A stretch of DNA of 63,479 bases, the filler included, from Asterionella formosa (lineage: Eukaryota), in the NCBI GenBank assembly GCA_002256025.1. It is 9 parts of 9 records of this genome, joined end to end, with 100 filler letters (N's around TTAATTAATTAA, not from the genome) between each part and the next. Parts side by side here need not be neighbours in the genome. Positions count along the whole stretch, not along the records: positions 61,068 to 62,223 come from NKIB01004000.1; positions 62,324 to 63,479 come from NKIB01004001.1; 7 more parts are not named here. The stretch is one strand, 5' to 3'. The position numbers and the translations under genes are program-made. Numbering within the stretch: the stretch's first letter is position 1; each line of letters opens with the position of its first letter. Below are positions 1 through 63,479 of this stretch, piece by piece. The notes below the pieces were generated by a model, which worked only from the letters and a program-made list of their open reading frames with translations, was not told where the DNA came from and did not search any database.

Positions 1-1220
1 TACATGGCAAAAAAGGTCATCAATTTCCTGCCTATAACTTACATCCGAATCCCAAATCTCAAACAGTCGATTCAGGCGGCAATATATTGTAGAGCGTCCA
101 CGAGTTCCTCGTTGTCAGGGTTAGTACCTCAGTTGTGCTCGACCACTGCGATATACATGTCGTCACCAACAACGAAGTCCGAAAGGTCAGTATGTGTCAT
201 ATCTTCCTTGCAAGCTGAGAGTGTCAGCCATGGAATTCGCTACATCGTGAAATTCCAGGGAATCAAGTGACGAGAATTGTGGGCAATCCAGCTGTCGATT
301 GTTGTCGTCACACATCAACAAGGCTGTATATGCAATATCCTCCATATGTTTGGTGACATGGAATATGGATTTGACAACATCTTCGAAGGCAACCACAGCT
401 CCCGCCCCCATCCAATACATCATTTGGAATAAGAGCATCATTTTAAATTCGACAACGGCATTGTTGAAAAATTTTACTGAATTGGATTCGCTGGCACTCC
501 TACCATCATGGACAAGCGACCACAATGGCATCATCCAGCATGGCACTTCCCAGGTCCGCAAACGCCACAAGAAGGGTCAAGAAGAATTGTACCAAATCTT
601 CAAACGAGCACTGCAATGAATGAACAAGATCTTCGAAAAATCAGCAAACTCGCGGATATCCATTTTCCCATCCCTCCGTCAGTATCAAATGCTTGAATGT
701 AAAGCACAGCTGCATTTAAACTTTCCGAAAAAGTCTTGCCCTGAGAGACGAAGGATGTAACTAGTTCAGGTTAACATCGTGGACCAAAAGATTCACACCC
801 ATGCATTGAACTCATTTACGAAGACTTGCAATATCAAAAATCTTCTTCAGACATCTCGCCATTTCTTGTGTTCCACTTTCATCGGTATCGAACAAACAGG
901 ACAAGTTTGAACCGTTTTTTCGTTGGTCATTTTGTTAAGGACCACCAGAAAAGCCAATTCGCTTTCGAGCGAGCACTTTTGGAATTCTGTAAGTTGTCGA
1001 TTCAGACAAACGGTTTCACTAGTCGAAGTGGTTGTTCCTGCCAGCTTCGTTTCAATGGATGCAGCCGCAACAGCAGAAGTATGTCGAATGGCCATTTGCT
1101 TGCTCGCTTCTGTTTGGAGTTGCTTGGTTAGTACGTTATTGTTGGATGGCGATGAGGATGATTCAGACGCACAAGTTCTCTGCGCTGTAGCGTCGTTGGA
1201 GGGAATGGCCAAACAAGTTT
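1..1220 (-). pseudogene. Possible decayed or frameshifted coding sequence of unknown family
   Basis: Protein-like minus-strand segments in different frames (847..1220 with TCPVC; 187..570) separated by stops. A GGTACC array lies upstream at 1549-1572, as for the intact genes. No family recognised. Confidence 0.25.
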
Positions 1221-2526
1221 GACAAAATAAAAATACCCTGTATATCGAAGAGGGACACAAATATTGGAGTGAATAGGAAGAAATTCCGGAATTTAAATAT
1301 AAATTTATGAATTTCAAAAGAAACATTTGCACATACAGACAGTATCTGTATTGCATAGTATGTAGTGTGGTTCGGATGTATGACAGAGTAACCCTACCGG
1401 TATTCCGGTTCTTCATGCCCATTTTATTATGTATGTAATGGAACATAAGATATACAACCTCATGTTGAGTAGACGCGCGCATCCAAATGGTCTCATTCCT
1501 CTTCATTGGCTCTTGCTTTCGTCGGTGTTTGTATATGTAATAGCTATAGTACCGGTACCAGGTACCCTGGTAATGGCATCATATCAGTGCGTGTAAAACG
1601 ATGAGATATTTTTTGAGTTTTCACTTATTTTACCGCGACATGATACTTTTGGGTCCATCAAAAGTTCATTGCTTACGGGAAACTGTTTGACGGCCAAAAA
1701 TAATACCAGGTACTACCAGTAATCCTACCTGGTAGCGATATTCTAAAAAAGTTCAAGGCAGCAATGATCCGTGGACTCAAAAGTATATGAACGTATGGTG
1801 CCATTCCCAAACTCGCTCTGCATACCTCGGAGCCGACGGATGTTTAAACCATTTCAAGTGTAGAGCTCAAACAGATTGTAGATGTACAATATATCTAGCG
1901 ATACCAAATGGGTGCAACCAGCACGCCAGATCTATCAACTTTCCCTTACGTTTGTTTGTGGATTCGCTCCTGGGCTCATGTGACCTTCGTGTCGAACCCT
2001 TTGGAACAGAATGCTGTCCCAACCTCACACTGGCATCTTTGGCAACATTCTGGGAATGAAGTATACTGACAAGCTGATGGATAGATCGCAAGTTGTTCCA
2101 AACCCTTTTTATCAAAGCTGCCACCGCTGTAGAAATCATACTTAAAACTAACAAACCATCCTTGTCGATTTGAATGGGAATACGCAAAGTCGCAGTGAAT
2201 TAGATCAACTGAGTCGTCGACCGATGGGGCTCGTGCATGTTAAGATTTGACGCATGGCCAGTCCTTGATGGCAGCAAAATAACACTTGGCATCTCAGGGG
2301 ATCACGTCAAAGTGGCAAGGAGTATACAGACCTTGTAATGAACTCCTTTGGAAGTCAGCCTCTCAGATGAATTCCGGGTTGATAACTTACATAGTCTAGT
2401 AGTTATTTTGTAGATATGTCGGGGTTATGGGATAATGTAATTTCGCTTTCGTGCCGGGGGCCTGTTGTGGTTATATTGACGACGGGACAGTGCTTTTACA
2501 TTCTCCCGTGAAAAAGTAGCACACCC

Positions 2527-4534
2527 TTATGCCAGAATTCTATCCAGGTCCATGGCAGTTACTCGAGGGCTGATAAATCGAGCTGGTTGGCGTTTGTCCA
2601 ACTCTTGTCCAGATTTTGGAGCCAACGGGTGCTTCTTCTTTTGTCGCTTCAGTTCAATGTAAAGCTCATCGGCATCATTCAACAGGTCTTTACGGATACG
2701 ATCAGTCCCTTCCTTCGGTAATTGAATCATCTTCTCCGAGGCCGCCGCCGATGCTTGATACGCAATGGCAGGGTGAATATGAAACTTGAGTGTTGATAGT
2801 TCCCAAGCGGAAGTAGCATTTGGGTTTGAGTGTTCCGGATCTTCCACGTCAGGAGTATAGGCACCTGAAGTAATCACATCCAGCTCGTTCTCAAGGAGTT
2901 GATGTACCGATGGGTATCGATGAATGAGTTGTCGAACAAACGCCATAAGTGGTGCCGAGGTCGTCGCTGGTGCGTGCAGACAAACCGTGCATAGCTGCTT
3001 CATAAAGGCTGCGACTCGAATGGCTGAATACTCACGACGCTTGATAAAGGCAGCATGAAGACATTTAAGTGCAATATCAGTGTGGTCCCTATTTCCCTGT
3101 TCATTCGTGAGTCGAGCCAGCTGACTATATAGGGGCGTTATGTATTCCTTCTGATCAATCTTAAGCTCTCGGCCAGGCCCTTGTAATGTTTGAAACGAAG
3201 TCNNNNNNNNNNNNNNNNNNNNNNNNNNNNNNNNNNNNNNNNNNNNNNNNNNNNNNNNNNNNNNNNNNNNNNNNNNNNNNNNNNNNNNNNNNNNNNNNNN
3301 NNNNNNNNNNNNNNNNNNNNNNNNNNNNNNNNNNNNNNNNNNNNNNNNNNNNNNNNNNNNNNNNNNNNNNNNNNNNNNNNNNNNNNNNNNNNNNNNNNNN
3401 NNNNNNNNNNNNNNNNNNNNNNNNNNNNNNNNNNNNNNNNNNNNNNNNNNNNNNNNNNNNNNNNNNNNNNNNNNNNNNNNNNNNNNNNNNNNNNNNNNNN
3501 NNNNNNNNNNNNNNNNNNNNNNNNNNNNNNNNNNNNNNNNNNNNNNNNNNNNNNNNNNNNNNNNNNNNNNNNNNNNNNNNNNNNNNNNNNNNNNNNNNNN
3601 NNNNNNNNNNNNNNNNNNNNNNNNNNNNNNNNNNNNNNNNNNNNNNNTTGGCGTTAGCAGCAGTTGCTAGTTTGGCAGCTTGCGCTTCATCTACATGAAC
3701 TCTTAATGGCAAGGAAACAAAAGTTCTCAAAACGGCAGCCCTGATTCTGAATTGCTTGTCCTTGGCTAATTTAGCCACCATTCTTGCAGCTTCTAGCGCT
3801 ACTTCACCTTGAGTGTCAGTTGAAAATATATGCTGAATTGCGGCGCAACACGAATCAGCGACTTCGTCGCACTGTCGATGATTCATTTGACGAATGACAA
3901 CGGATAAAATATTCGACCGAAAATTGAAATGCGGAGCTGATTTCAAGAGTTCACACAATGCCAAGATGCAAGTCATGCCAAGCGGCTTGGACGGGTCTTC
4001 TTTCTCGTTATCCCAAGTTTTTTCTAGTAGTTTGAGATATGACTGGTAGTGATGTAGGAGGGCTCGTTCATAGTCCCACAGTTTCTTGGTTTCTTTCCCA
4101 ACCTTGACAGCCATTTCAGCAGCAGTCGGAAGGCGAATTCTGTAAGAAGGTAGAATATCCTGGAAAATTGCCAACAAAGACATGACAGCAAGTCTGGCGG
4201 TGTATTCTTCTGTCGTCGACTTGGAGTCTGCCGCAACTTGAATGAGTCGTTTCATTTTTGATTCTCCCAAGTCAGAAAACGCAGTTGCCGGATCTTCCAA
4301 AATAGATTCACTCAATTCTGCAATCATGTCGCACTTTTCCTCTACGGACATTTCTTCTAGTAGATTGTATTCTATCGGTACCGGCGCCTTTCGATACGGC
4401 TCGTCGGACGCTGACGGCGGAGCCCTGGCTAGCTTCTTGGCGCCTTTCTTACCCACTGCCTTTCCTTCCTGATCATGTCTAGGCTTCCCCTGCTTTTTGT
4501 CTATTGTGGGTTTCCCCTGCTTTTTGACCTTCAT
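2527..4534 (-). CDS. NOC3: Nucleolar complex protein 3 (NOC3; Noc3p + CBF/Mak21 domains), interrupted by assembly gap 3203-3647
   Basis: 5' part: LAIFQDILPSYRIR..KLWDYERALLHHYQSYL..PHFNFRSNIL. After the gap the frame reads TSFQTLQGPGRELKIDQK..HAAFIKRRE..RVAAFMKQL..YTPDVEDPEHSNPNATSAWEL..HIHP, matching the NOC3 C-terminus. ORFs 3161..4534 and 2527..3003 are one gene. Confidence 0.9.
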
Positions 4535-5233
4535 GGTGCTGTGACACTGTCTTGACCTTGTTGGATGGCGAATTATTATCTGGATTTGTTGCTTTCAACA
4601 ACCACCATTGGGATTTTGATCCAGCTTGTTTTTGCTTTTATTTGCATGGATCTATTTTTTTCAACGAATTAAAGAAATTTCTTACTACATACAATCAGCC
4701 GAGATGTTGCGTTTCATTTGGTTGGCTGATGATGATGATGGATTTCTCTGTCCATCATTGGTACCTGTTTACCTTGTACCCTGGTACCAGGTACCTGACC
4801 ATATGGTGTGACGGACGCAGGTACCAGGTACCAGTTATCAAGTGCGTAGAATTAAATTTATTTACAGTTCCAGAGGAAGGTCAGGTAATCGAAAGATTTA
4901 GCTAAATCTTTTCATAAGTTTGAAACTTGTTTTACCGGACCTTATTACAGTTAGTACATTTTCAGTAGAACTACCAGGTACGAGGGTATTGTTAGCACGA
5001 CAGTTGTTATCTCCTAGGCTGTTTCTTGCTGATGTTGTATGTGTGACTCACGTCTTCTGATTTCGAAACAACTGTGCCTCTGGTGACGACGACGAAAGAA
5101 CCAAAGTCAAGTCCGAACACCAGTACCGGTATGATATATATATTTACATAATAATAAATAACGGAACAAAAGAGGCAATCATATCACTTCCTCAGGAACC
5201 AAATTTTTACAGAAGAACTTGAAACACGCCACC

Positions 5234-6048
5234 ATGAACAACAGCAGAGTTTGCCATTTCAAGTTAGTTCTGTTGGGGGATACCGCTGTCGGAAAGTCCT
5301 GTTTGGTGGTTAGATTCGTGAGAGATGAATTCTTTGAGTTTCAAGAGCCAACCATTGGAGGTAAGCGACGAGGAAGGGACAAACGAGTTTCACGACCCAC
5401 GAAGAATTCACTGCTGCATGTACCAACGGCCACGTAGCTTCTACGAAGGCCCAGGCTGATTTCACGAAATAACATTAAAAGTTGTTGCTCGATCTATTTG
5501 TCAACCATCTTGGCTCACCCCTCTCCCTCGCTTGCTTTGAACGAAATTTCATTCAATTAACGCCATGCAAAAATATTTGCATATTTGCAGCTGCCTTTTT
5601 GACTCAAACAGTGGCTCTCGACGACTCTACTGTCAAGTTTGAAATCTGGGATACCGCTGGACAAGAGCGCTATCGTTCGTTGGCGCCCATGTATTACCGT
5701 GGAGCTGCAGCTGCCATTGTAGTCTACGACATAACCAACCCAGACTCCTTCACCGGAGCTAAATCTTGGGTCAAGGAGCTGCAGAGACGAGGAGATCCCA
5801 ATGTGGTGATTGCCCTGGCTGGGAACAAGGCGGATTTGGAAAATCGACGCAAGGTGGAGTTTGAAGAAGCCAATGCTTACGCAGAAGAGAATGGAATCTT
5901 GCACTTGGAAACATCAGCGAAGAATGCTAATAATGTCAAATCTCTCTTTGTGGAGATTGCGAAGAAACTCCCAAAGAGCCCGCAGCAGCCAGAACGAGAA
6001 GCCTTTCCGATTATGCCACCGCAGCAAGAGAGTCGAAGCTGTTGCTAA
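5234..6048 (+). CDS. RAB5: Rab5-family small GTPase; exons 5234-5360 and 5591-6048
   Basis: GDTAVGKS P-loop; effector QEPTIG|AAFLTQ restored by a GTAAGC...TTGCAG intron (5361-5590, 230 bp); [25 protein letters not shown]-terminal CC prenylation motif. Confidence 0.95.
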
Positions 6049-6695
6049 ATTGAGTGTTGTGTTTGTGTATAAAACATATTTGCGGTTATTGAGATGCAGA
6101 GGGTTATTGTCAGATGTTTACCTCAGCAGTAGTAATATGTGTGGGTGTGAATATCAAATTAATCGTCTTTGAAAGGATTTGACTTTTTAAAAAACATAAG
6201 GACATCGCACAAGCTCTGATAGAAATATTTGTTGAGATTTTCAATAATGAAATTTTTTTTGGGTATCTCAGGCTAAGCGTTCTAAATACACCATGTTTGG
6301 TGCGAATATGAATGCGGCAGGACATAAGCCAGTTGTTGGGTCGAAATGTATGCTCATGCCAGAAAAGGAGACCACATGGTTGGTTGTTTTTGTCATTACA
6401 AAGCTCAAGACAAGTGTTGCACTAATAAGCAGCAACTCTGTTCCACTTGTCTTCCAGCTTTCACAGCATTTTCATTTGTAGCTCAGTAGTGAAACGGATA
6501 TTGACACCTTTAATTGACAGCCCATAAGTACAAAATTGCAGCATCAAAAACTAGAAAGATTGTGGCTCTAATAATTACTATTTTCTATGAATATCTCACA
6601 CTCTCGTTTTACTATTCCCAATTTTACTATCCCTGTTTACTTGTCCAATACATACAAATATTCACACTTGTTTTGAAACTGCACCAAACAGTCGC

Positions 6696-8528
6696 TTATG
6701 CTAGAAATGTGTCCAAATACTTTTGCAACACTTCTGCATTGAACTCTTGGCAAATGTAGTATCCCAGCCAAAATTCCCGTTTCTCCATTTGAAGCACCTC
6801 ATCATTCACATGGAACTGCTTTAGAACATCATGATACCGGCACATATTTTGATGTGCAATAGGGTCCTTGTCGTCAATTGTTACAAACAAGATATGAGAT
6901 TCAACAAGATCCATGTGAATTGCCAAGGTTTCAACCACATTTTTCACTAGCGTCATCTCCTCTTGCCCGTTTGGAGGTCGAACGCCATCAGTAAACCAGA
7001 ATTCTTCCATAGTTTTCTTCCAATCAAAGTACCCACCTCGTCGCAATATTCCAATTAGTCGAGTAGGAACAACATGCGGGACTCGGTGACCCAAGTAACG
7101 CTTGACAACATCCACCTCCACTTGAGTACATGGGAAGGCCGCCTTGCCATGTTCCTGTTGAAATTTGGTGGCCAGGGCCTTGGCACAAATACCGACTGGG
7201 TCGTACTTTGAGCTAGACATCAATTGACTTTCTAAACAATCCATAGACGTGTCTACAGAATCCTCAAAATCATCATACCCATCATCATCCTTGCCGTACG
7301 TGAGTCGGCCCAACAATAACCCTGCTAAATTCAAGTCAAGCAATCTTGCGTCAATCAGTACTTCTTTCCAAATAGTGGAATACTTTTGTTTCAACAACTC
7401 GTAATCATCAATTCGACCATGCCAGATCGGAATCGAGTGAATATCCATGCCAAACAGGGCAGGGAGATGTGAGCCAATCTTCCCATCTGTACCCCATGTA
7501 GTGACATATTTGCCATGTATGTAAACTTTTCCCATTTGTTCCTCCTCCAACAGCAATGACTGCTGACTTGGCTTGGCCAAAACAGACTCGGTTGACCACA
7601 AAAAGGTGTGCTTGAGCTCATTGGCATAGTAGTGGAAGTTTGGCAATTGTTCCAAGGACACGCGTAGGTTCCCACCTAAGGAAAGGATCATTTTGGTTGT
7701 GTTTTGCTTTTCAGCATGATCCGTGACGGTGACACACAGAGACTTGACAAAGGGATCATCCAATGTTTTGTCTGGATTCCATCTAGGAATTCGTCCATCC
7801 GATAAGGTGGCATCCATCAGGTCAAACTTGTATTTCTTGCCTCGCACCGAAAAAACTTCCAGAACGTATTTCGCGTTATGATCATACATCGCTGCCAGTG
7901 CTCCGTATTTGACGTCGTCGTCGAGGGAAAAGCCAAAACTTAGCATGGACAATTCTTCTGCTTCAATGGCCTCCTGATTGCCAGTTGGCGGTAATGATCT
8001 ATATTCCACTTCAGCCTTGAACAAGACTGTCTCCGGCATATCTTCGTCAACATCTTCGTCTGCATCCATTTCCTCATGTGTCAAGAGCTCCCTGGAAGTG
8101 AAGCAAAGCGCAATTCTTCCCAAAACGTTCCCATTGGCTCTCCAATCCCCGACAACCGACGTCGGCTCTCCCAAAAACAGGAACGCTTCTTGGCAATAAT
8201 GGTGCTGGAATCCCAACTTCTGAAGCTGTGTGGGAAGCTGATCCTTTTTTGTCTCCACAAACCTTCCGTGCAGTGGGTCGTGGCTGAGATGAACGTCTCG
8301 GAGGGTCCACTGTCGGGGCGCAACAGTCTGCCGGGCATAGTTCACACTGGCCAACATGGTGTGGTGGATGATCGCCTTGAGGCCGTCCAATACTCCGCGG
8401 GTCAGTGGGATTGCCATATGAGCCATGCTGCTTAAGCTCAAGGGGACAGCTTCGGTGAAGGATGACCGAGAGGAATTCGCCTTGGCCAGCTTCATCAGCC
8501 CATTGCGTTGCTTCTCCAAGTCGGACAT
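6696..8528 (-). CDS. Hypothetical protein, 610 aa (possibly a degenerate GHKL-ATPase-like N-terminus)
   Basis: Long uninterrupted ORF with globular composition. Motifs GKVYIHGKYV and LFGMDI. No confident family. Confidence 0.75.
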   Translation of the reverse strand: MSDLEKQRNGLMKLAKANSSRSSFTEAVPLSLSSMAHMAIPLTRGVLDGLKAIIHHTMLASVNYARQTVAPRQWTLRDVHLSHDPLHGRFVETKKDQLPTQLQKLGFQHHYCQEAFLFLGEPTSVVGDWRANGNVLGRIALCFTSRELLTHEEMDADEDVDEDMPETVLFKAEVEYRSLPPTGNQEAIEAEELSMLSFGFSLDDDVKYGALAAMYDHNAKYVLEVFSVRGKKYKFDLMDATLSDGRIPRWNPDKTLDDPFVKSLCVTVTDHAEKQNTTKMILSLGGNLRVSLEQLPNFHYYANELKHTFLWSTESVLAKPSQQSLLLEEEQMGKVYIHGKYVTTWGTDGKIGSHLPALFGMDIHSIPIWHGRIDDYELLKQKYSTIWKEVLIDARLLDLNLAGLLLGRLTYGKDDDGYDDFEDSVDTSMDCLESQLMSSSKYDPVGICAKALATKFQQEHGKAAFPCTQVEVDVVKRYLGHRVPHVVPTRLIGILRRGGYFDWKKTMEEFWFTDGVRPPNGQEEMTLVKNVVETLAIHMDLVESHILFVTIDDKDPIAHQNMCRYHDVLKQFHVNDEVLQMEKREFWLGYYICQEFNAEVLQKYLDTFLA

Positions 8529-9489
8529 GTGTGGCTTTGATTCCTTCTTGTTTGGGCAAAGCAGAGTACCCGGTTGACGCGCTCACAGCGATTGCAATAG
8601 GATGGACTGCCGGTATATGTAGCTTCAATGTCTTGATGGAGGAAGTGTTTAGTAACGGTATAACCGTGCGGTTGTAGAAACAGAAAAGCTATATTACTAC
8701 TACCCAAATGCATTGAATTTACCTGTGTATTAAAAAACATGGTGGTGAAAAAATATATATCAAATATTGGTGTGGTGGGAAACAGGACTTCGATGTTGAT
8801 AGAGCTATTATTATTTTGAGATGCGATTGACCGTCCCCGTTGTTTATCTACGGGAAATGCATGTGCGTCATCCCATTCATTATGTACAACTCGTAGGAAC
8901 TATTCTAAACTGATATACCGGTATATATGCATGCACAGAATAATAGACAACCGGAATGCTTTTACACATGTTTTTGTAATATACTGGCAATCCCACCCTA
9001 GCTACCGGTATCGTCTTGCTTTTCGATGAGAACTATGGTGGGTGTAAGTAATTTTTTTTAATCGTTAAGTAAATGTTTTTTAGAGGCAATATGAGGCAGA
9101 GTGCTTTTTTCGGCAGTCAATTTTAGATTGGAGCAGGGACCAAGGAACAACGTCAGGAGTATGTACCGGTACCGGTATACATATAGAATTTTCATGCGGA
9201 AGCAGCCACATAAAAATGGATGGAGCCACAAACATGTATGAGAAATACCAGTAGTAGTCACACAAGAACAATTGTAGCAAGCATCGAAAAATTCGAGATG
9301 ATGTTTTTACACAACCAAAGTACGAAACGGAAATCGAAAGCTAAGGCGTGAAAATGACAAGCAGGGCAGGGAGTAGAATAATAAGTGTAAAAGATAATGG
9401 GTCAGAGGAAAAATCATGTGAAAATTTGTCAACACATTTCCATTAACAATTGTCCACTCACACTTTTTTGTCATTGCAACGAAATTTCA

Positions 9490-10270
9490 GAAATATTCAG
9501 ATCGGGCCTGGAGGAACAGAAACTGATGCCTGAATGGATTTAGAGCCAGTGCTGGTTTCTTCATTGATTTGGACTTGTGGTTGTGGGGGTGTTGGAGGAG
9601 CAACAGCTTGATAGTGGAGGTTTGGTACTGGGGGTGCAGACTTCTGGTAGTATCCGGCAGGAGGAGGAATAGGATGCATCGAAAATTTACTGGCTGATGT
9701 GGGCATTTGTAGCTTGGTAAAATGAGGAGGGCAGGTTTGAGTAGGATGATAAGGAGCAATGGATTGATGTGTTGTTGGTGCTGGCAAGATATGCTGCCCA
9801 CATTGTTTGCATCCCCGAGATGTTGCAATCTTCGTGCGAGTTTCGATAAAAGTGGCTTGCTAGCACTGGGTAAGGTAACAGGAAAAGAATAATGGTAGTG
9901 TGTGTATATTATACTCATTAGAACAACAATCAACTGGCAACATACTTTACCTCATTGGACAAGCTGGTTTCTTGACCAGTGGATACTGATTTGTTGCATT
10001 GTCAGGAACAAGTAGAGGAGTAAAATGACAGGTGCCTTCATCAAAATTCTGAAGAGAAAGAAATATGTTTCATAATTAGTATACTTGACCATGCTGGCGG
10101 GAACTCAAATACGGCAATAACAATCATCAAACACATACCTGTCCTCTCTTCCTTGTTGAACACAAGTTAATACAGAACACCAGTTCCATCTGATGTTCTG
10201 GCTGCTTTGAGGAGTTCGCAATAGCTCATTGAGCTTGACAACTTTTTATTGTCATTGTAGAAGATTATGC
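9490..10270 (-). pseudogene. Decayed multi-exon gene fragment with Pro/Gln-rich C-terminal part
   Basis: Minus-strand splice signals: donor GTAAAG at 9950; intron 10049-10138 GTATGT...TTCAG. PPPAGYY/PPTPPQPQ segment at 9497-9787. In-frame stops, CpG-poor. Confidence 0.25.
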
Positions 10271-11404
10271 AGAAGTAACAAAAGTAATTTTGTAAATAGA
10301 AACCAATGAAACAATACTATCATGGAGAAGCAGATAAAAGCCAAAACACATGAACACCACTAAAACTCACTACCAAGATCTGATTTGAGCTTGTGTAGGA
10401 CACGTAGAAAACATACTACAAAAGTATAGTTAAAATTTGAGTGCTGATCATATCTGACGAAAATAACGGTTCAATGATGAGATGGAAGCCTAACTTTGAC
10501 CTACCATTATGTTTTGAGTTTTGATACCCAACAACTCGGAGTTGTTGGGTATGAGTCATTGAGGTCGCTTTTGAACAATCATTAATTTAGTATTTATCAC
10601 TACGTATCAAATCTAGAAAAGTAATTGACCGGAAAGGCTATCGGAAATCAACAGAAAGGGGAACCGAAAATTTTGGCGCCACTGTGACAAAGAAAGCACG
10701 ATGCAACGATATGAATCCCATGAGAAGTCAAATTATCCAACAACCAGACAGATCCATTTGATGAAGATTCAGTATTTGAGACATCAATGAACAAAGTTTG
10801 AATACATTGGAACATCCTGGAAGATAGCAGGGATGTAAATAGTGGAATTGCCAATACTTTACAGAAAATTAGAAAATTATCATTTGTGCCTTCACGTTGT
10901 TCATCCTACTCTCTTCCAATTTTGGCAGTCGATTTACCTTGCTTAGTGAAACCGCAGTCCCTTCAAGGGCAAAAGATATCAGTAATCCACATCCCTTAAA
11001 AAATGGAAGTTGATTTTGGCAGGCAAATCTAGGGGCTATTGAAAATATCGAAGGTAAGTTTTGCAGTAAAAAACGGAGCATATGAAATATAAAAATATGT
11101 TTTACATGAAGGGCAAATGCAGGATTGAGTAATCAAAAAACTGTATATTTGAAATATGCAATAAATGCATTATATGAAAGGGCAGTTGGCTACTAGTTCG
11201 CATCCAACATACAGCAAACTATCTAAAATAGGTTTTCAATCTTAACTTTAGTGCAGCCGTTATTAGCTCAGGCTTTAATATCAATTTAAATCTGCTTTTT
11301 ACTCATATATACTATCTCCCATTTTAACGCAACTGCTGGCTGTTCATGTTGCCACTGATCAGGCTAGGTTGATAGCAGTTGTGCTGATCTTGTTAAGGGT
11401 TATC

Positions 11405-11760
11405 ACCATAAGTTTCTTGTCAATTCTTGTGGTTCTTTCATCTGATTGTAGGGTGTTGTATAATTAGTAGGTACTGTGGGATGGAAATGGTCTGTTTGGA
11501 ACTGATTTGGATGCCTTGACATCGTCCAAGGCCTTTTCGGTACTCAATTTAATGATGCTGTTGCATGACTGGATTTCGGTCATTTGGTCTCCTATCTCCA
11601 TGAGTTTCTTGTCAATTCTTGTGTTTCTTTCATCTGTCTATAGCTAGCGTATTGTATATAGTTTGCACGGAAACTTTCTGTTTGAATCTGATTTTGATGC
11701 ATAAACTTCGTCAAAAGCCTTACCGGTACTCATTTTAATGATGCTGTTTGGTGAATGAAT
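11405..11760. repeat. Degenerate direct repeat, ~193-bp unit x2, with a third partial copy near 12040
   Basis: agtttcttgtcaattcttgtg(g/t)ttctttcatctg at 11411 and 11604, each followed by ctgatttt..gatgc...cggtactca.tttaatgatgctgtt. cttgtcaattcttgtggttc recurs at 12041. Confidence 0.7.
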
Positions 11761-11772
11761 TTTGGTCTTTTT

Positions 11773-11826
11773 AGGGAATGGCTTGGTGGTTAGCACACCC
11801 TCTGCTGTGGCAAGTTCGATTCCTGC
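11773..11826 (+). other. tRNA-like Pol III promoter head (degenerate; SINE-like or tRNA pseudogene)
   Basis: A box TGGCTTGGTGG and B box AGTTCGATTCC, about 10 bp closer than in a tRNA. No acceptor-stem pairing. Similar to 40878-40939. Confidence 0.4.
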
Positions 11827-13039
11827 ATTCTAAACCTTTCTTTTTCATGTAGTTCCTATGGTTCTGGGGGTGGCGGCTGAAGAAAACACTGGTCCCATTG
11901 TACTGTATGTAAGAACAAAACCGGTGTTAATTGTTTCCAATGGGAATGTGGGCATGAGTGCAATTATTGGATAGCTTTAACGTGCTAGCTATAAAATTAA
12001 ATTTAAATTTGGATTTAGGACATTTTCGTCTATCTTATATCTTGTCAATTCTTGTGGTTCCTTTATCTGCTTGTAGAAAAATGTACACTGTGTTGCCAGC
12101 TACATTGGCGCTGAAATGGAATCATGATTTGATGTTGTCGCTGTAAATATACATGACCATCTATGATGTGAGAGGATACTTACCAGTGCTAGTAGAATTG
12201 CTGTGATGGTACATCACCAACTTAGTTTCTTCTTTTTACATTTGGGTTCTTTGAAAAAATTGTGATTGCATGATTCAATTTAAACACTTGATGCCACCAC
12301 CCATTGGACATCAATAGATCAAATGAAAATCACCATCAAATATTCTTTGTACAAGATCTCTTGATCTTTTGGAAGAGGCAGTGCAAGTTTGAGGAGCTTA
12401 TTCAAGGTCTTGCAATCTCCAAAGTCCATAGCCAACATGTTACACAGTTTTATTGAGAAGTTTCAGAGCATCCACTGATGCTTAGCTACACTCAAAGATA
12501 TTATAATGGAAGTTGGTCCTCCATCCACATCACCATGGCATGACTTGTTCAAAAATGTCAGAGGAGGACTGATATCTGGGTGTACTTCAATATTCCTTAA
12601 ATCAGACAAGGAGATATAGCAGTCAATAATGCTTCCATGGAGATTCCGTAGATTAAGATCTTGGTCAACAGACTCCATCCATCCATCTGGAATAGGGTAT
12701 ATGAAAGATTTTGATCTTGATTTTTCATACATTGTTGTTATCTTTGATCAAGATACCAAGAAGAACTTGAAAATCCATCAACATTTGCTAATTCTAGTTT
12801 GACTCTTTTTGAATTCAGTTTTGAAGTATCTAACTAGAAGTAGTAGTATTTGTTGAATATATGCTGCTGAGCTCAGAAGTTATCATTGTATTGAAACTGT
12901 TCAATCAAGTTGATCCCAAAGTATTCAATATAGAGGTTAGACAAGTTCCCACATAATTGAGTTCTGATATACTTATAATATCCCTAGCCCTATATAGACA
13001 TGCATCTCTGGCAGTGCCCCTGGAGTGTTGGAGTTGTAC

Positions 13040-13145
13040 TGGTACCTGCAAGTTGCGGTAATTTTGCTGAAACTAAAGATTTTGCTATCGTTATCCCAGA
13101 TTAAAATGTTAGTTTAAGCAAAATGACCGCAACTTGCTGGTACCA
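13040..13145. repeat. Imperfect inverted repeat / hairpin (~42-bp arms)
   Basis: Left arm tggtacctgcaagttgcggtaattttgctgaaactaa versus reverse complement of right arm tggtaccagcaagttgcggtcattttgcttaaactaa. Confidence 0.85.
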
Positions 13146-14274
13146 CCGTGATAAATCCGTTTTTGAATCCCGACATTCTTGCGGGTCATTCTAATTAACG
13201 GCTACGAGGTCTCAGCGAAAGGCGTTATTTCATCACTGTTGGTACTCCTGGAGAAGTAGGAAAGTGAAGTATGTACATATGACAATATAAATCAAATAAG
13301 ACATTTCTGAATAAAATGGCGACCCCTAATTAGATGTGGAGCATTTAAACATTATGTATGAAAATTTGAAAACTGGCGATCGTTTGCCGGCGATGTATAT
13401 GTAAGGGCTTTTTTTTTCAATTTCAAAAGAGACATCATTATTTGACTTCCTATCTTTTACAGGACTGGAGCTACTATTACCTGATACCTGTTGGCAGTAC
13501 CGGTACCAGGTACCTGGTACCTGTACACTACTCAGAGGATTGATACTCCAGTTTTAGGGATAGGGTTAGGGTTCAAATTTGTGTACGTAGGTAGGAGTAC
13601 CAGAAATTTCACATCCAGTGTAAACATGTACAATGAGACTTCAATGAATCTTATAAAGCGAGCTGGCCAAGGTAAATACAAGTACTACAGTTTACATAGC
13701 AAGAACTTTCAAAATTTTAGGTTTTAAATTTTCTCGCGTCTGGCCATTTTCTTGGAGACCTCGTGTGTTGCTCCGTCCACTACATAGTATCGGTATGTCG
13801 TATGCATAAAAGGCAAGAAAATGCATGTATTTTGCTTCACACTTGACATGATACGCCTAGCATGCAACGAACAAATTTCCTACGTATGTACTCCGTATGT
13901 ATATATATTTGATCGACAAAATGCGAAACCAGAGTCATCGCAGGGGCTGTAAAGGAGAAAATTTAACGACGAGCACAGTACGGTTTGGTACTGGTGTGAT
14001 AAAACGCAGAAATATCTCCCTCACCCACTTTTATGATCCAACCCTTCGACTCTCCCAGTTGGCTCATTATCAGCTGCAATCATCCTCAACTTCATCGGAA
14101 CGAACGCATTCATTCCTCCACACGAATTGATAGACCTTGGTCATCAAGAAGCCATCAAACCCCGAAAGATCTCACCGAGTCATCGATCATTGAGGGAAAG
14201 GAGAAATCTCAGAAGGACCACTGACTGGATTTATACGTAGAATTCATAGACCACATACCGTAACGTTACTCAGG

Positions 14275-17200
14275 ATGAAGACCCCGCAATCATGGAAAGC
14301 ATGCTCTGTTGCTAGCCTTATGACACTCATGATGCTCCTACCAGCAAGCATTACAGCGCAAGTTCATTTCCCATTCGCTCATCAAGCGTCAATTTCTTCA
14401 TTCGCCGGACAGGATCTTCCTGCTCAGGACAGATCCGCGAGCGCTACATTAGTATTGACTCATAGCTCTACGGAAGTCAATGCGAAAGCAGTCGAACGGA
14501 ATCTGGGCAGCACAAGTAGTCCAAGCGGAATCTCTGCTCCTACAGAAGCTCCGGTTTCTGGCCCTACTGCAGGTTTTCCCGTTATCTCCACGACAACGGT
14601 GCCTGTGACTGTTCCTGCTGGGTCACAATCGACAGGCGCTCCCAGCAACTCTCTTTACCCCTCCTTAGAGGTCGTTGAAGGCCCAATGTTCTTTTCGAAC
14701 ATTCCAACAGTTGGCGCTTTGACAGCGAATCCGAGTAAATTGACGCTGCTCCCGAGCAGTGATTTTCCCACGTTTAGCCCTTCAACTTTGACTCCAGCAC
14801 CACATAGGAGCAAGCCATCGAAGCACCCAACTCTGAAACCAACCAAACGTCCGCGGACACCTAGGCCTTTTAGTAATAGCCCGAGCGGACCAAGTCCTGA
14901 ACCAACTGTACAGACGACGCCAAATCCATCGTTCGCTGTTACTGCTCAGCCAACACCAAGTCCATCGTTCGCTGTTACTACTCCGCCAACACCAAGTCCA
15001 TCGGTCGCTGTTACTGCTCAGCCAACACCAAGTCCATCGGTCGCTGCTACTGCTCAGCCAACACCAAGTCCATCGGTCGCTGCTACTGCTCAGCCAACAC
15101 CAAAGCCCTCGCGAAGACCATCGAAAAGTCCAACAGGAAATCCCACTGGCGGTCCAACATCGACTTCGCCCACACCCGTACCTGTAGCCGTCGGAAGTCC
15201 GACAGGAAATCCAACATCGACTTCGCCAACACAACGACCGTCCAATTTCCCAACTTCAAAGCCGTCGTTTGGCCCCACCGATAAACAAACCCCTGTTCCT
15301 ACCGATAGTCAGCGGACATCAACGCCGTCAGTGCTCATAACAGTTGGCCCAACTGCTGTTGTCACAACGTTTCCCTCGTTTGCTCCGCAGTTGTTTCCGA
15401 CGACTCGTCAACCTACCAAAGACCCCACGCCAGTGCCAACGGATCCACCCTCTCCTCGACCAACACCAAAGCCGACAAACAAGCCAACGTTGAGCCTATC
15501 AACACCTGTGCCGACATACATATCCCCGGGAAGTACAGCTACACCCACCACCCTATTGTCAACGCCAAATCCAATAAACGCTCCAACTTTTAGCCTATCA
15601 ACACCTGTGCCGACATACATTTCCCCGGGCAGTACTGATACCCCCACCACCCTACCGTCAACACCAAATCCAATAAACGCTCCAGCGGCGAGCCTATCAA
15701 CACCTGTGCCGACATACATATCCCCGGGTAGTACTGATACTCCCACCACACTACCAATACCTTCGAATGGCCAGACAATTGCACCCAGTTCAGAACCATT
15801 GCCATCACCTATTGGAAGTCCCTCGGATCCTTCATCGACTCCCCCGACTCTCAACCTAACACCATCACCAACCCAGTTCCCCTCTGTCCCCACAAGTGTC
15901 ACTCCAATGTTGCCTACCCCGACTTTTTCTCCTAGTTCCTTTACGACCATTCCACCATCTTCAGCATCACCGATCCTTGACCCTCCCGGGCCTTCGAGCT
16001 CCATGGCACCGATGCCTACAGTAACGGAGGCACCCTTGAATTCCCCTACTCCACCTTCGCCCAATGGACCGACCATGCCAACTGCAAGTCCGATCGTGGA
16101 CTCTCGTTTCCCTCTTATGCACTTGACACAAGGGAATAACACCATGAATATTTCTCNNNNNNNNNNNNNNNNNNNNNNNNNNNNNNNNNNNNNNNNNNNN
16201 NNNNNNNNNNNNNNNNNNNNNNNNNNNNNNNNNNNNNNNNNNNNNNNNNNNNNNNNNNNNNNNNNNNNNNNNNNNNNNNNNNNNNNNNNNNNNNNNNNNN
16301 NNNNNNNNNNNNNNNNNNNNNNNNNNNNNNNNNNNNNNNNNNNNNNNNNNNNNNNNNNNNNNNNNNNNNNNNNNNNNNNNNNNNNNNNNNNNNNNNNNNN
16401 NNNNNNNNNNNNNNNNNNNNNNNNNNNNNNNNNNNNNNNNNNNNNNNNNNNNNNNNNNNNNNNNNNNNNNNNNNNNNNNNNNNNNNNNNNNNNNNNNNNN
16501 NNNNNNNNNNNNNNNNNNNNNNNNNNNNNNNNNNNNNNNNNNNNNNNNNNNNNNNNNNNNNNNNNNNNNNNNNNNNNNNNNNNNNNNNNNNNNNNNNNNN
16601 NNNNNNNNNNNNNNNNNNNNNNNNNNNNNNNNNNNNNNNNNNNNNNNNNNNNNNNNNNNNNNNNNNNNNNNNNNNNNNNNNNNNNNNNNNNNNNNNNNNN
16701 NNNNNNNNNNNNNNNNNNNNNNNNNNNNNNNNNNNNNNNNNNNNNNNNNNNNNNNNNNNNNNNNNNNNNNNNNNNNNNNNNNNNNNNNNNNNNNNNNNNN
16801 NNNNNNNNNNNNNNNNNNNNNNNNNNNNNNNNNNNNNNNNNNNNNNNNNNNNNNNNNNNNNNNNNNNNNNNNNNNNNNNNNNNNNNNNNNNNNNNNNNNN
16901 NNNNNNATCTTCCTGAAACGTCATCGGAATCAGCAAGTGATGGAAACGTTTTACAATGACACCGTGTCCAAGGGCAGTTTTTCGCATCTTAATACATTGG
17001 AGGCAACGATGGCTGTGGCTGAGAATGATTATATGTCTCATGTTGATGCTAAATCTGACGCGGATGTCTCAACATTGGGTGATCCCGTTCCGCCGCGATC
17101 AAATGATATCGACCAAAGGTCGTTGGACGAATCTATTTGCTCTTTGGATTATGACTTTGAACGTCAATATGTCAATGATGTTGTTTCCGCGTGTGATATT

Positions 17201-17596
17201 TCTCTCGAAGACGTGACCCATGCGAACAATATGTTGCCCAAGGACGACGATGAATTGGAAGCTCAATATTGTGCTACCGATGAGTTCGAAGTGGAGATTC
17301 CTGCAGGGATGCTTGGTCTGGTGTTGGAATCTTCTGAGAATGGCATTCCTAGGGTTCATACCATCAAGGCGTCCAGTGTCCTTTCGAGTCTAGTCCGAGT
17401 TGGTGATCGTCTTTTGAGTGTCGATGGGGAAGATGTGACGTTAATGAGTTCCAGTGAAATCTCCCGACTCATTTCCAGCAAACGTGATAATCCAATACGA
17501 AAATTGGTATTCATGAAACCGCCTCGAACGACGAATACAACTGATGAAGCCGATCCAAATGTGTCGTATGCAACAGTTTCGATATTTACAGAATAG
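14275..17596 (+). CDS. Pro/Thr/Ser-rich (mucin-like) type-I membrane protein with cytosolic PDZ domain; gap 16157-16906
   Basis: N-terminal signal peptide (VASLMTLMMLLPASITA) and a PT/PS-rich ectodomain. After the gap, IFLKRHR looks like the end of a TM helix, followed by DVSTLGDP and a PDZ domain (EIPAGMLGLVLE..VHTIKASSVL..VRVGDRLLSVDGEDV). Joining across the gap is inferred. Confidence 0.75.
14920..15105 (+). repeat. Coding minisatellite, 36-bp / 12-aa unit (TAQPTPSPSVAV-like), ~5 copies
   Basis: actgctcagccaacaccaagtccatcg(g/t)tcgctg repeated with 36-bp period. Confidence 0.9.
15493..15757 (+). repeat. Coding tandem repeat, 99-bp / 33-aa unit, ~2.7 copies
   Basis: agcctatcaacacctgtgccgacatac at 15493, 15592 and 15691 (SLSTPVPTYISPGST...). 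Confidence 0.9.
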
Positions 17597-17752
17597 TCCA
17601 GTTGTGATAAGTGTATCCTATATAAATATATATATATATAAACTTAATAGTAAATACATGAAAAACATTGCGATTTTTTTTGTTAAATAAATCTCAATTA
17701 TGTTGCTTGTTCTGACCCTGACATAAATTTGTAGGGGTTGTGAATGTCCTTT

Positions 17753-18616
17753 TTAACGCCTGACCCACGCAGGAGCCTTTCTCGCCTTGAGCAATCCAAT
17801 CTTCTTTCGTTCCACCTTTCTGGCGTCTCTAGTCAACAGGCCAAAGTGCTTCAATGCCGCCCTGTACAAGTCTGGGTTATAATGGTTCAAAGCCCTCGCG
17901 ATTCCGTGACGAATGGCCCCTGACTGTCCTGTTGTTCCACCCCCCTCCACCCACGCCATGACGTCAAACTTGCCACATGTCTTGGTCACAATGAATGGCT
18001 CAAGAATATGCTCTCGATTGCCTACATTGGGAAAGTAGTCTTCCATGTTGAGTCTATTGACTACCATTTCTCCCAGTCCTGGTTGTATCCAAACTCTCGC
18101 GGAAGCCGTTTTCCGGCCCCCCCGTCCATAGGCTCTTCCTCGTTCATCTATCTGCGAGGTCCTGATAATGGGCTTGGACAGCTCCATCCATCGTTCCTTC
18201 TTCTTGTCCTGTTCTTGTTGTTCTTGGATCAAAATGTCGGCGAGAATGGATTTTTCCTTGTCTTCGGGTGATTCTTCCACTGCATCTCCATCTTCGTCCA
18301 ATTCAATGTCCTCGTAATTCATGTCACCGCCGGCGCCGTTGAAATACCCTCCAAAGCCAGAGCCTTCGTCGTTTATATCTTTGTAATTGGCATGTAACAT
18401 GCTAATGGCCTTGGTACGAAGCCGGACATGTGGTACTGCTTTCTGCTGCTGCTGATATGGGATGCTACTGCTGCTTGGTGGTTGCTGCTGCGGCTCCTGC
18501 TGCGGCTGCTTAGCAAATCGATTCGGACCTCGGGTTGACAATGTGCGAATCGCGTTACTGCTTGTACGATGGTTCTCAAGGCCTCGACTCATCATTAGTA
18601 CAACTCTATTCCTCAT
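17753..18616 (-). CDS. MRPS9: Mitochondrial ribosomal protein uS9m
   Basis: C-terminal S9 domain GRGGRKTASARVWI..GGGTTGQSGAIRHGIARAL..LLTRDARKVERKK..ARKAPAWVRR. Arg-rich N-terminal presequence. The start lies next to a gap. Confidence 0.92.
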   Translation of the reverse strand: MRNRVVLMMSRGLENHRTSSNAIRTLSTRGPNRFAKQPQQEPQQQPPSSSSIPYQQQQKAVPHVRLRTKAISMLHANYKDINDEGSGFGGYFNGAGGDMNYEDIELDEDGDAVEESPEDKEKSILADILIQEQQEQDKKKERWMELSKPIIRTSQIDERGRAYGRGGRKTASARVWIQPGLGEMVVNRLNMEDYFPNVGNREHILEPFIVTKTCGKFDVMAWVEGGGTTGQSGAIRHGIARALNHYNPDLYRAALKHFGLLTRDARKVERKKIGLLKARKAPAWVRR

Positions 18617-18729
18617 GATGCTTACTGAANNNNNNNNNNNNNNNNNNNNNNNNNNNNNNNNNNNNNNNNNNNNTTAATTAATTAANNNNNNNNNNNNNNN
18701 NNNNNNNNNNNNNNNNNNNNNNNNNNNNN

Positions 18730-19060
18730 ATATTACATGAAGTGACCATCACGTAACAAATTAGCCTAGTTGATTTTGAATGGATCACATGAATTAGTTG
18801 AATACATCAAAATGCTTACTTGAATATATCTATATATTATCTGAATACATCACGTTAATTATTTGATCAGAGTATCATGCATGCATTCCTGATCAGCACT
18901 ACATTACGTGACCACCTTCACATAATTATTTGAAATACTTCACGTAATTATTTGAAATACTTTAATTAATTCTGTAATTTAGTTCACATTGCCTTGTAAT
19001 TTTGTTCAGGTAATTCTATAATATAGTTCACATAATGTATTAAATTTGTTTACGTAATTT
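18730..19060. repeat. Dispersed AT-rich repeat (probable TE subterminal region); inverted copy at ~56290-56597
   Basis: About 270 bp align with the reverse complement of 56290-56597, including gtatcatgcatgcattcctgatca and the 22-bp unit cttcacataattatttgaaata. Confidence 0.85.
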
Positions 19061-19966
19061 AAAAGTACTATCAAATATGTTGATTACTAATTCAACTACC
19101 TGTATTTCACATTACATGGGAAACAAATCTCGATATGCAATCAAACAAAGCAGTTCTTTCAGAATGGCACCTTCAGTCTTGAGAAGGCAGGCATTATGAG
19201 AAGTCTGTAAGGACAATGCAAGACAAACAGAAGCCATTCATTCTGAATGAAAAAATTATTCATTCTTCTTGAAGAGGCATCATCATGGTGCAAAATTGCA
19301 ACAGGAATGCATCACACTGGCTTCCTTCTTGACCTTGAAATGACTTCGTCATTGACCTGCAAAGATTTACATAACAACAGTGTGTCAATTATTCATTTAA
19401 TAGAACTAGCAACAGCAGAAAGCAACACACAGATGTGCTATTCAACTGTTTCACGGAGCAGTCAAATTGACAGCAAGACACCAGCATTAGCCACCAGGCA
19501 GCACCGCAACTCACTGATGCATACAAAAGAATGAACCAATTTTGACTTGTATTCCTCAAAATTAAAATTCAATTGCAACACTGACACTCTGCTCCTCTTC
19601 CTCCTCAACAGGTTCATTGAATTTCGAATGGACCAGTGCTAGTAGGACCTATCTAGGTTAGGGGTTAAAAACAGCCGTTTGTCTGGTATTTCTTTCAAAT
19701 GATCAAACTTTACTCCAAGTTTACCCAAACTAGAAGTGCTAGATATACCGTGTTAAACTATAAACTAGGAATGAAGTGCAGTTCAGACTTCGTTCGAAAA
19801 ACTGGCCTACTGTCCGCAAATATCTACGAAAATCAGCGTTAGTGTCTGGTAGATGTCTGATAATGGAAGGTAATCTGACAAAAAGTCAGACAAACAGGCA
19901 ATTATAGATAAATCATAGAATTGCTATCTAAAACATAACAGTAGTCTTGTCTTTGCCTTTGTCATC

Positions 19967-21340
19967 TTATTCCGTTGCTTTTCCATTGCATAAAACATTT
20001 AGTAATACATTGTTCAACTCTTCATACACCCATGGGGTAAAATGAACACTGTCCCAATATATACTTCTCCGTTCTTGAAAATTCCAAACTTTTCCACCTT
20101 CTTCCTTGGGCGGTGCAGGATGACTGAACGTGAGTGAATCGAATTCCTGCGTGAGGTGACCAAAGTCTAAAAATCCACATCCTGCTGCGAAAGTGGCTTC
20201 TTTGATATAGCTTAATTCAGGGAGCCTCACAATTTCTAGTCTCCCTGCAGTAGTTGTTTTATAAAAGCAACGGCCTTTGTCCCCAACCCAATTGCGAACT
20301 AGGAACATGATCTTGTCGATCAATTCCTTTTTCAAAATACCCCAATGACCACGGTTGTAAATGGCAATATCAACTCCATGTAGTACCTGCTGAAGGGTCC
20401 CATTGAGTGCCTGGTGAAGAGGCTCATTCCAATCCCAATCTTGCTGTTTCGAACGATTGAAGAGGGAATCACTGCCTTCTTGTGTAGTTCGACACGTTCC
20501 TTTCTCTGCGCAATTTGTGAAATTCCATCCATGAATAGGGCCAGGCATATCCCCCCACCCAACTTCACTCACATAGCTTATTTTGGTTCCGGAGTCAGAT
20601 ATATACTGAGCATTCTCTGTCGTGTGAATGTCAACGCCCTCTCTCCTGGCGCAACCACATTCCAATCTTCCATGAAACATACTTCCATTGGTAGAACCTC
20701 CCAATGCAGAATGAAATTTCTGCCAGCTCTGCCAGTCCCCCTCCATGCATACATTTGGTTCATCATCTGGAGAACACGTGGGAATTCCTTGCTTTTTAAT
20801 GTGAGAACACGGTTGTGTTGATGATGTACCAAACCGGGGTGGGAACTCGCCTCTTTCCACAAAGTATGCCAAACTTAGAAATTGATATCTCGTGAGGGAG
20901 TCTCCAATAAATGCAAGGTGCCGCTGATTCAAGCACTTACGAGCTTGTTTCGATGTGTATCTTGTGAGACGACATGTCAAGGGGAGTTGCAATTCTCGAG
21001 ATCCGTCATGTCGCAGAGCACAGGTAGTCGGTGATCTAGTGAGAAACGACCCGTCGGCACCAAGATGGGCATTTCTCATCAGTGATTCGCATGTTGGAAG
21101 TGTCAATGATGAGGATGGATCAGCAGCAGCATACTTTGAAAGTGCTTGTTCAAGCGTATCAAAGCTGATGGAAATATCTGTCGAAGGAGGAGCTTGCAGA
21201 TTTACTGCCTCTGCAGAATCCTTTAGTACCACTGCAGCAGTGATGGAGGGGGCCGGTACTACTGGCAGTATCTTACAAATGATGTGAAGATACCGACCTG
21301 CTAGAGATATTAGAAGTAGAACAGTTAGGAATGCTCTCAT
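19967..21340 (-). CDS. PC-esterase / SGNH-like (TBL/Cas1-type) O-acyl esterase or transferase with N-terminal anchor
   Basis: Hydrophobic N-terminus; CL..RHLAFIGDSLTRYQF (GDS motif); NRGHW; C-terminal WDSVHF (DxxH) and ELNNVLLNVLC. Confidence 0.75.
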   Translation of the reverse strand: MRAFLTVLLLISLAGRYLHIICKILPVVPAPSITAAVVLKDSAEAVNLQAPPSTDISISFDTLEQALSKYAAADPSSSLTLPTCESLMRNAHLGADGSFLTRSPTTCALRHDGSRELQLPLTCRLTRYTSKQARKCLNQRHLAFIGDSLTRYQFLSLAYFVERGEFPPRFGTSSTQPCSHIKKQGIPTCSPDDEPNVCMEGDWQSWQKFHSALGGSTNGSMFHGRLECGCARREGVDIHTTENAQYISDSGTKISYVSEVGWGDMPGPIHGWNFTNCAEKGTCRTTQEGSDSLFNRSKQQDWDWNEPLHQALNGTLQQVLHGVDIAIYNRGHWGILKKELIDKIMFLVRNWVGDKGRCFYKTTTAGRLEIVRLPELSYIKEATFAAGCGFLDFGHLTQEFDSLTFSHPAPPKEEGGKVWNFQERRSIYWDSVHFTPWVYEELNNVLLNVLCNGKATE

Positions 21341-21609
21341 GTTGGTCTTGGTCCTAATTACAGAATTTTTGTTTTACTTTCATTTGTTTTATGTTTGCAT
21401 TTTTTGATGAGGCTAACCTACTAAGCACTGTCACTAATTAAGCCTTAAGGTGAACTCCCATATTATAAAAGTAAGCTACGGCGTCACCTAACTTGTAAAA
21501 ATATCAAATGTGGTATGTGTGCGTAATTAAGAAAACCTATAACATATTTTGCGATGGTTTTATTATGATTAGCAGGACATGCTAAATACGGTAGCAATAT
21601 ATGTCAATG

Positions 21610-22170
21610 CTGCAAAATCAATGCACATATTCTTGAGGTGAACTACCGGTAATGTACAAACTACCGGTAATACATACGGTATACATTCTTCCGATGAACT
21701 ACCGGTATTTACATATACATAAATCGAAAATCAAGCAAAATTTTATACGTAAACTGTCGACGTACCGGTATATCCTTGAGGTGAACTACCGGTTCGTATA
21801 CATACCGGCGTTCCTGTGGTGAATTATATACAGGTATAAATGTTTTAGATATTTTGCGATGCATGGTACCAGGTACAGAACATATTACCGGTATTATGAA
21901 GGCAGAGCAGGACATGCTACATACGATAGCAAGATGTCTACGTCTTGTAGAATCAATGCACATATTCTTGACGTAAAGTACCGCGTAATACACACATATT
22001 TTCTTATTCTTGGGATGAACCATGATTTCCATTTAAAAAATGAATGTATGTATATCAAATATCAAGCAAATTTTCTTAAGTAAAATGTCCTCATACCCGT
22101 ATATCCTTGAGGTGAACCACAAGTACCTGCCGTTATATGACACCGGAACAGGCATTTCTGGGGTGAACTA
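21610..22170. repeat. Degenerate tandem/dispersed repeat cluster built on gaggtgaactaccggt
   Basis: Motif variants near 21635, 21693, 21778, 22109 and 22161. aatcaatgcacatattcttga near 21616 and 21951. tatatccttgaggtgaac near 21769 and 22100 (~330-bp period). Confidence 0.6.
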
Positions 22171-22291
22171 TATAGTGTACAATTCATTCTACCCCCAATA
22201 TTTTTGTCGTAGTGAAAGCTAGTGCACTAGTTAACTATCATTATGAACGTACAAAGCATGCACTGTGTGGGAGTGGGCGGTGCCACCTTTG

Positions 22292-22425
22292 CTGGTACAA
22301 GGTACCAGGTACCTGGTACCTCGTCTCACCAGGGGTGATGCTTTCACAATGCGTGAAGTACCCCTGGTACCCTGGTACCGGTACCTGGTACTAGACTACT
22401 GTATGTTCCAGTTACCTGGTACCAG
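22292..22425. repeat. Largest GGTACC(A/T) palindromic array in the window
   Basis: ggtaccaggtacctggtacc (perfect 20-bp palindrome) at 22301-22320 with further GGTACC units to ~22425. The same 20-mer occurs at 13502-13521. Confidence 0.8.
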
Positions 22426-22610
22426 AACCTGGTGTTGCCGGATTTTGCTAGCTTCATTGTTGTGTGTAATGCTGATTCAACTGGTCTGGTGTTTATACCA
22501 GGTAAGAAGCAGGCAAAGAAATAACAAGGTACATTACATTGAAAATGAAATTTGAATTTTATGTAGTAAGTATGTATGTTATTATTTAGTAGTATACGCA
22601 TTTATCTAGC

Positions 22611-22930
22611 TTAACACAGCTGTAGTTGTGGATGCCTACCACCACTGCAACCTTTCAACATTTGGTTGACGAGAATGTGAGTAACAATCTTATCCTGACC
22701 ATTGGTCTCATAGATTAAGTCCAGGGCTACATGTGCCATGTACCCACTCAAACTAGCTAAAGTCGCCACTGCATCCCAGACAACCTTGCGCTGCCAATAG
22801 TAGATGCATATTTCATCATCCTGCTCCCTGCCCTGCTGCTTGTAAATAGTAGCCTTTCTGGTTTTTTCGTTCTGAAATTCCAACTTCCTATTCTTACCAA
22901 GGAACAAGTTTAGTTTGGTGTCTTGGAAGG
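22611..22930 (-). mobile_element. Remnant of a Crypton-like (tyrosine-recombinase) element C-terminal GCR1_C-like domain
   Basis: YWQRKVVWDAVATL..GYMAHVALDLIYETNGQ..VTHILVNQM..GGRHPQL resembles, from memory, the C-terminal RRKVVWD..DRIY..YG..GGHPNL domain of stramenopile Crypton-associated proteins. Degenerate and CpG-poor. Confidence 0.45.
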
Positions 22931-24599
22931 TTACTTTTATAATCAGGACCCACATCCATGTTTGTTTGTTTGTCCTCAATACCTGCTTGATTGTTGGTTT
23001 GTTGGTTCCTACAGCAAGCTGTGCGACTTCGACCTTTGGTACATTGCTTGGCTGGGTAGCCTACACATAAGGCTATTTAAATAGTTACAACAAACATAGC
23101 AAATGTTGACTATTCCACAAGCTCTACTAAAGTAGAACTTTAGCTAGCTCAAGAATGGATCTGACATATAGGGATAGTGTGGCTAGTAAGTAAACCAACC
23201 ACCCCAGATATATGATTCATCAGCTATAGACATGTTCTACTAACATTTAGCCTAGTAAAATGCATAGCCACACATTTCAGAACACTTATTAAAATGTTTG
23301 ATTTCGAAGTAGGATATCATGCAGTGATTTCCTTATGGTTGAACGGTCACCTCTACAAAGAATGTAGAACTTATACTCTAGTAACCAGGAATTCATGAGT
23401 AATATATATACTTAGTCAGTCTCAAAGTCAGCATTGAACTTGGAATAAATAAACTAAGAATGGTTTATAATCCCCGATGTCTTGCACATCATGGGTACTC
23501 TGGCTAGGTGACTAGATGTTCAATTGTCAAAACTCTTGATTTTCCTGCATGCACATCATCTTGCAGAATTGTCTAAGTCTTTCTTTAGCATTTGCTGGAT
23601 TGTCAGTTCTTAGCAGAAAACCCACTGTTTTTTGGGTTAGTGCATTGGTCCATACACTCCGTCTCAGGATAATGGCCAAGGAAACGAGAAAACAACTGCC
23701 TTTTGACAGGGATGCAATCAATGAGAACCTGGCTTGGCGCATCCCTCTCGTCCTTAGAATTTGCGTTCAACACAGATGCAGCTTGGCCATCAGAGCGACA
23801 AGGAATCAAATATTTGCAGTTAGTTTTCTTGTTAGTTGGAAGCAATTGTCAATTTGGATGACCACATGGAATTGACAGACACAACACGCACACAGGCAGC
23901 TTATACCATTGATGAATTGGATATTTTATACTTGAATGAGAAAAGGATGACCATCATGATTGAACTCTTGCTAATTGTGAGTCTCTAGAGGCTGCCTTAC
24001 TTGTAATGTTTCCCTTGTCTTGTCTGCAGACTTGTTCTGTTTTATGGCCTTTTTGATGACAAGGTCATTGACAGGCACAGCCATACCTTGTTGGATTTCC
24101 ACTGTGGGTGGTTATTACATTCCAAGTGAAAAGACAATGTGGCATAAAGTACTACAATGCCTTTTTTGCAGTAATAGTTAATGGAATAATACTGGCCAAG
24201 TGTTTGGTTATCATCCTTGTTTCCCCCAGGCTCCTCTACACTAAACTCACAGCTTGTAGTACTATCATTGGCTATTTGCCATAACCTCTGTACAACATCA
24301 TGGAAATAAGTACATTTTTGTAAGCATGGGAATGTGTCAGTTCATTTACTCTCCTGGTCAACATTGCTTGTTGCCATGCTGATGTTTAAGTTTATTTTAA
24401 TTTATGATGTTTATGATGTTTTACCAGTAGTATAATCCCTCAACATAACATAACACAGCAATCTTTGAGTCTTGTCATGAACATGAGTCGATTTACTCAT
24501 ATATGACTTAGTTTTGTTTGTTTGGTTTGCTAAAAGTTAATTCTATAAGCTCACTTTATTCCACTTCTCTTTCAATTCTACACTGGAACCTTAATCTCC

Positions 24600-24945
24600 C
24601 ACAATGGCATGATCACTTGCACCACATCTTGAGCCCTCATCTTTGGCTCCCCTTTCTACAGTGGCTTTAATCTTCCAGAACTGTGGGTTTGCCAAGGCAC
24701 CTGCCATCTAACATGTCTTTTAGGTCATGTGAATAAAGCAGACAATGTTGGTACTCTCATCAGAATCACTATGGACACCCTTCAACTGCATCTAGGATTC
24801 CCCAATACCCCTCTCTCTCACCCATACTCTATGATCCAACACTACATTGATCCCACTTGGCTCACTACCACCTGGGATGTTATAACGGAGTCCAAAGCTG
24901 CTCTCATTCTTGCGGACCCCTGGATTTTTCCACTGGACCGCCTTT
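24600..24945 (+). mobile_element. Non-LTR retrotransposon (LINE) ORF fragment, region just C-terminal of RT
   Basis: *ALIFGSPFYSGFNLPELWVCQG..LLGHVNKADNVGTLIRITMDTLQLHLG..PLSHPY..PTWLTTTWD matches the PRA..FGP..YGG..L..QG..LLGH..QL..G..W motif of diatom LINEs. The TGA stop at 24630 sits where a CGA (Arg) is expected. Confidence 0.7.
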
Positions 24946-25008
24946 TTAGATTAGATATGTAACAAAGTATATGGATGGTATTTAGATGTTTGTCATTATT
25001 TTCTATTT

Positions 25009-26862
25009 CTACCCATTGGCCTTGTGTTTCGGTTCAAATTGAAACCCATCAGGGACTTTGCCCAGCAACATTTCAGATAGTTTAATCCAATCTGTTGCAT
25101 TCTTTGACATCATCAAGGTTTCCAAGTCACTTCGTCCATAAAGATGAACCGGAGCCCGGTGATTCATTTGCTGTGGTAAGACTTCCAACAATCCAACGGG
25201 AACATAACGATATAAGAATGAAATCCATTCCAGCAAGAAACGCCTGGTCTTGTTAATACCCATATTGTCTGATCCCCAATGCTCCAATCCAAACTTGACA
25301 AATTCCTTTAGCATATCCAAACGTTCGGTTGCGGAAATGTCCCAGTGCCTTCGTTCTTTGATTTCTGCCGGCAACCATGGTTTAATCAACGCTCCACGGG
25401 CCAACATAGCACAGGGCAACACGCTTGGACACTTGGCAAGCTTTTCTTCATAGTCAGTAAACGAAAAGATATCACCATTTCCAATGATAGGAATATCCGT
25501 CTTACCACTTTTAGCTACTTGTTCAATGTAGTCCCAATTGGCTAACTTTTGGTAACGTTGCAACCGGGATCGTCCATGGATCATAATGGCAGATATCCCA
25601 CCAACGTCCCACTCGCCAATCTTGGTCACTAACTCTCGAGCAAAGGGTTTCCCTTCGTCCCATCCTGTCCTCATTTTAATTGTGATGGGGACGTTGAGTG
25701 TATTGACAATACCAATCACACTTTCTTTCAGGCGTTTCTCCCGCATCATTAGGCCAGCACCAGCTCCCTTGTTGCACAACATATCCAGTGGACATCCCAT
25801 ATTTAAATCAACAAAGTCCACTGTAACATGTTGATTTAATAGTTGAGCCACTTTTGTAAATTGATCAGGATAACCCCCTGCCAATTGAATACCAAAGACA
25901 TCTTCCGATGCATGTCGTTTCAATAGAGCCCATTCTTGCGCCTTTCCTTCCAGCAACTGTGTGGCAACGGCCATCTCTCCACATGTGATATCAGCCCCAT
26001 ATTGTTTCATAATACGACGAAAGGGCAAATTTCCCACTGTAGTAAGTGGGGCAACATATACCTTGTTGGAAAAGTCCACAAGTTTGCGTTCCTTGGAGGG
26101 TAGGGGGGTGGTGTAATCTTCTTTTGGATGGGCAGCGTCGTCACTCCTTGTGTCCTGTGCTCGTCGCTGTTGCTGATTCTGAAAAGGGAATTTCTTCTTG
26201 CGAAGTGTGGTTTGCAGTTCTTTCGATAAGGAATTGGTAACCATGGATCGTTCCAGCAGTTCCTGTGGAATGACTTGTCGTAAATTTTCACCAGTTGCCA
26301 TGTTGCAATGAGACGCACCAAGTCGGCACATGAGCCCAAACTCACAATAGCCATAATGGTTGTACCTGGGACACCCTCCCTCCACCTCTTGAATATCCTC
26401 TGGTCGAGAATTCAATAATTCCTTGATATCATGAGAAAAGCGACACGTTTCGGCTCCAAATTTGCATTCCTCACCACGCAAAATGGCCAAACAAGCCTTG
26501 GCAGAGTCGGGTATTTGTACATCGCGTGGACGTTTTTTGTTCATGCCACGTTGTTGTTGATGCTTGTCTTCGTTATTGCTGTCTGTTAAAGTATCAGGAG
26601 AGAGGGAGGGATGACGTTCTTGGAGGATGTATTCTGGCTTTACTTTGAGTGAGTAGGAATCATTTTGGAACTGTATGTGCGACGTTGTGGTTTTCGTCAC
26701 CGTCGTCGCGTCGTCGTTGACATTATTGAGATGATCACTTTGGACTTTGGACTTCTCCACCAAGACTAACTCAGAGGCAATAGCGGTATCTTCGTCGTCG
26801 TCGTCAGCAGCAGCAGCAGCAATAGCAACAGGACTGCTGGTAACATCAGCAGTTGTCGACAT
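25009..26862 (-). CDS. DUS3: tRNA-dihydrouridine(47) synthase
   Basis: CCCH zinc fingers; APLTTVGNLPFRR, ADITCGEMA, DLNMGCP, HGRSRLQRY, GNGDIFS, ARGALIKPW, GLEHWGSD, RYVPVGLLE, FEPKHKAN. Confidence 0.95.
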   Translation of the reverse strand: MSTTADVTSSPVAIAAAAADDDDEDTAIASELVLVEKSKVQSDHLNNVNDDATTVTKTTTSHIQFQNDSYSLKVKPEYILQERHPSLSPDTLTDSNNEDKHQQQRGMNKKRPRDVQIPDSAKACLAILRGEECKFGAETCRFSHDIKELLNSRPEDIQEVEGGCPRYNHYGYCEFGLMCRLGASHCNMATGENLRQVIPQELLERSMVTNSLSKELQTTLRKKKFPFQNQQQRRAQDTRSDDAAHPKEDYTTPLPSKERKLVDFSNKVYVAPLTTVGNLPFRRIMKQYGADITCGEMAVATQLLEGKAQEWALLKRHASEDVFGIQLAGGYPDQFTKVAQLLNQHVTVDFVDLNMGCPLDMLCNKGAGAGLMMREKRLKESVIGIVNTLNVPITIKMRTGWDEGKPFARELVTKIGEWDVGGISAIMIHGRSRLQRYQKLANWDYIEQVAKSGKTDIPIIGNGDIFSFTDYEEKLAKCPSVLPCAMLARGALIKPWLPAEIKERRHWDISATERLDMLKEFVKFGLEHWGSDNMGINKTRRFLLEWISFLYRYVPVGLLEVLPQQMNHRAPVHLYGRSDLETLMMSKNATDWIKLSEMLLGKVPDGFQFEPKHKANG

Positions 26863-28043
26863 GGTGAATCATGCGATAAAAAATAAGTGGCAGCAAAATT
26901 ATGATATTTCCACAAGATATTATGTATCAAAATATATGAATATATATATTCATAGATCGAGACACAATCTATGTATAAAAAATATTCATAATTTACGTGG
27001 CTGGGATGATAGCCCGAGTAGCCATCGTAGCCTCTACTATAAATCTTTTTAGTCTAAATACCAGTAGTGTAGAACATGACTTATATCCATATACATATAA
27101 CCCTTAGGATGCAAAATGGAGCAGACGCACCAACAAATAATTGAAGACATCGACATGGCAGTTCTGCCATTGGTGTTCCTGCCCAACGAGCGAGCACCTT
27201 TGGCATTTTAGACACGAAAACATCTGGTCCTTCCCTGGCCACCTCATAGAGGGACTAGTATCCAAACCTGCTACTAATAGAATAGCAATAAGGTGCTAAA
27301 TAAATAAAGAAATACATACTAGTATACTAGTACCCAAAGAAGTCATAGTTTTTGCATTTAGTTGCTAGAACTTACTTACTAGATCTAACTTCTTGCCTTT
27401 CTTGAGAAAAGTAAAAACAGAATCAACCATCCCACAATGCAATTATAATGTTTATTATATGAACTCTTCTGTGCTTTTAGTATTTGCATCTGGTGATGGT
27501 GGATCCATAAACACAAAACAATTATTGAAACTTTTACCCTACTATCAGCATTTACTACACCAATGTAGTGTAGTAAATTTTCCATCTGCTTTTTTTGTTT
27601 TGTATTAGTAATGTCATTTTTGATCTATAATATCGACTACATGGAGTGACCTAATGGGGATGGCAATAGTAAGTACTGGTATAGACCATTGAGAATTTTT
27701 TTATATTATTGACATTATATGTTGGTCGGCAAAATGCTCAATAGATCTGTATATATACCGGTATTTAAATGAAGTATAACGGTACATTCTACCAGGTACA
27801 TAGTACAAAATTGTCCTTCTCTGAGTCGACGAGGGCGAGTCCGAATAAAAAAATTATGTCGGCAGTGCTTGATGGCTGGCTGGCATGTATCACACCGTGA
27901 TACATTTCCGGGGGTATCGTACTAATCATACGAATCGTCAGTTGTCACAGATGATCCATGATGTTATTTGAAAAAATCTCCCACAAACGAAAAATTATTG
28001 CTGTGACAAACATATATACATATTTCAAGTCGTACAATCAGAA

Positions 28044-29228
28044 ATGATGAACAATAGAATGACTTCGACTTCGACTTGTGAGAAAGTAGGTGCAGCAACA
28101 GCAACAGCACCCCCAATTCAATGGCTTGTGTTTTACAGCAAAGCAGCTGGACGAGAATACTATTACGAACCAAACTCAAAGATCGTTACTTGGATCCTTC
28201 CTGATGATGCTCATCCTAATGGAATGCCAACAAATGCAACAACTGCAACAAAACAGCAATCATCAGCACGCATGGAGCGACGCAGTGTGAGTTTTCATGA
28301 ATCTGTCAATGAATCATTGACAACAAGGGATGACGGAATTGTGAAGAAGGAACAACGCAATCAGAATCAACAACAAATATCATCATCATCGCCGTCACCA
28401 TCGGTGACCAGAAGAAAAGACTGGAATATGTTTGTCATGATATTGTCATTTTCTGCAGTGGTCGGAATCTACTTTCTTTGGAGTGTTGTAGGCACTAGTT
28501 TTCAGAGTGTCATGCCTCTTGCCATTTCAGAGACGGGTGCCAAAACATTTGTCGACACAACAAGCCATAAGGAGGAACAAGAAAAATCAGATATTAGTGT
28601 GATAATAAAAGAGAAGGAAATTGAAACTGTTTCTGAGGAACAAGAAGAAGTAGAGAATGATGGGCTGATAAATGGGACGAAAGATGACTCGATTGAAGAT
28701 GAATCATTTGGAACTGAAACTGTGAATTCGCCTTTTTCGTTTGTCACCAGCACGATACATGATGATCAGATCAGAGTTGACACAAGGCCGTCTTCACCAG
28801 AGGTTATTACTCATCATCGGGATGATTTGGAAATGCAAGCAATACTAATATTAGAGAAAAAACTCCAGGAATCGATGGCACGATACTTGGAGGAACCAAA
28901 AAATGAGCCGAGTACTTTTGAGCAACGTGTGCCACCATTATCAAGTATCATGATTGTCAAGGAGGATTCATTCGAAACTGTACCACTGGAAGATGAGACT
29001 ACTGCCAGCAATATCATGATTGTCAAAGAGGATCCATTCGAAACTGCACTACTGGAGGATGAGACAATTACCAAATATATCCTTGAGGATCACAAGCAAA
29101 ATATTGTCAAAAGCAATAAGGAGTGTCTAATTCCTTTCTCACACGTATTCTCCAAAAAATGCCGTGATCTCGCTAGGCAAGGCCCATTGCTTGACATTGC
29201 CACCTTTCTAGATAATATGATGCAGTAA
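28044..29228 (+). CDS. WW-domain, single-TM protein
   Basis: WW domain QWLVFYSKAAGREYYYEPNSKIVTWILP; TM segment MFVMILSFSAVVGIYFLWSVV; acidic region with a ~21-aa internal duplication (IMIVKED.FET..LEDET); C-terminal C.IPFSH.FSKKC. Confidence 0.75.
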   Translation: MMNNRMTSTSTCEKVGAATATAPPIQWLVFYSKAAGREYYYEPNSKIVTWILPDDAHPNGMPTNATTATKQQSSARMERRSVSFHESVNESLTTRDDGIVKKEQRNQNQQQISSSSPSPSVTRRKDWNMFVMILSFSAVVGIYFLWSVVGTSFQSVMPLAISETGAKTFVDTTSHKEEQEKSDISVIIKEKEIETVSEEQEEVENDGLINGTKDDSIEDESFGTETVNSPFSFVTSTIHDDQIRVDTRPSSPEVITHHRDDLEMQAILILEKKLQESMARYLEEPKNEPSTFEQRVPPLSSIMIVKEDSFETVPLEDETTASNIMIVKEDPFETALLEDETITKYILEDHKQNIVKSNKECLIPFSHVFSKKCRDLARQGPLLDIATFLDNMMQ

Positions 29229-29360
29229 AGCTTAGCATATTATATTTATATAAATATATATATATATTGTAAATTCAATTATAATAATGATAATAATAAT
29301 TATTGAAAATTATTGACAAACATTATATTCAATGATTCTCATGATGGATCATCCTGCCGA

Positions 29361-30980
29361 CTATTTAGTATTCACCAATACAACATCAAACGTACAAAAA
29401 TCAATCTTGTCTCCATCTCTTGCTGTCGTGTTTTTCGCAATCAAGGAAGATTCCCAGGATCCATCTCCCACTTGAATTTGTAGTGAAATAATCACCACAA
29501 TTGTTTCACTTGTTGCAGTCCCATCAGCAACAACTTCAAACCACGCAGTGTCCGCTTGAGTAGCTACCAATTGAGTCTTTCCACTTGTCACAAAGTCCCT
29601 AATGACACTTGGTTCTTGTGTCGATTTAATTCCAAGAAATGAATCTTCAACAGGTTCCAGGGTTGCCATTTTAGTAGGTTCGAATGCGATACAAGGTGTC
29701 GTAGTTCCCGAAATATCAATATCCACGGTCCGCCCTGACAAGGAATCGACTAGTACATTGGCCCATTCTTCATTGTTGGCTACTGCTGTTTCTGCCCTCT
29801 CTGTTGTGCTTGGACCCAAACGCAACTTGACAACACCTAAGGTTGGATTTGTGACCTTGACCAATATAGTAGTAGTAGTTGTTGTTGCTGCAGTATTACC
29901 GGTAGTTGCATTCATGCCTTGAATAGTCTTGACAATGGCCACTTTTGGAATGACATGAATGGCACTAGCATCCTTCTTCCACCATTGTCCATGTCCAGTT
30001 TTCAATGATGAATCTCCCTCCAGTGGATTTAATTTAGGTTTGACAAGTATCCCAGGTCTCTCATTTCTAATTTCCGCCCTACATTTCCTTGACAACCGTG
30101 GTCGAAGGGGCATGGGGAGAGGCAAGAGGCCTGATATATCTGTACTTGCTGTTGCTTGTAGGAGGAGTGTGGTAGTGGTGATGGTAGAAAGCGACTCATC
30201 CATGGTTTGTTCCATAGTTGATTGTACCAGTGTCAATGGTTGCCCGCCTATAATGGTTTGTTTTCTGGCAACCATGTCATGGCGTGTTTTTTGAATAGTG
30301 GCTTCTAATGATTGTAGCGACCATGGTCCGTACAGTTGTCTCTTGTGTTCTGATGAATATGTGTTGGTGGCTGTTGTCTTTGCTTTGCTTTTTTCCTTTT
30401 CCAGTGCCATTTTTTCAAGCGCGTTCAACATGGTATTGTAATGATGGGTCGATTCAGATTCCAATTCAGTTTTCCTTGACTTGAGGAGCAGAATCAATTC
30501 TTCTTGTGCCTTGAGTAATGTCTTGTTTGTTTGGTTCTTGTCATTCAATTCGCCAGTAGTATTGTCATGTCCTGTTAGTATATCATCCATTCCCACAGTC
30601 AATTGACATTCCTTGGACGTCCAGGAGCAGTATCCACATTTGAAAAGAACGGTCGTATTTGTGTTTGCATCAGTACTTGAATTTGAATGTTCCATAGCAA
30701 CGCTTGCCACTGATTGACATAATGGGCATTTATGACAGGTAGTACAGAATGGATAGGAGGCAGCAGTCGCGGCATCGTGGAAGAGCAGACATTGAGGACA
30801 ATATGCCGAGTCTACCAGTGTAGTTGTGGTTGGTGGATGCTTGCCTGACAAGGACGACAAGCAACGAGACGCTGTGGCGTGGAAGCACTGCGAGAGTGGA
30901 GCCAAGTGACCCGCATGGTCATAGTACAAGACGAACGAGTCGGAGGAAGAAGTGTTAGTAGTAGTAGTTGTTGTTGTCAT
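29361..30980 (-). CDS. DCTN4: Dynactin subunit 4 (p62)
   Basis: Cys motifs YCPQCL, CxxCxxCPLC, CGYCSWTS; LPLPMPLRPRLSRKCR..ILVKP; VTNP. Start placed at ATG 30980; the ORF-track start at 31091 is not an ATG. Confidence 0.8.
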   Translation of the reverse strand: MTTTTTTTNTSSSDSFVLYYDHAGHLAPLSQCFHATASRCLSSLSGKHPPTTTTLVDSAYCPQCLLFHDAATAASYPFCTTCHKCPLCQSVASVAMEHSNSSTDANTNTTVLFKCGYCSWTSKECQLTVGMDDILTGHDNTTGELNDKNQTNKTLLKAQEELILLLKSRKTELESESTHHYNTMLNALEKMALEKEKSKAKTTATNTYSSEHKRQLYGPWSLQSLEATIQKTRHDMVARKQTIIGGQPLTLVQSTMEQTMDESLSTITTTTLLLQATASTDISGLLPLPMPLRPRLSRKCRAEIRNERPGILVKPKLNPLEGDSSLKTGHGQWWKKDASAIHVIPKVAIVKTIQGMNATTGNTAATTTTTTILVKVTNPTLGVVKLRLGPSTTERAETAVANNEEWANVLVDSLSGRTVDIDISGTTTPCIAFEPTKMATLEPVEDSFLGIKSTQEPSVIRDFVTSGKTQLVATQADTAWFEVVADGTATSETIVVIISLQIQVGDGSWESSLIAKNTTARDGDKIDFCTFDVVLVNTK

Positions 30981-31358
30981 GTGGAACAGAAGAGTGGGTG
31001 TTGGATAGTTTGTGAATTGATTGCTGGTGCTGTACCGCCGCCGGGAAGCAATTGAGGAATGCGTTGTTGTTTTTATATCATAAGTTAACATTTAGAATCC
31101 ATGCTAAATGATTTTTGTGCTAATAAAAATAGCACGTAGTATATATATAAAAAATATGTATTTGTATTCCGGTATAGATATTTATTATGATTCATCAGCC
31201 ATGACATTTTCAATTTCAATTTTGTTGTTACTAACAACCACTATTTATTTTCATTAGCTACGGTACTGCGCAGTACTGTAGGGCCGAAGTCAAAGTCATC
31301 AAATGGAAGTGCTTCATCTTCCACCACAGCAACAACAGCAACATCAATTCTATTTATC

Positions 31359-32234
31359 ATGCCCGCAACAGATTTTAGAAAAGGCTTAAGCAATAGTATG
31401 GTGGGTGGTGGTGCCGTTGGAGGACGACAGCAGTTGCAAGTAGCCATGAAACGTTCTTCACCAACCAGCAGCATTAACAACATTAACAACAGCAACATTA
31501 ACCATTCAGCAGCAGCAGCAGATAATTTTCAACTCAAACAAGCAATGTCCATCTTCAATGAAGATACTATGACGGAAGCTTGTGCTCTTTTGCTTCAAGA
31601 TGATAATGATCATGATCATGATAACCAAGACGACAACTACAACAAATTGGTAGCCATTCTTGGGAAATGTCAACAAGCATATTCCATCATTCAACCTCAT
31701 GTGACTACTTCAACTACAACTACTCATCCTTCCATGATGCCATTTCTAATGTTACAATCTTCCAAACATGATGACACCTCATCATCCGTACAACCAGCAC
31801 CAGCACCATTGCTACCACTTCGTCGAACACAAATGATGATGAGAACTGGTACTGATCGACGAACAATGGCCATTGCCCATCCAACACCAGTGACTCATCG
31901 ACAAGAAAGTGACGAACAGATGATGATGATGGATAATACGACAACTACCACTACCTCTAGTTCATTCATTCAAAAGAAGCCACGGTTAGGCTTACCGGCA
32001 GTAGTCATGGACAAATCATTCAATCCTCCACCAGAAGCATTGTCATTTCTACAAGCATTGAATTCACAAACAACAACCACCAAAATGGCACCAACCGAGG
32101 AGTCTACAACTGGAAGGGGACCATTACCCTTGAATCATTCGACAACAACCCCAACCAGTACGAAACGGCCCATCCTTCGAGGAGCCATCATGAAGCAACC
32201 TAAGAAAAGTGGTACAATTAGGAAAAAATCATGA
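31359..32234 (+). CDS. Hypothetical low-complexity protein, 291 aa
   Basis: ATG-initiated open frame, divergent from DCTN4. Thr/Asn/Met-rich with a basic C-terminus (KKPR, KQPKK). Confidence 0.6.
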   Translation: MPATDFRKGLSNSMVGGGAVGGRQQLQVAMKRSSPTSSINNINNSNINHSAAAADNFQLKQAMSIFNEDTMTEACALLLQDDNDHDHDNQDDNYNKLVAILGKCQQAYSIIQPHVTTSTTTTHPSMMPFLMLQSSKHDDTSSSVQPAPAPLLPLRRTQMMMRTGTDRRTMAIAHPTPVTHRQESDEQMMMMDNTTTTTTSSSFIQKKPRLGLPAVVMDKSFNPPPEALSFLQALNSQTTTTKMAPTEESTTGRGPLPLNHSTTTPTSTKRPILRGAIMKQPKKSGTIRKKS

Positions 32235-32270
32235 GTAACATGCTGTACTATTCATTTACTCCTATTATTT

Positions 32271-32780
32271 TTACTTGTTCTCCTTCAACAACTGATCAAG
32301 TCTTCCGGTTTTGGCAGCACTTTGAGTATCATCGTTTCCACCCAAATGCGTCCCTTTAATAAATACATTCGGAACAGTTCGTTGTCCTGTCATGTCCAAA
32401 AGGGCAGCTTGAATGTCAACACCATTCTCGACATTGTCCAACTCAAGGGCACAATACTCCAGTCCTAGGGATTGGAACAATTCCTTGGTCTTGGTACAAT
32501 AGGGACAATACGACTTGGAAAAGACCATGATATCATTGGACGCAATCTCAGATTTGATATAGTCACTAGTCGTGCTACTGAATGCCATCATTTGAATCTT
32601 ATTCGCCCCTTTACTTCTACTATTGGCTTGCTGATGGAACCAACGAGGAAGTGTTTTAGACATGGCGACACCACATGCAGTAGAGCGAGTAAAGGCAGCA
32701 GTGGTAGAAATCGTCGAGCTACCAAATAGAAAAGTCATCATGGCAAGGGAGCTGGTGGCGACTTTCATTATTCTTGACAT
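32271..32780 (-). CDS. Dithiol glutaredoxin (CPYC) with N-terminal organellar targeting extension
   Basis: FSKSYCPYC, TGQRTVPNVFI, GGNDD. ~65-aa presequence with a hydrophobic segment ending TAAF. Confidence 0.92.
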   Translation of the reverse strand: MSRIMKVATSSLAMMTFLFGSSTISTTAAFTRSTACGVAMSKTLPRWFHQQANSRSKGANKIQMMAFSSTTSDYIKSEIASNDIMVFSKSYCPYCTKTKELFQSLGLEYCALELDNVENGVDIQAALLDMTGQRTVPNVFIKGTHLGGNDDTQSAAKTGRLDQLLKENK

Positions 32781-33435
32781 GTGACTGAAGTGGAGTCTGA
32801 TATGACGAACGTTCGATCGTTGCTTGGGGAATTATGTGCTTTTCTCTGTTAATTTTATATGTAAATATATTACTTTTATGAAGGTTGACGTTTTCCAAAG
32901 AACACCACAAAAAAGAAGGATTTTTTATTAGAACGATGCTGGCTGTGATGATTGATTCAGCACAGGATTGCTGATGACGATTGTTCCGCATGCTTCAATT
33001 GCGGCTTGCTTCGTTCGTGGCCATGATTGGTGCAGCAGCCAAAAAGTGTTGAATTTCATAGTGGCTTGAGCTTTTTTCACCCACCACGTATGTAATAGAG
33101 TGCTATCTGGTACAGTACATGGTACCTGGTACCCTCGTAGTCTACCCAGTACCTGCGCTTTCAAATGTATACGCACGCACCGCTGGGTGGGTACCAACCA
33201 CACGTCAGAATCTGTCTGTTAGACTGTTGATGTCAACAGGTGTCCGAAGTCTAGATTTAGTCTGGGGAGTGTCTGAATGGAATTTTTCTTTAACGGCATC
33301 GTCGTCGTTTCTGCTTGGGGGGAAAACAGCTACCGGTATGAAATTTAGCTTCATCTTAAGTTTTTGTTCCTCATTTGTGGCAGAGGTTGCAATATCCGTT
33401 GTTCCTAACACACCGTTCAGTCGATCATCCCAGCA

Positions 33436-34521
33436 ATGTATGCTCAACCATCAAACCCCTACGGACCACCAGGCGGTCAGCCGCCGCAACTGGCACAACA
33501 ACAACAGCAGCAGCAGCAGCAGCAGCAACAGCAACAACAACAACCAGGACAGCAGCAAAAACACGATATTTTTGTTGGCAATCTCGCGTTCAATACGACA
33601 GAGGAACAAATCCATCAATCATTTTCCGAGCTTGGACGTGTCGTTAAAGTTCGAATGGTGAATGACTTGGAAACAGGAAAGCCTCGAGGATTTGCCTTTG
33701 TTGAATTTGAAGATCCACAAGCGGCTCTTAGTGCTATTCGGAACATGAACGACTTCGAACTCAATGGAAGGAGAATCAGAGTCAATTTCAGTAACTCCTC
33801 CCATCTAGAAGTCTTGGCTGGGAAGTTGGGAATGGACATGCCTGCACAGGCCATGTCAACATCGGCTCAAACTGCAACCTCCAAACAAACCAGTGCTGGA
33901 ACCAACGCTGTCGCAGATGCCTTGAAATCCATGTCCAAGGGAGAAATGTACGACGTTGTGGAGAAATTGAAAGAAATCGCCGAGCGTGATCCTGATGAAG
34001 CTAGACGCATCTTGGCGGGCCATCCGCAGCTTCCAGAAGCCATTTTGCATTTAATGAGCAAGCTTGATATGATATCCACACCTGCACCCATACAGCATAC
34101 TATTGTGGCAGCTGCTGTACTACCTCCTCCGGCTCCTGCTGCAGATCCTCGTGTTCGCGCCGATCCAAGGGCGGCAGCTGCTGCGGCCGCAGTTACAGTT
34201 GCAGTAGCCCCCCGACATGACCCTCGCTTATTAGCTCCACCTCCCCAGGATCCTCGGGCTGCTGCTCGTGACCCACGTGCGGCAGCACGTTTACAGCAAG
34301 CTCCTCCGCCACCTCCACCACCTCCGCAGCAGCAACAATATCAGCAACAGCCACCAACCTATGGAGTGCCTCCCCCACCACAGCAACCATCAGCTACGAA
34401 TTTAGATCCGAATCTTGTTCAGCAAGTCATGTCATTGACACCACAGCAAATTGCCCAATTGCCACCAGATAAGCAGCAAAGCATCTTGGCTATTCGCCAA
34501 CAAATTACTGGGGGGAGGTAA
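33436..34521 (+). CDS. CSTF2: Cleavage stimulation factor 64-kDa subunit (CstF-64/Rna15)
   Basis: RRM (IFVGNL; KPRGFAFVEF; AIRNMNDFELNGRRIRV); hinge (PDEARRILAGHPQL); C-terminal QQVMSLTPQQIAQLPPDKQQSILAIRQQ; polyQ and DPR repeats. Confidence 0.92.
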   Translation: MYAQPSNPYGPPGGQPPQLAQQQQQQQQQQQQQQQQPGQQQKHDIFVGNLAFNTTEEQIHQSFSELGRVVKVRMVNDLETGKPRGFAFVEFEDPQAALSAIRNMNDFELNGRRIRVNFSNSSHLEVLAGKLGMDMPAQAMSTSAQTATSKQTSAGTNAVADALKSMSKGEMYDVVEKLKEIAERDPDEARRILAGHPQLPEAILHLMSKLDMISTPAPIQHTIVAAAVLPPPAPAADPRVRADPRAAAAAAAVTVAVAPRHDPRLLAPPPQDPRAAARDPRAAARLQQAPPPPPPPPQQQQYQQQPPTYGVPPPPQQPSATNLDPNLVQQVMSLTPQQIAQLPPDKQQSILAIRQQITGGR

Positions 34522-35684
34522 ATTTAGTGACCAGGGGAAGCAAACAACATTCATCCATCTGCTACTGTATTACTCAGGAATAATACAGGTACAAACTCTA
34601 TAAATGAAACAAGAAAGTCAACAGTTTGTTTTTGCATTGTTTTTTTGGTTTATGTAGCATATTATAGTTGTTATACATACTACTGCACTTGTAAATTTCG
34701 TCCAGCATACTGTACACCATTTTTATGGCTGGTTTGATGGAACCTGATGATCAATATACCAGTAGGATAAAGAGGCCTTACTTAGCAAAAATTAGATTTT
34801 GCATAAAATAATTCAGAGGACAAAATTGATGCAACATTTGTTGAATCTATCTTCTCCTCCTACCAATTCCCTGCTAAAGGTATGTAAAATTGACTTTGTT
34901 GTGACTGATACTGTTGTTGCAGAATGTTGTGTCAAAATTGAAGGCACAGTGTTTAGGAATGTTTGACCACCTTCTTGACAGTGATGAGATTAGCTTCATT
35001 TGTTGTGTCAATGATCACTCATATCCTGATATCTTCTTGTTCATCAAGTGCTTGCTTCCAAATCTTGAAATATGTACTTGTATAGTTTCAAAAAAATTTG
35101 TTGGGCTCTACTGATGTGGAGAATGTTGAGTCACACCAGTGTGGTGCGGAGCGCCCAGGAAGGAGACTCTGGGGAGTTCTCATGGGAGCAGAAGAATGGC
35201 GGGAGAGGGTACCACGTACAGTAGATTAGAAACTAAGTGATGGTAAATAAAATGATTTTAAAATTAAGATCAAAGTAACTAACTATTTTTATCTATTATC
35301 TAATAATACTGACAATCATTTCTAAACAGAAAGTATGATCTGTAATCGATATAGTTTGATTCACATATCGTATACATTTGATCAAATCAAATTGATCATG
35401 TGATAAACGTTTTCATGATATGAGAAAATGAATGATCAAATTATTATGTAATTTGTACCATATGGAAAATGCTGCATGAATCTTGCTAATAGTAGCTTCA
35501 TTGAATCACTGACTTGTAGGCACACAAAAAAGTACATCAGGTTGTGGAAAACAATGACATCCCATGCATTTAATATATTTGAACTATACTTAGCATACAC
35601 ATGATGGGCGGTATAATGAGTGTCGATGAACTATGGAATTGTTCAACTATATATGTAATATATGATACATTTACAAATTTTAGA

Positions 35685-35795
35685 AATGTATGGCTAATAC
35701 ATTTGAAATCATGTTTATCATGCATACCTATAACACATCCTGAAATGAAAGACCACATCAGCCACATGACAAGGAAAACTGAAGTGATGCTCCAA
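35685..35795 (+). repeat. Dispersed ~100-bp repeat; second copy at ~37405-37510
   Basis: atggctaatacatttgaaatcatgttta...cctgaaa.gaaaga.cacatcagccaca is present in both places. Confidence 0.75.
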
Positions 35796-36149
35796 CACAA
35801 TGACATGACACCTTTCTTGAGACTTAGAAGAATTGAAAAAGGAAAAGTGAATGAAATCTGTCTATGGTAACAAGTCAATTGCAACTGTCAGAATGATCAA
35901 TTGATTGGCTTACAATGAATAACTCAAGGCAACCCAAGGCAGCGGCCAAAAGCATCAAAAACATAGACAATCGAAATCACAGATACAAACAATCATTGAA
36001 GGTACTTCCTCCAATTTGGGAATTGTTGGAGGAATTACATCCTTCATCACATCATTGGCCCCCTAAAATTTATCATATTCCCCCGTGTCTATCCAGGCAC
36101 AAGTGCGATTATTAGTTAAGTTTTAATCTACTTAAAATTTTTGATTGAT

Positions 36150-36580
36150 TTCTTTCTACAATCATATGATGTTTCATGCATCCAACTTACAAGTTTTTTT
36201 ACCTATTCGATAAGGCATCAGGGCATTCCAAGCAGCAACCTGATGAATTTCACTCGCTCTCTCGGATTAATAGAAGCTGGTGTGGTGACAAAAATTTCAT
36301 TATCCAATCAACCATTCTTGAACAGGGACCTTGATTTCTCAGCATCTATGACCCACACCTGCAAGCGGCTGGGACAGCCAAAAACAACATCTTCTAGTCA
36401 AGCCTTCTTGTATTGGTCCATTCTGTATGACTCCTGCTGGTGAGCAACATCCATGCCAAAATGATGTTCCTATTAGTTCAAGAAAGACACACCTCGAACA
36501 AGTAGCTTGGTCAGAATTGATTGTTGAACTTGTTTCAAGAGGAGCTAGCACCAAAGGTAACAACAAATGCAAGCTTTGGA
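36150..36580 (+). mobile_element. Decayed IS630/Tc1-related DDE transposase fragment
   Basis: From 36176: MHPTYKFFYLFDKASGHSKQQPD..SRINRSWCG..QSTI, resembling the FDxSxGH..D.L...MN..WGG motif. Later SELIVELVSRGASTKG. Contains stops and frameshifts. Confidence 0.5.
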
Positions 36581-38530
36581 ATATTTTTTCGTATTATGAA
36601 ATTGAAATTACAAGAAACAAGGCGAAGGGTCTAATCTAAGTCGACCCCCAAAATTGCATCCAGCCATATACAGTAGTACAGCCACCATGCTGACCGTTGG
36701 TATGCTGTACGAAAAATGCATGCGTATTATGTATAACCACACCCAAATACATATGGACAAACCCACGTATGTAAGCCGTACGAAACATAAAAAATCGCTC
36801 TGGAACTCGCTTGTTATAACAGCTACCGCACAAGGTACCATTATTCCAGTACCTGGACCGTCTAATAACCGACAAAGTACATCTACGTTATTTATAAAAA
36901 TTATGATCATATCGAGATATTAAAAAAAATTTAATATAAAAACTTTTTATATGCATTGTACAGCTTTTCTATTGTAAGTACAATATTTAGGGGAATTTCA
37001 CAGAAGATCATAGGCCTTTTAGGGGGATCTCGCCGGATCGAAATGATCATATCCCTTCATGGTTATTATGTTTCAGCGATACAGTACTTCCTTTCTCCAA
37101 AATCTCGCTCACATTTTGCTTGGTTGTTTCTATTGCTCTGGATTAAAGAATTTGTTGGGTCTGTTCTCGAGGATACATAAAAATCATACCATTATTTTGT
37201 TTCACCATGTTTTGTCAGAGTTCTGAAAGGCCATTCAATTGCTATTCAGTTTCCGCCATGAACGAGAGTAATGAAGGTGATTTGACAAAAGTGNNNNNNN
37301 NNNNNNNNNNNNNNNNNNNNNNNNNNNNNNNNNNNNNTTAATTAATTAANNNNNNNNNNNNNNNNNNNNNNNNNNNNNNNNNNNNNNNNNNNNTATTTGC
37401 ATGCATGGCTAATACATTTGAAATCATGTTTACATATTCTTGTTGATGCATACACTTCCTGAAAAGAAAGATCACATCAGCCACACGACAACAACTGGAG
37501 TGACTCCTCGTCATCACAGAAAGGATGCATCTGAAAATTCGCGAAACATATGGGAAGGTGTCAATTTTTTGTTGAATGGAAGTGTTTCATTGTTGTTGTT
37601 GAGCCTGTGCTGTTGGCCCCGAATTTTCCACTCTTTTCAGCACAGTTCAAAAACCCAAGTTCCTTTCTTCAGTTTCTTGCCAGATCCTATATCCTGACAA
37701 AATATGTATGGTTTCACCTAGCCTATAGTGGAGGTTCTGAAGTTGCCCTGTTGTCCAGAACAATGCCTCCTCTTTTAGGTAGACCTGGTGCCTGTTGTCC
37801 GCCTCAACCCCTGGAACCCTACAGGGACTACCGGTTCATAAACTACAGGAAATAGGCAGGCGGTGAGTTCTGAAATCGAACCTGCCACATCAGAAGGCGT
37901 ACACCACTCCCCCGCTTTTTACCTGCGGTTGGTATACTGTAGCAGAGAAATATTACAATGTGCCCCAGGTAAGCAAAGTCATTCAATTGTGAACAAGCAC
38001 AGTATGGTGGAAATATGTATGACCAATACATATGTATGTTGAACAACCCATGCATGGATTTATACCGGGCAGCCAACAGCTACCTGGCTGGTACCTGGTA
38101 CCAGACAGCAGTAAAACCAACAGGGTATGAAATTAATTATATAGCGCACATTAGTAGAATTAAACATTTGGTAAACGTTTTTTCTCTGTGTCCGGCAACG
38201 AATGGGTTTGTCGTGATTTGCAATGCAGTTGTTTATATCGTGATCCATTTATCCTTTACTACTAGACTGCACAGTACTAACTACATATATATGTGTCCAC
38301 CGATATACCAATTACCGGGTATAGCAACCGGTATACCGGTAGTCTAGTCCATTTTGTTACGCATGATCGCTCAAGACATGCATATATTTCTGTGCTCACA
38401 ATATATTCCTCTGGCTCACTTTTGCAGAAACTTCAGAATTAAACTCTCTGTAGCCTTAAATCTTCTGGGCTGCGCTGTTATCTTCACGACTGCACATTCA
38501 ACTCATATTTTTATATTCCGAGAAATTAGA

Positions 38531-40620
38531 ATGAACATGTCAATTAATGGCAATGAATCTGGTTCACACCCGACCATTAGCGAATGGATTGCCAACGCCA
38601 TTGCCGACACAGGTTGCCGTGTGGTTTACGGCGGCCACGGCGGCGCGTTGGTTCCCTTAGTGAATGCCGTCTGCTCTCACCCGAATCTTACTTGGGTCTG
38701 CGCTCGCAACGAACACGACGCTGCCACCATGGCAGCCGCTCACGCTAAAATGACGGGAGGGTTGGGGGTGGTGATCGCCACAAGTGGACCGGGCGCAACG
38801 AATCTGACTACAGGGTTGATGGAAGCTCTCCTGGATCGAGTGTCTCTGCTGGCCATTACGGGTATGAAACCTACAGCACAATTGGGATATGCAGAATTTC
38901 AAGATGTGAATCAGGCGAGGCTCTTTGCTGGAGCAGGTATTGAGTGGTCTAAAGATGTCTCGTCACCTGATGGAGTGCTTCCTTTGCTAAGGGACGCTGT
39001 GTCTACAGCTCTATCGCATCGCACATGTGCTCACTTAGCCATTCCTGTCGACATTCAAGCCGCACGCTCACCTCTTCCTCTTAAACACTTTTGCGCTTCT
39101 CACGCCAATCTTCGCATGATTGGGAATTCCGGTGTCGACACAATGCTTCTTGATGAAGCAGCCTTGACCCTAGCGAACAAGGTCGGCAATCCATTGCGTC
39201 GACCACGGAATATTATTGCTGTTGGTCTCCGGGGTGTTTTTGGTGATTTTGCCGACGCCATCATGGAGCTGGCTGAAGTTTTGAACGCCCCTGTCTTGAC
39301 GCGGTTGCATGCTAAAGGAGTTGTGGATGAGTTTCATCCACTCTCATTTGGTGTCATAGGTGTACACGGCAAGCCTGGACTGGAATTTGCTGCCACCTTG
39401 ATATCTTCTTGTGATAGGGTCGTAAGTATTGGTGTGGACGACCAAACGTTGTTGATTTGCAACTTGGCAGGCTTGCAAGTTCGCAAAGTGTTGGAGATTG
39501 AGCCAGATGCCTTGGCTGTGAGTACTAAATTTGAAGCTGAGCATACCATTGCTGGTGATATCAAACACATTTGTCTTGAACTAGCGAATCGCGTTGAATT
39601 GATCAACAACAGAATGGCTAGAAAGGAATCTATTAAGGGAGCAATTGACGAGAAGACTGCCTCGGTTCAGTCGAGTTTGAAAATGGATCAGATTGCTGAC
39701 TATGTTGGTTACATGGTACATAACAACCCAGAAGCGTTTGCTATTGAAAAACCGGGTCACAGGAGAAGAGTCACGGCGCCTTTCTTGGAAGAGAAAGGAG
39801 TGAAGAATTTCATGCAGGATGCTAATCGATTCTGGGGTGTGATCCATAATAGTGATGTAAGTATCAGATCCCCCCCAAAAATATATAAACAAAACAAAAA
39901 AATCCCTAACGCATCGAATGCTACTGATATAATATCACGCAGTGGAGAATCATTAAGGAAATGCACCAAAGAATGAAATTCAAATGCGACTTCAGCATGG
40001 TCACGAAGAACTTTTGTCATCCAGTGGCTGTCTTGGATGCTCTATCAAGTGCGCGCCGTGACCCTGCAACTGATCATGTTTCCAGGCTTGCTACTATTTG
40101 TGTCGACGTTGGCGACATTACCTTGTGGGCGTCACTTTGTCTCCACTTGGCGGCTGGATCTAGAACACTCTACTCAGAACGCCTTGGGACTATGGGTTAC
40201 GCCTTGTGCGCTGGAATTGCAGCAATATTGGCCAAGCCTGGACCGTCTGGAGCCGTTGTTCTGGCTGGCGATGGTGGCTTTCAAATGAGTTTGCAAGAGC
40301 TCGCCACCTTTCAGCAAATGAAGAGACCTGGTGACAAGCTTTTGTGTATTGTATTTGACAATCAAGTCCTGGGACGTGTTGCATTTGGCTTCGATGACGC
40401 CCTTGGATGTGACATGATTGGGCCTGACTATGTGGCGTTGTGTAAGGCGTACGGGGGAGATGGAGTTCGTCTTGACAAGTCAGTGGATGCTGAGGAAGTT
40501 ATTCAACTGGCGCTGGCAGCAGATGGCCTGTTTTTGATACACGTTATTGTCGACCCGGAAGTCAAGGCTGACATGGCCACTTTTCATGATGAGTCCTTGA
40601 CAATTATGAACTCTGGATAA
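38531..40620 (+). CDS. Thiamine-pyrophosphate enzyme, pyruvate oxidase/acetolactate synthase-like; exons 38531-39856 and 39943-40620
   Basis: RNEHDAATMA (catalytic Glu), ATSGPGATNL, EFQDVNQ, HLAIPVDIQ, LGTMGY, GDGGFQM..FDN TPP motif. An 86-bp phase-0 intron (GTAAGT..CTAAC..GCAG) joins the two ORFs in frame. Confidence 0.88.
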
Positions 40621-40877
40621 GGTTGCGGCCCCGGCTTACCCCTAGTTTGGAGTAAAACATTGGTAGGACATTGGTAGGGTTGTAAAATTGGCATGGCACA
40701 AGGAGTTTGTTTTTGTGAGTTCCTATGAATTGAGTGTCCATTTGAATATCTAACTTTAATAGTTCAGCACCAGATTGATAAAGCTTCATTTCAAACTTCC
40801 AAAAATGATATTTACACATTTAGGTGTATGTTGATATCATTTTAAGCCACAGCAAAGCAAATATATAAATCAGGCCA

Positions 40878-40939
40878 GGGAGTGGCTTAGTGGTTTAGCA
40901 TGTTGCCTCTGATCTGATGTTGTGATGTTCGATTCCCTC
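40878..40939 (+). other. tRNA-like Pol III promoter head (SINE-like or tRNA pseudogene)
   Basis: A box TGGCTTAGTGG and B box GTTCGATTCC at tRNA-like spacing (~44 nt). Acceptor and T stems do not pair. Confidence 0.45.
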
Positions 40940-42199
40940 AATTTCTTTGAGAAGCAATTGTTGGGTTTGACCCCCACACTCCTTAATGTCCTGCATGGTA
41001 TTGCCTGGTGTGCAAGAAATAGACTGGGAGACTCCAGCCAATCTGGAGGAGGCGAGTAAATTCAATTCAACCAATCAGAATATTTGTAGCAATGCAGGAA
41101 CCTACCATGGAGTTTTTTCAGACAGAGAATTATACAGGCAAACATGCCTAGTATGCAAGACTCTTACTTCTATGATAATATTTTTGCATTTACAAATTCT
41201 GTTTCCAATATTTTGGCAACTGTTGAAAAAGCCAATCAAGTCAACTTTTTGGAGGAGGATTGCTCTACATTGGCAGGGTTTCATGAAGATTAAAATATAT
41301 AACTGTGTACCCCATAATCTCAGGAGTTAACTTCTGAAGTAAGTGGCAGTTATCTCTCTTAGATTTTTTACTACTATGCTTGATAGCCTCTTTTTCTGAC
41401 TTTTGTTGGGATAATTACAGTTGCTACTAGAGGGATAATTGCCACTTCTCTCCAGAAATGAGGTCCTTGTGATATCTGAATGTATAACATACCAGGTGCC
41501 CTAAGTCGAGCAATGATTGTTTCTAAGCATGCTGGTATGCAAAATGCTGCATTTTGGTGAAAGCAATCTATAATGATATGTGGATTGAGCAGGTACTGCT
41601 GGTAAATATTTTGGTAAAGAATAGGCCTTGCAATGATGGTATAACTGGATGCAGGTCCACAGACCCGAGCGTAATACCGGCAATCATTTCATTTTATACA
41701 TACACTCCACACAGACGAAATTCCATCATTCTGTTGGTACAGAAATTGTGTTTTCATAAAATGTATGTACAGTATTCATTCATATATATAAGGTTTATTC
41801 ATCGCCTACTCGTACATTCTGGTCACCAGGTATGTAGCATGCCGGAATGCCGTTCAAATGTTTTACCGGGTATACGGGTATGTACGTTACGAGTGACCTA
41901 CCTAGGTATAGAAATGGAAATATACTGCAGCTATTTATTTGTATGGATACGCAGTTCGAATTCTTTCATCCACATCCGTGTAAATACCGGTACATCAGAT
42001 CATGAATAGCGGAGATGGGACCTGATTCTGGGACTGAAATTCGAATTGGAAGACTTTGGAGTTTGTTACCAGATCGGCCGGCGTGTTCTGTTAAGTAAGA
42101 ACGAACGCCACAAACTGCTTAGCCAGCGTTCAAAAACGACAAGACTAAGACTCTACCCTCGGAAAAATTCGACCACACCCTGCAAGAAAAGAAATAATC

Positions 42200-45100
42200 A
42201 TGGTTTTGGCAGAACGAGAATGCAATGACAGGGAAGGAGCCGCGAAGACAATGATAGAACAGAAGCAAGGAGCAGTCAACGAGGAGCGAGTGCAAATCGT
42301 TCGACCGACAGAAGCCCAGCTCCGGTGGTCTCAGTTTCACCACAAGTCTCGAGCCAAGGAGGTACAAGCCAAAGTCCTGGATTTGTGGCAGACTCCGCTT
42401 AATGTTTCTGAGGTGGATGGAGCTACTTCTGATGATGGTGCCACGACCAGCGATTCTTCTTCGCAGTCCAGGAAGCGAGAGAAACCGAAGATTTCGAGAG
42501 GAAGACGAGCCATGCTGAGGATGTCCAAGCGAGCATACGTCGAGAGACGCAGAACCATTGCCGAGTCCGGCTTTCAGTGCACCGCTGCCGATAAGGAAAA
42601 TAACCACCAAGAGAATGACCTTTTCAACGAGATGTTTAATTTCGACACATGCACAACTCGAAAGGTGAGCCAGCGACGACGGACTTCCCGCCTCAGCCGA
42701 GGCGTGCTAACATCAGAAGATGACGAGCGCATGCGCAGATTTGAAGCTGCATATTCCATGATGATGAATATGCGGCCACAACAGCAGCCTGAGCTGATGA
42801 TTGCGGGAAAGAGATGGACTCGACCCGAACATATGAAAGCATCCATTAGTATTGATGGACGTTCGTATGAAGCTTGGAAGTGGGGTCTCAATCGACAACG
42901 CCGTCACCAGCTAAAGTCCGGAGCCATGGGCTTGTCCGACATGCCATTTGATCGGCGAGCCTCTTGGATGGTACATTTACCAGCCAAAGAATCGAGCTCA
43001 AGAAGGTATGCATTTACTCCCGCTGTCGACTCTGACGGAAATCCAATGGAACCAGTTAATTTGTATGACCACCCGGACCTGCTACTCTCACCAGGGCAAA
43101 TGAAGTTTGATGATATCGTGATGTCGCTCCAACACACAGATGGCTCTTTCATGTTTCCTCACGAACCTCATCGTGGAGCTGGTTTGCAACAATATGAACA
43201 ACATTTGGAAAATTATTACAGGCGCAAACAAGGATCTCCTCATTTCACTCGCCCGAACAAACTTCAATTTGCATTCAATAATTCTGACGATACGACTATT
43301 ATGCATTCAAAGTTTGTTGAAAAAAACGAACCAGGATCTCAAGAGCCTGAATCTCAATCCGTAGTACCAATCGGTGACTCTGACGTTTCTCTCCAAACTA
43401 GAGACGTGAACAATTCTAACTCACCTGCTGCCCGAAATAGCCACCCGAGTTCAGAGAACATTGTCAAGAACAGCAATGCTCCTCGAAGGCAAGGACACGG
43501 ATATACCGAAAGGCGGCGAGAATCAGACATCTACTCTGTTGGCGCTTCGTCGCTCGGAGAGTCAGACTTTTTCGCCCAAGCAAGAAAAATGCAAAATAGA
43601 ATTTCTGAAGATATGGAACCCGAAAAAGATTTCTACGCAACTCACGAACACGAAAATAGTGTAGATCGTCATTCTAACAAGAATTTCGGCATTGGGAAAC
43701 GCTCAAGTTTGGAAGATAGTACACTTAAAGCTGTTCCAGAAGCTAGCGTGCCTAACGATTCTCCTGAAAAGTCGACGGTTCCCGTAATTCATGCAGGGAA
43801 ATCTGTCGACGATGAATCAGTTCCAGTCAACTCATCATCGTCATTTCGCTTGGGTTCCAAAATGAGTGGCCTTCTCAACATGGTAACTGGAAAGAAGACC
43901 AGCGACGGAGGTGAGTCATCATTATCTGCATATGCAGCCTTTCGCGAACGTGTAGAAACAAACGACGACACGTCGTCAATGTCGTCTTTCCGAATGCTTC
44001 CAGATAGTATTCGTCGGGCGGTCCAAGGGTTTACTGCCAAAGGCAAACACATGGATGGAGACGCAGTTGCAGATGAATTCAGTAGTTCAACAAATAGCAA
44101 ATACGCAGATATTGGAGACGTGAAGGCGACGCTCATCAACCCAGAGAGCACCTCGGTGGATAAGTTGTCACCGCCTCGCTCGTTCGCCAGCCGATCTGTG
44201 ATTGATAAAGTTTCTCCGGAGCACGGTAAGATTATTCACCAGAGGTATTTGCAGAGTTCTACATTTCTGATGGATGCAGAAATGGACGAAACAATTATCG
44301 ACACTGATGATACCACCAGTGATGCAAGTGGTGCAAAGATGGACGCAAAGACTGCGGCCAGTCTCATGCTCTCTCCAACCATTTTGACACGGCGCCATCG
44401 ACAAGCGATCAAGGCTGTCGAGATAAGGAATTGGGAGCAAGTGATGTATCTCATTAGTGCAAACCCATGGCTCTCTGAAATGATTGAAGTAACCACAGAG
44501 CAGTACCTATTGCACAAGGTCGCTTTCTATGGAGCAGGGGAAGTTGAACTCGACGTAAAGACTGGTGAAATTATTGCCAAAAAAGCACCTGCCGCCCCAG
44601 AAAAGTTAAACCTGGAGCTCATTCGTATGATGCCATCTTCTGTTCATAAGTTCGACAAGGATGGAAATCTTCCATTGCATATGGCTGCTGCATCTGGTAA
44701 CGTTGCTATGGCAAAGCTACTCGGTGAAAGGTTTCCAAGTGGGGCGTCTGTACGAAATGAGGACGGCATGCTACCTCTGCACCTTGCCATTCAGGCTTGT
44801 TCTGCCCCATTAGTGAATGGTGACGGGAACCTGATTTATGGATCAGACTTTGTCAACTCCATCCTCAAACTTTTCCCTCGAGCCATTGCTGTGTCTGACA
44901 ATGAAGGTAATTTGCCGATTCATATGGCCGGTACATCATTGCAAGGCGATTTAGGAGTTGATGTGATTTTCATGCTTTTGGATGAAGCAGACAAACAAGC
45001 AAATAGTGATGTTGGATTTCGATTCTCTGACCTTCCAAAAGCCAAGAGTGTAGACGATGATTCAGTCTCGGTTTCTACAGAAGTTACAGCTACTCCGACG

Positions 45101-46687
45101 GACTCTTCAAATGCAGAGCATGATCTCATGAATTGCAACTTGGTTCGAAATGCCATGGGCCAGACTCCTTTGACGGCTGCGATCCGAGCCTATGCTGGTT
45201 GGGAAGTCATCGAAGCCCTTGCTGGTGGGCCAGGAGGACAAAAAGCAGCCTTGACTCCTGATGTCAACAGATGCAATGCACTTCACTTGCTTGTAAGTGA
45301 AGAGTTTGGAGACCCTGTTGCGGCTTTGTCAATATTGAATATTGCACCAAGATCTGCCTCTAGTCGCAACACCGACGGCATGCTGCCCATTGAAATTGCT
45401 TCCATGCAAATGATGCCACGCGAAGTGGTCATGGCGCTCGCCCTTGTGGATCTTCCAATTGACCTGAAGGAGAAAGATGGTGTCAAGGTACGAGAAGAGT
45501 TTGGAGGAAGTTGGTGGTTCCTTGCTTGCGAATGCGATGATTACCACATTGATTTGGTGGAAGAAATCATTTCTATATGCAACTATCAACAGCTACGGGA
45601 GTTGTGTTTCATGAAGGGTGGTCCCAACCGAAGTGGAAACCCAGTAATTTCTTGCGCGACTAGAAAGTCTCGTCAGGTCTTACGAAAGGCTTTACGATTT
45701 GTTGGGAGATTCGAATTCCTCGGAAATTCCGCAGTCTTTGCTGATGAAGCACTTGGACTCAAGGTATTTGAGGCCCTCGATTTTGGAACGAACAACGAGC
45801 CAAGAGTAGAAGGTCGACGAGTTATGTTGCATTGCTATGGGCGGGAAGATTCTTATCGTAAGGACACGTCGTTGCTCTTGGGTCGTAGTCTGGATTTCGA
45901 GTTTGTGGAGAAGATAGAGGACTTTGCAGTCCACGAATTTGCCGCTCAATCGTCCAAAGGTGTTCCCCAGCAATTCTGTCTTGCGATTGAAAGATCAAAA
46001 TTTTCATTAGATCGTGTCGTTGAAGGTATGCAAAAAAAAGAAGACTATCGCTACAATGAAGAAATGCGAAATCGTTACATGAACAAGGTCTGCGTGGTAT
46101 TGCGCCTATTAGCAAAAGCCATCCGGCACTTTCACAAGGAGGGCCTTGTACACGGTGATATTTGTCTAGAAACTTGCGGGAAGTTTGATGACAAATGGAA
46201 GCTTACCAACTTGCTTGGAAGCCAAGAGAAGGGGCAACTTTTTGCACGCTCGCGATTCGGTGAATCGTCACCACCAGAAGCAGTTGACATCCGACAGGAT
46301 GTGCCATGCTTTCGTGATCTTGAAGCCTTACCCTCAGTCGATATCTGGGCGTTTGGCAAGTTAGCATTTGAAGCTATGACTGGAAGAGCGTTGTTTGATT
46401 TTGATCCCGATGTTGAAGTCGAGAGCGACAGCAAAACAATGATGGAGCTATTCAACTGGGGAGAGTCAGGCATGCGCAACATGATTGACAGTCTTCGACA
46501 TGCGGGAGTCCCCACTGTTGGAATTGACTTGATAACACACTGTTTACTTCCAGACCCTGAAAAACGCCTATCTGGTATGGATGAAATTTTGAATCACTCA
46601 TTTTGGAAAGAGATGAGACGCAAGACTACCAGTTCAACGCCCCGATCTACTAGCAGTAGTAGAGCTACTGGTCGGAGCGAAATATAA
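42200..46687 (+). CDS. Large ankyrin-repeat protein with C-terminal (pseudo)kinase domain, 1495 aa
   Basis: Ankyrin repeats DKDGNLPLHMAA, NEDGMLPLHLA, DNEGNLPIHMA, AMGQTPL. Kinase-like VHGDI, WKL, SPPE, DIWAFG, CLLPDPEKR..ILNHSFW. Confidence 0.85.
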   Translation: MVLAERECNDREGAAKTMIEQKQGAVNEERVQIVRPTEAQLRWSQFHHKSRAKEVQAKVLDLWQTPLNVSEVDGATSDDGATTSDSSSQSRKREKPKISRGRRAMLRMSKRAYVERRRTIAESGFQCTAADKENNHQENDLFNEMFNFDTCTTRKVSQRRRTSRLSRGVLTSEDDERMRRFEAAYSMMMNMRPQQQPELMIAGKRWTRPEHMKASISIDGRSYEAWKWGLNRQRRHQLKSGAMGLSDMPFDRRASWMVHLPAKESSSRRYAFTPAVDSDGNPMEPVNLYDHPDLLLSPGQMKFDDIVMSLQHTDGSFMFPHEPHRGAGLQQYEQHLENYYRRKQGSPHFTRPNKLQFAFNNSDDTTIMHSKFVEKNEPGSQEPESQSVVPIGDSDVSLQTRDVNNSNSPAARNSHPSSENIVKNSNAPRRQGHGYTERRRESDIYSVGASSLGESDFFAQARKMQNRISEDMEPEKDFYATHEHENSVDRHSNKNFGIGKRSSLEDSTLKAVPEASVPNDSPEKSTVPVIHAGKSVDDESVPVNSSSSFRLGSKMSGLLNMVTGKKTSDGGESSLSAYAAFRERVETNDDTSSMSSFRMLPDSIRRAVQGFTAKGKHMDGDAVADEFSSSTNSKYADIGDVKATLINPESTSVDKLSPPRSFASRSVIDKVSPEHGKIIHQRYLQSSTFLMDAEMDETIIDTDDTTSDASGAKMDAKTAASLMLSPTILTRRHRQAIKAVEIRNWEQVMYLISANPWLSEMIEVTTEQYLLHKVAFYGAGEVELDVKTGEIIAKKAPAAPEKLNLELIRMMPSSVHKFDKDGNLPLHMAAASGNVAMAKLLGERFPSGASVRNEDGMLPLHLAIQACSAPLVNGDGNLIYGSDFVNSILKLFPRAIAVSDNEGNLPIHMAGTSLQGDLGVDVIFMLLDEADKQANSDVGFRFSDLPKAKSVDDDSVSVSTEVTATPTDSSNAEHDLMNCNLVRNAMGQTPLTAAIRAYAGWEVIEALAGGPGGQKAALTPDVNRCNALHLLVSEEFGDPVAALSILNIAPRSASSRNTDGMLPIEIASMQMMPREVVMALALVDLPIDLKEKDGVKVREEFGGSWWFLACECDDYHIDLVEEIISICNYQQLRELCFMKGGPNRSGNPVISCATRKSRQVLRKALRFVGRFEFLGNSAVFADEALGLKVFEALDFGTNNEPRVEGRRVMLHCYGREDSYRKDTSLLLGRSLDFEFVEKIEDFAVHEFAAQSSKGVPQQFCLAIERSKFSLDRVVEGMQKKEDYRYNEEMRNRYMNKVCVVLRLLAKAIRHFHKEGLVHGDICLETCGKFDDKWKLTNLLGSQEKGQLFARSRFGESSPPEAVDIRQDVPCFRDLEALPSVDIWAFGKLAFEAMTGRALFDFDPDVEVESDSKTMMELFNWGESGMRNMIDSLRHAGVPTVGIDLITHCLLPDPEKRLSGMDEILNHSFWKEMRRKTTSSTPRSTSSSRATGRSEI

Positions 46688-47269
46688 TAATCTTACTTCA
46701 TGTAACAGCAAATTTTTGGATTCCTATGGTAACTCCAAGAGCAAGTATTGTGATATTGGTTAGTTTTATTCTAATCATGAAGACTATGAGGCCTTGTAAA
46801 AATTTTTGCCATTCATACAAAGATCTAGGGTACATTTCCTTATTCCAGACCCAATTTTCTTGATTTAAATGAATGATCTCTACACCTCTTTCCTAATCAC
46901 TAGGAATAGCTTTTCTTCTCTTTCATAGCCTCGAAAGTCCAACCATTGCATGATTGTTGTATACAACCCCACCTAACTAATATAATGGGTTCCCCCTGAT
47001 AGTAATAAAATGGGCGCGCTCTGATAATAAAAAGTTATTATATAATGTGTGTATTATAACGCAAATTATTTTGGTGATCTGCTACATAATATTGTCCTTG
47101 CGCTCTGATAATAGAGATATTTTAGATTACTCATTTGACATTAGATATATTTTAAACTTTAGTTTTCAACAGTTAAATTTTTATATTGATGCATCCTCTT
47201 GTATGCTATGCTGCCTCTTGTTTGTTATATGCATGAGTTCTATATATTCATCATTGTCGGTCACTGACC

Positions 47270-47595
47270 ATGTTGACTTTCATCTCATCTCCTGATGATG
47301 ATGATGATGACATTATGATCACATTGCTACTGTTAGCAATGTGCTATCCACCAGTAAATAAGACGCCATCGTTCAGGGAAAGTTTGACTGTTGATGAGGC
47401 CAGAAGAAGCAAGAAGTGGCAAAATCGGAATGGGGAATGCGATGCCTTCAGGGATCATTTCTGAGAATCAAAGACAAATTTCGTTATGAAGAAAAAGGTG
47501 AGAGAAAATTTATTCTCCAAATGATTGTATTGCTCTACAACTTTCGTGCTAGCAAAGTTGGTCAGAACCAAATTGCTTCAGTGTCTATGCCCTAG
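47270..47595 (+). pseudogene. Harbinger DDE transposase remnant (C-terminus; catalytic core deleted)
   Basis: From 47419: KSEWGMRCLQGSFLRIKDKFRYEEKGERKFILQMIVLLYNFRASKVGQNQI, the typical Harbinger EWGM..QGSF.R..YN.R..VG.NQI motif. Confidence 0.8.
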
Positions 47596-47749
47596 TATTT
47601 GCATAGAAATGCTAATAGATATGCCATGTAATTCATAGAAATTATTCATTCATGATCATTTACCACCACTTCTTTCATTATATATTAGAATGAATTAATT
47701 TAATGTTATTCATCATCACTACTACTACCACTGTTGTTTTTTGGTCATG

Positions 47750-48927
47750 TTTCAGATTGAGTTGAGGCAGACAAAGTTTGTTGTGCATTGGCACCTGCTG
47801 TTGAGGTTGGATTTTGGCTTTACATTGTTTGCTGCATTGAAATCATGTTTGAAGCAATAATTGAATTCATCATTGCCTGAATGGGATCAGCACTGTCAGT
47901 GGAGGTGGTTGTTTGAGATACCCCACGATTCAACAAAGATGCCATGATTGACATCATCACCATGTTCATCATATTCTGTTGCTGCTGTTGCTGCTGCATA
48001 TTATCAGTATCAGTTTGAGTAGCCTTGTGAAGCAACTGCATCAAAAGAAGAGAAAGCACTTTCTCAACAGGCCCAGTATTGCTCGACACTGCCTTATCTC
48101 TAAATCGAGGGGACACCATAGGTCAAGGAAATCTTGAACCAGAGAAATTAGCATAAGCCGCATATGTTGCTTGCTCCACCATTGTCTTCACTCTCCCCAG
48201 AAATTGCTATAAAATCATCATCAACATTTGGCTCATCAATATTGGGCTCATTGTGCTCCCTCTCTGTTCCAAGATCAGTGGAGTCAATCTCAGCACTTGC
48301 ATCTGCTCATTGCTCGATTCTTCGAAAAATTTGTTTGGGATATCTCACCTCAGCAGGGCATGTTGGGTCCCCAGTTGGTTTCTTAACTTTGTGCAGCTGT
48401 GTAAACTTTCGGCAAAGTGAAGGTCCTGTCCATTCTTTGTCTGGGAAATTCTCGTTGTGCTGTAAAGCAACAGCCTCCCGTTCATGGGACCCAATTGGCA
48501 GGTGAGTAGAAATGGTTTCCAGCAATGAGAGAATCTCATTGATCCTGAACTGTTGACCCCAACCCTGCATGCTTCGGCGAGCCCTTGGAAAAGTTGGTGG
48601 TCACCTGGCAGTTGCCGTTCTTGCAACTGAACTAGTAGGAGCACATGAAAAATCGTTGTTTTTCCTTGATGGGGACTGAGTAACCCCATAAACACCAATC
48701 TGAAAAACACCTGGGACACCCATCCTACTGTCCTCATTGTCACTGGCAAACTCGTCAGCACCAGTGTCATCTTCATTTTTGTTGTCCTCCTCCTCTTCTT
48801 CTTCCTCTGGTTGAGTCTGTTGTTCTTCTTCTTGTTGTTGATGGCAACATTCAAGCAGCCTTGGAGAGGAAGGGAAGCCCTCCCTGGCTGCTCTCCTTTG
48901 ACCAGAAGAAGATGAAGAAATGGTCAA
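47750..48927 (-). pseudogene. Harbinger accessory (Myb/SANT-like) ORF, frameshifted
   Basis: ETISTHLPIGSHEREAVALQHNENFP..SLCRKFTQLHKVKKPTGDPTCPAEVR; acidic N-terminus; Q/M-rich C-terminus; split over several frames. Confidence 0.65.
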
Positions 48928-49231
48928 AATCTAAAAGCGATGACGATAGATGTATTGAGGAGGTTGATTGATATGTAATGATATGCATATGTACATGCAT
49001 ACCTATTTTGGCAAGAGCAAGCCATTTTGAGTATGAGCAAGCAAGCCTTGAAATATTCCGGGAAATTCTATATAGTCATCCATGCCTAAACATCTTCTTA
49101 TATAATGCACTGTTATTAACAACTGTAAAAAATTTGGTCAACACAAACACAAATTTTGGGGTTATGGGTACAACGATTTGTGTTAAAAATACACATGATA
49201 TAATAATTTTTTATATCAGAGCGCACCCAAT

Positions 49232-49529
49232 ATTTTATCCTGTGTATTATAACTTAAATTGTTGTAAACCTACTCAAAACCCCAAAATTTTGTGTTCGTT
49301 TTGACCGAATTTGCTACCTACATGAATAAACATAATTTTATATAATGCACCAGCCATTATTTCTGACTGTTAAAAAAATTGTGTTTGGTGTTGACCAAAT
49401 GGTATGCTGGTAACCGGTTACCAGCATACCAAATTTGGTGAACACGAACACAAATTTTGGGATAATGAGTACAAAAATTTATGTTATAATACGCATGCAA
49501 TATAATTTTTTTAATTTCGAAGCTCGCCC
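49232..49529. mobile_element. Harbinger-related MITE (its left end is at 46987-47011, split off by the 2.2-kb insertion)
   Basis: Right TIR reverse complement gggcgagcttcgaaattaaaaaaattatattgcatgcgtattataac. Internal inverted arms and a perfect 32-bp palindrome at 49400-49431. Confidence 0.65.
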
Positions 49530-49589
49530 ATATTTAGCAAGAATGATAAACAAAATGGCTTGTCCGTCAGGCCGTTATTTTATAACATC

Positions 49590-49814
49590 ATGCCGTCGGA
49601 CGAGACGGTAAACCATGATATTTCTGCAGCGTCAGCGGATAGCAAACCCTTTCCATGGCGCGATATCATAAACAAGAAGCTTGATGAAGAGTTCCAAGAG
49701 AGGCGAAAGCGCGAGGAGGAACGGCAACGGCGAGAAACAGTGACAAAACTAATTGTCAAGAAGAACGAAGCGGTTTTGGACCAACTCGAGAAATTGATTG
49801 CATCGGATCGTTAA
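49590..49814 (+). CDS. Small coiled-coil hypothetical protein (~74 aa)
   Basis: ATG at 49590; GC- and CpG-rich, coding-like; charged helical sequence DEEFQERRKREEERQRR; convergent with the GH36 gene. Confidence 0.4.
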   Translation: MPSDETVNHDISAASADSKPFPWRDIINKKLDEEFQERRKREEERQRRETVTKLIVKKNEAVLDQLEKLIASDR

Positions 49815-49990
49815 TTGGTGTCAAGTAGTGAAAAAATGCTTATTTGCACAGATCCTTGCATGCTTACAAACTTGCTCGAATCGGACCTTCAAACATCGCC
49901 ATGTAAAGAGTGATGTGATATAGTGAATGTGGCTTTTCATGACGTGGGTAAGTGTCGACGCAAGAAACTCAAACTGAGCATCCATTGCAT

Positions 49991-52330
49991 TTAAACCACA
50001 TGTATATCATAAGCTATAGTATGGCCTTGACAGGTTTCGAAGGACTCCACCTCAAAAAGCAGTGTTTCAAAACCGTTTATTACCTCTCCATCGATCGCGT
50101 GAGCCAATAATGGGACATTCACTCCGTCACGTGAAGCACAAATTGCTCGTTTTCTTCCATGTCTGTCACATGGTCGGTACATCAGAACAAATGTCCCACA
50201 GCCTTTGATCCGCAACTTGAGAGTAACCCCAATGATTTCTAAATCTACAATTGCACCTGCTCCATTAATTTTGCCTTTAAAGCCGAGTGGCACCACTTCA
50301 ACGCCGTGTACAGTGGCAAGTGGGTAGATTGTCACAAGATCACAGCCATTTGTGTCTAAGCTAATTTCAAACGTTGACGAGGCATCTTGGAGAAAAATTC
50401 CTGGGCTCTCTGAGAAGAAAGGAACAGCAAGGAACTTTTGATTCTCAGCAAAGAACCTATCAAAATATGGTATATCGGCAGGTTTCAATACCACCCTCAT
50501 CGTTTTCGGAGTAAGCAAGGACTCGGATGCGATATAGTCTAGGGATTCATAACTCCATTCTCCCGATCCGGCAACGTTGAAGGCTGCAAATACGGCGCTT
50601 GTTACCTTGGATTCTCCTCCATTTGTGTTATAGACCACTAGAGGTTTTCCGAGATGATTTAGTGGATCTTCAAGCAAATTACCCAGAATGGGTATGGCAG
50701 ATTCTCGACATGTGAGAATTGTTCCATCGCTACAAGAGACCCAATCTATAACTTCTTTTCGAATCTTGTTTGGCGGATCGCTAACGTATACAGGACCACC
50801 TGACACGCACCGAGAGACTGCATGAAGTCTGACATATTCGTCCCCGTTTAACGCTGTCGTGAACATATCCCAATCGGGAATTGATACTTGGCCCAATAGC
50901 AAGGAGTTGAAAGCACATGATACAATGTGTGACCCATGTGAAAAAGGATTATCAGGATAGTGATCATCACTTGCCCGAAGGAACGATCGCGTGCCAGGGT
51001 AAAGTTTAGGTAGCTTGTAGAATATTTTCGGATCATGTGCCATACAATGAATGATTGGAGGAGTGTGCAGAGGATTCTCTAATTTCTCGACAAATCTGTT
51101 CTTAATACTGCGTGCCAAGGCAGTGGTCGCGTTGTCTATGAGCAGAACGCTGTTAAGTGACGGGTTTATATCTGTTCGTACGGATGACACTAAAATTGAA
51201 ACAAGAGCCTGGGCATCAACCTTGACTCCATCAATTCCACAGGTAAGCAAGTATTTATGATACGAGGAAAAGAACAAATCCATGTCATCCGGTATTCCCA
51301 CACCTTTTGTAACACTGGATTCGTTCTGAGCAGAATGATCAATATTAATAATCCCTCTTGGGAACTCAGGAAAATACAATGACGATGCCGGTAGATCCTC
51401 ATTCGCAGGATCCAAACCCAGCCAATAGCCCGCCAAGGTGTGCCAAACCCACACGTTGGTCAATCCAGATTTTTTTATTCGGGATACGGTGTCTTTTAAT
51501 GATAACCCATCAAATTTTGTTGGGCATTCGTCCAGCCCTGCAAGCCTCTCACTCCACTGCTGACCATTGTCAGCTTTGTCATTGGTTGTATGCTGCCAGC
51601 CATCGTCAAGAATTGTCCACTGAATGGGAATTTTGTTTGCCTTGATCTGCCCCACTGCTTCAACCATTTTTTCACCTGATATTTGAGTATAGAAAGCGTT
51701 CCAACTACACCACCCCAGGCCTAGATAATCAAATGCAGTAGAATTTGTTTTGATGACACCCGTGATCATTGCAACGCCTTCCTCAATTAACCTGTACGGG
51801 TCGATGCTGACACCTGAATACAACACACTATCGGGGTGATCTGAGGTCAAAATAACCTCGCCATTGTCACGTCCATGTAATGATGACGAAGCCGAGGGTA
51901 GAATCAATCGATAGCTGCTGGAGAATTCGTCGCGACACAAGATCATAATGGTTTCCCAAGGAATCGAGTCTCTACAAAAGACTGGTCTCATCCACCATAT
52001 CTTGAAGCGTTGCAAACACATCCTATTTTCAGTGGAGGAGGCCACGAGCTGTCCGAGCGACCTCTCGAACCAAACTCCTGCTTTCTCTCCTGGTCGAGTA
52101 GGTCCCCTTGTTGGAAAACGTTTGCTTAGCTCGAGAGCATAGATGTTTCCGAGTGCTCCTGCTTTCTGGACGCTAGCGATAGTATCGAAACCCCAAAATC
52201 TACCATCCGGCACGCCAGGTCGCGCCATATTCCGCAAGTATATGTGGTGCTGTCGTTCTCGATGTACTAGAAAGGACGAGCTGACATCAAAAGTCGAAAC
52301 GATCACGAGAAGAAGGTGCCAACGGGACAT
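49991..52330 (-). CDS. Raffinose synthase / Sip1-like alpha-galactosidase (GH36)
   Basis: RFKIWWM, GWCSWNAFY, ILDDGWQ, VWHTLAGYWLG, GVKVDAQ, HCMAH, RASDD, PDWDMF, SGGPVYVSD. N-terminal signal peptide. Confidence 0.93.
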   Translation of the reverse strand: MSRWHLLLVIVSTFDVSSSFLVHRERQHHIYLRNMARPGVPDGRFWGFDTIASVQKAGALGNIYALELSKRFPTRGPTRPGEKAGVWFERSLGQLVASSTENRMCLQRFKIWWMRPVFCRDSIPWETIMILCRDEFSSSYRLILPSASSSLHGRDNGEVILTSDHPDSVLYSGVSIDPYRLIEEGVAMITGVIKTNSTAFDYLGLGWCSWNAFYTQISGEKMVEAVGQIKANKIPIQWTILDDGWQHTTNDKADNGQQWSERLAGLDECPTKFDGLSLKDTVSRIKKSGLTNVWVWHTLAGYWLGLDPANEDLPASSLYFPEFPRGIINIDHSAQNESSVTKGVGIPDDMDLFFSSYHKYLLTCGIDGVKVDAQALVSILVSSVRTDINPSLNSVLLIDNATTALARSIKNRFVEKLENPLHTPPIIHCMAHDPKIFYKLPKLYPGTRSFLRASDDHYPDNPFSHGSHIVSCAFNSLLLGQVSIPDWDMFTTALNGDEYVRLHAVSRCVSGGPVYVSDPPNKIRKEVIDWVSCSDGTILTCRESAIPILGNLLEDPLNHLGKPLVVYNTNGGESKVTSAVFAAFNVAGSGEWSYESLDYIASESLLTPKTMRVVLKPADIPYFDRFFAENQKFLAVPFFSESPGIFLQDASSTFEISLDTNGCDLVTIYPLATVHGVEVVPLGFKGKINGAGAIVDLEIIGVTLKLRIKGCGTFVLMYRPCDRHGRKRAICASRDGVNVPLLAHAIDGEVINGFETLLFEVESFETCQGHTIAYDIHVV

Positions 52331-55239
52331 CCACTTACAAGCACTAGAGTTAGAAAGCTAGATGCAACCAATATTGAACGACAGTGCATAANNNNNNNNN
52401 NNNNNNNNNNNNNNNNNNNNNNNNNNNNNNNNNNNNNNNNNNNNNNNNNNNNNNNNNNNNNNNNNNNNNNNNNNNNNNNNNNNNNNNNNNNNNNNNNNNN
52501 NNNNNNNNNNNNNNNNNNNNNNNNNNNNNNNNNNNNNNNNNNNNNNNNNNNNNNNNNNNNNNNNNNNNNNNNNNNNNNNNNNNNNNNNNNNNNNNNNNNN
52601 NNNNNNNNNNNNNNNNNNNNNNNNNNNNNNNNNNNNNNNNNNNNNNNNNNNNNNNNNNNNNNNNNNNNNNNNNNNNNNNNNNNNNNNNNNNNNNNNNNNN
52701 NNNNNNNNNNNNNNNNNNNNNNNNNNNNNNNNNNNNNNNNNNNNNNNNNNNNNNNNNNNNNNNNNNNNNNNNNNNNNNNNNNNNNNNNNNNNNNNNNNNN
52801 NNNNNNNNNNNNNNNNNNNNNNNNNNNNNNNNNNNNNNNNNNNNNNNNNNNNNNNNNNNNNNNNNNNNNNNNNNNNNNNNNNNNNNNNNNNNNNNNNNNN
52901 NNNNNNNNNNNNNNNNNNNNNNNNNNNNNNNNNNNNNNNNNNNNNNNNNNNNNNNNNNNNNNNNNNNNNNNNNNNNNNNNNNNNNNNNNNNNNNNNNNNN
53001 NNNNNNNNNNNNNNNNNNNNNNNNNNNNNNNNNNNNNNNNNNNNNNNNNNNNNNNNNNNNNNNNNNNNNNNNNNNNNNNNNNNNNNNNNNNNNNNNNNNN
53101 NNNNNNNNNNNNNNNNNNNNNNNNNNNNNNNNNNNNNNNNNNNNNNNNNNNNNNNNNNNNNNNNNNNNNNNNNNNNNNNNNNNNNNNNNNNNNNNNNNNN
53201 NNNNNNNNNNNNNNNNNNNNNNNNNNNNNNNNNNNNNNNNNNNNNNNNNNNNNNNNNNNNNNNCCATGGCACATCAATGTGTCTTCATCTTCTTTAGAAG
53301 TTAATTAATTTCGACAGGGCCATGCTTGGAGCACTCCTGCTGTAGTTCTGTTTCGACAAGCTGGAATCAAGTGTATGGTAAGCCAACATGTACTGGTGAG
53401 CTCCTCAAGAAAATTTGTTATTCACGCTCCTATAATCACTTCTTCTGAAAGACATGTTCAAACACTTGTCATGAAATTCGATTTTCCCTTCTTCTCCTTC
53501 AGTGCCAGGTTCCGGTACTATGTGCCTTTGAGTCCCCAGCTATCTCGGCATGGCATTTTGAATTTAGCATTACTTTGACTCCAAGTTTGGTCCCAATATA
53601 TTGCAATTTGCCTTGCTCATTCATGAAGTCAGAACACAAAGACATCAGATGTCAAAGACTGGTGTTGCTCTTTATTAGGCAAAATGCATCTTTTTGACCA
53701 GTAAGTGTGTAGTTATTGCTTTTCTAATTTCCTTCTGGACAAACTGCCGAAAAGCACAGGCCAACAAGAAATTTATACTTCTCTGTATCAGCATGAAGAT
53801 TTCGAATTCCAAGCAATTGTTACCGGCATCTCCCCCTTCCACTAAAAATTTCCAATGGTTGGGGTATCTATTGATTGATTCGAAAGTTCAGGAAAAAAAT
53901 CCTTTGACATTGGCTTCATCTTCATACTTTGCTTTGGGAGCAAATAGTGCCCTGTCTTCCAATAATCTGTTTGGGCAAGTCTATGCTTGCTCTAGTATAT
54001 TATCCAAAATTGTTGATTCTGATTGAGGTTGATTTAAAGGCTTCAATGGAAGGAGCATCAGCTCTTTTGTTGAGTGATCCAACTTCAATAATACCCATCA
54101 CCTCTCCAGTTCAAATTTGCCTTGAACCCCCTAATAGTCGCTTCGTGACGCTATTATTCAGAAAAGAAGCGACATTAATGTTCTTGGAAAAAGGAGCAGT
54201 AGAAAAATTCCTAGAAAATAAATATAGGTTGTAACAGATTCTCTTGCCTTGACAGTTGGCTCTATAGAAGTCCACCACTGTGCCACTTGGAATGGTGATT
54301 CGATTATTGGTGGGATCACAGGACATTGAAGGGTAGCACTTGTTCATGTATGTCATCAATGTTTACGTAGTTAATAGCATCTTTCTTCCAACATCGTTTT
54401 GTTCGTTCATGTAGTGAATGAGGAGGTCGGCCAGAATCCAGCATCCACATAGTGATCGCTCTGCCATCACCAACATAACTTCTCCCAAACAACTGAAAGT
54501 TTGCTGTCTTATGTTTTGCGGTTTGGTTTCCAATAGGCACTATGATTACGGTCCTAATGCTATGTCAAAAAACTAAAGGGAAGCAAAGGGAGCCAACCAA
54601 ACGCAATCAACATGGTGATGGTTGTCACAACAAGAGATTTGTCATGCAAAAATATTTAGCTATTTTTTAGAAATAATGGTTTGTACCAGGCCCACGAAAG
54701 CTACTATAAGTTCTTTGATTATACACCCAGCCATTGTGTGGGCGAGCAAGCAGGATATTGATCATACAATCACCGGGATTCCAGTCCGCTGGTGTACCAG
54801 GTAGGGAGAACTTAAATAAAAGTGGCTTTGAGCCACTAAACAATATAATATTCACAGTGTTAGTAAAACAAAGTTTTTTCTGATGTTACGCCAGATACAA
54901 CATGCCAGGTATCTTGTAGTCGATTAGCTCTTGTGTTTTAGTTAATCAGGTAAATGTATCAGAAAATGGCAATTGGCCCAAAACTTGCAAAAACAATATT
55001 ATTCCATTGAGCCAGCATCTCCCGGAAATGCATGTATACATGTGTGAAGAAAACTTAAGATCTAATAAACATTTAGTTGCATTTAACTGCCATGGACCAT
55101 GTACTATAGCAATAAATCAAACAATTAGTTACTCTTATTAAATAATGCAAAAGTTCTTGAAGGCCAAAAAAAGAAATATTTATTAGTCAGAGACCATAAT
55201 TCACTTCAGAAATTGCTTCCAACACAACACAAAATGAAG

Positions 55240-55940
55240 CAACTCGAAGTCATCTCATTTAGTACAATGATGAAACCTACAGCAAGAATGCAGCCTCAAC
55301 CAACAAAAAAGTAAAAGGTGATACCTAATTCTTTGGATAAGATTGCAGTGTCACTTATTGAAAAATATATATAGTTGTGGAATTAGAAACTTGAAAGGCA
55401 AATAACAATGGCACACTACCATATGGTGCAATATTGAATGTTGATGCATCTAAGGCCGCTTCACTGGCTTGGCTAACAAAACTTATTGTCCTGTACAATT
55501 TGCAGAAGGTAAATCAGGCGGGAAAGGCAACTAGCTCGATCACTTTTATAATTACCTGCTACTATGACACGAAATGGTTCACAGTCATTGGCAGGACATA
55601 AATCATCAATTTCTACCCTGAGAACAAATTCAACTTTAAATATCCAACTTATGATATGCAAGAAAGACTTACTCACCCAAAAGAAAAAACGCCATGCTGC
55701 ATTTGCTGTTGAAAAAGTTGACATTGTTGATCAAGTTGACATTGTTGATCTGGTGTCAAAAGCTTGGGATGAGTCCCATGCCCATATCTCTACAAACCAA
55801 AAAGCTGTTGCTGAACAAGGTTGGGGTCCATTGAACTACAACTTTTTGCTCAATCTGGGAATCCAACTGACAAGTACCTCAAATCTGCAAACAGAAGCAA
55901 ACAATTATCAACCAGTCTCTTCCATTCCCCCATCCGGAAT
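55240..55940 (+). mobile_element. Decayed pogo/Tc1-mariner-type (DDE_1-like) transposase fragment
   Basis: KKDLLTQK..VDIVDLVSKAWDESHAHISTNQKAVAEQGWGPLNYNFLL resembles the AW..SF....N.KA...RGW.PLN end of diatom pogo-like transposases. An 18-bp duplication (aagttgacattgttgatc) is present. Confidence 0.55.
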
Positions 55941-56289
55941 NNNNNNNNNNNNNNNNNNNNNNNNNNNNNNNNNNNNNNNNNNNNTTAATTAATTAANNNN
56001 NNNNNNNNNNNNNNNNNNNNNNNNNNNNNNNNNNNNNNNNGTCCGGAATGAAAGTTGTTCTGGTAAGATTACTGCGCTATTTTGACGGCTATATAAGCAA
56101 CGCTACTGATAACTCACACTGATCTTCCTCTACATTCAATTGACATTGCAGCAAACCCTTTCAGTGAAGGAGCATTCGCATGCCGTTCCGAATGAGCAGG
56201 CTTTATTTCATTAATGAAACTCTTCAATTTAGTTGAATGAGCTCCAGAAAATTACGTAAACAAATTTAACACATTAAGTGAACTTTATT

Positions 56290-56597
56290 CTAGAATTATG
56301 TGAACGAAATTACAGAATTACGTGAAGGATTTCAAATAATTATGTGAAGTATTTCAAATAATTATGTGAAGTATTTCAAATAATTATGTGAAGTATTTCA
56401 AATAATTATGTGAAGGTGATCACATAATATAGTGATGATCAGGAATGCATGCATGATACTTTGATCAAATATTTAACGTGATGTATTCAGATAATATATA
56501 GACATGTTCAACTACGTATTTTGATGTATTCAACTAATTCATGTGATGCATTCAAAATCAACTAGGCTTATTTACGTGATGGTCACTTCACGTAATA
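56290..56597. repeat. Second (inverted) copy of the 18730 repeat, with a 4x 22-bp tandem array
   Basis: (tatttcaaataattatgtgaag)n at ~56328-56415, expanded relative to the 18.9-kb copy. Confidence 0.85.
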
Positions 56598-58044
56598 CGC
56601 GGCTTAGATGTAAAGTCAACAGTTAATATGATAGTATTATACAGTGGATAGGATCTAAGTAGGTATATGGATGCATTGATATGTACATCACTATAATATG
56701 ATTTGTGACATGGATTGATGCCTATCACATACCGGTATCCTCAACAACCAGCCATCACGTTCATTGTTGTGTCTTCTTTCGTTGTCTTAGCTATATATAT
56801 GCCGGCATGTGTATTGTGTCAACACTACGCTGGCGGAACATGCATATTACACTGTGCTCTGTTCAACAATTACTACACTCGGTTACCATCACACCAGTTT
56901 CACCTCCACAAGCGCCGCAAAAAGCTCCGCGTTTTCCTTCCACTGTTTTACATCATAGTCTTCTGGCCGTTTGACAACTTTCCAAATGGCATTTCATGGA
57001 TTTCATGGAAAGGATCAGTCAAACAAGAAACGAGACTTAATGGAAACAATATAGTTTCGATTATCATTTTTATTATTCTTGTATTTTTATCAACGTTCGC
57101 TTGTTAGTTTTTGGTCCCACCCGATTAGTTTCCATAAATTACGTGGAGGCATGGCAACATAAAAATTATCTTTCCGTATCTGTTCCAAAACTTCTTGNNN
57201 NNNNNNNNNNNNNNNNNNNNNNNNNNNNNNNNNNNNNNNNNTTAATTAATTAANNNNNNNNNNNNNNNNNNNNNNNNNNNNNNNNNNNNNNNNNNNNACA
57301 AGAGCACTTACGCAATTTGGTTTTGTTTTGTTTTACATTGGTGCTCCCCAACAAGCGAAACGAGCTGTTGAATCAACTGAGAAAAAAGGAAATGTGGCTG
57401 CGTTTAGTTAACAATTTGTTGTTGTCCTGCCTGCCTCCCAACGATTGTCATCCAAGTACCACATTGATGGCTTCATTACCTTAAACATTCTCCATCCTTC
57501 GAAGGCGCAATGTTTCGAAGTCACAATGTTTTTCGTTATGTATTGCGTAAACTTTCTTTGCTTGTCATGTCCTTTACTACGACGTATCTTTTCATGAAGC
57601 AGCAAGCATTGATTGTTAACGTGACAGAACGATTTGAAAAATATATATGCCATGAATATAGTAATAAAATTTGTAAATATATATATATATAGCGTAATAC
57701 ATTTTATAAAATTCAAAGGCACTCTCGATATGGAACATCTGATATGGTTGAGATGGCCATACTTGCATATACATAATTCGAAAATACTCAATGCACTATA
57801 TGTCCATTGTTTTCCACGACTACGTGTACCGGTATTATCTCTGAAATTTGTTTGCATCGATATTTTCTACGTCCGTTGAAACTAATTATTTAGACCGTTC
57901 AAATGCCCCTTTTTTGGGCGGGAGCTCTTCATGTGTACCGGTACATCATATGACAATAACAATGTATCATTTATACATACAGGGTACCAGTAGCAGGTAG
58001 TAAGTGATATACTGGGGGTAGTCGGAGTAGTACCGGTAAACTAG

Positions 58045-58362
58045 CAACAGAACACCATATGTTCAGGACTGTTGCTACTGCAGTGGGACAGTAAATCATC
58101 ATAGTTTTAGGATCGTATGATCGTAAAACTAAAAACCAATAGAACACGAAATGTCTATGACTGCTGCTATTGCAGCGGGACAGTAAATCATCATAATTTT
58201 AGGATCGTATGATCGTAAAACTAAAAACCAATAGAACACCATATATTCAGGACTGTTGCTACTACCGTGGGACAATAAATCATCATAGTTCTAGGATTGT
58301 ATGATCGTAAAACTAAAAACCAATAGTCGTAGTAATAAGCGAGCAACAGAACACCATATGTT
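58045..58362 (+). repeat. Minisatellite, 92-bp unit x3 plus a partial fourth
   Basis: Units start at 58049, 58141 and 58233 (agaacac...ggac..taaatcatcata.tt.tagga..gtatgatcgtaaaactaaaaaccaat). Partial agcaacagaacaccatatgttc at 58342. Confidence 0.92.
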
Positions 58363-58554
58363 CTGGCATACCTACCCGGTAGTTATCATAATATTGCTTT
58401 TATGAATTTAACTGGCGCGATAATTAGCCAGGCTGACGAGTTACTACCGGTACCNNNNNNNNNNNNNNNNNNNNNNNNNNNNNNNNNNNNNNNNNNNNTT
58501 AATTAATTAANNNNNNNNNNNNNNNNNNNNNNNNNNNNNNNNNNNNNNNNNNNN

Positions 58555-58889
58555 AACGTCATTACCTGACAGTTCCCAAAGAACACCAAGAGATGTTAAA
58601 GGCAAACAACAACTATAAAGCATTCTACCAGATGACTATGGAGGATCTCCATGACAGTGACATTCCTGAGTATAGGCGACTTGATAAAAAAAGATTCAAG
58701 AAATATTTCATTGAGTGCTATGCTGAGACATTGGGCAATTTCTCTGCTTACAATATAAGGGAACGAGCTTGCCATACTGAGGAGCTGAACAGAAGATATG
58801 CTGCTGCAAGAGAAGAAAATGTTCATCTACCTTATGAACATTACCTTACTACGGGTAGTAGTGTTCGGAGAAATATGATGCAGATCTAA
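58555..58889 (+). CDS. 3' fragment of an unknown ORF, truncated by a gap
   Basis: Open frame from the contig edge to the stop at 58889 (LHDSDIPEYRRLDKKRFKKYF). Family not recognised. Confidence 0.3.
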
Positions 58890-58989
58890 CCGTAACACAT
58901 TTACCTAGCTGTTAGTAAATGATAACTAATTTCGTATCTATGAAACAATGCATTTGCATAGGCTGTTATTTCTATATATATCCAACGTC

Positions 58990-59915
58990 TGCGCGTCCTG
59001 CCAATATCTACTCATTACCTCAATCGTTTCGACTGGTGGCATCGAGTAAAACATTTGCGAGAACAAATGGATCGATGGGATATTGATCACAAACAGGTAG
59101 AAACATTCATGACAACCATGTCAGATCCGTTCCATTGCAAATCTTCCTTCAATAGGTCAAACTCGTCATCCTTGAGCTTGCCTTCCAGTGGCATAGTAGG
59201 ACTGAAGCGCGTCCAGAAAGATACGCTCCTTTTCGGCTACTGTGAGACGAATGAGTTCCCCACTTTCCGGATCGACGACACAGTATTCCTCGTCAGGAAT
59301 GCATTCTTCTTCCTGCAAGTTAGTCTCAAAGAATCGTCTTGACTTGGCGTCGTAAGCGATTTCTCTCGTTCCGCTCGTAATGGTGATCTTTTCGTCGCTT
59401 CCTTCTTCGGCCATTAAAAGTGGACCAGCAACGGCCACACGACCAGCTGTTGTCGTTGTCTTCCTTAAAGTTCGATGCGCGTCCTGCCAATATCTACTCA
59501 TTACCTCAATCGTTTCGACTGGTGGCATCGAGTAAAACATTTGCGAGAACAAATGGATCGATGGGATATTGATCACAAACAGGTAGAAACATTCATGACA
59601 ACCATGTCAGATCCGTTCCATTGCAAATCTTCCTTCAATAGGTCAAACTCGTCATCCTTGAGCTTGCCTTCCAGTGGCATAGTAGGACTGAAGCGCGTCC
59701 AGAAAGATACGNNNNNNNNNNNNNNNNNNNNNNNNNNNNNNNNNNNNNNNNNNNNTTAATTAATTAANNNNNNNNNNNNNNNNNNNNNNNNNNNNNNNNN
59801 NNNNNNNNNNNCGAGGAGCAAAGGCCATTGGCAAAGTGGGGGCAAAGGCAGCCGCAGACGAGCTCGTCTTGGCCAGGACGGCAGCCGCAATGGCGCAAGT
59901 CCAAATGAGTTTCAT
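58990..59915 (-). pseudogene. PGRL1: PGRL1 (PGR5-like 1) homologue: truncated, frameshifted, partly tandem-duplicated
   Basis: ATG 59915 gives MKLIWTCAIAAAVLAKTSSSAAAFAP (signal + ASAFAP). Then CIPDEEYC..LTVAEKERIFLDALQSYY.., and in a shifted frame LKDDEFDLLKEDLQWNGSDMVVMN. 58990-59226 is repeated at 59475-59711. The TM/C-terminal half is absent. Confidence 0.8.
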
Positions 59916-61199
59916 CGTTGTGGTGGAAAACAGAAATACCGAATATCAGCAAAGTGCTTTCGTCAGTTTATTATGTTTGGACGGCGACGCTTGGCTGTAA
60001 CTTTGTTGACTGTAGTGAAACGAAATGGGCTGTCGTACTAACGGCACTTATTCATGTAACGAATGCGGTCAATGCTGGCTGATCGAGGGCTACAAATAAT
60101 GAATAAACAGAAACAGCTGACGGTGCTCATGATATTTATGATACATACCATATGTTTAATCCTTCCCTTTTATGTGTTCACCATACATAATTAACGGTAC
60201 ACACATTTGATACCTAGGGGGTACCTGGACCTGGTACCTGGTACCCAGGTACTGTGTATACCTACCGGTGTCATACATATGTTTTGCTTCTTTGTTGTAC
60301 GATTGGACGTTGTTTGCTGGGAAGAAAGAAGCGCGTAGATGCAATCGAGAAATTGCAGCGAAACAACTAGGGAGAAGACGGAAAAAACATAATAGTTAGT
60401 TTCTTCTAGAAGTTAACTAATACAATCACAAAGGTAGTTATCATAATCCCTTTACTAGCTAGTTAACTAATCGGATGTAATGATATGTCACAGCTTTCAG
60501 CGGACCGAGACAAAATGATTATCAGGATCCTTGTTTTGGGGGCTCGCTCAGGTCCAGCCATTGCTTCATTCATTTATTTAGGTTATCAGCTTTTCATGTG
60601 ACATGGGCTTGGGTACATTTTGGTTGCGTATCGGTATTCCACTTGGAAGTGAATGGCTGCCGGGATATCATAATTACTACCCTGGTACCTGGTACTCAGA
60701 GCCAAGTACCAGGTACCATAGCAGGTACTGCTCCAATTTAGTCCTGGTCTATTGAATACTCGGAGTACAGGTGCATTTTGTATTCTTACAACAGTGGTAT
60801 TCGTATATTTTACATAGACCGGTAGACAATCCTAACGGTACTACCGGTAGCGGTATGTCCGAGAGTCATGCACATTTTACATGAAATGAAATAACGCTAT
60901 AACTTCATTTGCTACATGAACTGATTGGTGTTGCTGAGTTGGGACTCCTTGTCCACCGACCATGACGNNNNNNNNNNNNNNNNNNNNNNNNNNNNNNNNN
61001 NNNNNNNNNNNTTAATTAATTAANNNNNNNNNNNNNNNNNNNNNNNNNNNNNNNNNNNNNNNNNNNNAAAACTTCACATGAAACAGTTAAAAGTAATCTT
61101 TTTTACGTGAAGAGTGGCATTAATGCATGTGAAGTACCACATAATTAACACTCATACGTAGACGAAATTTCGAAAAGTGGCGTATTTCGCGTCTTAGAT

Positions 61200-62223
61200 G
61201 TGGTTCATTGCTACATTTCCGACTAGGTATCCATCTTTTCTGGAATATCTCTTGATTTTGCGCATTTTTCGGTTGCACTTGATCTATTGCAAAACTGTCT
61301 GGTTCATAGTTACTTTTCCGCCAAGAAATGTTTTCTGGAATATCTGGACAAGCCCTTTTTAAAAAATCCCATTCTTTGGGGAAAGTCCGTTAATTGTATA
61401 ATGATTCCAGATTATGAATACTTCAATATTCCAAGTAAAAATTGATGAAGCACCTCCCATGGAGTTGCACCAAATAATTCTTTGGGGTCTCCAATAAAGA
61501 AATTGGTGCATCAGTGCAGGGATAATAGGGTTGTGAGAAATATGACAGCACCACTTGTTCCTTGTTGCGTATTTAGTATTGGATTGGTTAACACCCATTC
61601 TGTTGGGTACAAGATAACTTTCCATTGGAATAGGCAATTTTGTCAAGATATTCCAGTTGAAAGTTGCTTATGAGCATCAGATTCTTTCTGAAGTTCACAT
61701 TCAATATCTGGATTGTCAGTATCTTCAGTAGTCACTAAACAGTCCCTACAAAAATGTCGTCGATAGAATCCATTGTTACCACTCTGGAGTACAAGCCACG
61801 TACAAGCAAATACATAAGCAGGGAGGTACAGGGAACTCCGTACTTTCTCTTTACCGGTATTTGGAAAATTCCGTATGTGTATTGTGCACAGACCTCGCAT
61901 ATCATGCGAAATCCTAGTCATAGAATTGCATCATAAAGATATAATGGTGACCTACTACCAAGTAAAATGCTAAGTAGCTCCGTTTTTACAACATCCTTTT
62001 GTGTGTAGGCTGTACCTGGATCTTCTTGGCAAAATCGGAAGTTGGTAGGGTTTATAATGTCGTTTATTTCTCCGTTCTGAATGATTGGACCATTAATAGC
62101 AGCAGCATCATGATCTACTAAACTATCAAGGAATGAACCATTATCATAGTCATCGGCATCAAAACAAACTGTTTGAACGAAATCAATGGCTGCTGGCGAT
62201 TGTTTCAGGAATTTTGCAAGGGG
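61200..62223 (-). mobile_element. Decayed Plavaka-like transposase
   Basis: In 5'-3' order: ELLSILLGSRSPLYLYDAIL (61921-61980), FCRDCLVTTEDTDNPDIEC (~61700-61756), GDPKELFGATPWEVLHQFLLGILKY (~61415-61495). Stops and deletions between the motifs. Confidence 0.6.
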
Positions 62224-62323
62224 NNNNNNNNNNNNNNNNNNNNNNNNNNNNNNNNNNNNNNNNNNNNTTAATTAATTAANNNNNNNNNNNNNNNNNNNNN
62301 NNNNNNNNNNNNNNNNNNNNNNN

Positions 62324-63469
62324 AGGAGACTGGAGTCAGTGAATTCGTCAACTTTCATTAAAAAGAAGGGCGGAAAGAAGATTGGATGGCATGCACTTGT
62401 TATTGATCATAGCAATGTCAAGTTTGCTAGAAGCTTTGTTGATGAGGTTTGGCCTTCGAACCAATGTGACCGCATTAAACATCTCAACATTTTCTTACAA
62501 AAAGTTGCAGACGCGATGAAAACTGTTCATTTGATTATTGATGATGATTTCATGCTACAGATTGAAGGGACTCTATCTTCCAAGATATTTTTGTTGAATT
62601 TGTCTTTCCTCCCGGACCAATTTTTCGGAACAAAAGATTGTCCTTTTCTTGACCTGGGCTTTAAACAAATTTTAGGGAACCTCAGAAATGATGAGGCTAC
62701 CAATTCACTCATCAAGAACACATTCGGTTCTAAAACCATACTCTGTCGTGATTGCTATAGGCAAATGACAGGCAAGGTAATGTCATTGATTGCCTATGGA
62801 GCATTCACTGACAAGATGGTGATCTCGAATACATTACTTTCCAACAATATCGACATGTTTTGGAAAACTTTGTCTATGGTCATTCCCGGTTCTGTGCTGC
62901 AATCACTTGTAAGTGACACAACATATGTCAGGAAGAGTATGCCTCACACCTGTACATTGTTGCACACTGCTGTAAATCACTCAAATGTTTCTCAGGAGCC
63001 ACATTTTGACTATCAGCAGGCAGAACTGGTAGTCAATGACTTCGAAAAGTGCCTTCCTTGGGGATTGGATATGTCCCTAGGTGCTGGTGGTTTCTCTATA
63101 AATGTCTGGGATGGCGAGTCATTTGAGTCTAACCTCATTTTAGATCGAAAAGGTACAGGTAAAGCGGAATTCAAGCAACATGCCATGGAACATGTAAACC
63201 AACATGCGATGCTTCTTCGCATTCCCTTCAAGTACATCTTCTTAATGCGAGGTGATACAGTTCATGCAGGTGCTATGGATAATCACCTAAGCAATGGTGC
63301 ATTGAGACTTCACATGTATTTGTCGCCTGGTTCCACTCCAGAGCAAAACTCAGTTGCTATTTGCAAAAGATTCGGAAATGCCATTAACACAAAAGCAAAT
63401 GGTACAGAGCGTATCCCTCCATCACTAGTTTCGTTTTTGCTTGATTCCTATGGGGAAAGATGGAAGTAA
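62324..63469 (+). CDS. 2-oxoglutarate/Fe(II)-dependent dioxygenase domain protein (5' end in gap)
   Basis: About 380 open codons. QEPHFDY (HxD), IFLMRGDTVHAG (distal His), ALRLHMYL (putative 2OG-binding Arg): a double-stranded beta-helix pattern. Confidence 0.75.
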   Translation, partial: RRLESVNSSTFIKKKGGKKIGWHALVIDHSNVKFARSFVDEVWPSNQCDRIKHLNIFLQKVADAMKTVHLIIDDDFMLQIEGTLSSKIFLLNLSFLPDQFFGTKDCPFLDLGFKQILGNLRNDEATNSLIKNTFGSKTILCRDCYRQMTGKVMSLIAYGAFTDKMVISNTLLSNNIDMFWKTLSMVIPGSVLQSLVSDTTYVRKSMPHTCTLLHTAVNHSNVSQEPHFDYQQAELVVNDFEKCLPWGLDMSLGAGGFSINVWDGESFESNLILDRKGTGKAEFKQHAMEHVNQHAMLLRIPFKYIFLMRGDTVHAGAMDNHLSNGALRLHMYLSPGSTPEQNSVAICKRFGNAINTKANGTERIPPSLVSFLLDSYGERWK

Positions 63470-63479
63470 GAATTTTTTT

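Follow-up and report, generated by a model that had tools for sequence, protein, structure and literature searches.

Two small contigs that stand next to each other in the window (the whole stretch of DNA analyzed here, 63,479 nucleotides from an assembly of Asterionella formosa) are likely to be fragments of a repeated, multi-gene family of Plavaka-type DNA transposons, related to EnSpm/CACTA, that carries a gene with the fold of Fe(II)/2-oxoglutarate (2OG) oxygenases. The contigs themselves are unrelated pieces that an artificial spacer has brought together, and an intact relative of both is L001, a metagenome contig of 8,552 bp. As read from L001, the element would be laid out on one strand as a Plavaka transposase (ORF1), an interval of 385 bp, a gene for a protein of 457 aa with the oxygenase fold (ORF2), a spliced ORF3 and ORF4. 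The minus-strand piece of the window would be 302 nt of the N-terminal region of ORF1 fused to a decayed, distant transposase-like relic. The features are located in Table 1.

Table 1. Location of the features discussed, in positions of the whole window.
Feature	Position	Strand	Details
25 nt of the 21-nt tandem unit at the L001 5' end	61068..61092	-	100% to L001 22-46
Decayed frame with CRDC and GATPWEVLHQFLLG	61093..61921	-	829 nt, 3 in-frame stops; L001 DNA match absent
ORF1 codons 66-166, with the LLSIL..SPLYLYD motif	61922..62223	-	302 nt, 99.7% to L001 724-1025
Artificial six-frame-stop spacer, N44-TTAATTAATTAA-N44	62224..62323	.	Non-genomic; identical at all 8 joints
ORF2 residues 77-457	62324..63469	+	381 codons, stop at 63467-63469; 5' end cut by the contig end
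H303 and D305 of H-x-D, proposed iron ligands	63002..63010	+	H in 23/24 and D in 22/23 covering rows of alignment A1
H390, distal His, proposed third iron ligand	63263..63265	+	H in 24/25 covering A1 rows; strand 389-394
R404, proposed 2OG-binding Arg	63305..63307	+	R in 23/23 covering A1 rows; strand 402-409
237 nt of the alternative region upstream of ORF2 on L002	56803..57039	+	96% identical
90-nt piece of the ORF2-ORF3 spacer	58365..58454	-	Identical to L001 5859-5948
3' part of ORF4 (P0072), on another small contig	58555..59298	+	96% to L001 7705-8471; P0072 residues 141-249, 99%

Composition of the window and its transposase sequences

The window consists of nine pieces of 18629, 18564, 18547, 1157, 1157, 1157, 1156, 1156 and 1156 bp, which look like scaffolds sorted by length, and the same artificial spacer occupies each of the eight joints between them. 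The flagged features sit on two distinct contigs of 1,156 bp, at 61068-62223 and 62324-63479. Because the spacer that separates them is artificial and common to all joints, order and orientation across it carry no information, and the head-to-head, divergent arrangement proposed in the initial annotation is an artefact of concatenation; on L001 the corresponding genes are co-directional. It is important to note that, in windows of this kind, neighborhood across N...TTAATTAATTAA...N spacers is meaningless in general. By DNA comparison, five of the six small contigs match L001 or a second locus, L002. The large pieces of the window carry ordinary eukaryotic genes, and the runs in which the stretch is found are labeled as algae and freshwater metagenomes.

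A metagenome scan with the eight-row alignment A3 resulted in three loci; when viral contigs were searched with the same alignment, 13 pattern matches were obtained and none was confirmed. On L001, ORF1 (529-3432) and ORF2 (3817-5190) lie on the same strand and both are uninterrupted. The product of ORF1 (P0069, 967 aa) matches the Plavaka family PF18759 with an E-value of 1.1e-10 and 41.7 bits, above the gathering cut-off of 26.3, and the match joins residues 208-501 to profile positions 34-320 of 325, that is, nearly the whole profile, as in Plavaka/EnSpm-CACTA transposases. The motifs GDAEG, CRECDC and LHSIHEG occur in this order, and the resulting series D...D...C(2)C...H..H-E would again be that of the Plavaka/EnSpm-CACTA group, as read by eye and without a reference alignment. 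ORF1 lies outside the fungi, and its counterpart in the window comprises residues 66-166 together with a decayed, divergent relic. Plavaka ends are recognized by TGT..ACA or CATCA..TGATG inverted repeats with target-site duplications of 2-3 bp; L001 yielded neither terminal inverted repeats nor target-site duplications, and the termini of the element probably lie outside this contig. The element may have a subterminal repeat in the 21-nt units (family D5) at L001 1-42.

The decayed minus-strand frame described earlier, with its quoted motifs, is indeed present on 61068-62223, where the frame changes once, after ...LYLYDAIL at about 61921/61922, and then meets three in-frame stops. In tblastn, the part before the frame change is 99% identical to P0069 over residues 66-166, and this 302-nt match falls N-terminal of the Pfam domain. 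After the frame change, CRDC and GATPWEVLHQFLLG can be aligned, weakly though in the same order, to the part of P0069 that holds C(2)C and H..H-E (BLASTP, residues 49-78 against 407-438, E 0.005, and 145-171 against 475-501, E 0.003); CRDC is retained, and LLG stands in the place of HEG. Judged from these alignments, 61093-61921 is probably the relic of a distant Plavaka-like paralogue. Pfam searches of the minus-strand piece, both as separate frame pieces and as the read-through P0068, gave no family at E<=10, and a word-based search, which is weak evidence, found no longer homologues of the 96-aa piece or the 193-aa read-through. The Plavaka identity proposed for this piece is thus upheld by the intact relative P0069, and not by a Pfam match of the window's own fragment.

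Fold and family of the ORF2 protein

The plus-strand frame is open from 62324 to its stop and contains PHFD (62999-63010), GDTVHAG (63251-63271) and LRLHMYL (63302-63322), in agreement with the uninterrupted HxD...H...R frame first reported. Its relative P0002, a full-length protein of 457 aa, is 99% identical to it (E 3.4e-258), and therefore a chance open frame is ruled out. The window frame also shows 99.6% DNA identity to L001 4045-5198 over 1154 nt, and the cluster of P0002 at 90% has 116 members. The ORF2 family is small and without a database name, with 58 representatives in 1.84 billion, and none of the 18 scanned has a Pfam family. An N-terminal helical region is conserved in the family and peculiar to it.

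Structure comparison and the conserved HxD...H...R residues bear out the reading of this frame as a 2OG-Fe(II) oxygenase. At E<=0.001, Foldseek returned at least 269 PDB matches for the full-length model and at least 166 for the domain model; each of the top matches listed is an Fe(II)/2OG enzyme or is annotated as a putative oxygenase/hydroxylase, and SnoN, OkaE, HalA, AsqJ, FtmOx1, P4H and ALKBH1 are named among those listed. Model confidence is middling (mean pLDDT 59.7 and 70.3), the TM-scores by query length are low (0.23-0.40), and sequence identity to the solved enzymes is 5-16%. In these models, the core of ORF2 has the double-stranded beta-helix fold of the Fe(II)/2OG-dependent oxygenase superfamily. 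The first long core strand is followed by a short one at which the H-x-D motif sits, the strand placement of H303, D305 and H390 in the predicted model fits the usual layout of the superfamily, and R404 follows H390 by 14 residues. From the same layout, R404 would bind the C5 carboxylate of 2OG, and ORF2 would most likely bind Fe(II) and 2OG and hydroxylate a substrate.

The assignment of ORF2 to a family within this superfamily is less firm. None of 26 family members matches Tet_JBP (PF12851), PhyH (PF05721), 2OG-FeII_Oxy_2 or another Pfam 2OG family at E<=10, and Pfam searches with P0001 and 18 family members likewise gave no 2OG family; HMMER filters discard most very weak matches, and these negatives are to be read with this in mind. 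A profile search of PDB sequences with alignment A1 found nothing relevant (one chance match, E 1.5), nor did NCBIfam for nine proteins. The neighbors of ORF2 in a protein language model are PhyH (15 of 30) and HalD clusters, with scores of 0.90-0.92 that serve as a lead only. The Foldseek comparison that had been proposed to settle the subfamily recovered, among the matches listed, Fe(II)/2OG folds of the PhyH-like, prolyl-hydroxylase and AlkB-like kinds, and structures of TET, JBP, NgTet and CMD1 do not occur there; AlkB-family matches rank beneath those of the PhyH clan. Compared with PhyH-clan enzymes (AviO1, AsqJ, SnoN/SnoK, AndA, EasH, OkaE, FtmOx1 and HalA), to which its identity is 6-16% and whose Pfam family it does not match, ORF2 differs in its N-terminal extension (about 140 residues, predicted as helices), a long low-confidence insert at residues 344-368, and a place in a transposon rather than a biosynthetic cluster. 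Compared with AlkB, ALKBH1, NMAD-1 and FTO, it has no Pfam match to 2OG-FeII_Oxy_2, and no nucleotide-recognition lid was identified. Weakly, the structural and language-model neighbors point to a PhyH-like rather than a TET/JBP protein, a caveat already raised in the initial annotation.

A true TET/JBP enzyme that oxidizes 5-methylcytosine or thymine in DNA, as the stramenopile counterpart of the fungal genes, would agree with the HxD...H...R layout of ORF2, with its position beside a Plavaka transposase on L001, and with its H-to-R spacing of 14, which is close to that of TET2. Some TET/JBP genes in fungal DNA transposons, Plavaka included, are also so divergent that structure comparison alone finds them (PMC12730594). 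We nevertheless consider such an enzyme highly improbable, given the absence of any Pfam 2OG match among the 26 members, a profile search of PDB sequences that gave nothing relevant, structural neighbors that, among those listed, are PhyH-like, prolyl-hydroxylase or AlkB-like, and the PhyH and HalD neighbors in the language model; the TET/JBP membership suggested earlier is not supported. More conceivable, though still doubtful, is that the element captured a PhyH- or P4H-like hydroxylase of small molecules or proteins, which travels as a passenger and has no role in DNA or chromatin marks or in the biology of the element. DNA transposons of the Plavaka/EnSpm group capture host genes, and the nearest solved folds listed, together with the language-model neighbors, belong to small-molecule enzymes of the PhyH clan and to prolyl hydroxylases. 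Against a passenger speak the family's own N-terminal helical region and the fact that a host paralogue family is undetectable (58 representatives, with no Pfam family in the 18 scanned).

Linkage, decay and transcription of the copies

The association of transposase and oxygenase was correctly perceived in the initial annotation insofar as the two genes are linked on L001, in co-directional and not head-to-head geometry. From the sequences compared, this link is probably real, and we infer that the transposon carries the oxygenase as cargo and that the two are not mere neighbors. The likely source run, X1, covers 30 of 30 bins of L001. Contigs of X1 with joints from 645 to 4553 (four contigs) and from 327 to 4651 (one contig), whose sides are shorter than 30 letters, look like internal-deletion derivatives that join ORF1 to ORF2, a weak indication.

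The basis of the ORF1-ORF2 linkage is a single short-read metagenome contig, L001. Among the matches listed, no contigs bridge L001 3520-3765, and gaps of cover in contig-based runs prove nothing. There are loose ends at L001 3723, 3789 and 3794, so that the stretch just 5' of ORF2 is common to other contexts, and on L002 the sequence upstream of 3794 differs from that of L001; together with the single-contig linkage, this means that chimeric assembly through repeats may apply. ORF2 would then lie outside the Plavaka element, L001 being chimeric or the genes standing side by side by chance, and ORF2 would be part of a different repeat or a host gene present in multiple copies. The node of 67-72 nt shared at L001 3723-3794, which has alternative sequences on either side in runs of DNA as well as RNA, speaks for this, as do the link on L002 between ORF2 and another upstream ORF at 3794, the recurrence of 82 nt from the 3' end of ORF2 at L001 8471-8552, and the RNA run X17, which covers ORF2 and not ORF1. 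We regard it as unlikely, however, since both genes are intact and co-oriented at a short distance on one contig, and since the small contigs of the window contain all parts together, at 96-100% identity, as run X6 also does. Short contigs of X6 cross the node and carry the alternative sequence on each side of it (31+67+40 letters), which, in our reading, leaves the path from ORF1 through the node to ORF2.

An open oxygenase frame beside a decayed transposase had been taken to suggest selection or domestication. This reading is rejected, because an intact transposase copy exists on L001 and broken oxygenase copies occur as well, namely on L002 (a 20-nt deletion), on L003 (many stops), and in P0008 and P0018. 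Between the window copy and L001 there are five codon differences, one synonymous and four non-synonymous, too few for an estimate of dN/dS.

In the polyA-RNA run X17, a contig of 1415 nt extends over L001 3765-5179, and in run X16 a contig of 1833 nt extends over L001 3760-5598. The bins of ORF1 are without cover in X17, and carry-over of DNA is therefore unlikely. A contig of ORF3 from the same run has had a 71-nt GT..AG intron removed. ORF2 is covered by RNA contigs and is transcribed from a unit of its own.

Comparison with transposon-borne dioxygenases of fungi

Fungal DNA transposons, including Kyakuja-Dileera-Zisupton, Plavaka, EnSpm and others, carry TET/JBP dioxygenase genes; in the parts of the source consulted, transposon-borne dioxygenases are described so far in fungi only and from the TET/JBP family only, and its supplementary tables are, according to its main text, confined to fungal families (PMC12730594). 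For the green alga Auxenochlorella, a further study reports EnSpm-Plavaka elements (PMC12633428). Our literature search on Plavaka in diatoms, and on transposon-borne 2OG dioxygenases and EnSpm, found no algal case.

As in the fungal elements, a Plavaka-type transposase here adjoins a gene with the Fe(II)/2OG fold and HxD...H...R residues, multiple copies of the element exist, decayed ones among them, and its cargo is expressed. Unlike in the fungal elements, the host organism is an alga, found in freshwater samples, and ORF2 has neither a Tet_JBP sequence match nor, among the matches listed, a TET structure as neighbor. By analogy with what is thought of the fungal TET/JBP cargo, ORF2 might help the element by oxidizing a silencing mark on DNA, RNA or chromatin. 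A broader reading, to which we give rather little credence at present, is that an unnamed Fe(II)/2OG family, unrelated in sequence to TET/JBP, is regular cargo of Plavaka elements in algae and oxidizes such a mark, allowing escape from silencing. If true, this would be an independent and convergent version of the fungal partnership between transposons and TET/JBP, in a second supergroup of eukaryotes. Should the linkage observed on L001 hold generally, transposons of this kind would have recruited a second oxygenase in algae, unrelated in sequence to the first, which would suggest that DNA transposons turn to oxidative enzymes repeatedly as a means to counter silencing. In that case, ORF2 would also provide a concrete protein for assay, 457 aa in length, expressed and apparently intact.

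The probable element on L001 and the linkage of its genes

We consider the best reading of the data to be that a multi-gene Plavaka-type transposon would carry a putative, as yet unnamed Fe(II)/2OG oxygenase. This reading is mainly based on L001, an 8,552-bp locus obtained, together with the related loci L002 and L003, from a metagenome-contig scan with an eight-row alignment. All genes of L001 lie on one strand (Table). The protein of ORF1, P0069, matches the Pfam Plavaka family (PF18759) with an E of 1.1e-10 (41.7 bits, cut-off 26.3, profile positions 34-320 of 325), and its motifs follow in the order GDAEG, CRECDC and LHSIHEG. ORF3 contains a 71-nt intron (L001 6611-6681, GTAAGT...AG ends), which is removed in a polyA-RNA contig of run X17; its two reading frames matched no Pfam or NCBIfam family. 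ORF4 has a Ser/Thr/Pro-rich N-terminus and no family match, its 3' part recurs on piece 6 of the window, and X17 and X16 contain RNA contigs that cover it. No terminal inverted repeats were found on L001, and the ends of the element probably lie off this contig. A 21-nt unit, TTTTAAC[G/T]GTTTCATGTGAAG, forms tandem copies at the 5' end of L001 (1-46) and is seen again at the end of piece 8 (window 61068-61092). Subterminal transposase-binding repeats are known from CACTA elements, and by analogy this unit could be a candidate for such a repeat.

The linkage of ORF1 and ORF2 is read from one short-read contig, L001 itself. Among the contigs listed in the runs compared with L001, none bridges L001 3520-3765. 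Against the linkage, a node of about 70 nt (L001 3723-3794) is flanked on each side by alternative sequences, a different upstream ORF is joined at 3794 on L002, and an 82-nt direct repeat (99%) lies at the 3' end of ORF2 (L001 5145-5226) and again at the contig end (8471-8552). In its favor, all 30 L001 bins are covered both in X1, the likely source run, and in X6, a run labeled "organism A". Short contigs run through the node together with its two alternative flanks, so that the path left over is ORF1, node, ORF2. In X1, the joints 645>4553 and 327>4651, with sides of fewer than 30 letters, resemble internal-deletion derivatives that unite ORF1 with ORF2. Taken together, it is quite probable that the two genes are parts of a single element. 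Directly after the ORF1 stop (L001 3485-3515) comes a palindrome of about 31 nt, and X6 contigs break there.

On L002 (1-711), the ORF2 frame extends about 237 codons further upstream through different sequence, joined at the equivalent of L001 3794; another X1 joint, 3794>5208, excises ORF2 exactly. As the same boundary recurs, ORF2 may behave as a cassette.

Table. Coordinates of spacers, genes and matching segments
Feature	Location	Size or identity
Spacers	window 18630-18729, 37294-37393, 55941-56040, 57198-57297, 58455-58554, 59712-59811, 60968-61067, 62224-62323	
Pieces 1-9		18629, 18564, 18547, 1157, 1157, 1157, 1156, 1156, 1156 bp
ORF1 (P0069)	L001 529-3432	967 aa
ORF2	L001 3817-5190	457 aa
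ORF3 exons (one gene, according to an RNA contig)	L001 6079-6669, 6684-7199	196 aa, 171 aa
ORF4	L001 7287-8060	257 aa
Piece 9, 1154 nt	L001 4045-5198	99.6% (DNA)
Piece 8, nt 855-1156	L001 1025-724 (codons 66-166 of P0069)	99.7%
Piece 8, first 25 nt (window 61068-61092)	21-nt tandem unit at L001 5' end	100%
Piece 6, nt 1-744 (window 58555-59298)	L001 7705-8471	96%
Piece 5, 90 nt	L001 5859-5948	100%
Piece 4, 237 nt (window 56803-57039)	upstream part of L002	96%

Fold and relatives of the ORF2 protein

The AlphaFold2 model of full-length ORF2 has a mean pLDDT of 59.7, most blocks between residues 150 and 430 lying at 64-87; a model of the window ORF's own residues 64-381 reaches 70.3 (pTM 0.76). 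At E≤0.001, Foldseek returned at least 269 and at least 166 PDB matches for these models, respectively. Among the matches listed, the top rows all belong to Fe(II)/2OG enzymes or to proteins annotated as putative oxygenases/hydroxylases, including HalA, OkaE, SnoN, AsqJ, FtmOx1, AndA, ethylene-forming enzyme, P4H and ALKBH1 (E about 1.5e-5 to 1e-4; TM-scores by target 0.35-0.54). VIA-align against 48,161 representative chains gave two values per enzyme, differences within 1 Z being ties: AviO1 (11.1, 10.6), EvdMO1 (10.8, 9.8), 6n1f (10.7, 11.0), AsqJ (10.7, 10.1), ALKBH1 (9.4, 10.0), AlkB (9.1, 9.1), NMAD-1 (absent among the matches listed, 9.1), FTO (9.1, 8.8) and PHD/P4H enzymes (about 9.4-9.6, about 9.2-9.3). 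In the predicted model, H303, D305, H390 and R404 are located on strands and follow the usual order. They are kept down to about 17-25% identity, in 23/24, 22/23, 24/25 and 23/23, respectively, of the covering rows of the 26-row family alignment. The modeled structures make assignment to the Fe(II)/2OG-oxygenase fold sound, with PhyH-like, prolyl-hydroxylase-like and AlkB-like clades not separated. Language-model neighbors fall in PhyH (15/30) and HalD clusters at 0.90-0.92, which serves as a lead only.

Of the 10 relatives that came from a word-indexed search, the best is the 457-aa P0002 (99% identical). HMMER, run exhaustively on 1.84 billion representatives, yielded only 58 members at E≤0.001, and many of these are fragmentary. 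P0002 belongs to a 90% cluster of 116 members, all from metagenome- or transcriptome-like collections and either named "hypothetical protein" or unnamed; those of 474-487 aa may represent the longer L002-type form. No meaningful Pfam domain was found in 18 family members, NCBIfam gave nothing, and the PDB sequence profile search gave a chance match only. The suggested TET/JBP assignment is not supported, since no 2OG family was hit at E≤10 by any of the 26 alignment rows; nor are TET/JBP structures among the structural matches listed.

According to one report (PMC12730594), transposon-borne dioxygenases of fungi are always TET/JBP and occur in 11 transposon lineages, including Plavaka; another (PMC12633428) reports EnSpm-Plavaka elements in a green alga. 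For diatoms or other algae, our literature search turned up nothing on a 2OG oxygenase borne by a transposon. L001 resembles the fungal elements in combining a Plavaka transposase with a 2OG-oxygenase cargo, but differs in that ORF2 fails the TET/JBP sequence test. The finding would gain greatly in value should the linkage turn out to be general and the ORF2 enzyme act on nucleic acids or chromatin.

Copies and transcripts

The stretch is present in 20 of the 24 runs listed, from 12 studies; six of these runs are RNA runs. Most are labeled as freshwater, lake or river metagenomes, besides an algae metagenome and the coded organism A; one run may be the source of the stretch. ORF2 is covered by polyA-RNA contigs of 1415 nt in X17 (L001 3765-5179) and 1833 nt in X16 (3760-5598). 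The transposase bins have no cover in X17 and are covered by the DNA run of the same sample, which argues against DNA carry-over, and the spliced ORF3 contig confirms that X17 contains real RNA.

Intact ORF2 copies are found in L001 and P0002, and broken ones in L002, where a 20-nt deletion directly follows PHF, and in the frame-shifted L003, P0008 and P0018. The window copy differs from L001 at five codons, four of them non-synonymous. This mixture characterizes a transposon gene family rather than a single domesticated host gene, and it lends no support to the selection or domestication proposed in the initial annotation. Of that interpretation, the Plavaka-type assignment and the link to a dioxygenase are recovered on the independent contig L001, where the genes are co-directional, whereas TET/JBP and domestication are not supported.

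Composition of the window

A whole-window scan found eight spacers of the form N44-TTAATTAATTAA-N44, dividing the window into nine pieces. Because TTAATTAATTAA gives a stop in all six frames, the joints are artificial and lie between separate scaffolds, which appear to be ordered by length; ordinary scaffold gaps are longer N runs within pieces 1 and 3 (3203-3647, 16157-16906 and 52392-53263). The ORFs and motifs first noticed are real, but their divergent adjacency is an artefact of the joint at 62224-62323; pieces 8 and 9 are different contigs, so the head-to-head layout is biologically meaningless. Any finding that depends on adjacency over these joints is unsafe.

The frame of piece 9 (window 62324-63479) is already open at the first base, continues for 381 codons until the stop at 63467-63469 and contains PHFD, GDTVHAG and LRLHMYL; compared with P0002, its first 76 codons are absent because the contig ends there. 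The minus strand of piece 8 (window 61068-62223) has an open PLAKFLKQSP...SPLYLYDAIL segment; beyond a frame change comes a frame interrupted by three in-frame stops, in which CRDC..TDNP and GATPWEVLHQFLLG occur. Pfam gave no match to either piece at E≤10, so the Plavaka profile does not recognize the minus-strand piece itself. From DNA matches to L001 and L002, five of the six small contigs are pieces of one repeat family. In piece 8, the central 829 nt are without a DNA match on L001; with stops read as X, they align weakly and in order to the C(2)C (E 0.005) and H..H-E (E 0.003) regions of P0069, with leucine at the position expected for the catalytic Glu. We read this part as a probable relic of a distant paralogue, fused to a young fragment through rearrangement or mis-assembly.

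Piece 6 contains an exact 236-bp direct repeat (nt 436-671 and 922-1157; window 58990-59225 and 59476-59711), 486 bp apart and reaching the contig end; either a tandem duplication or an assembly loop may account for it. In piece 5, nt 748-1029 (window 58045-58326) hold units repeated in tandem about every 92 nt (87-93% identity). Ordinary eukaryotic genes, such as those for a DUS3L-like dihydrouridine synthase, CSTF2 and raffinose synthase, are found on the three large pieces. The start of large piece 2 (18731-19036) and small piece 4 (56295-56597) have a 308-nt repeat in common (87% identity), so gene-bearing scaffolds are also bordered by repeat copies.
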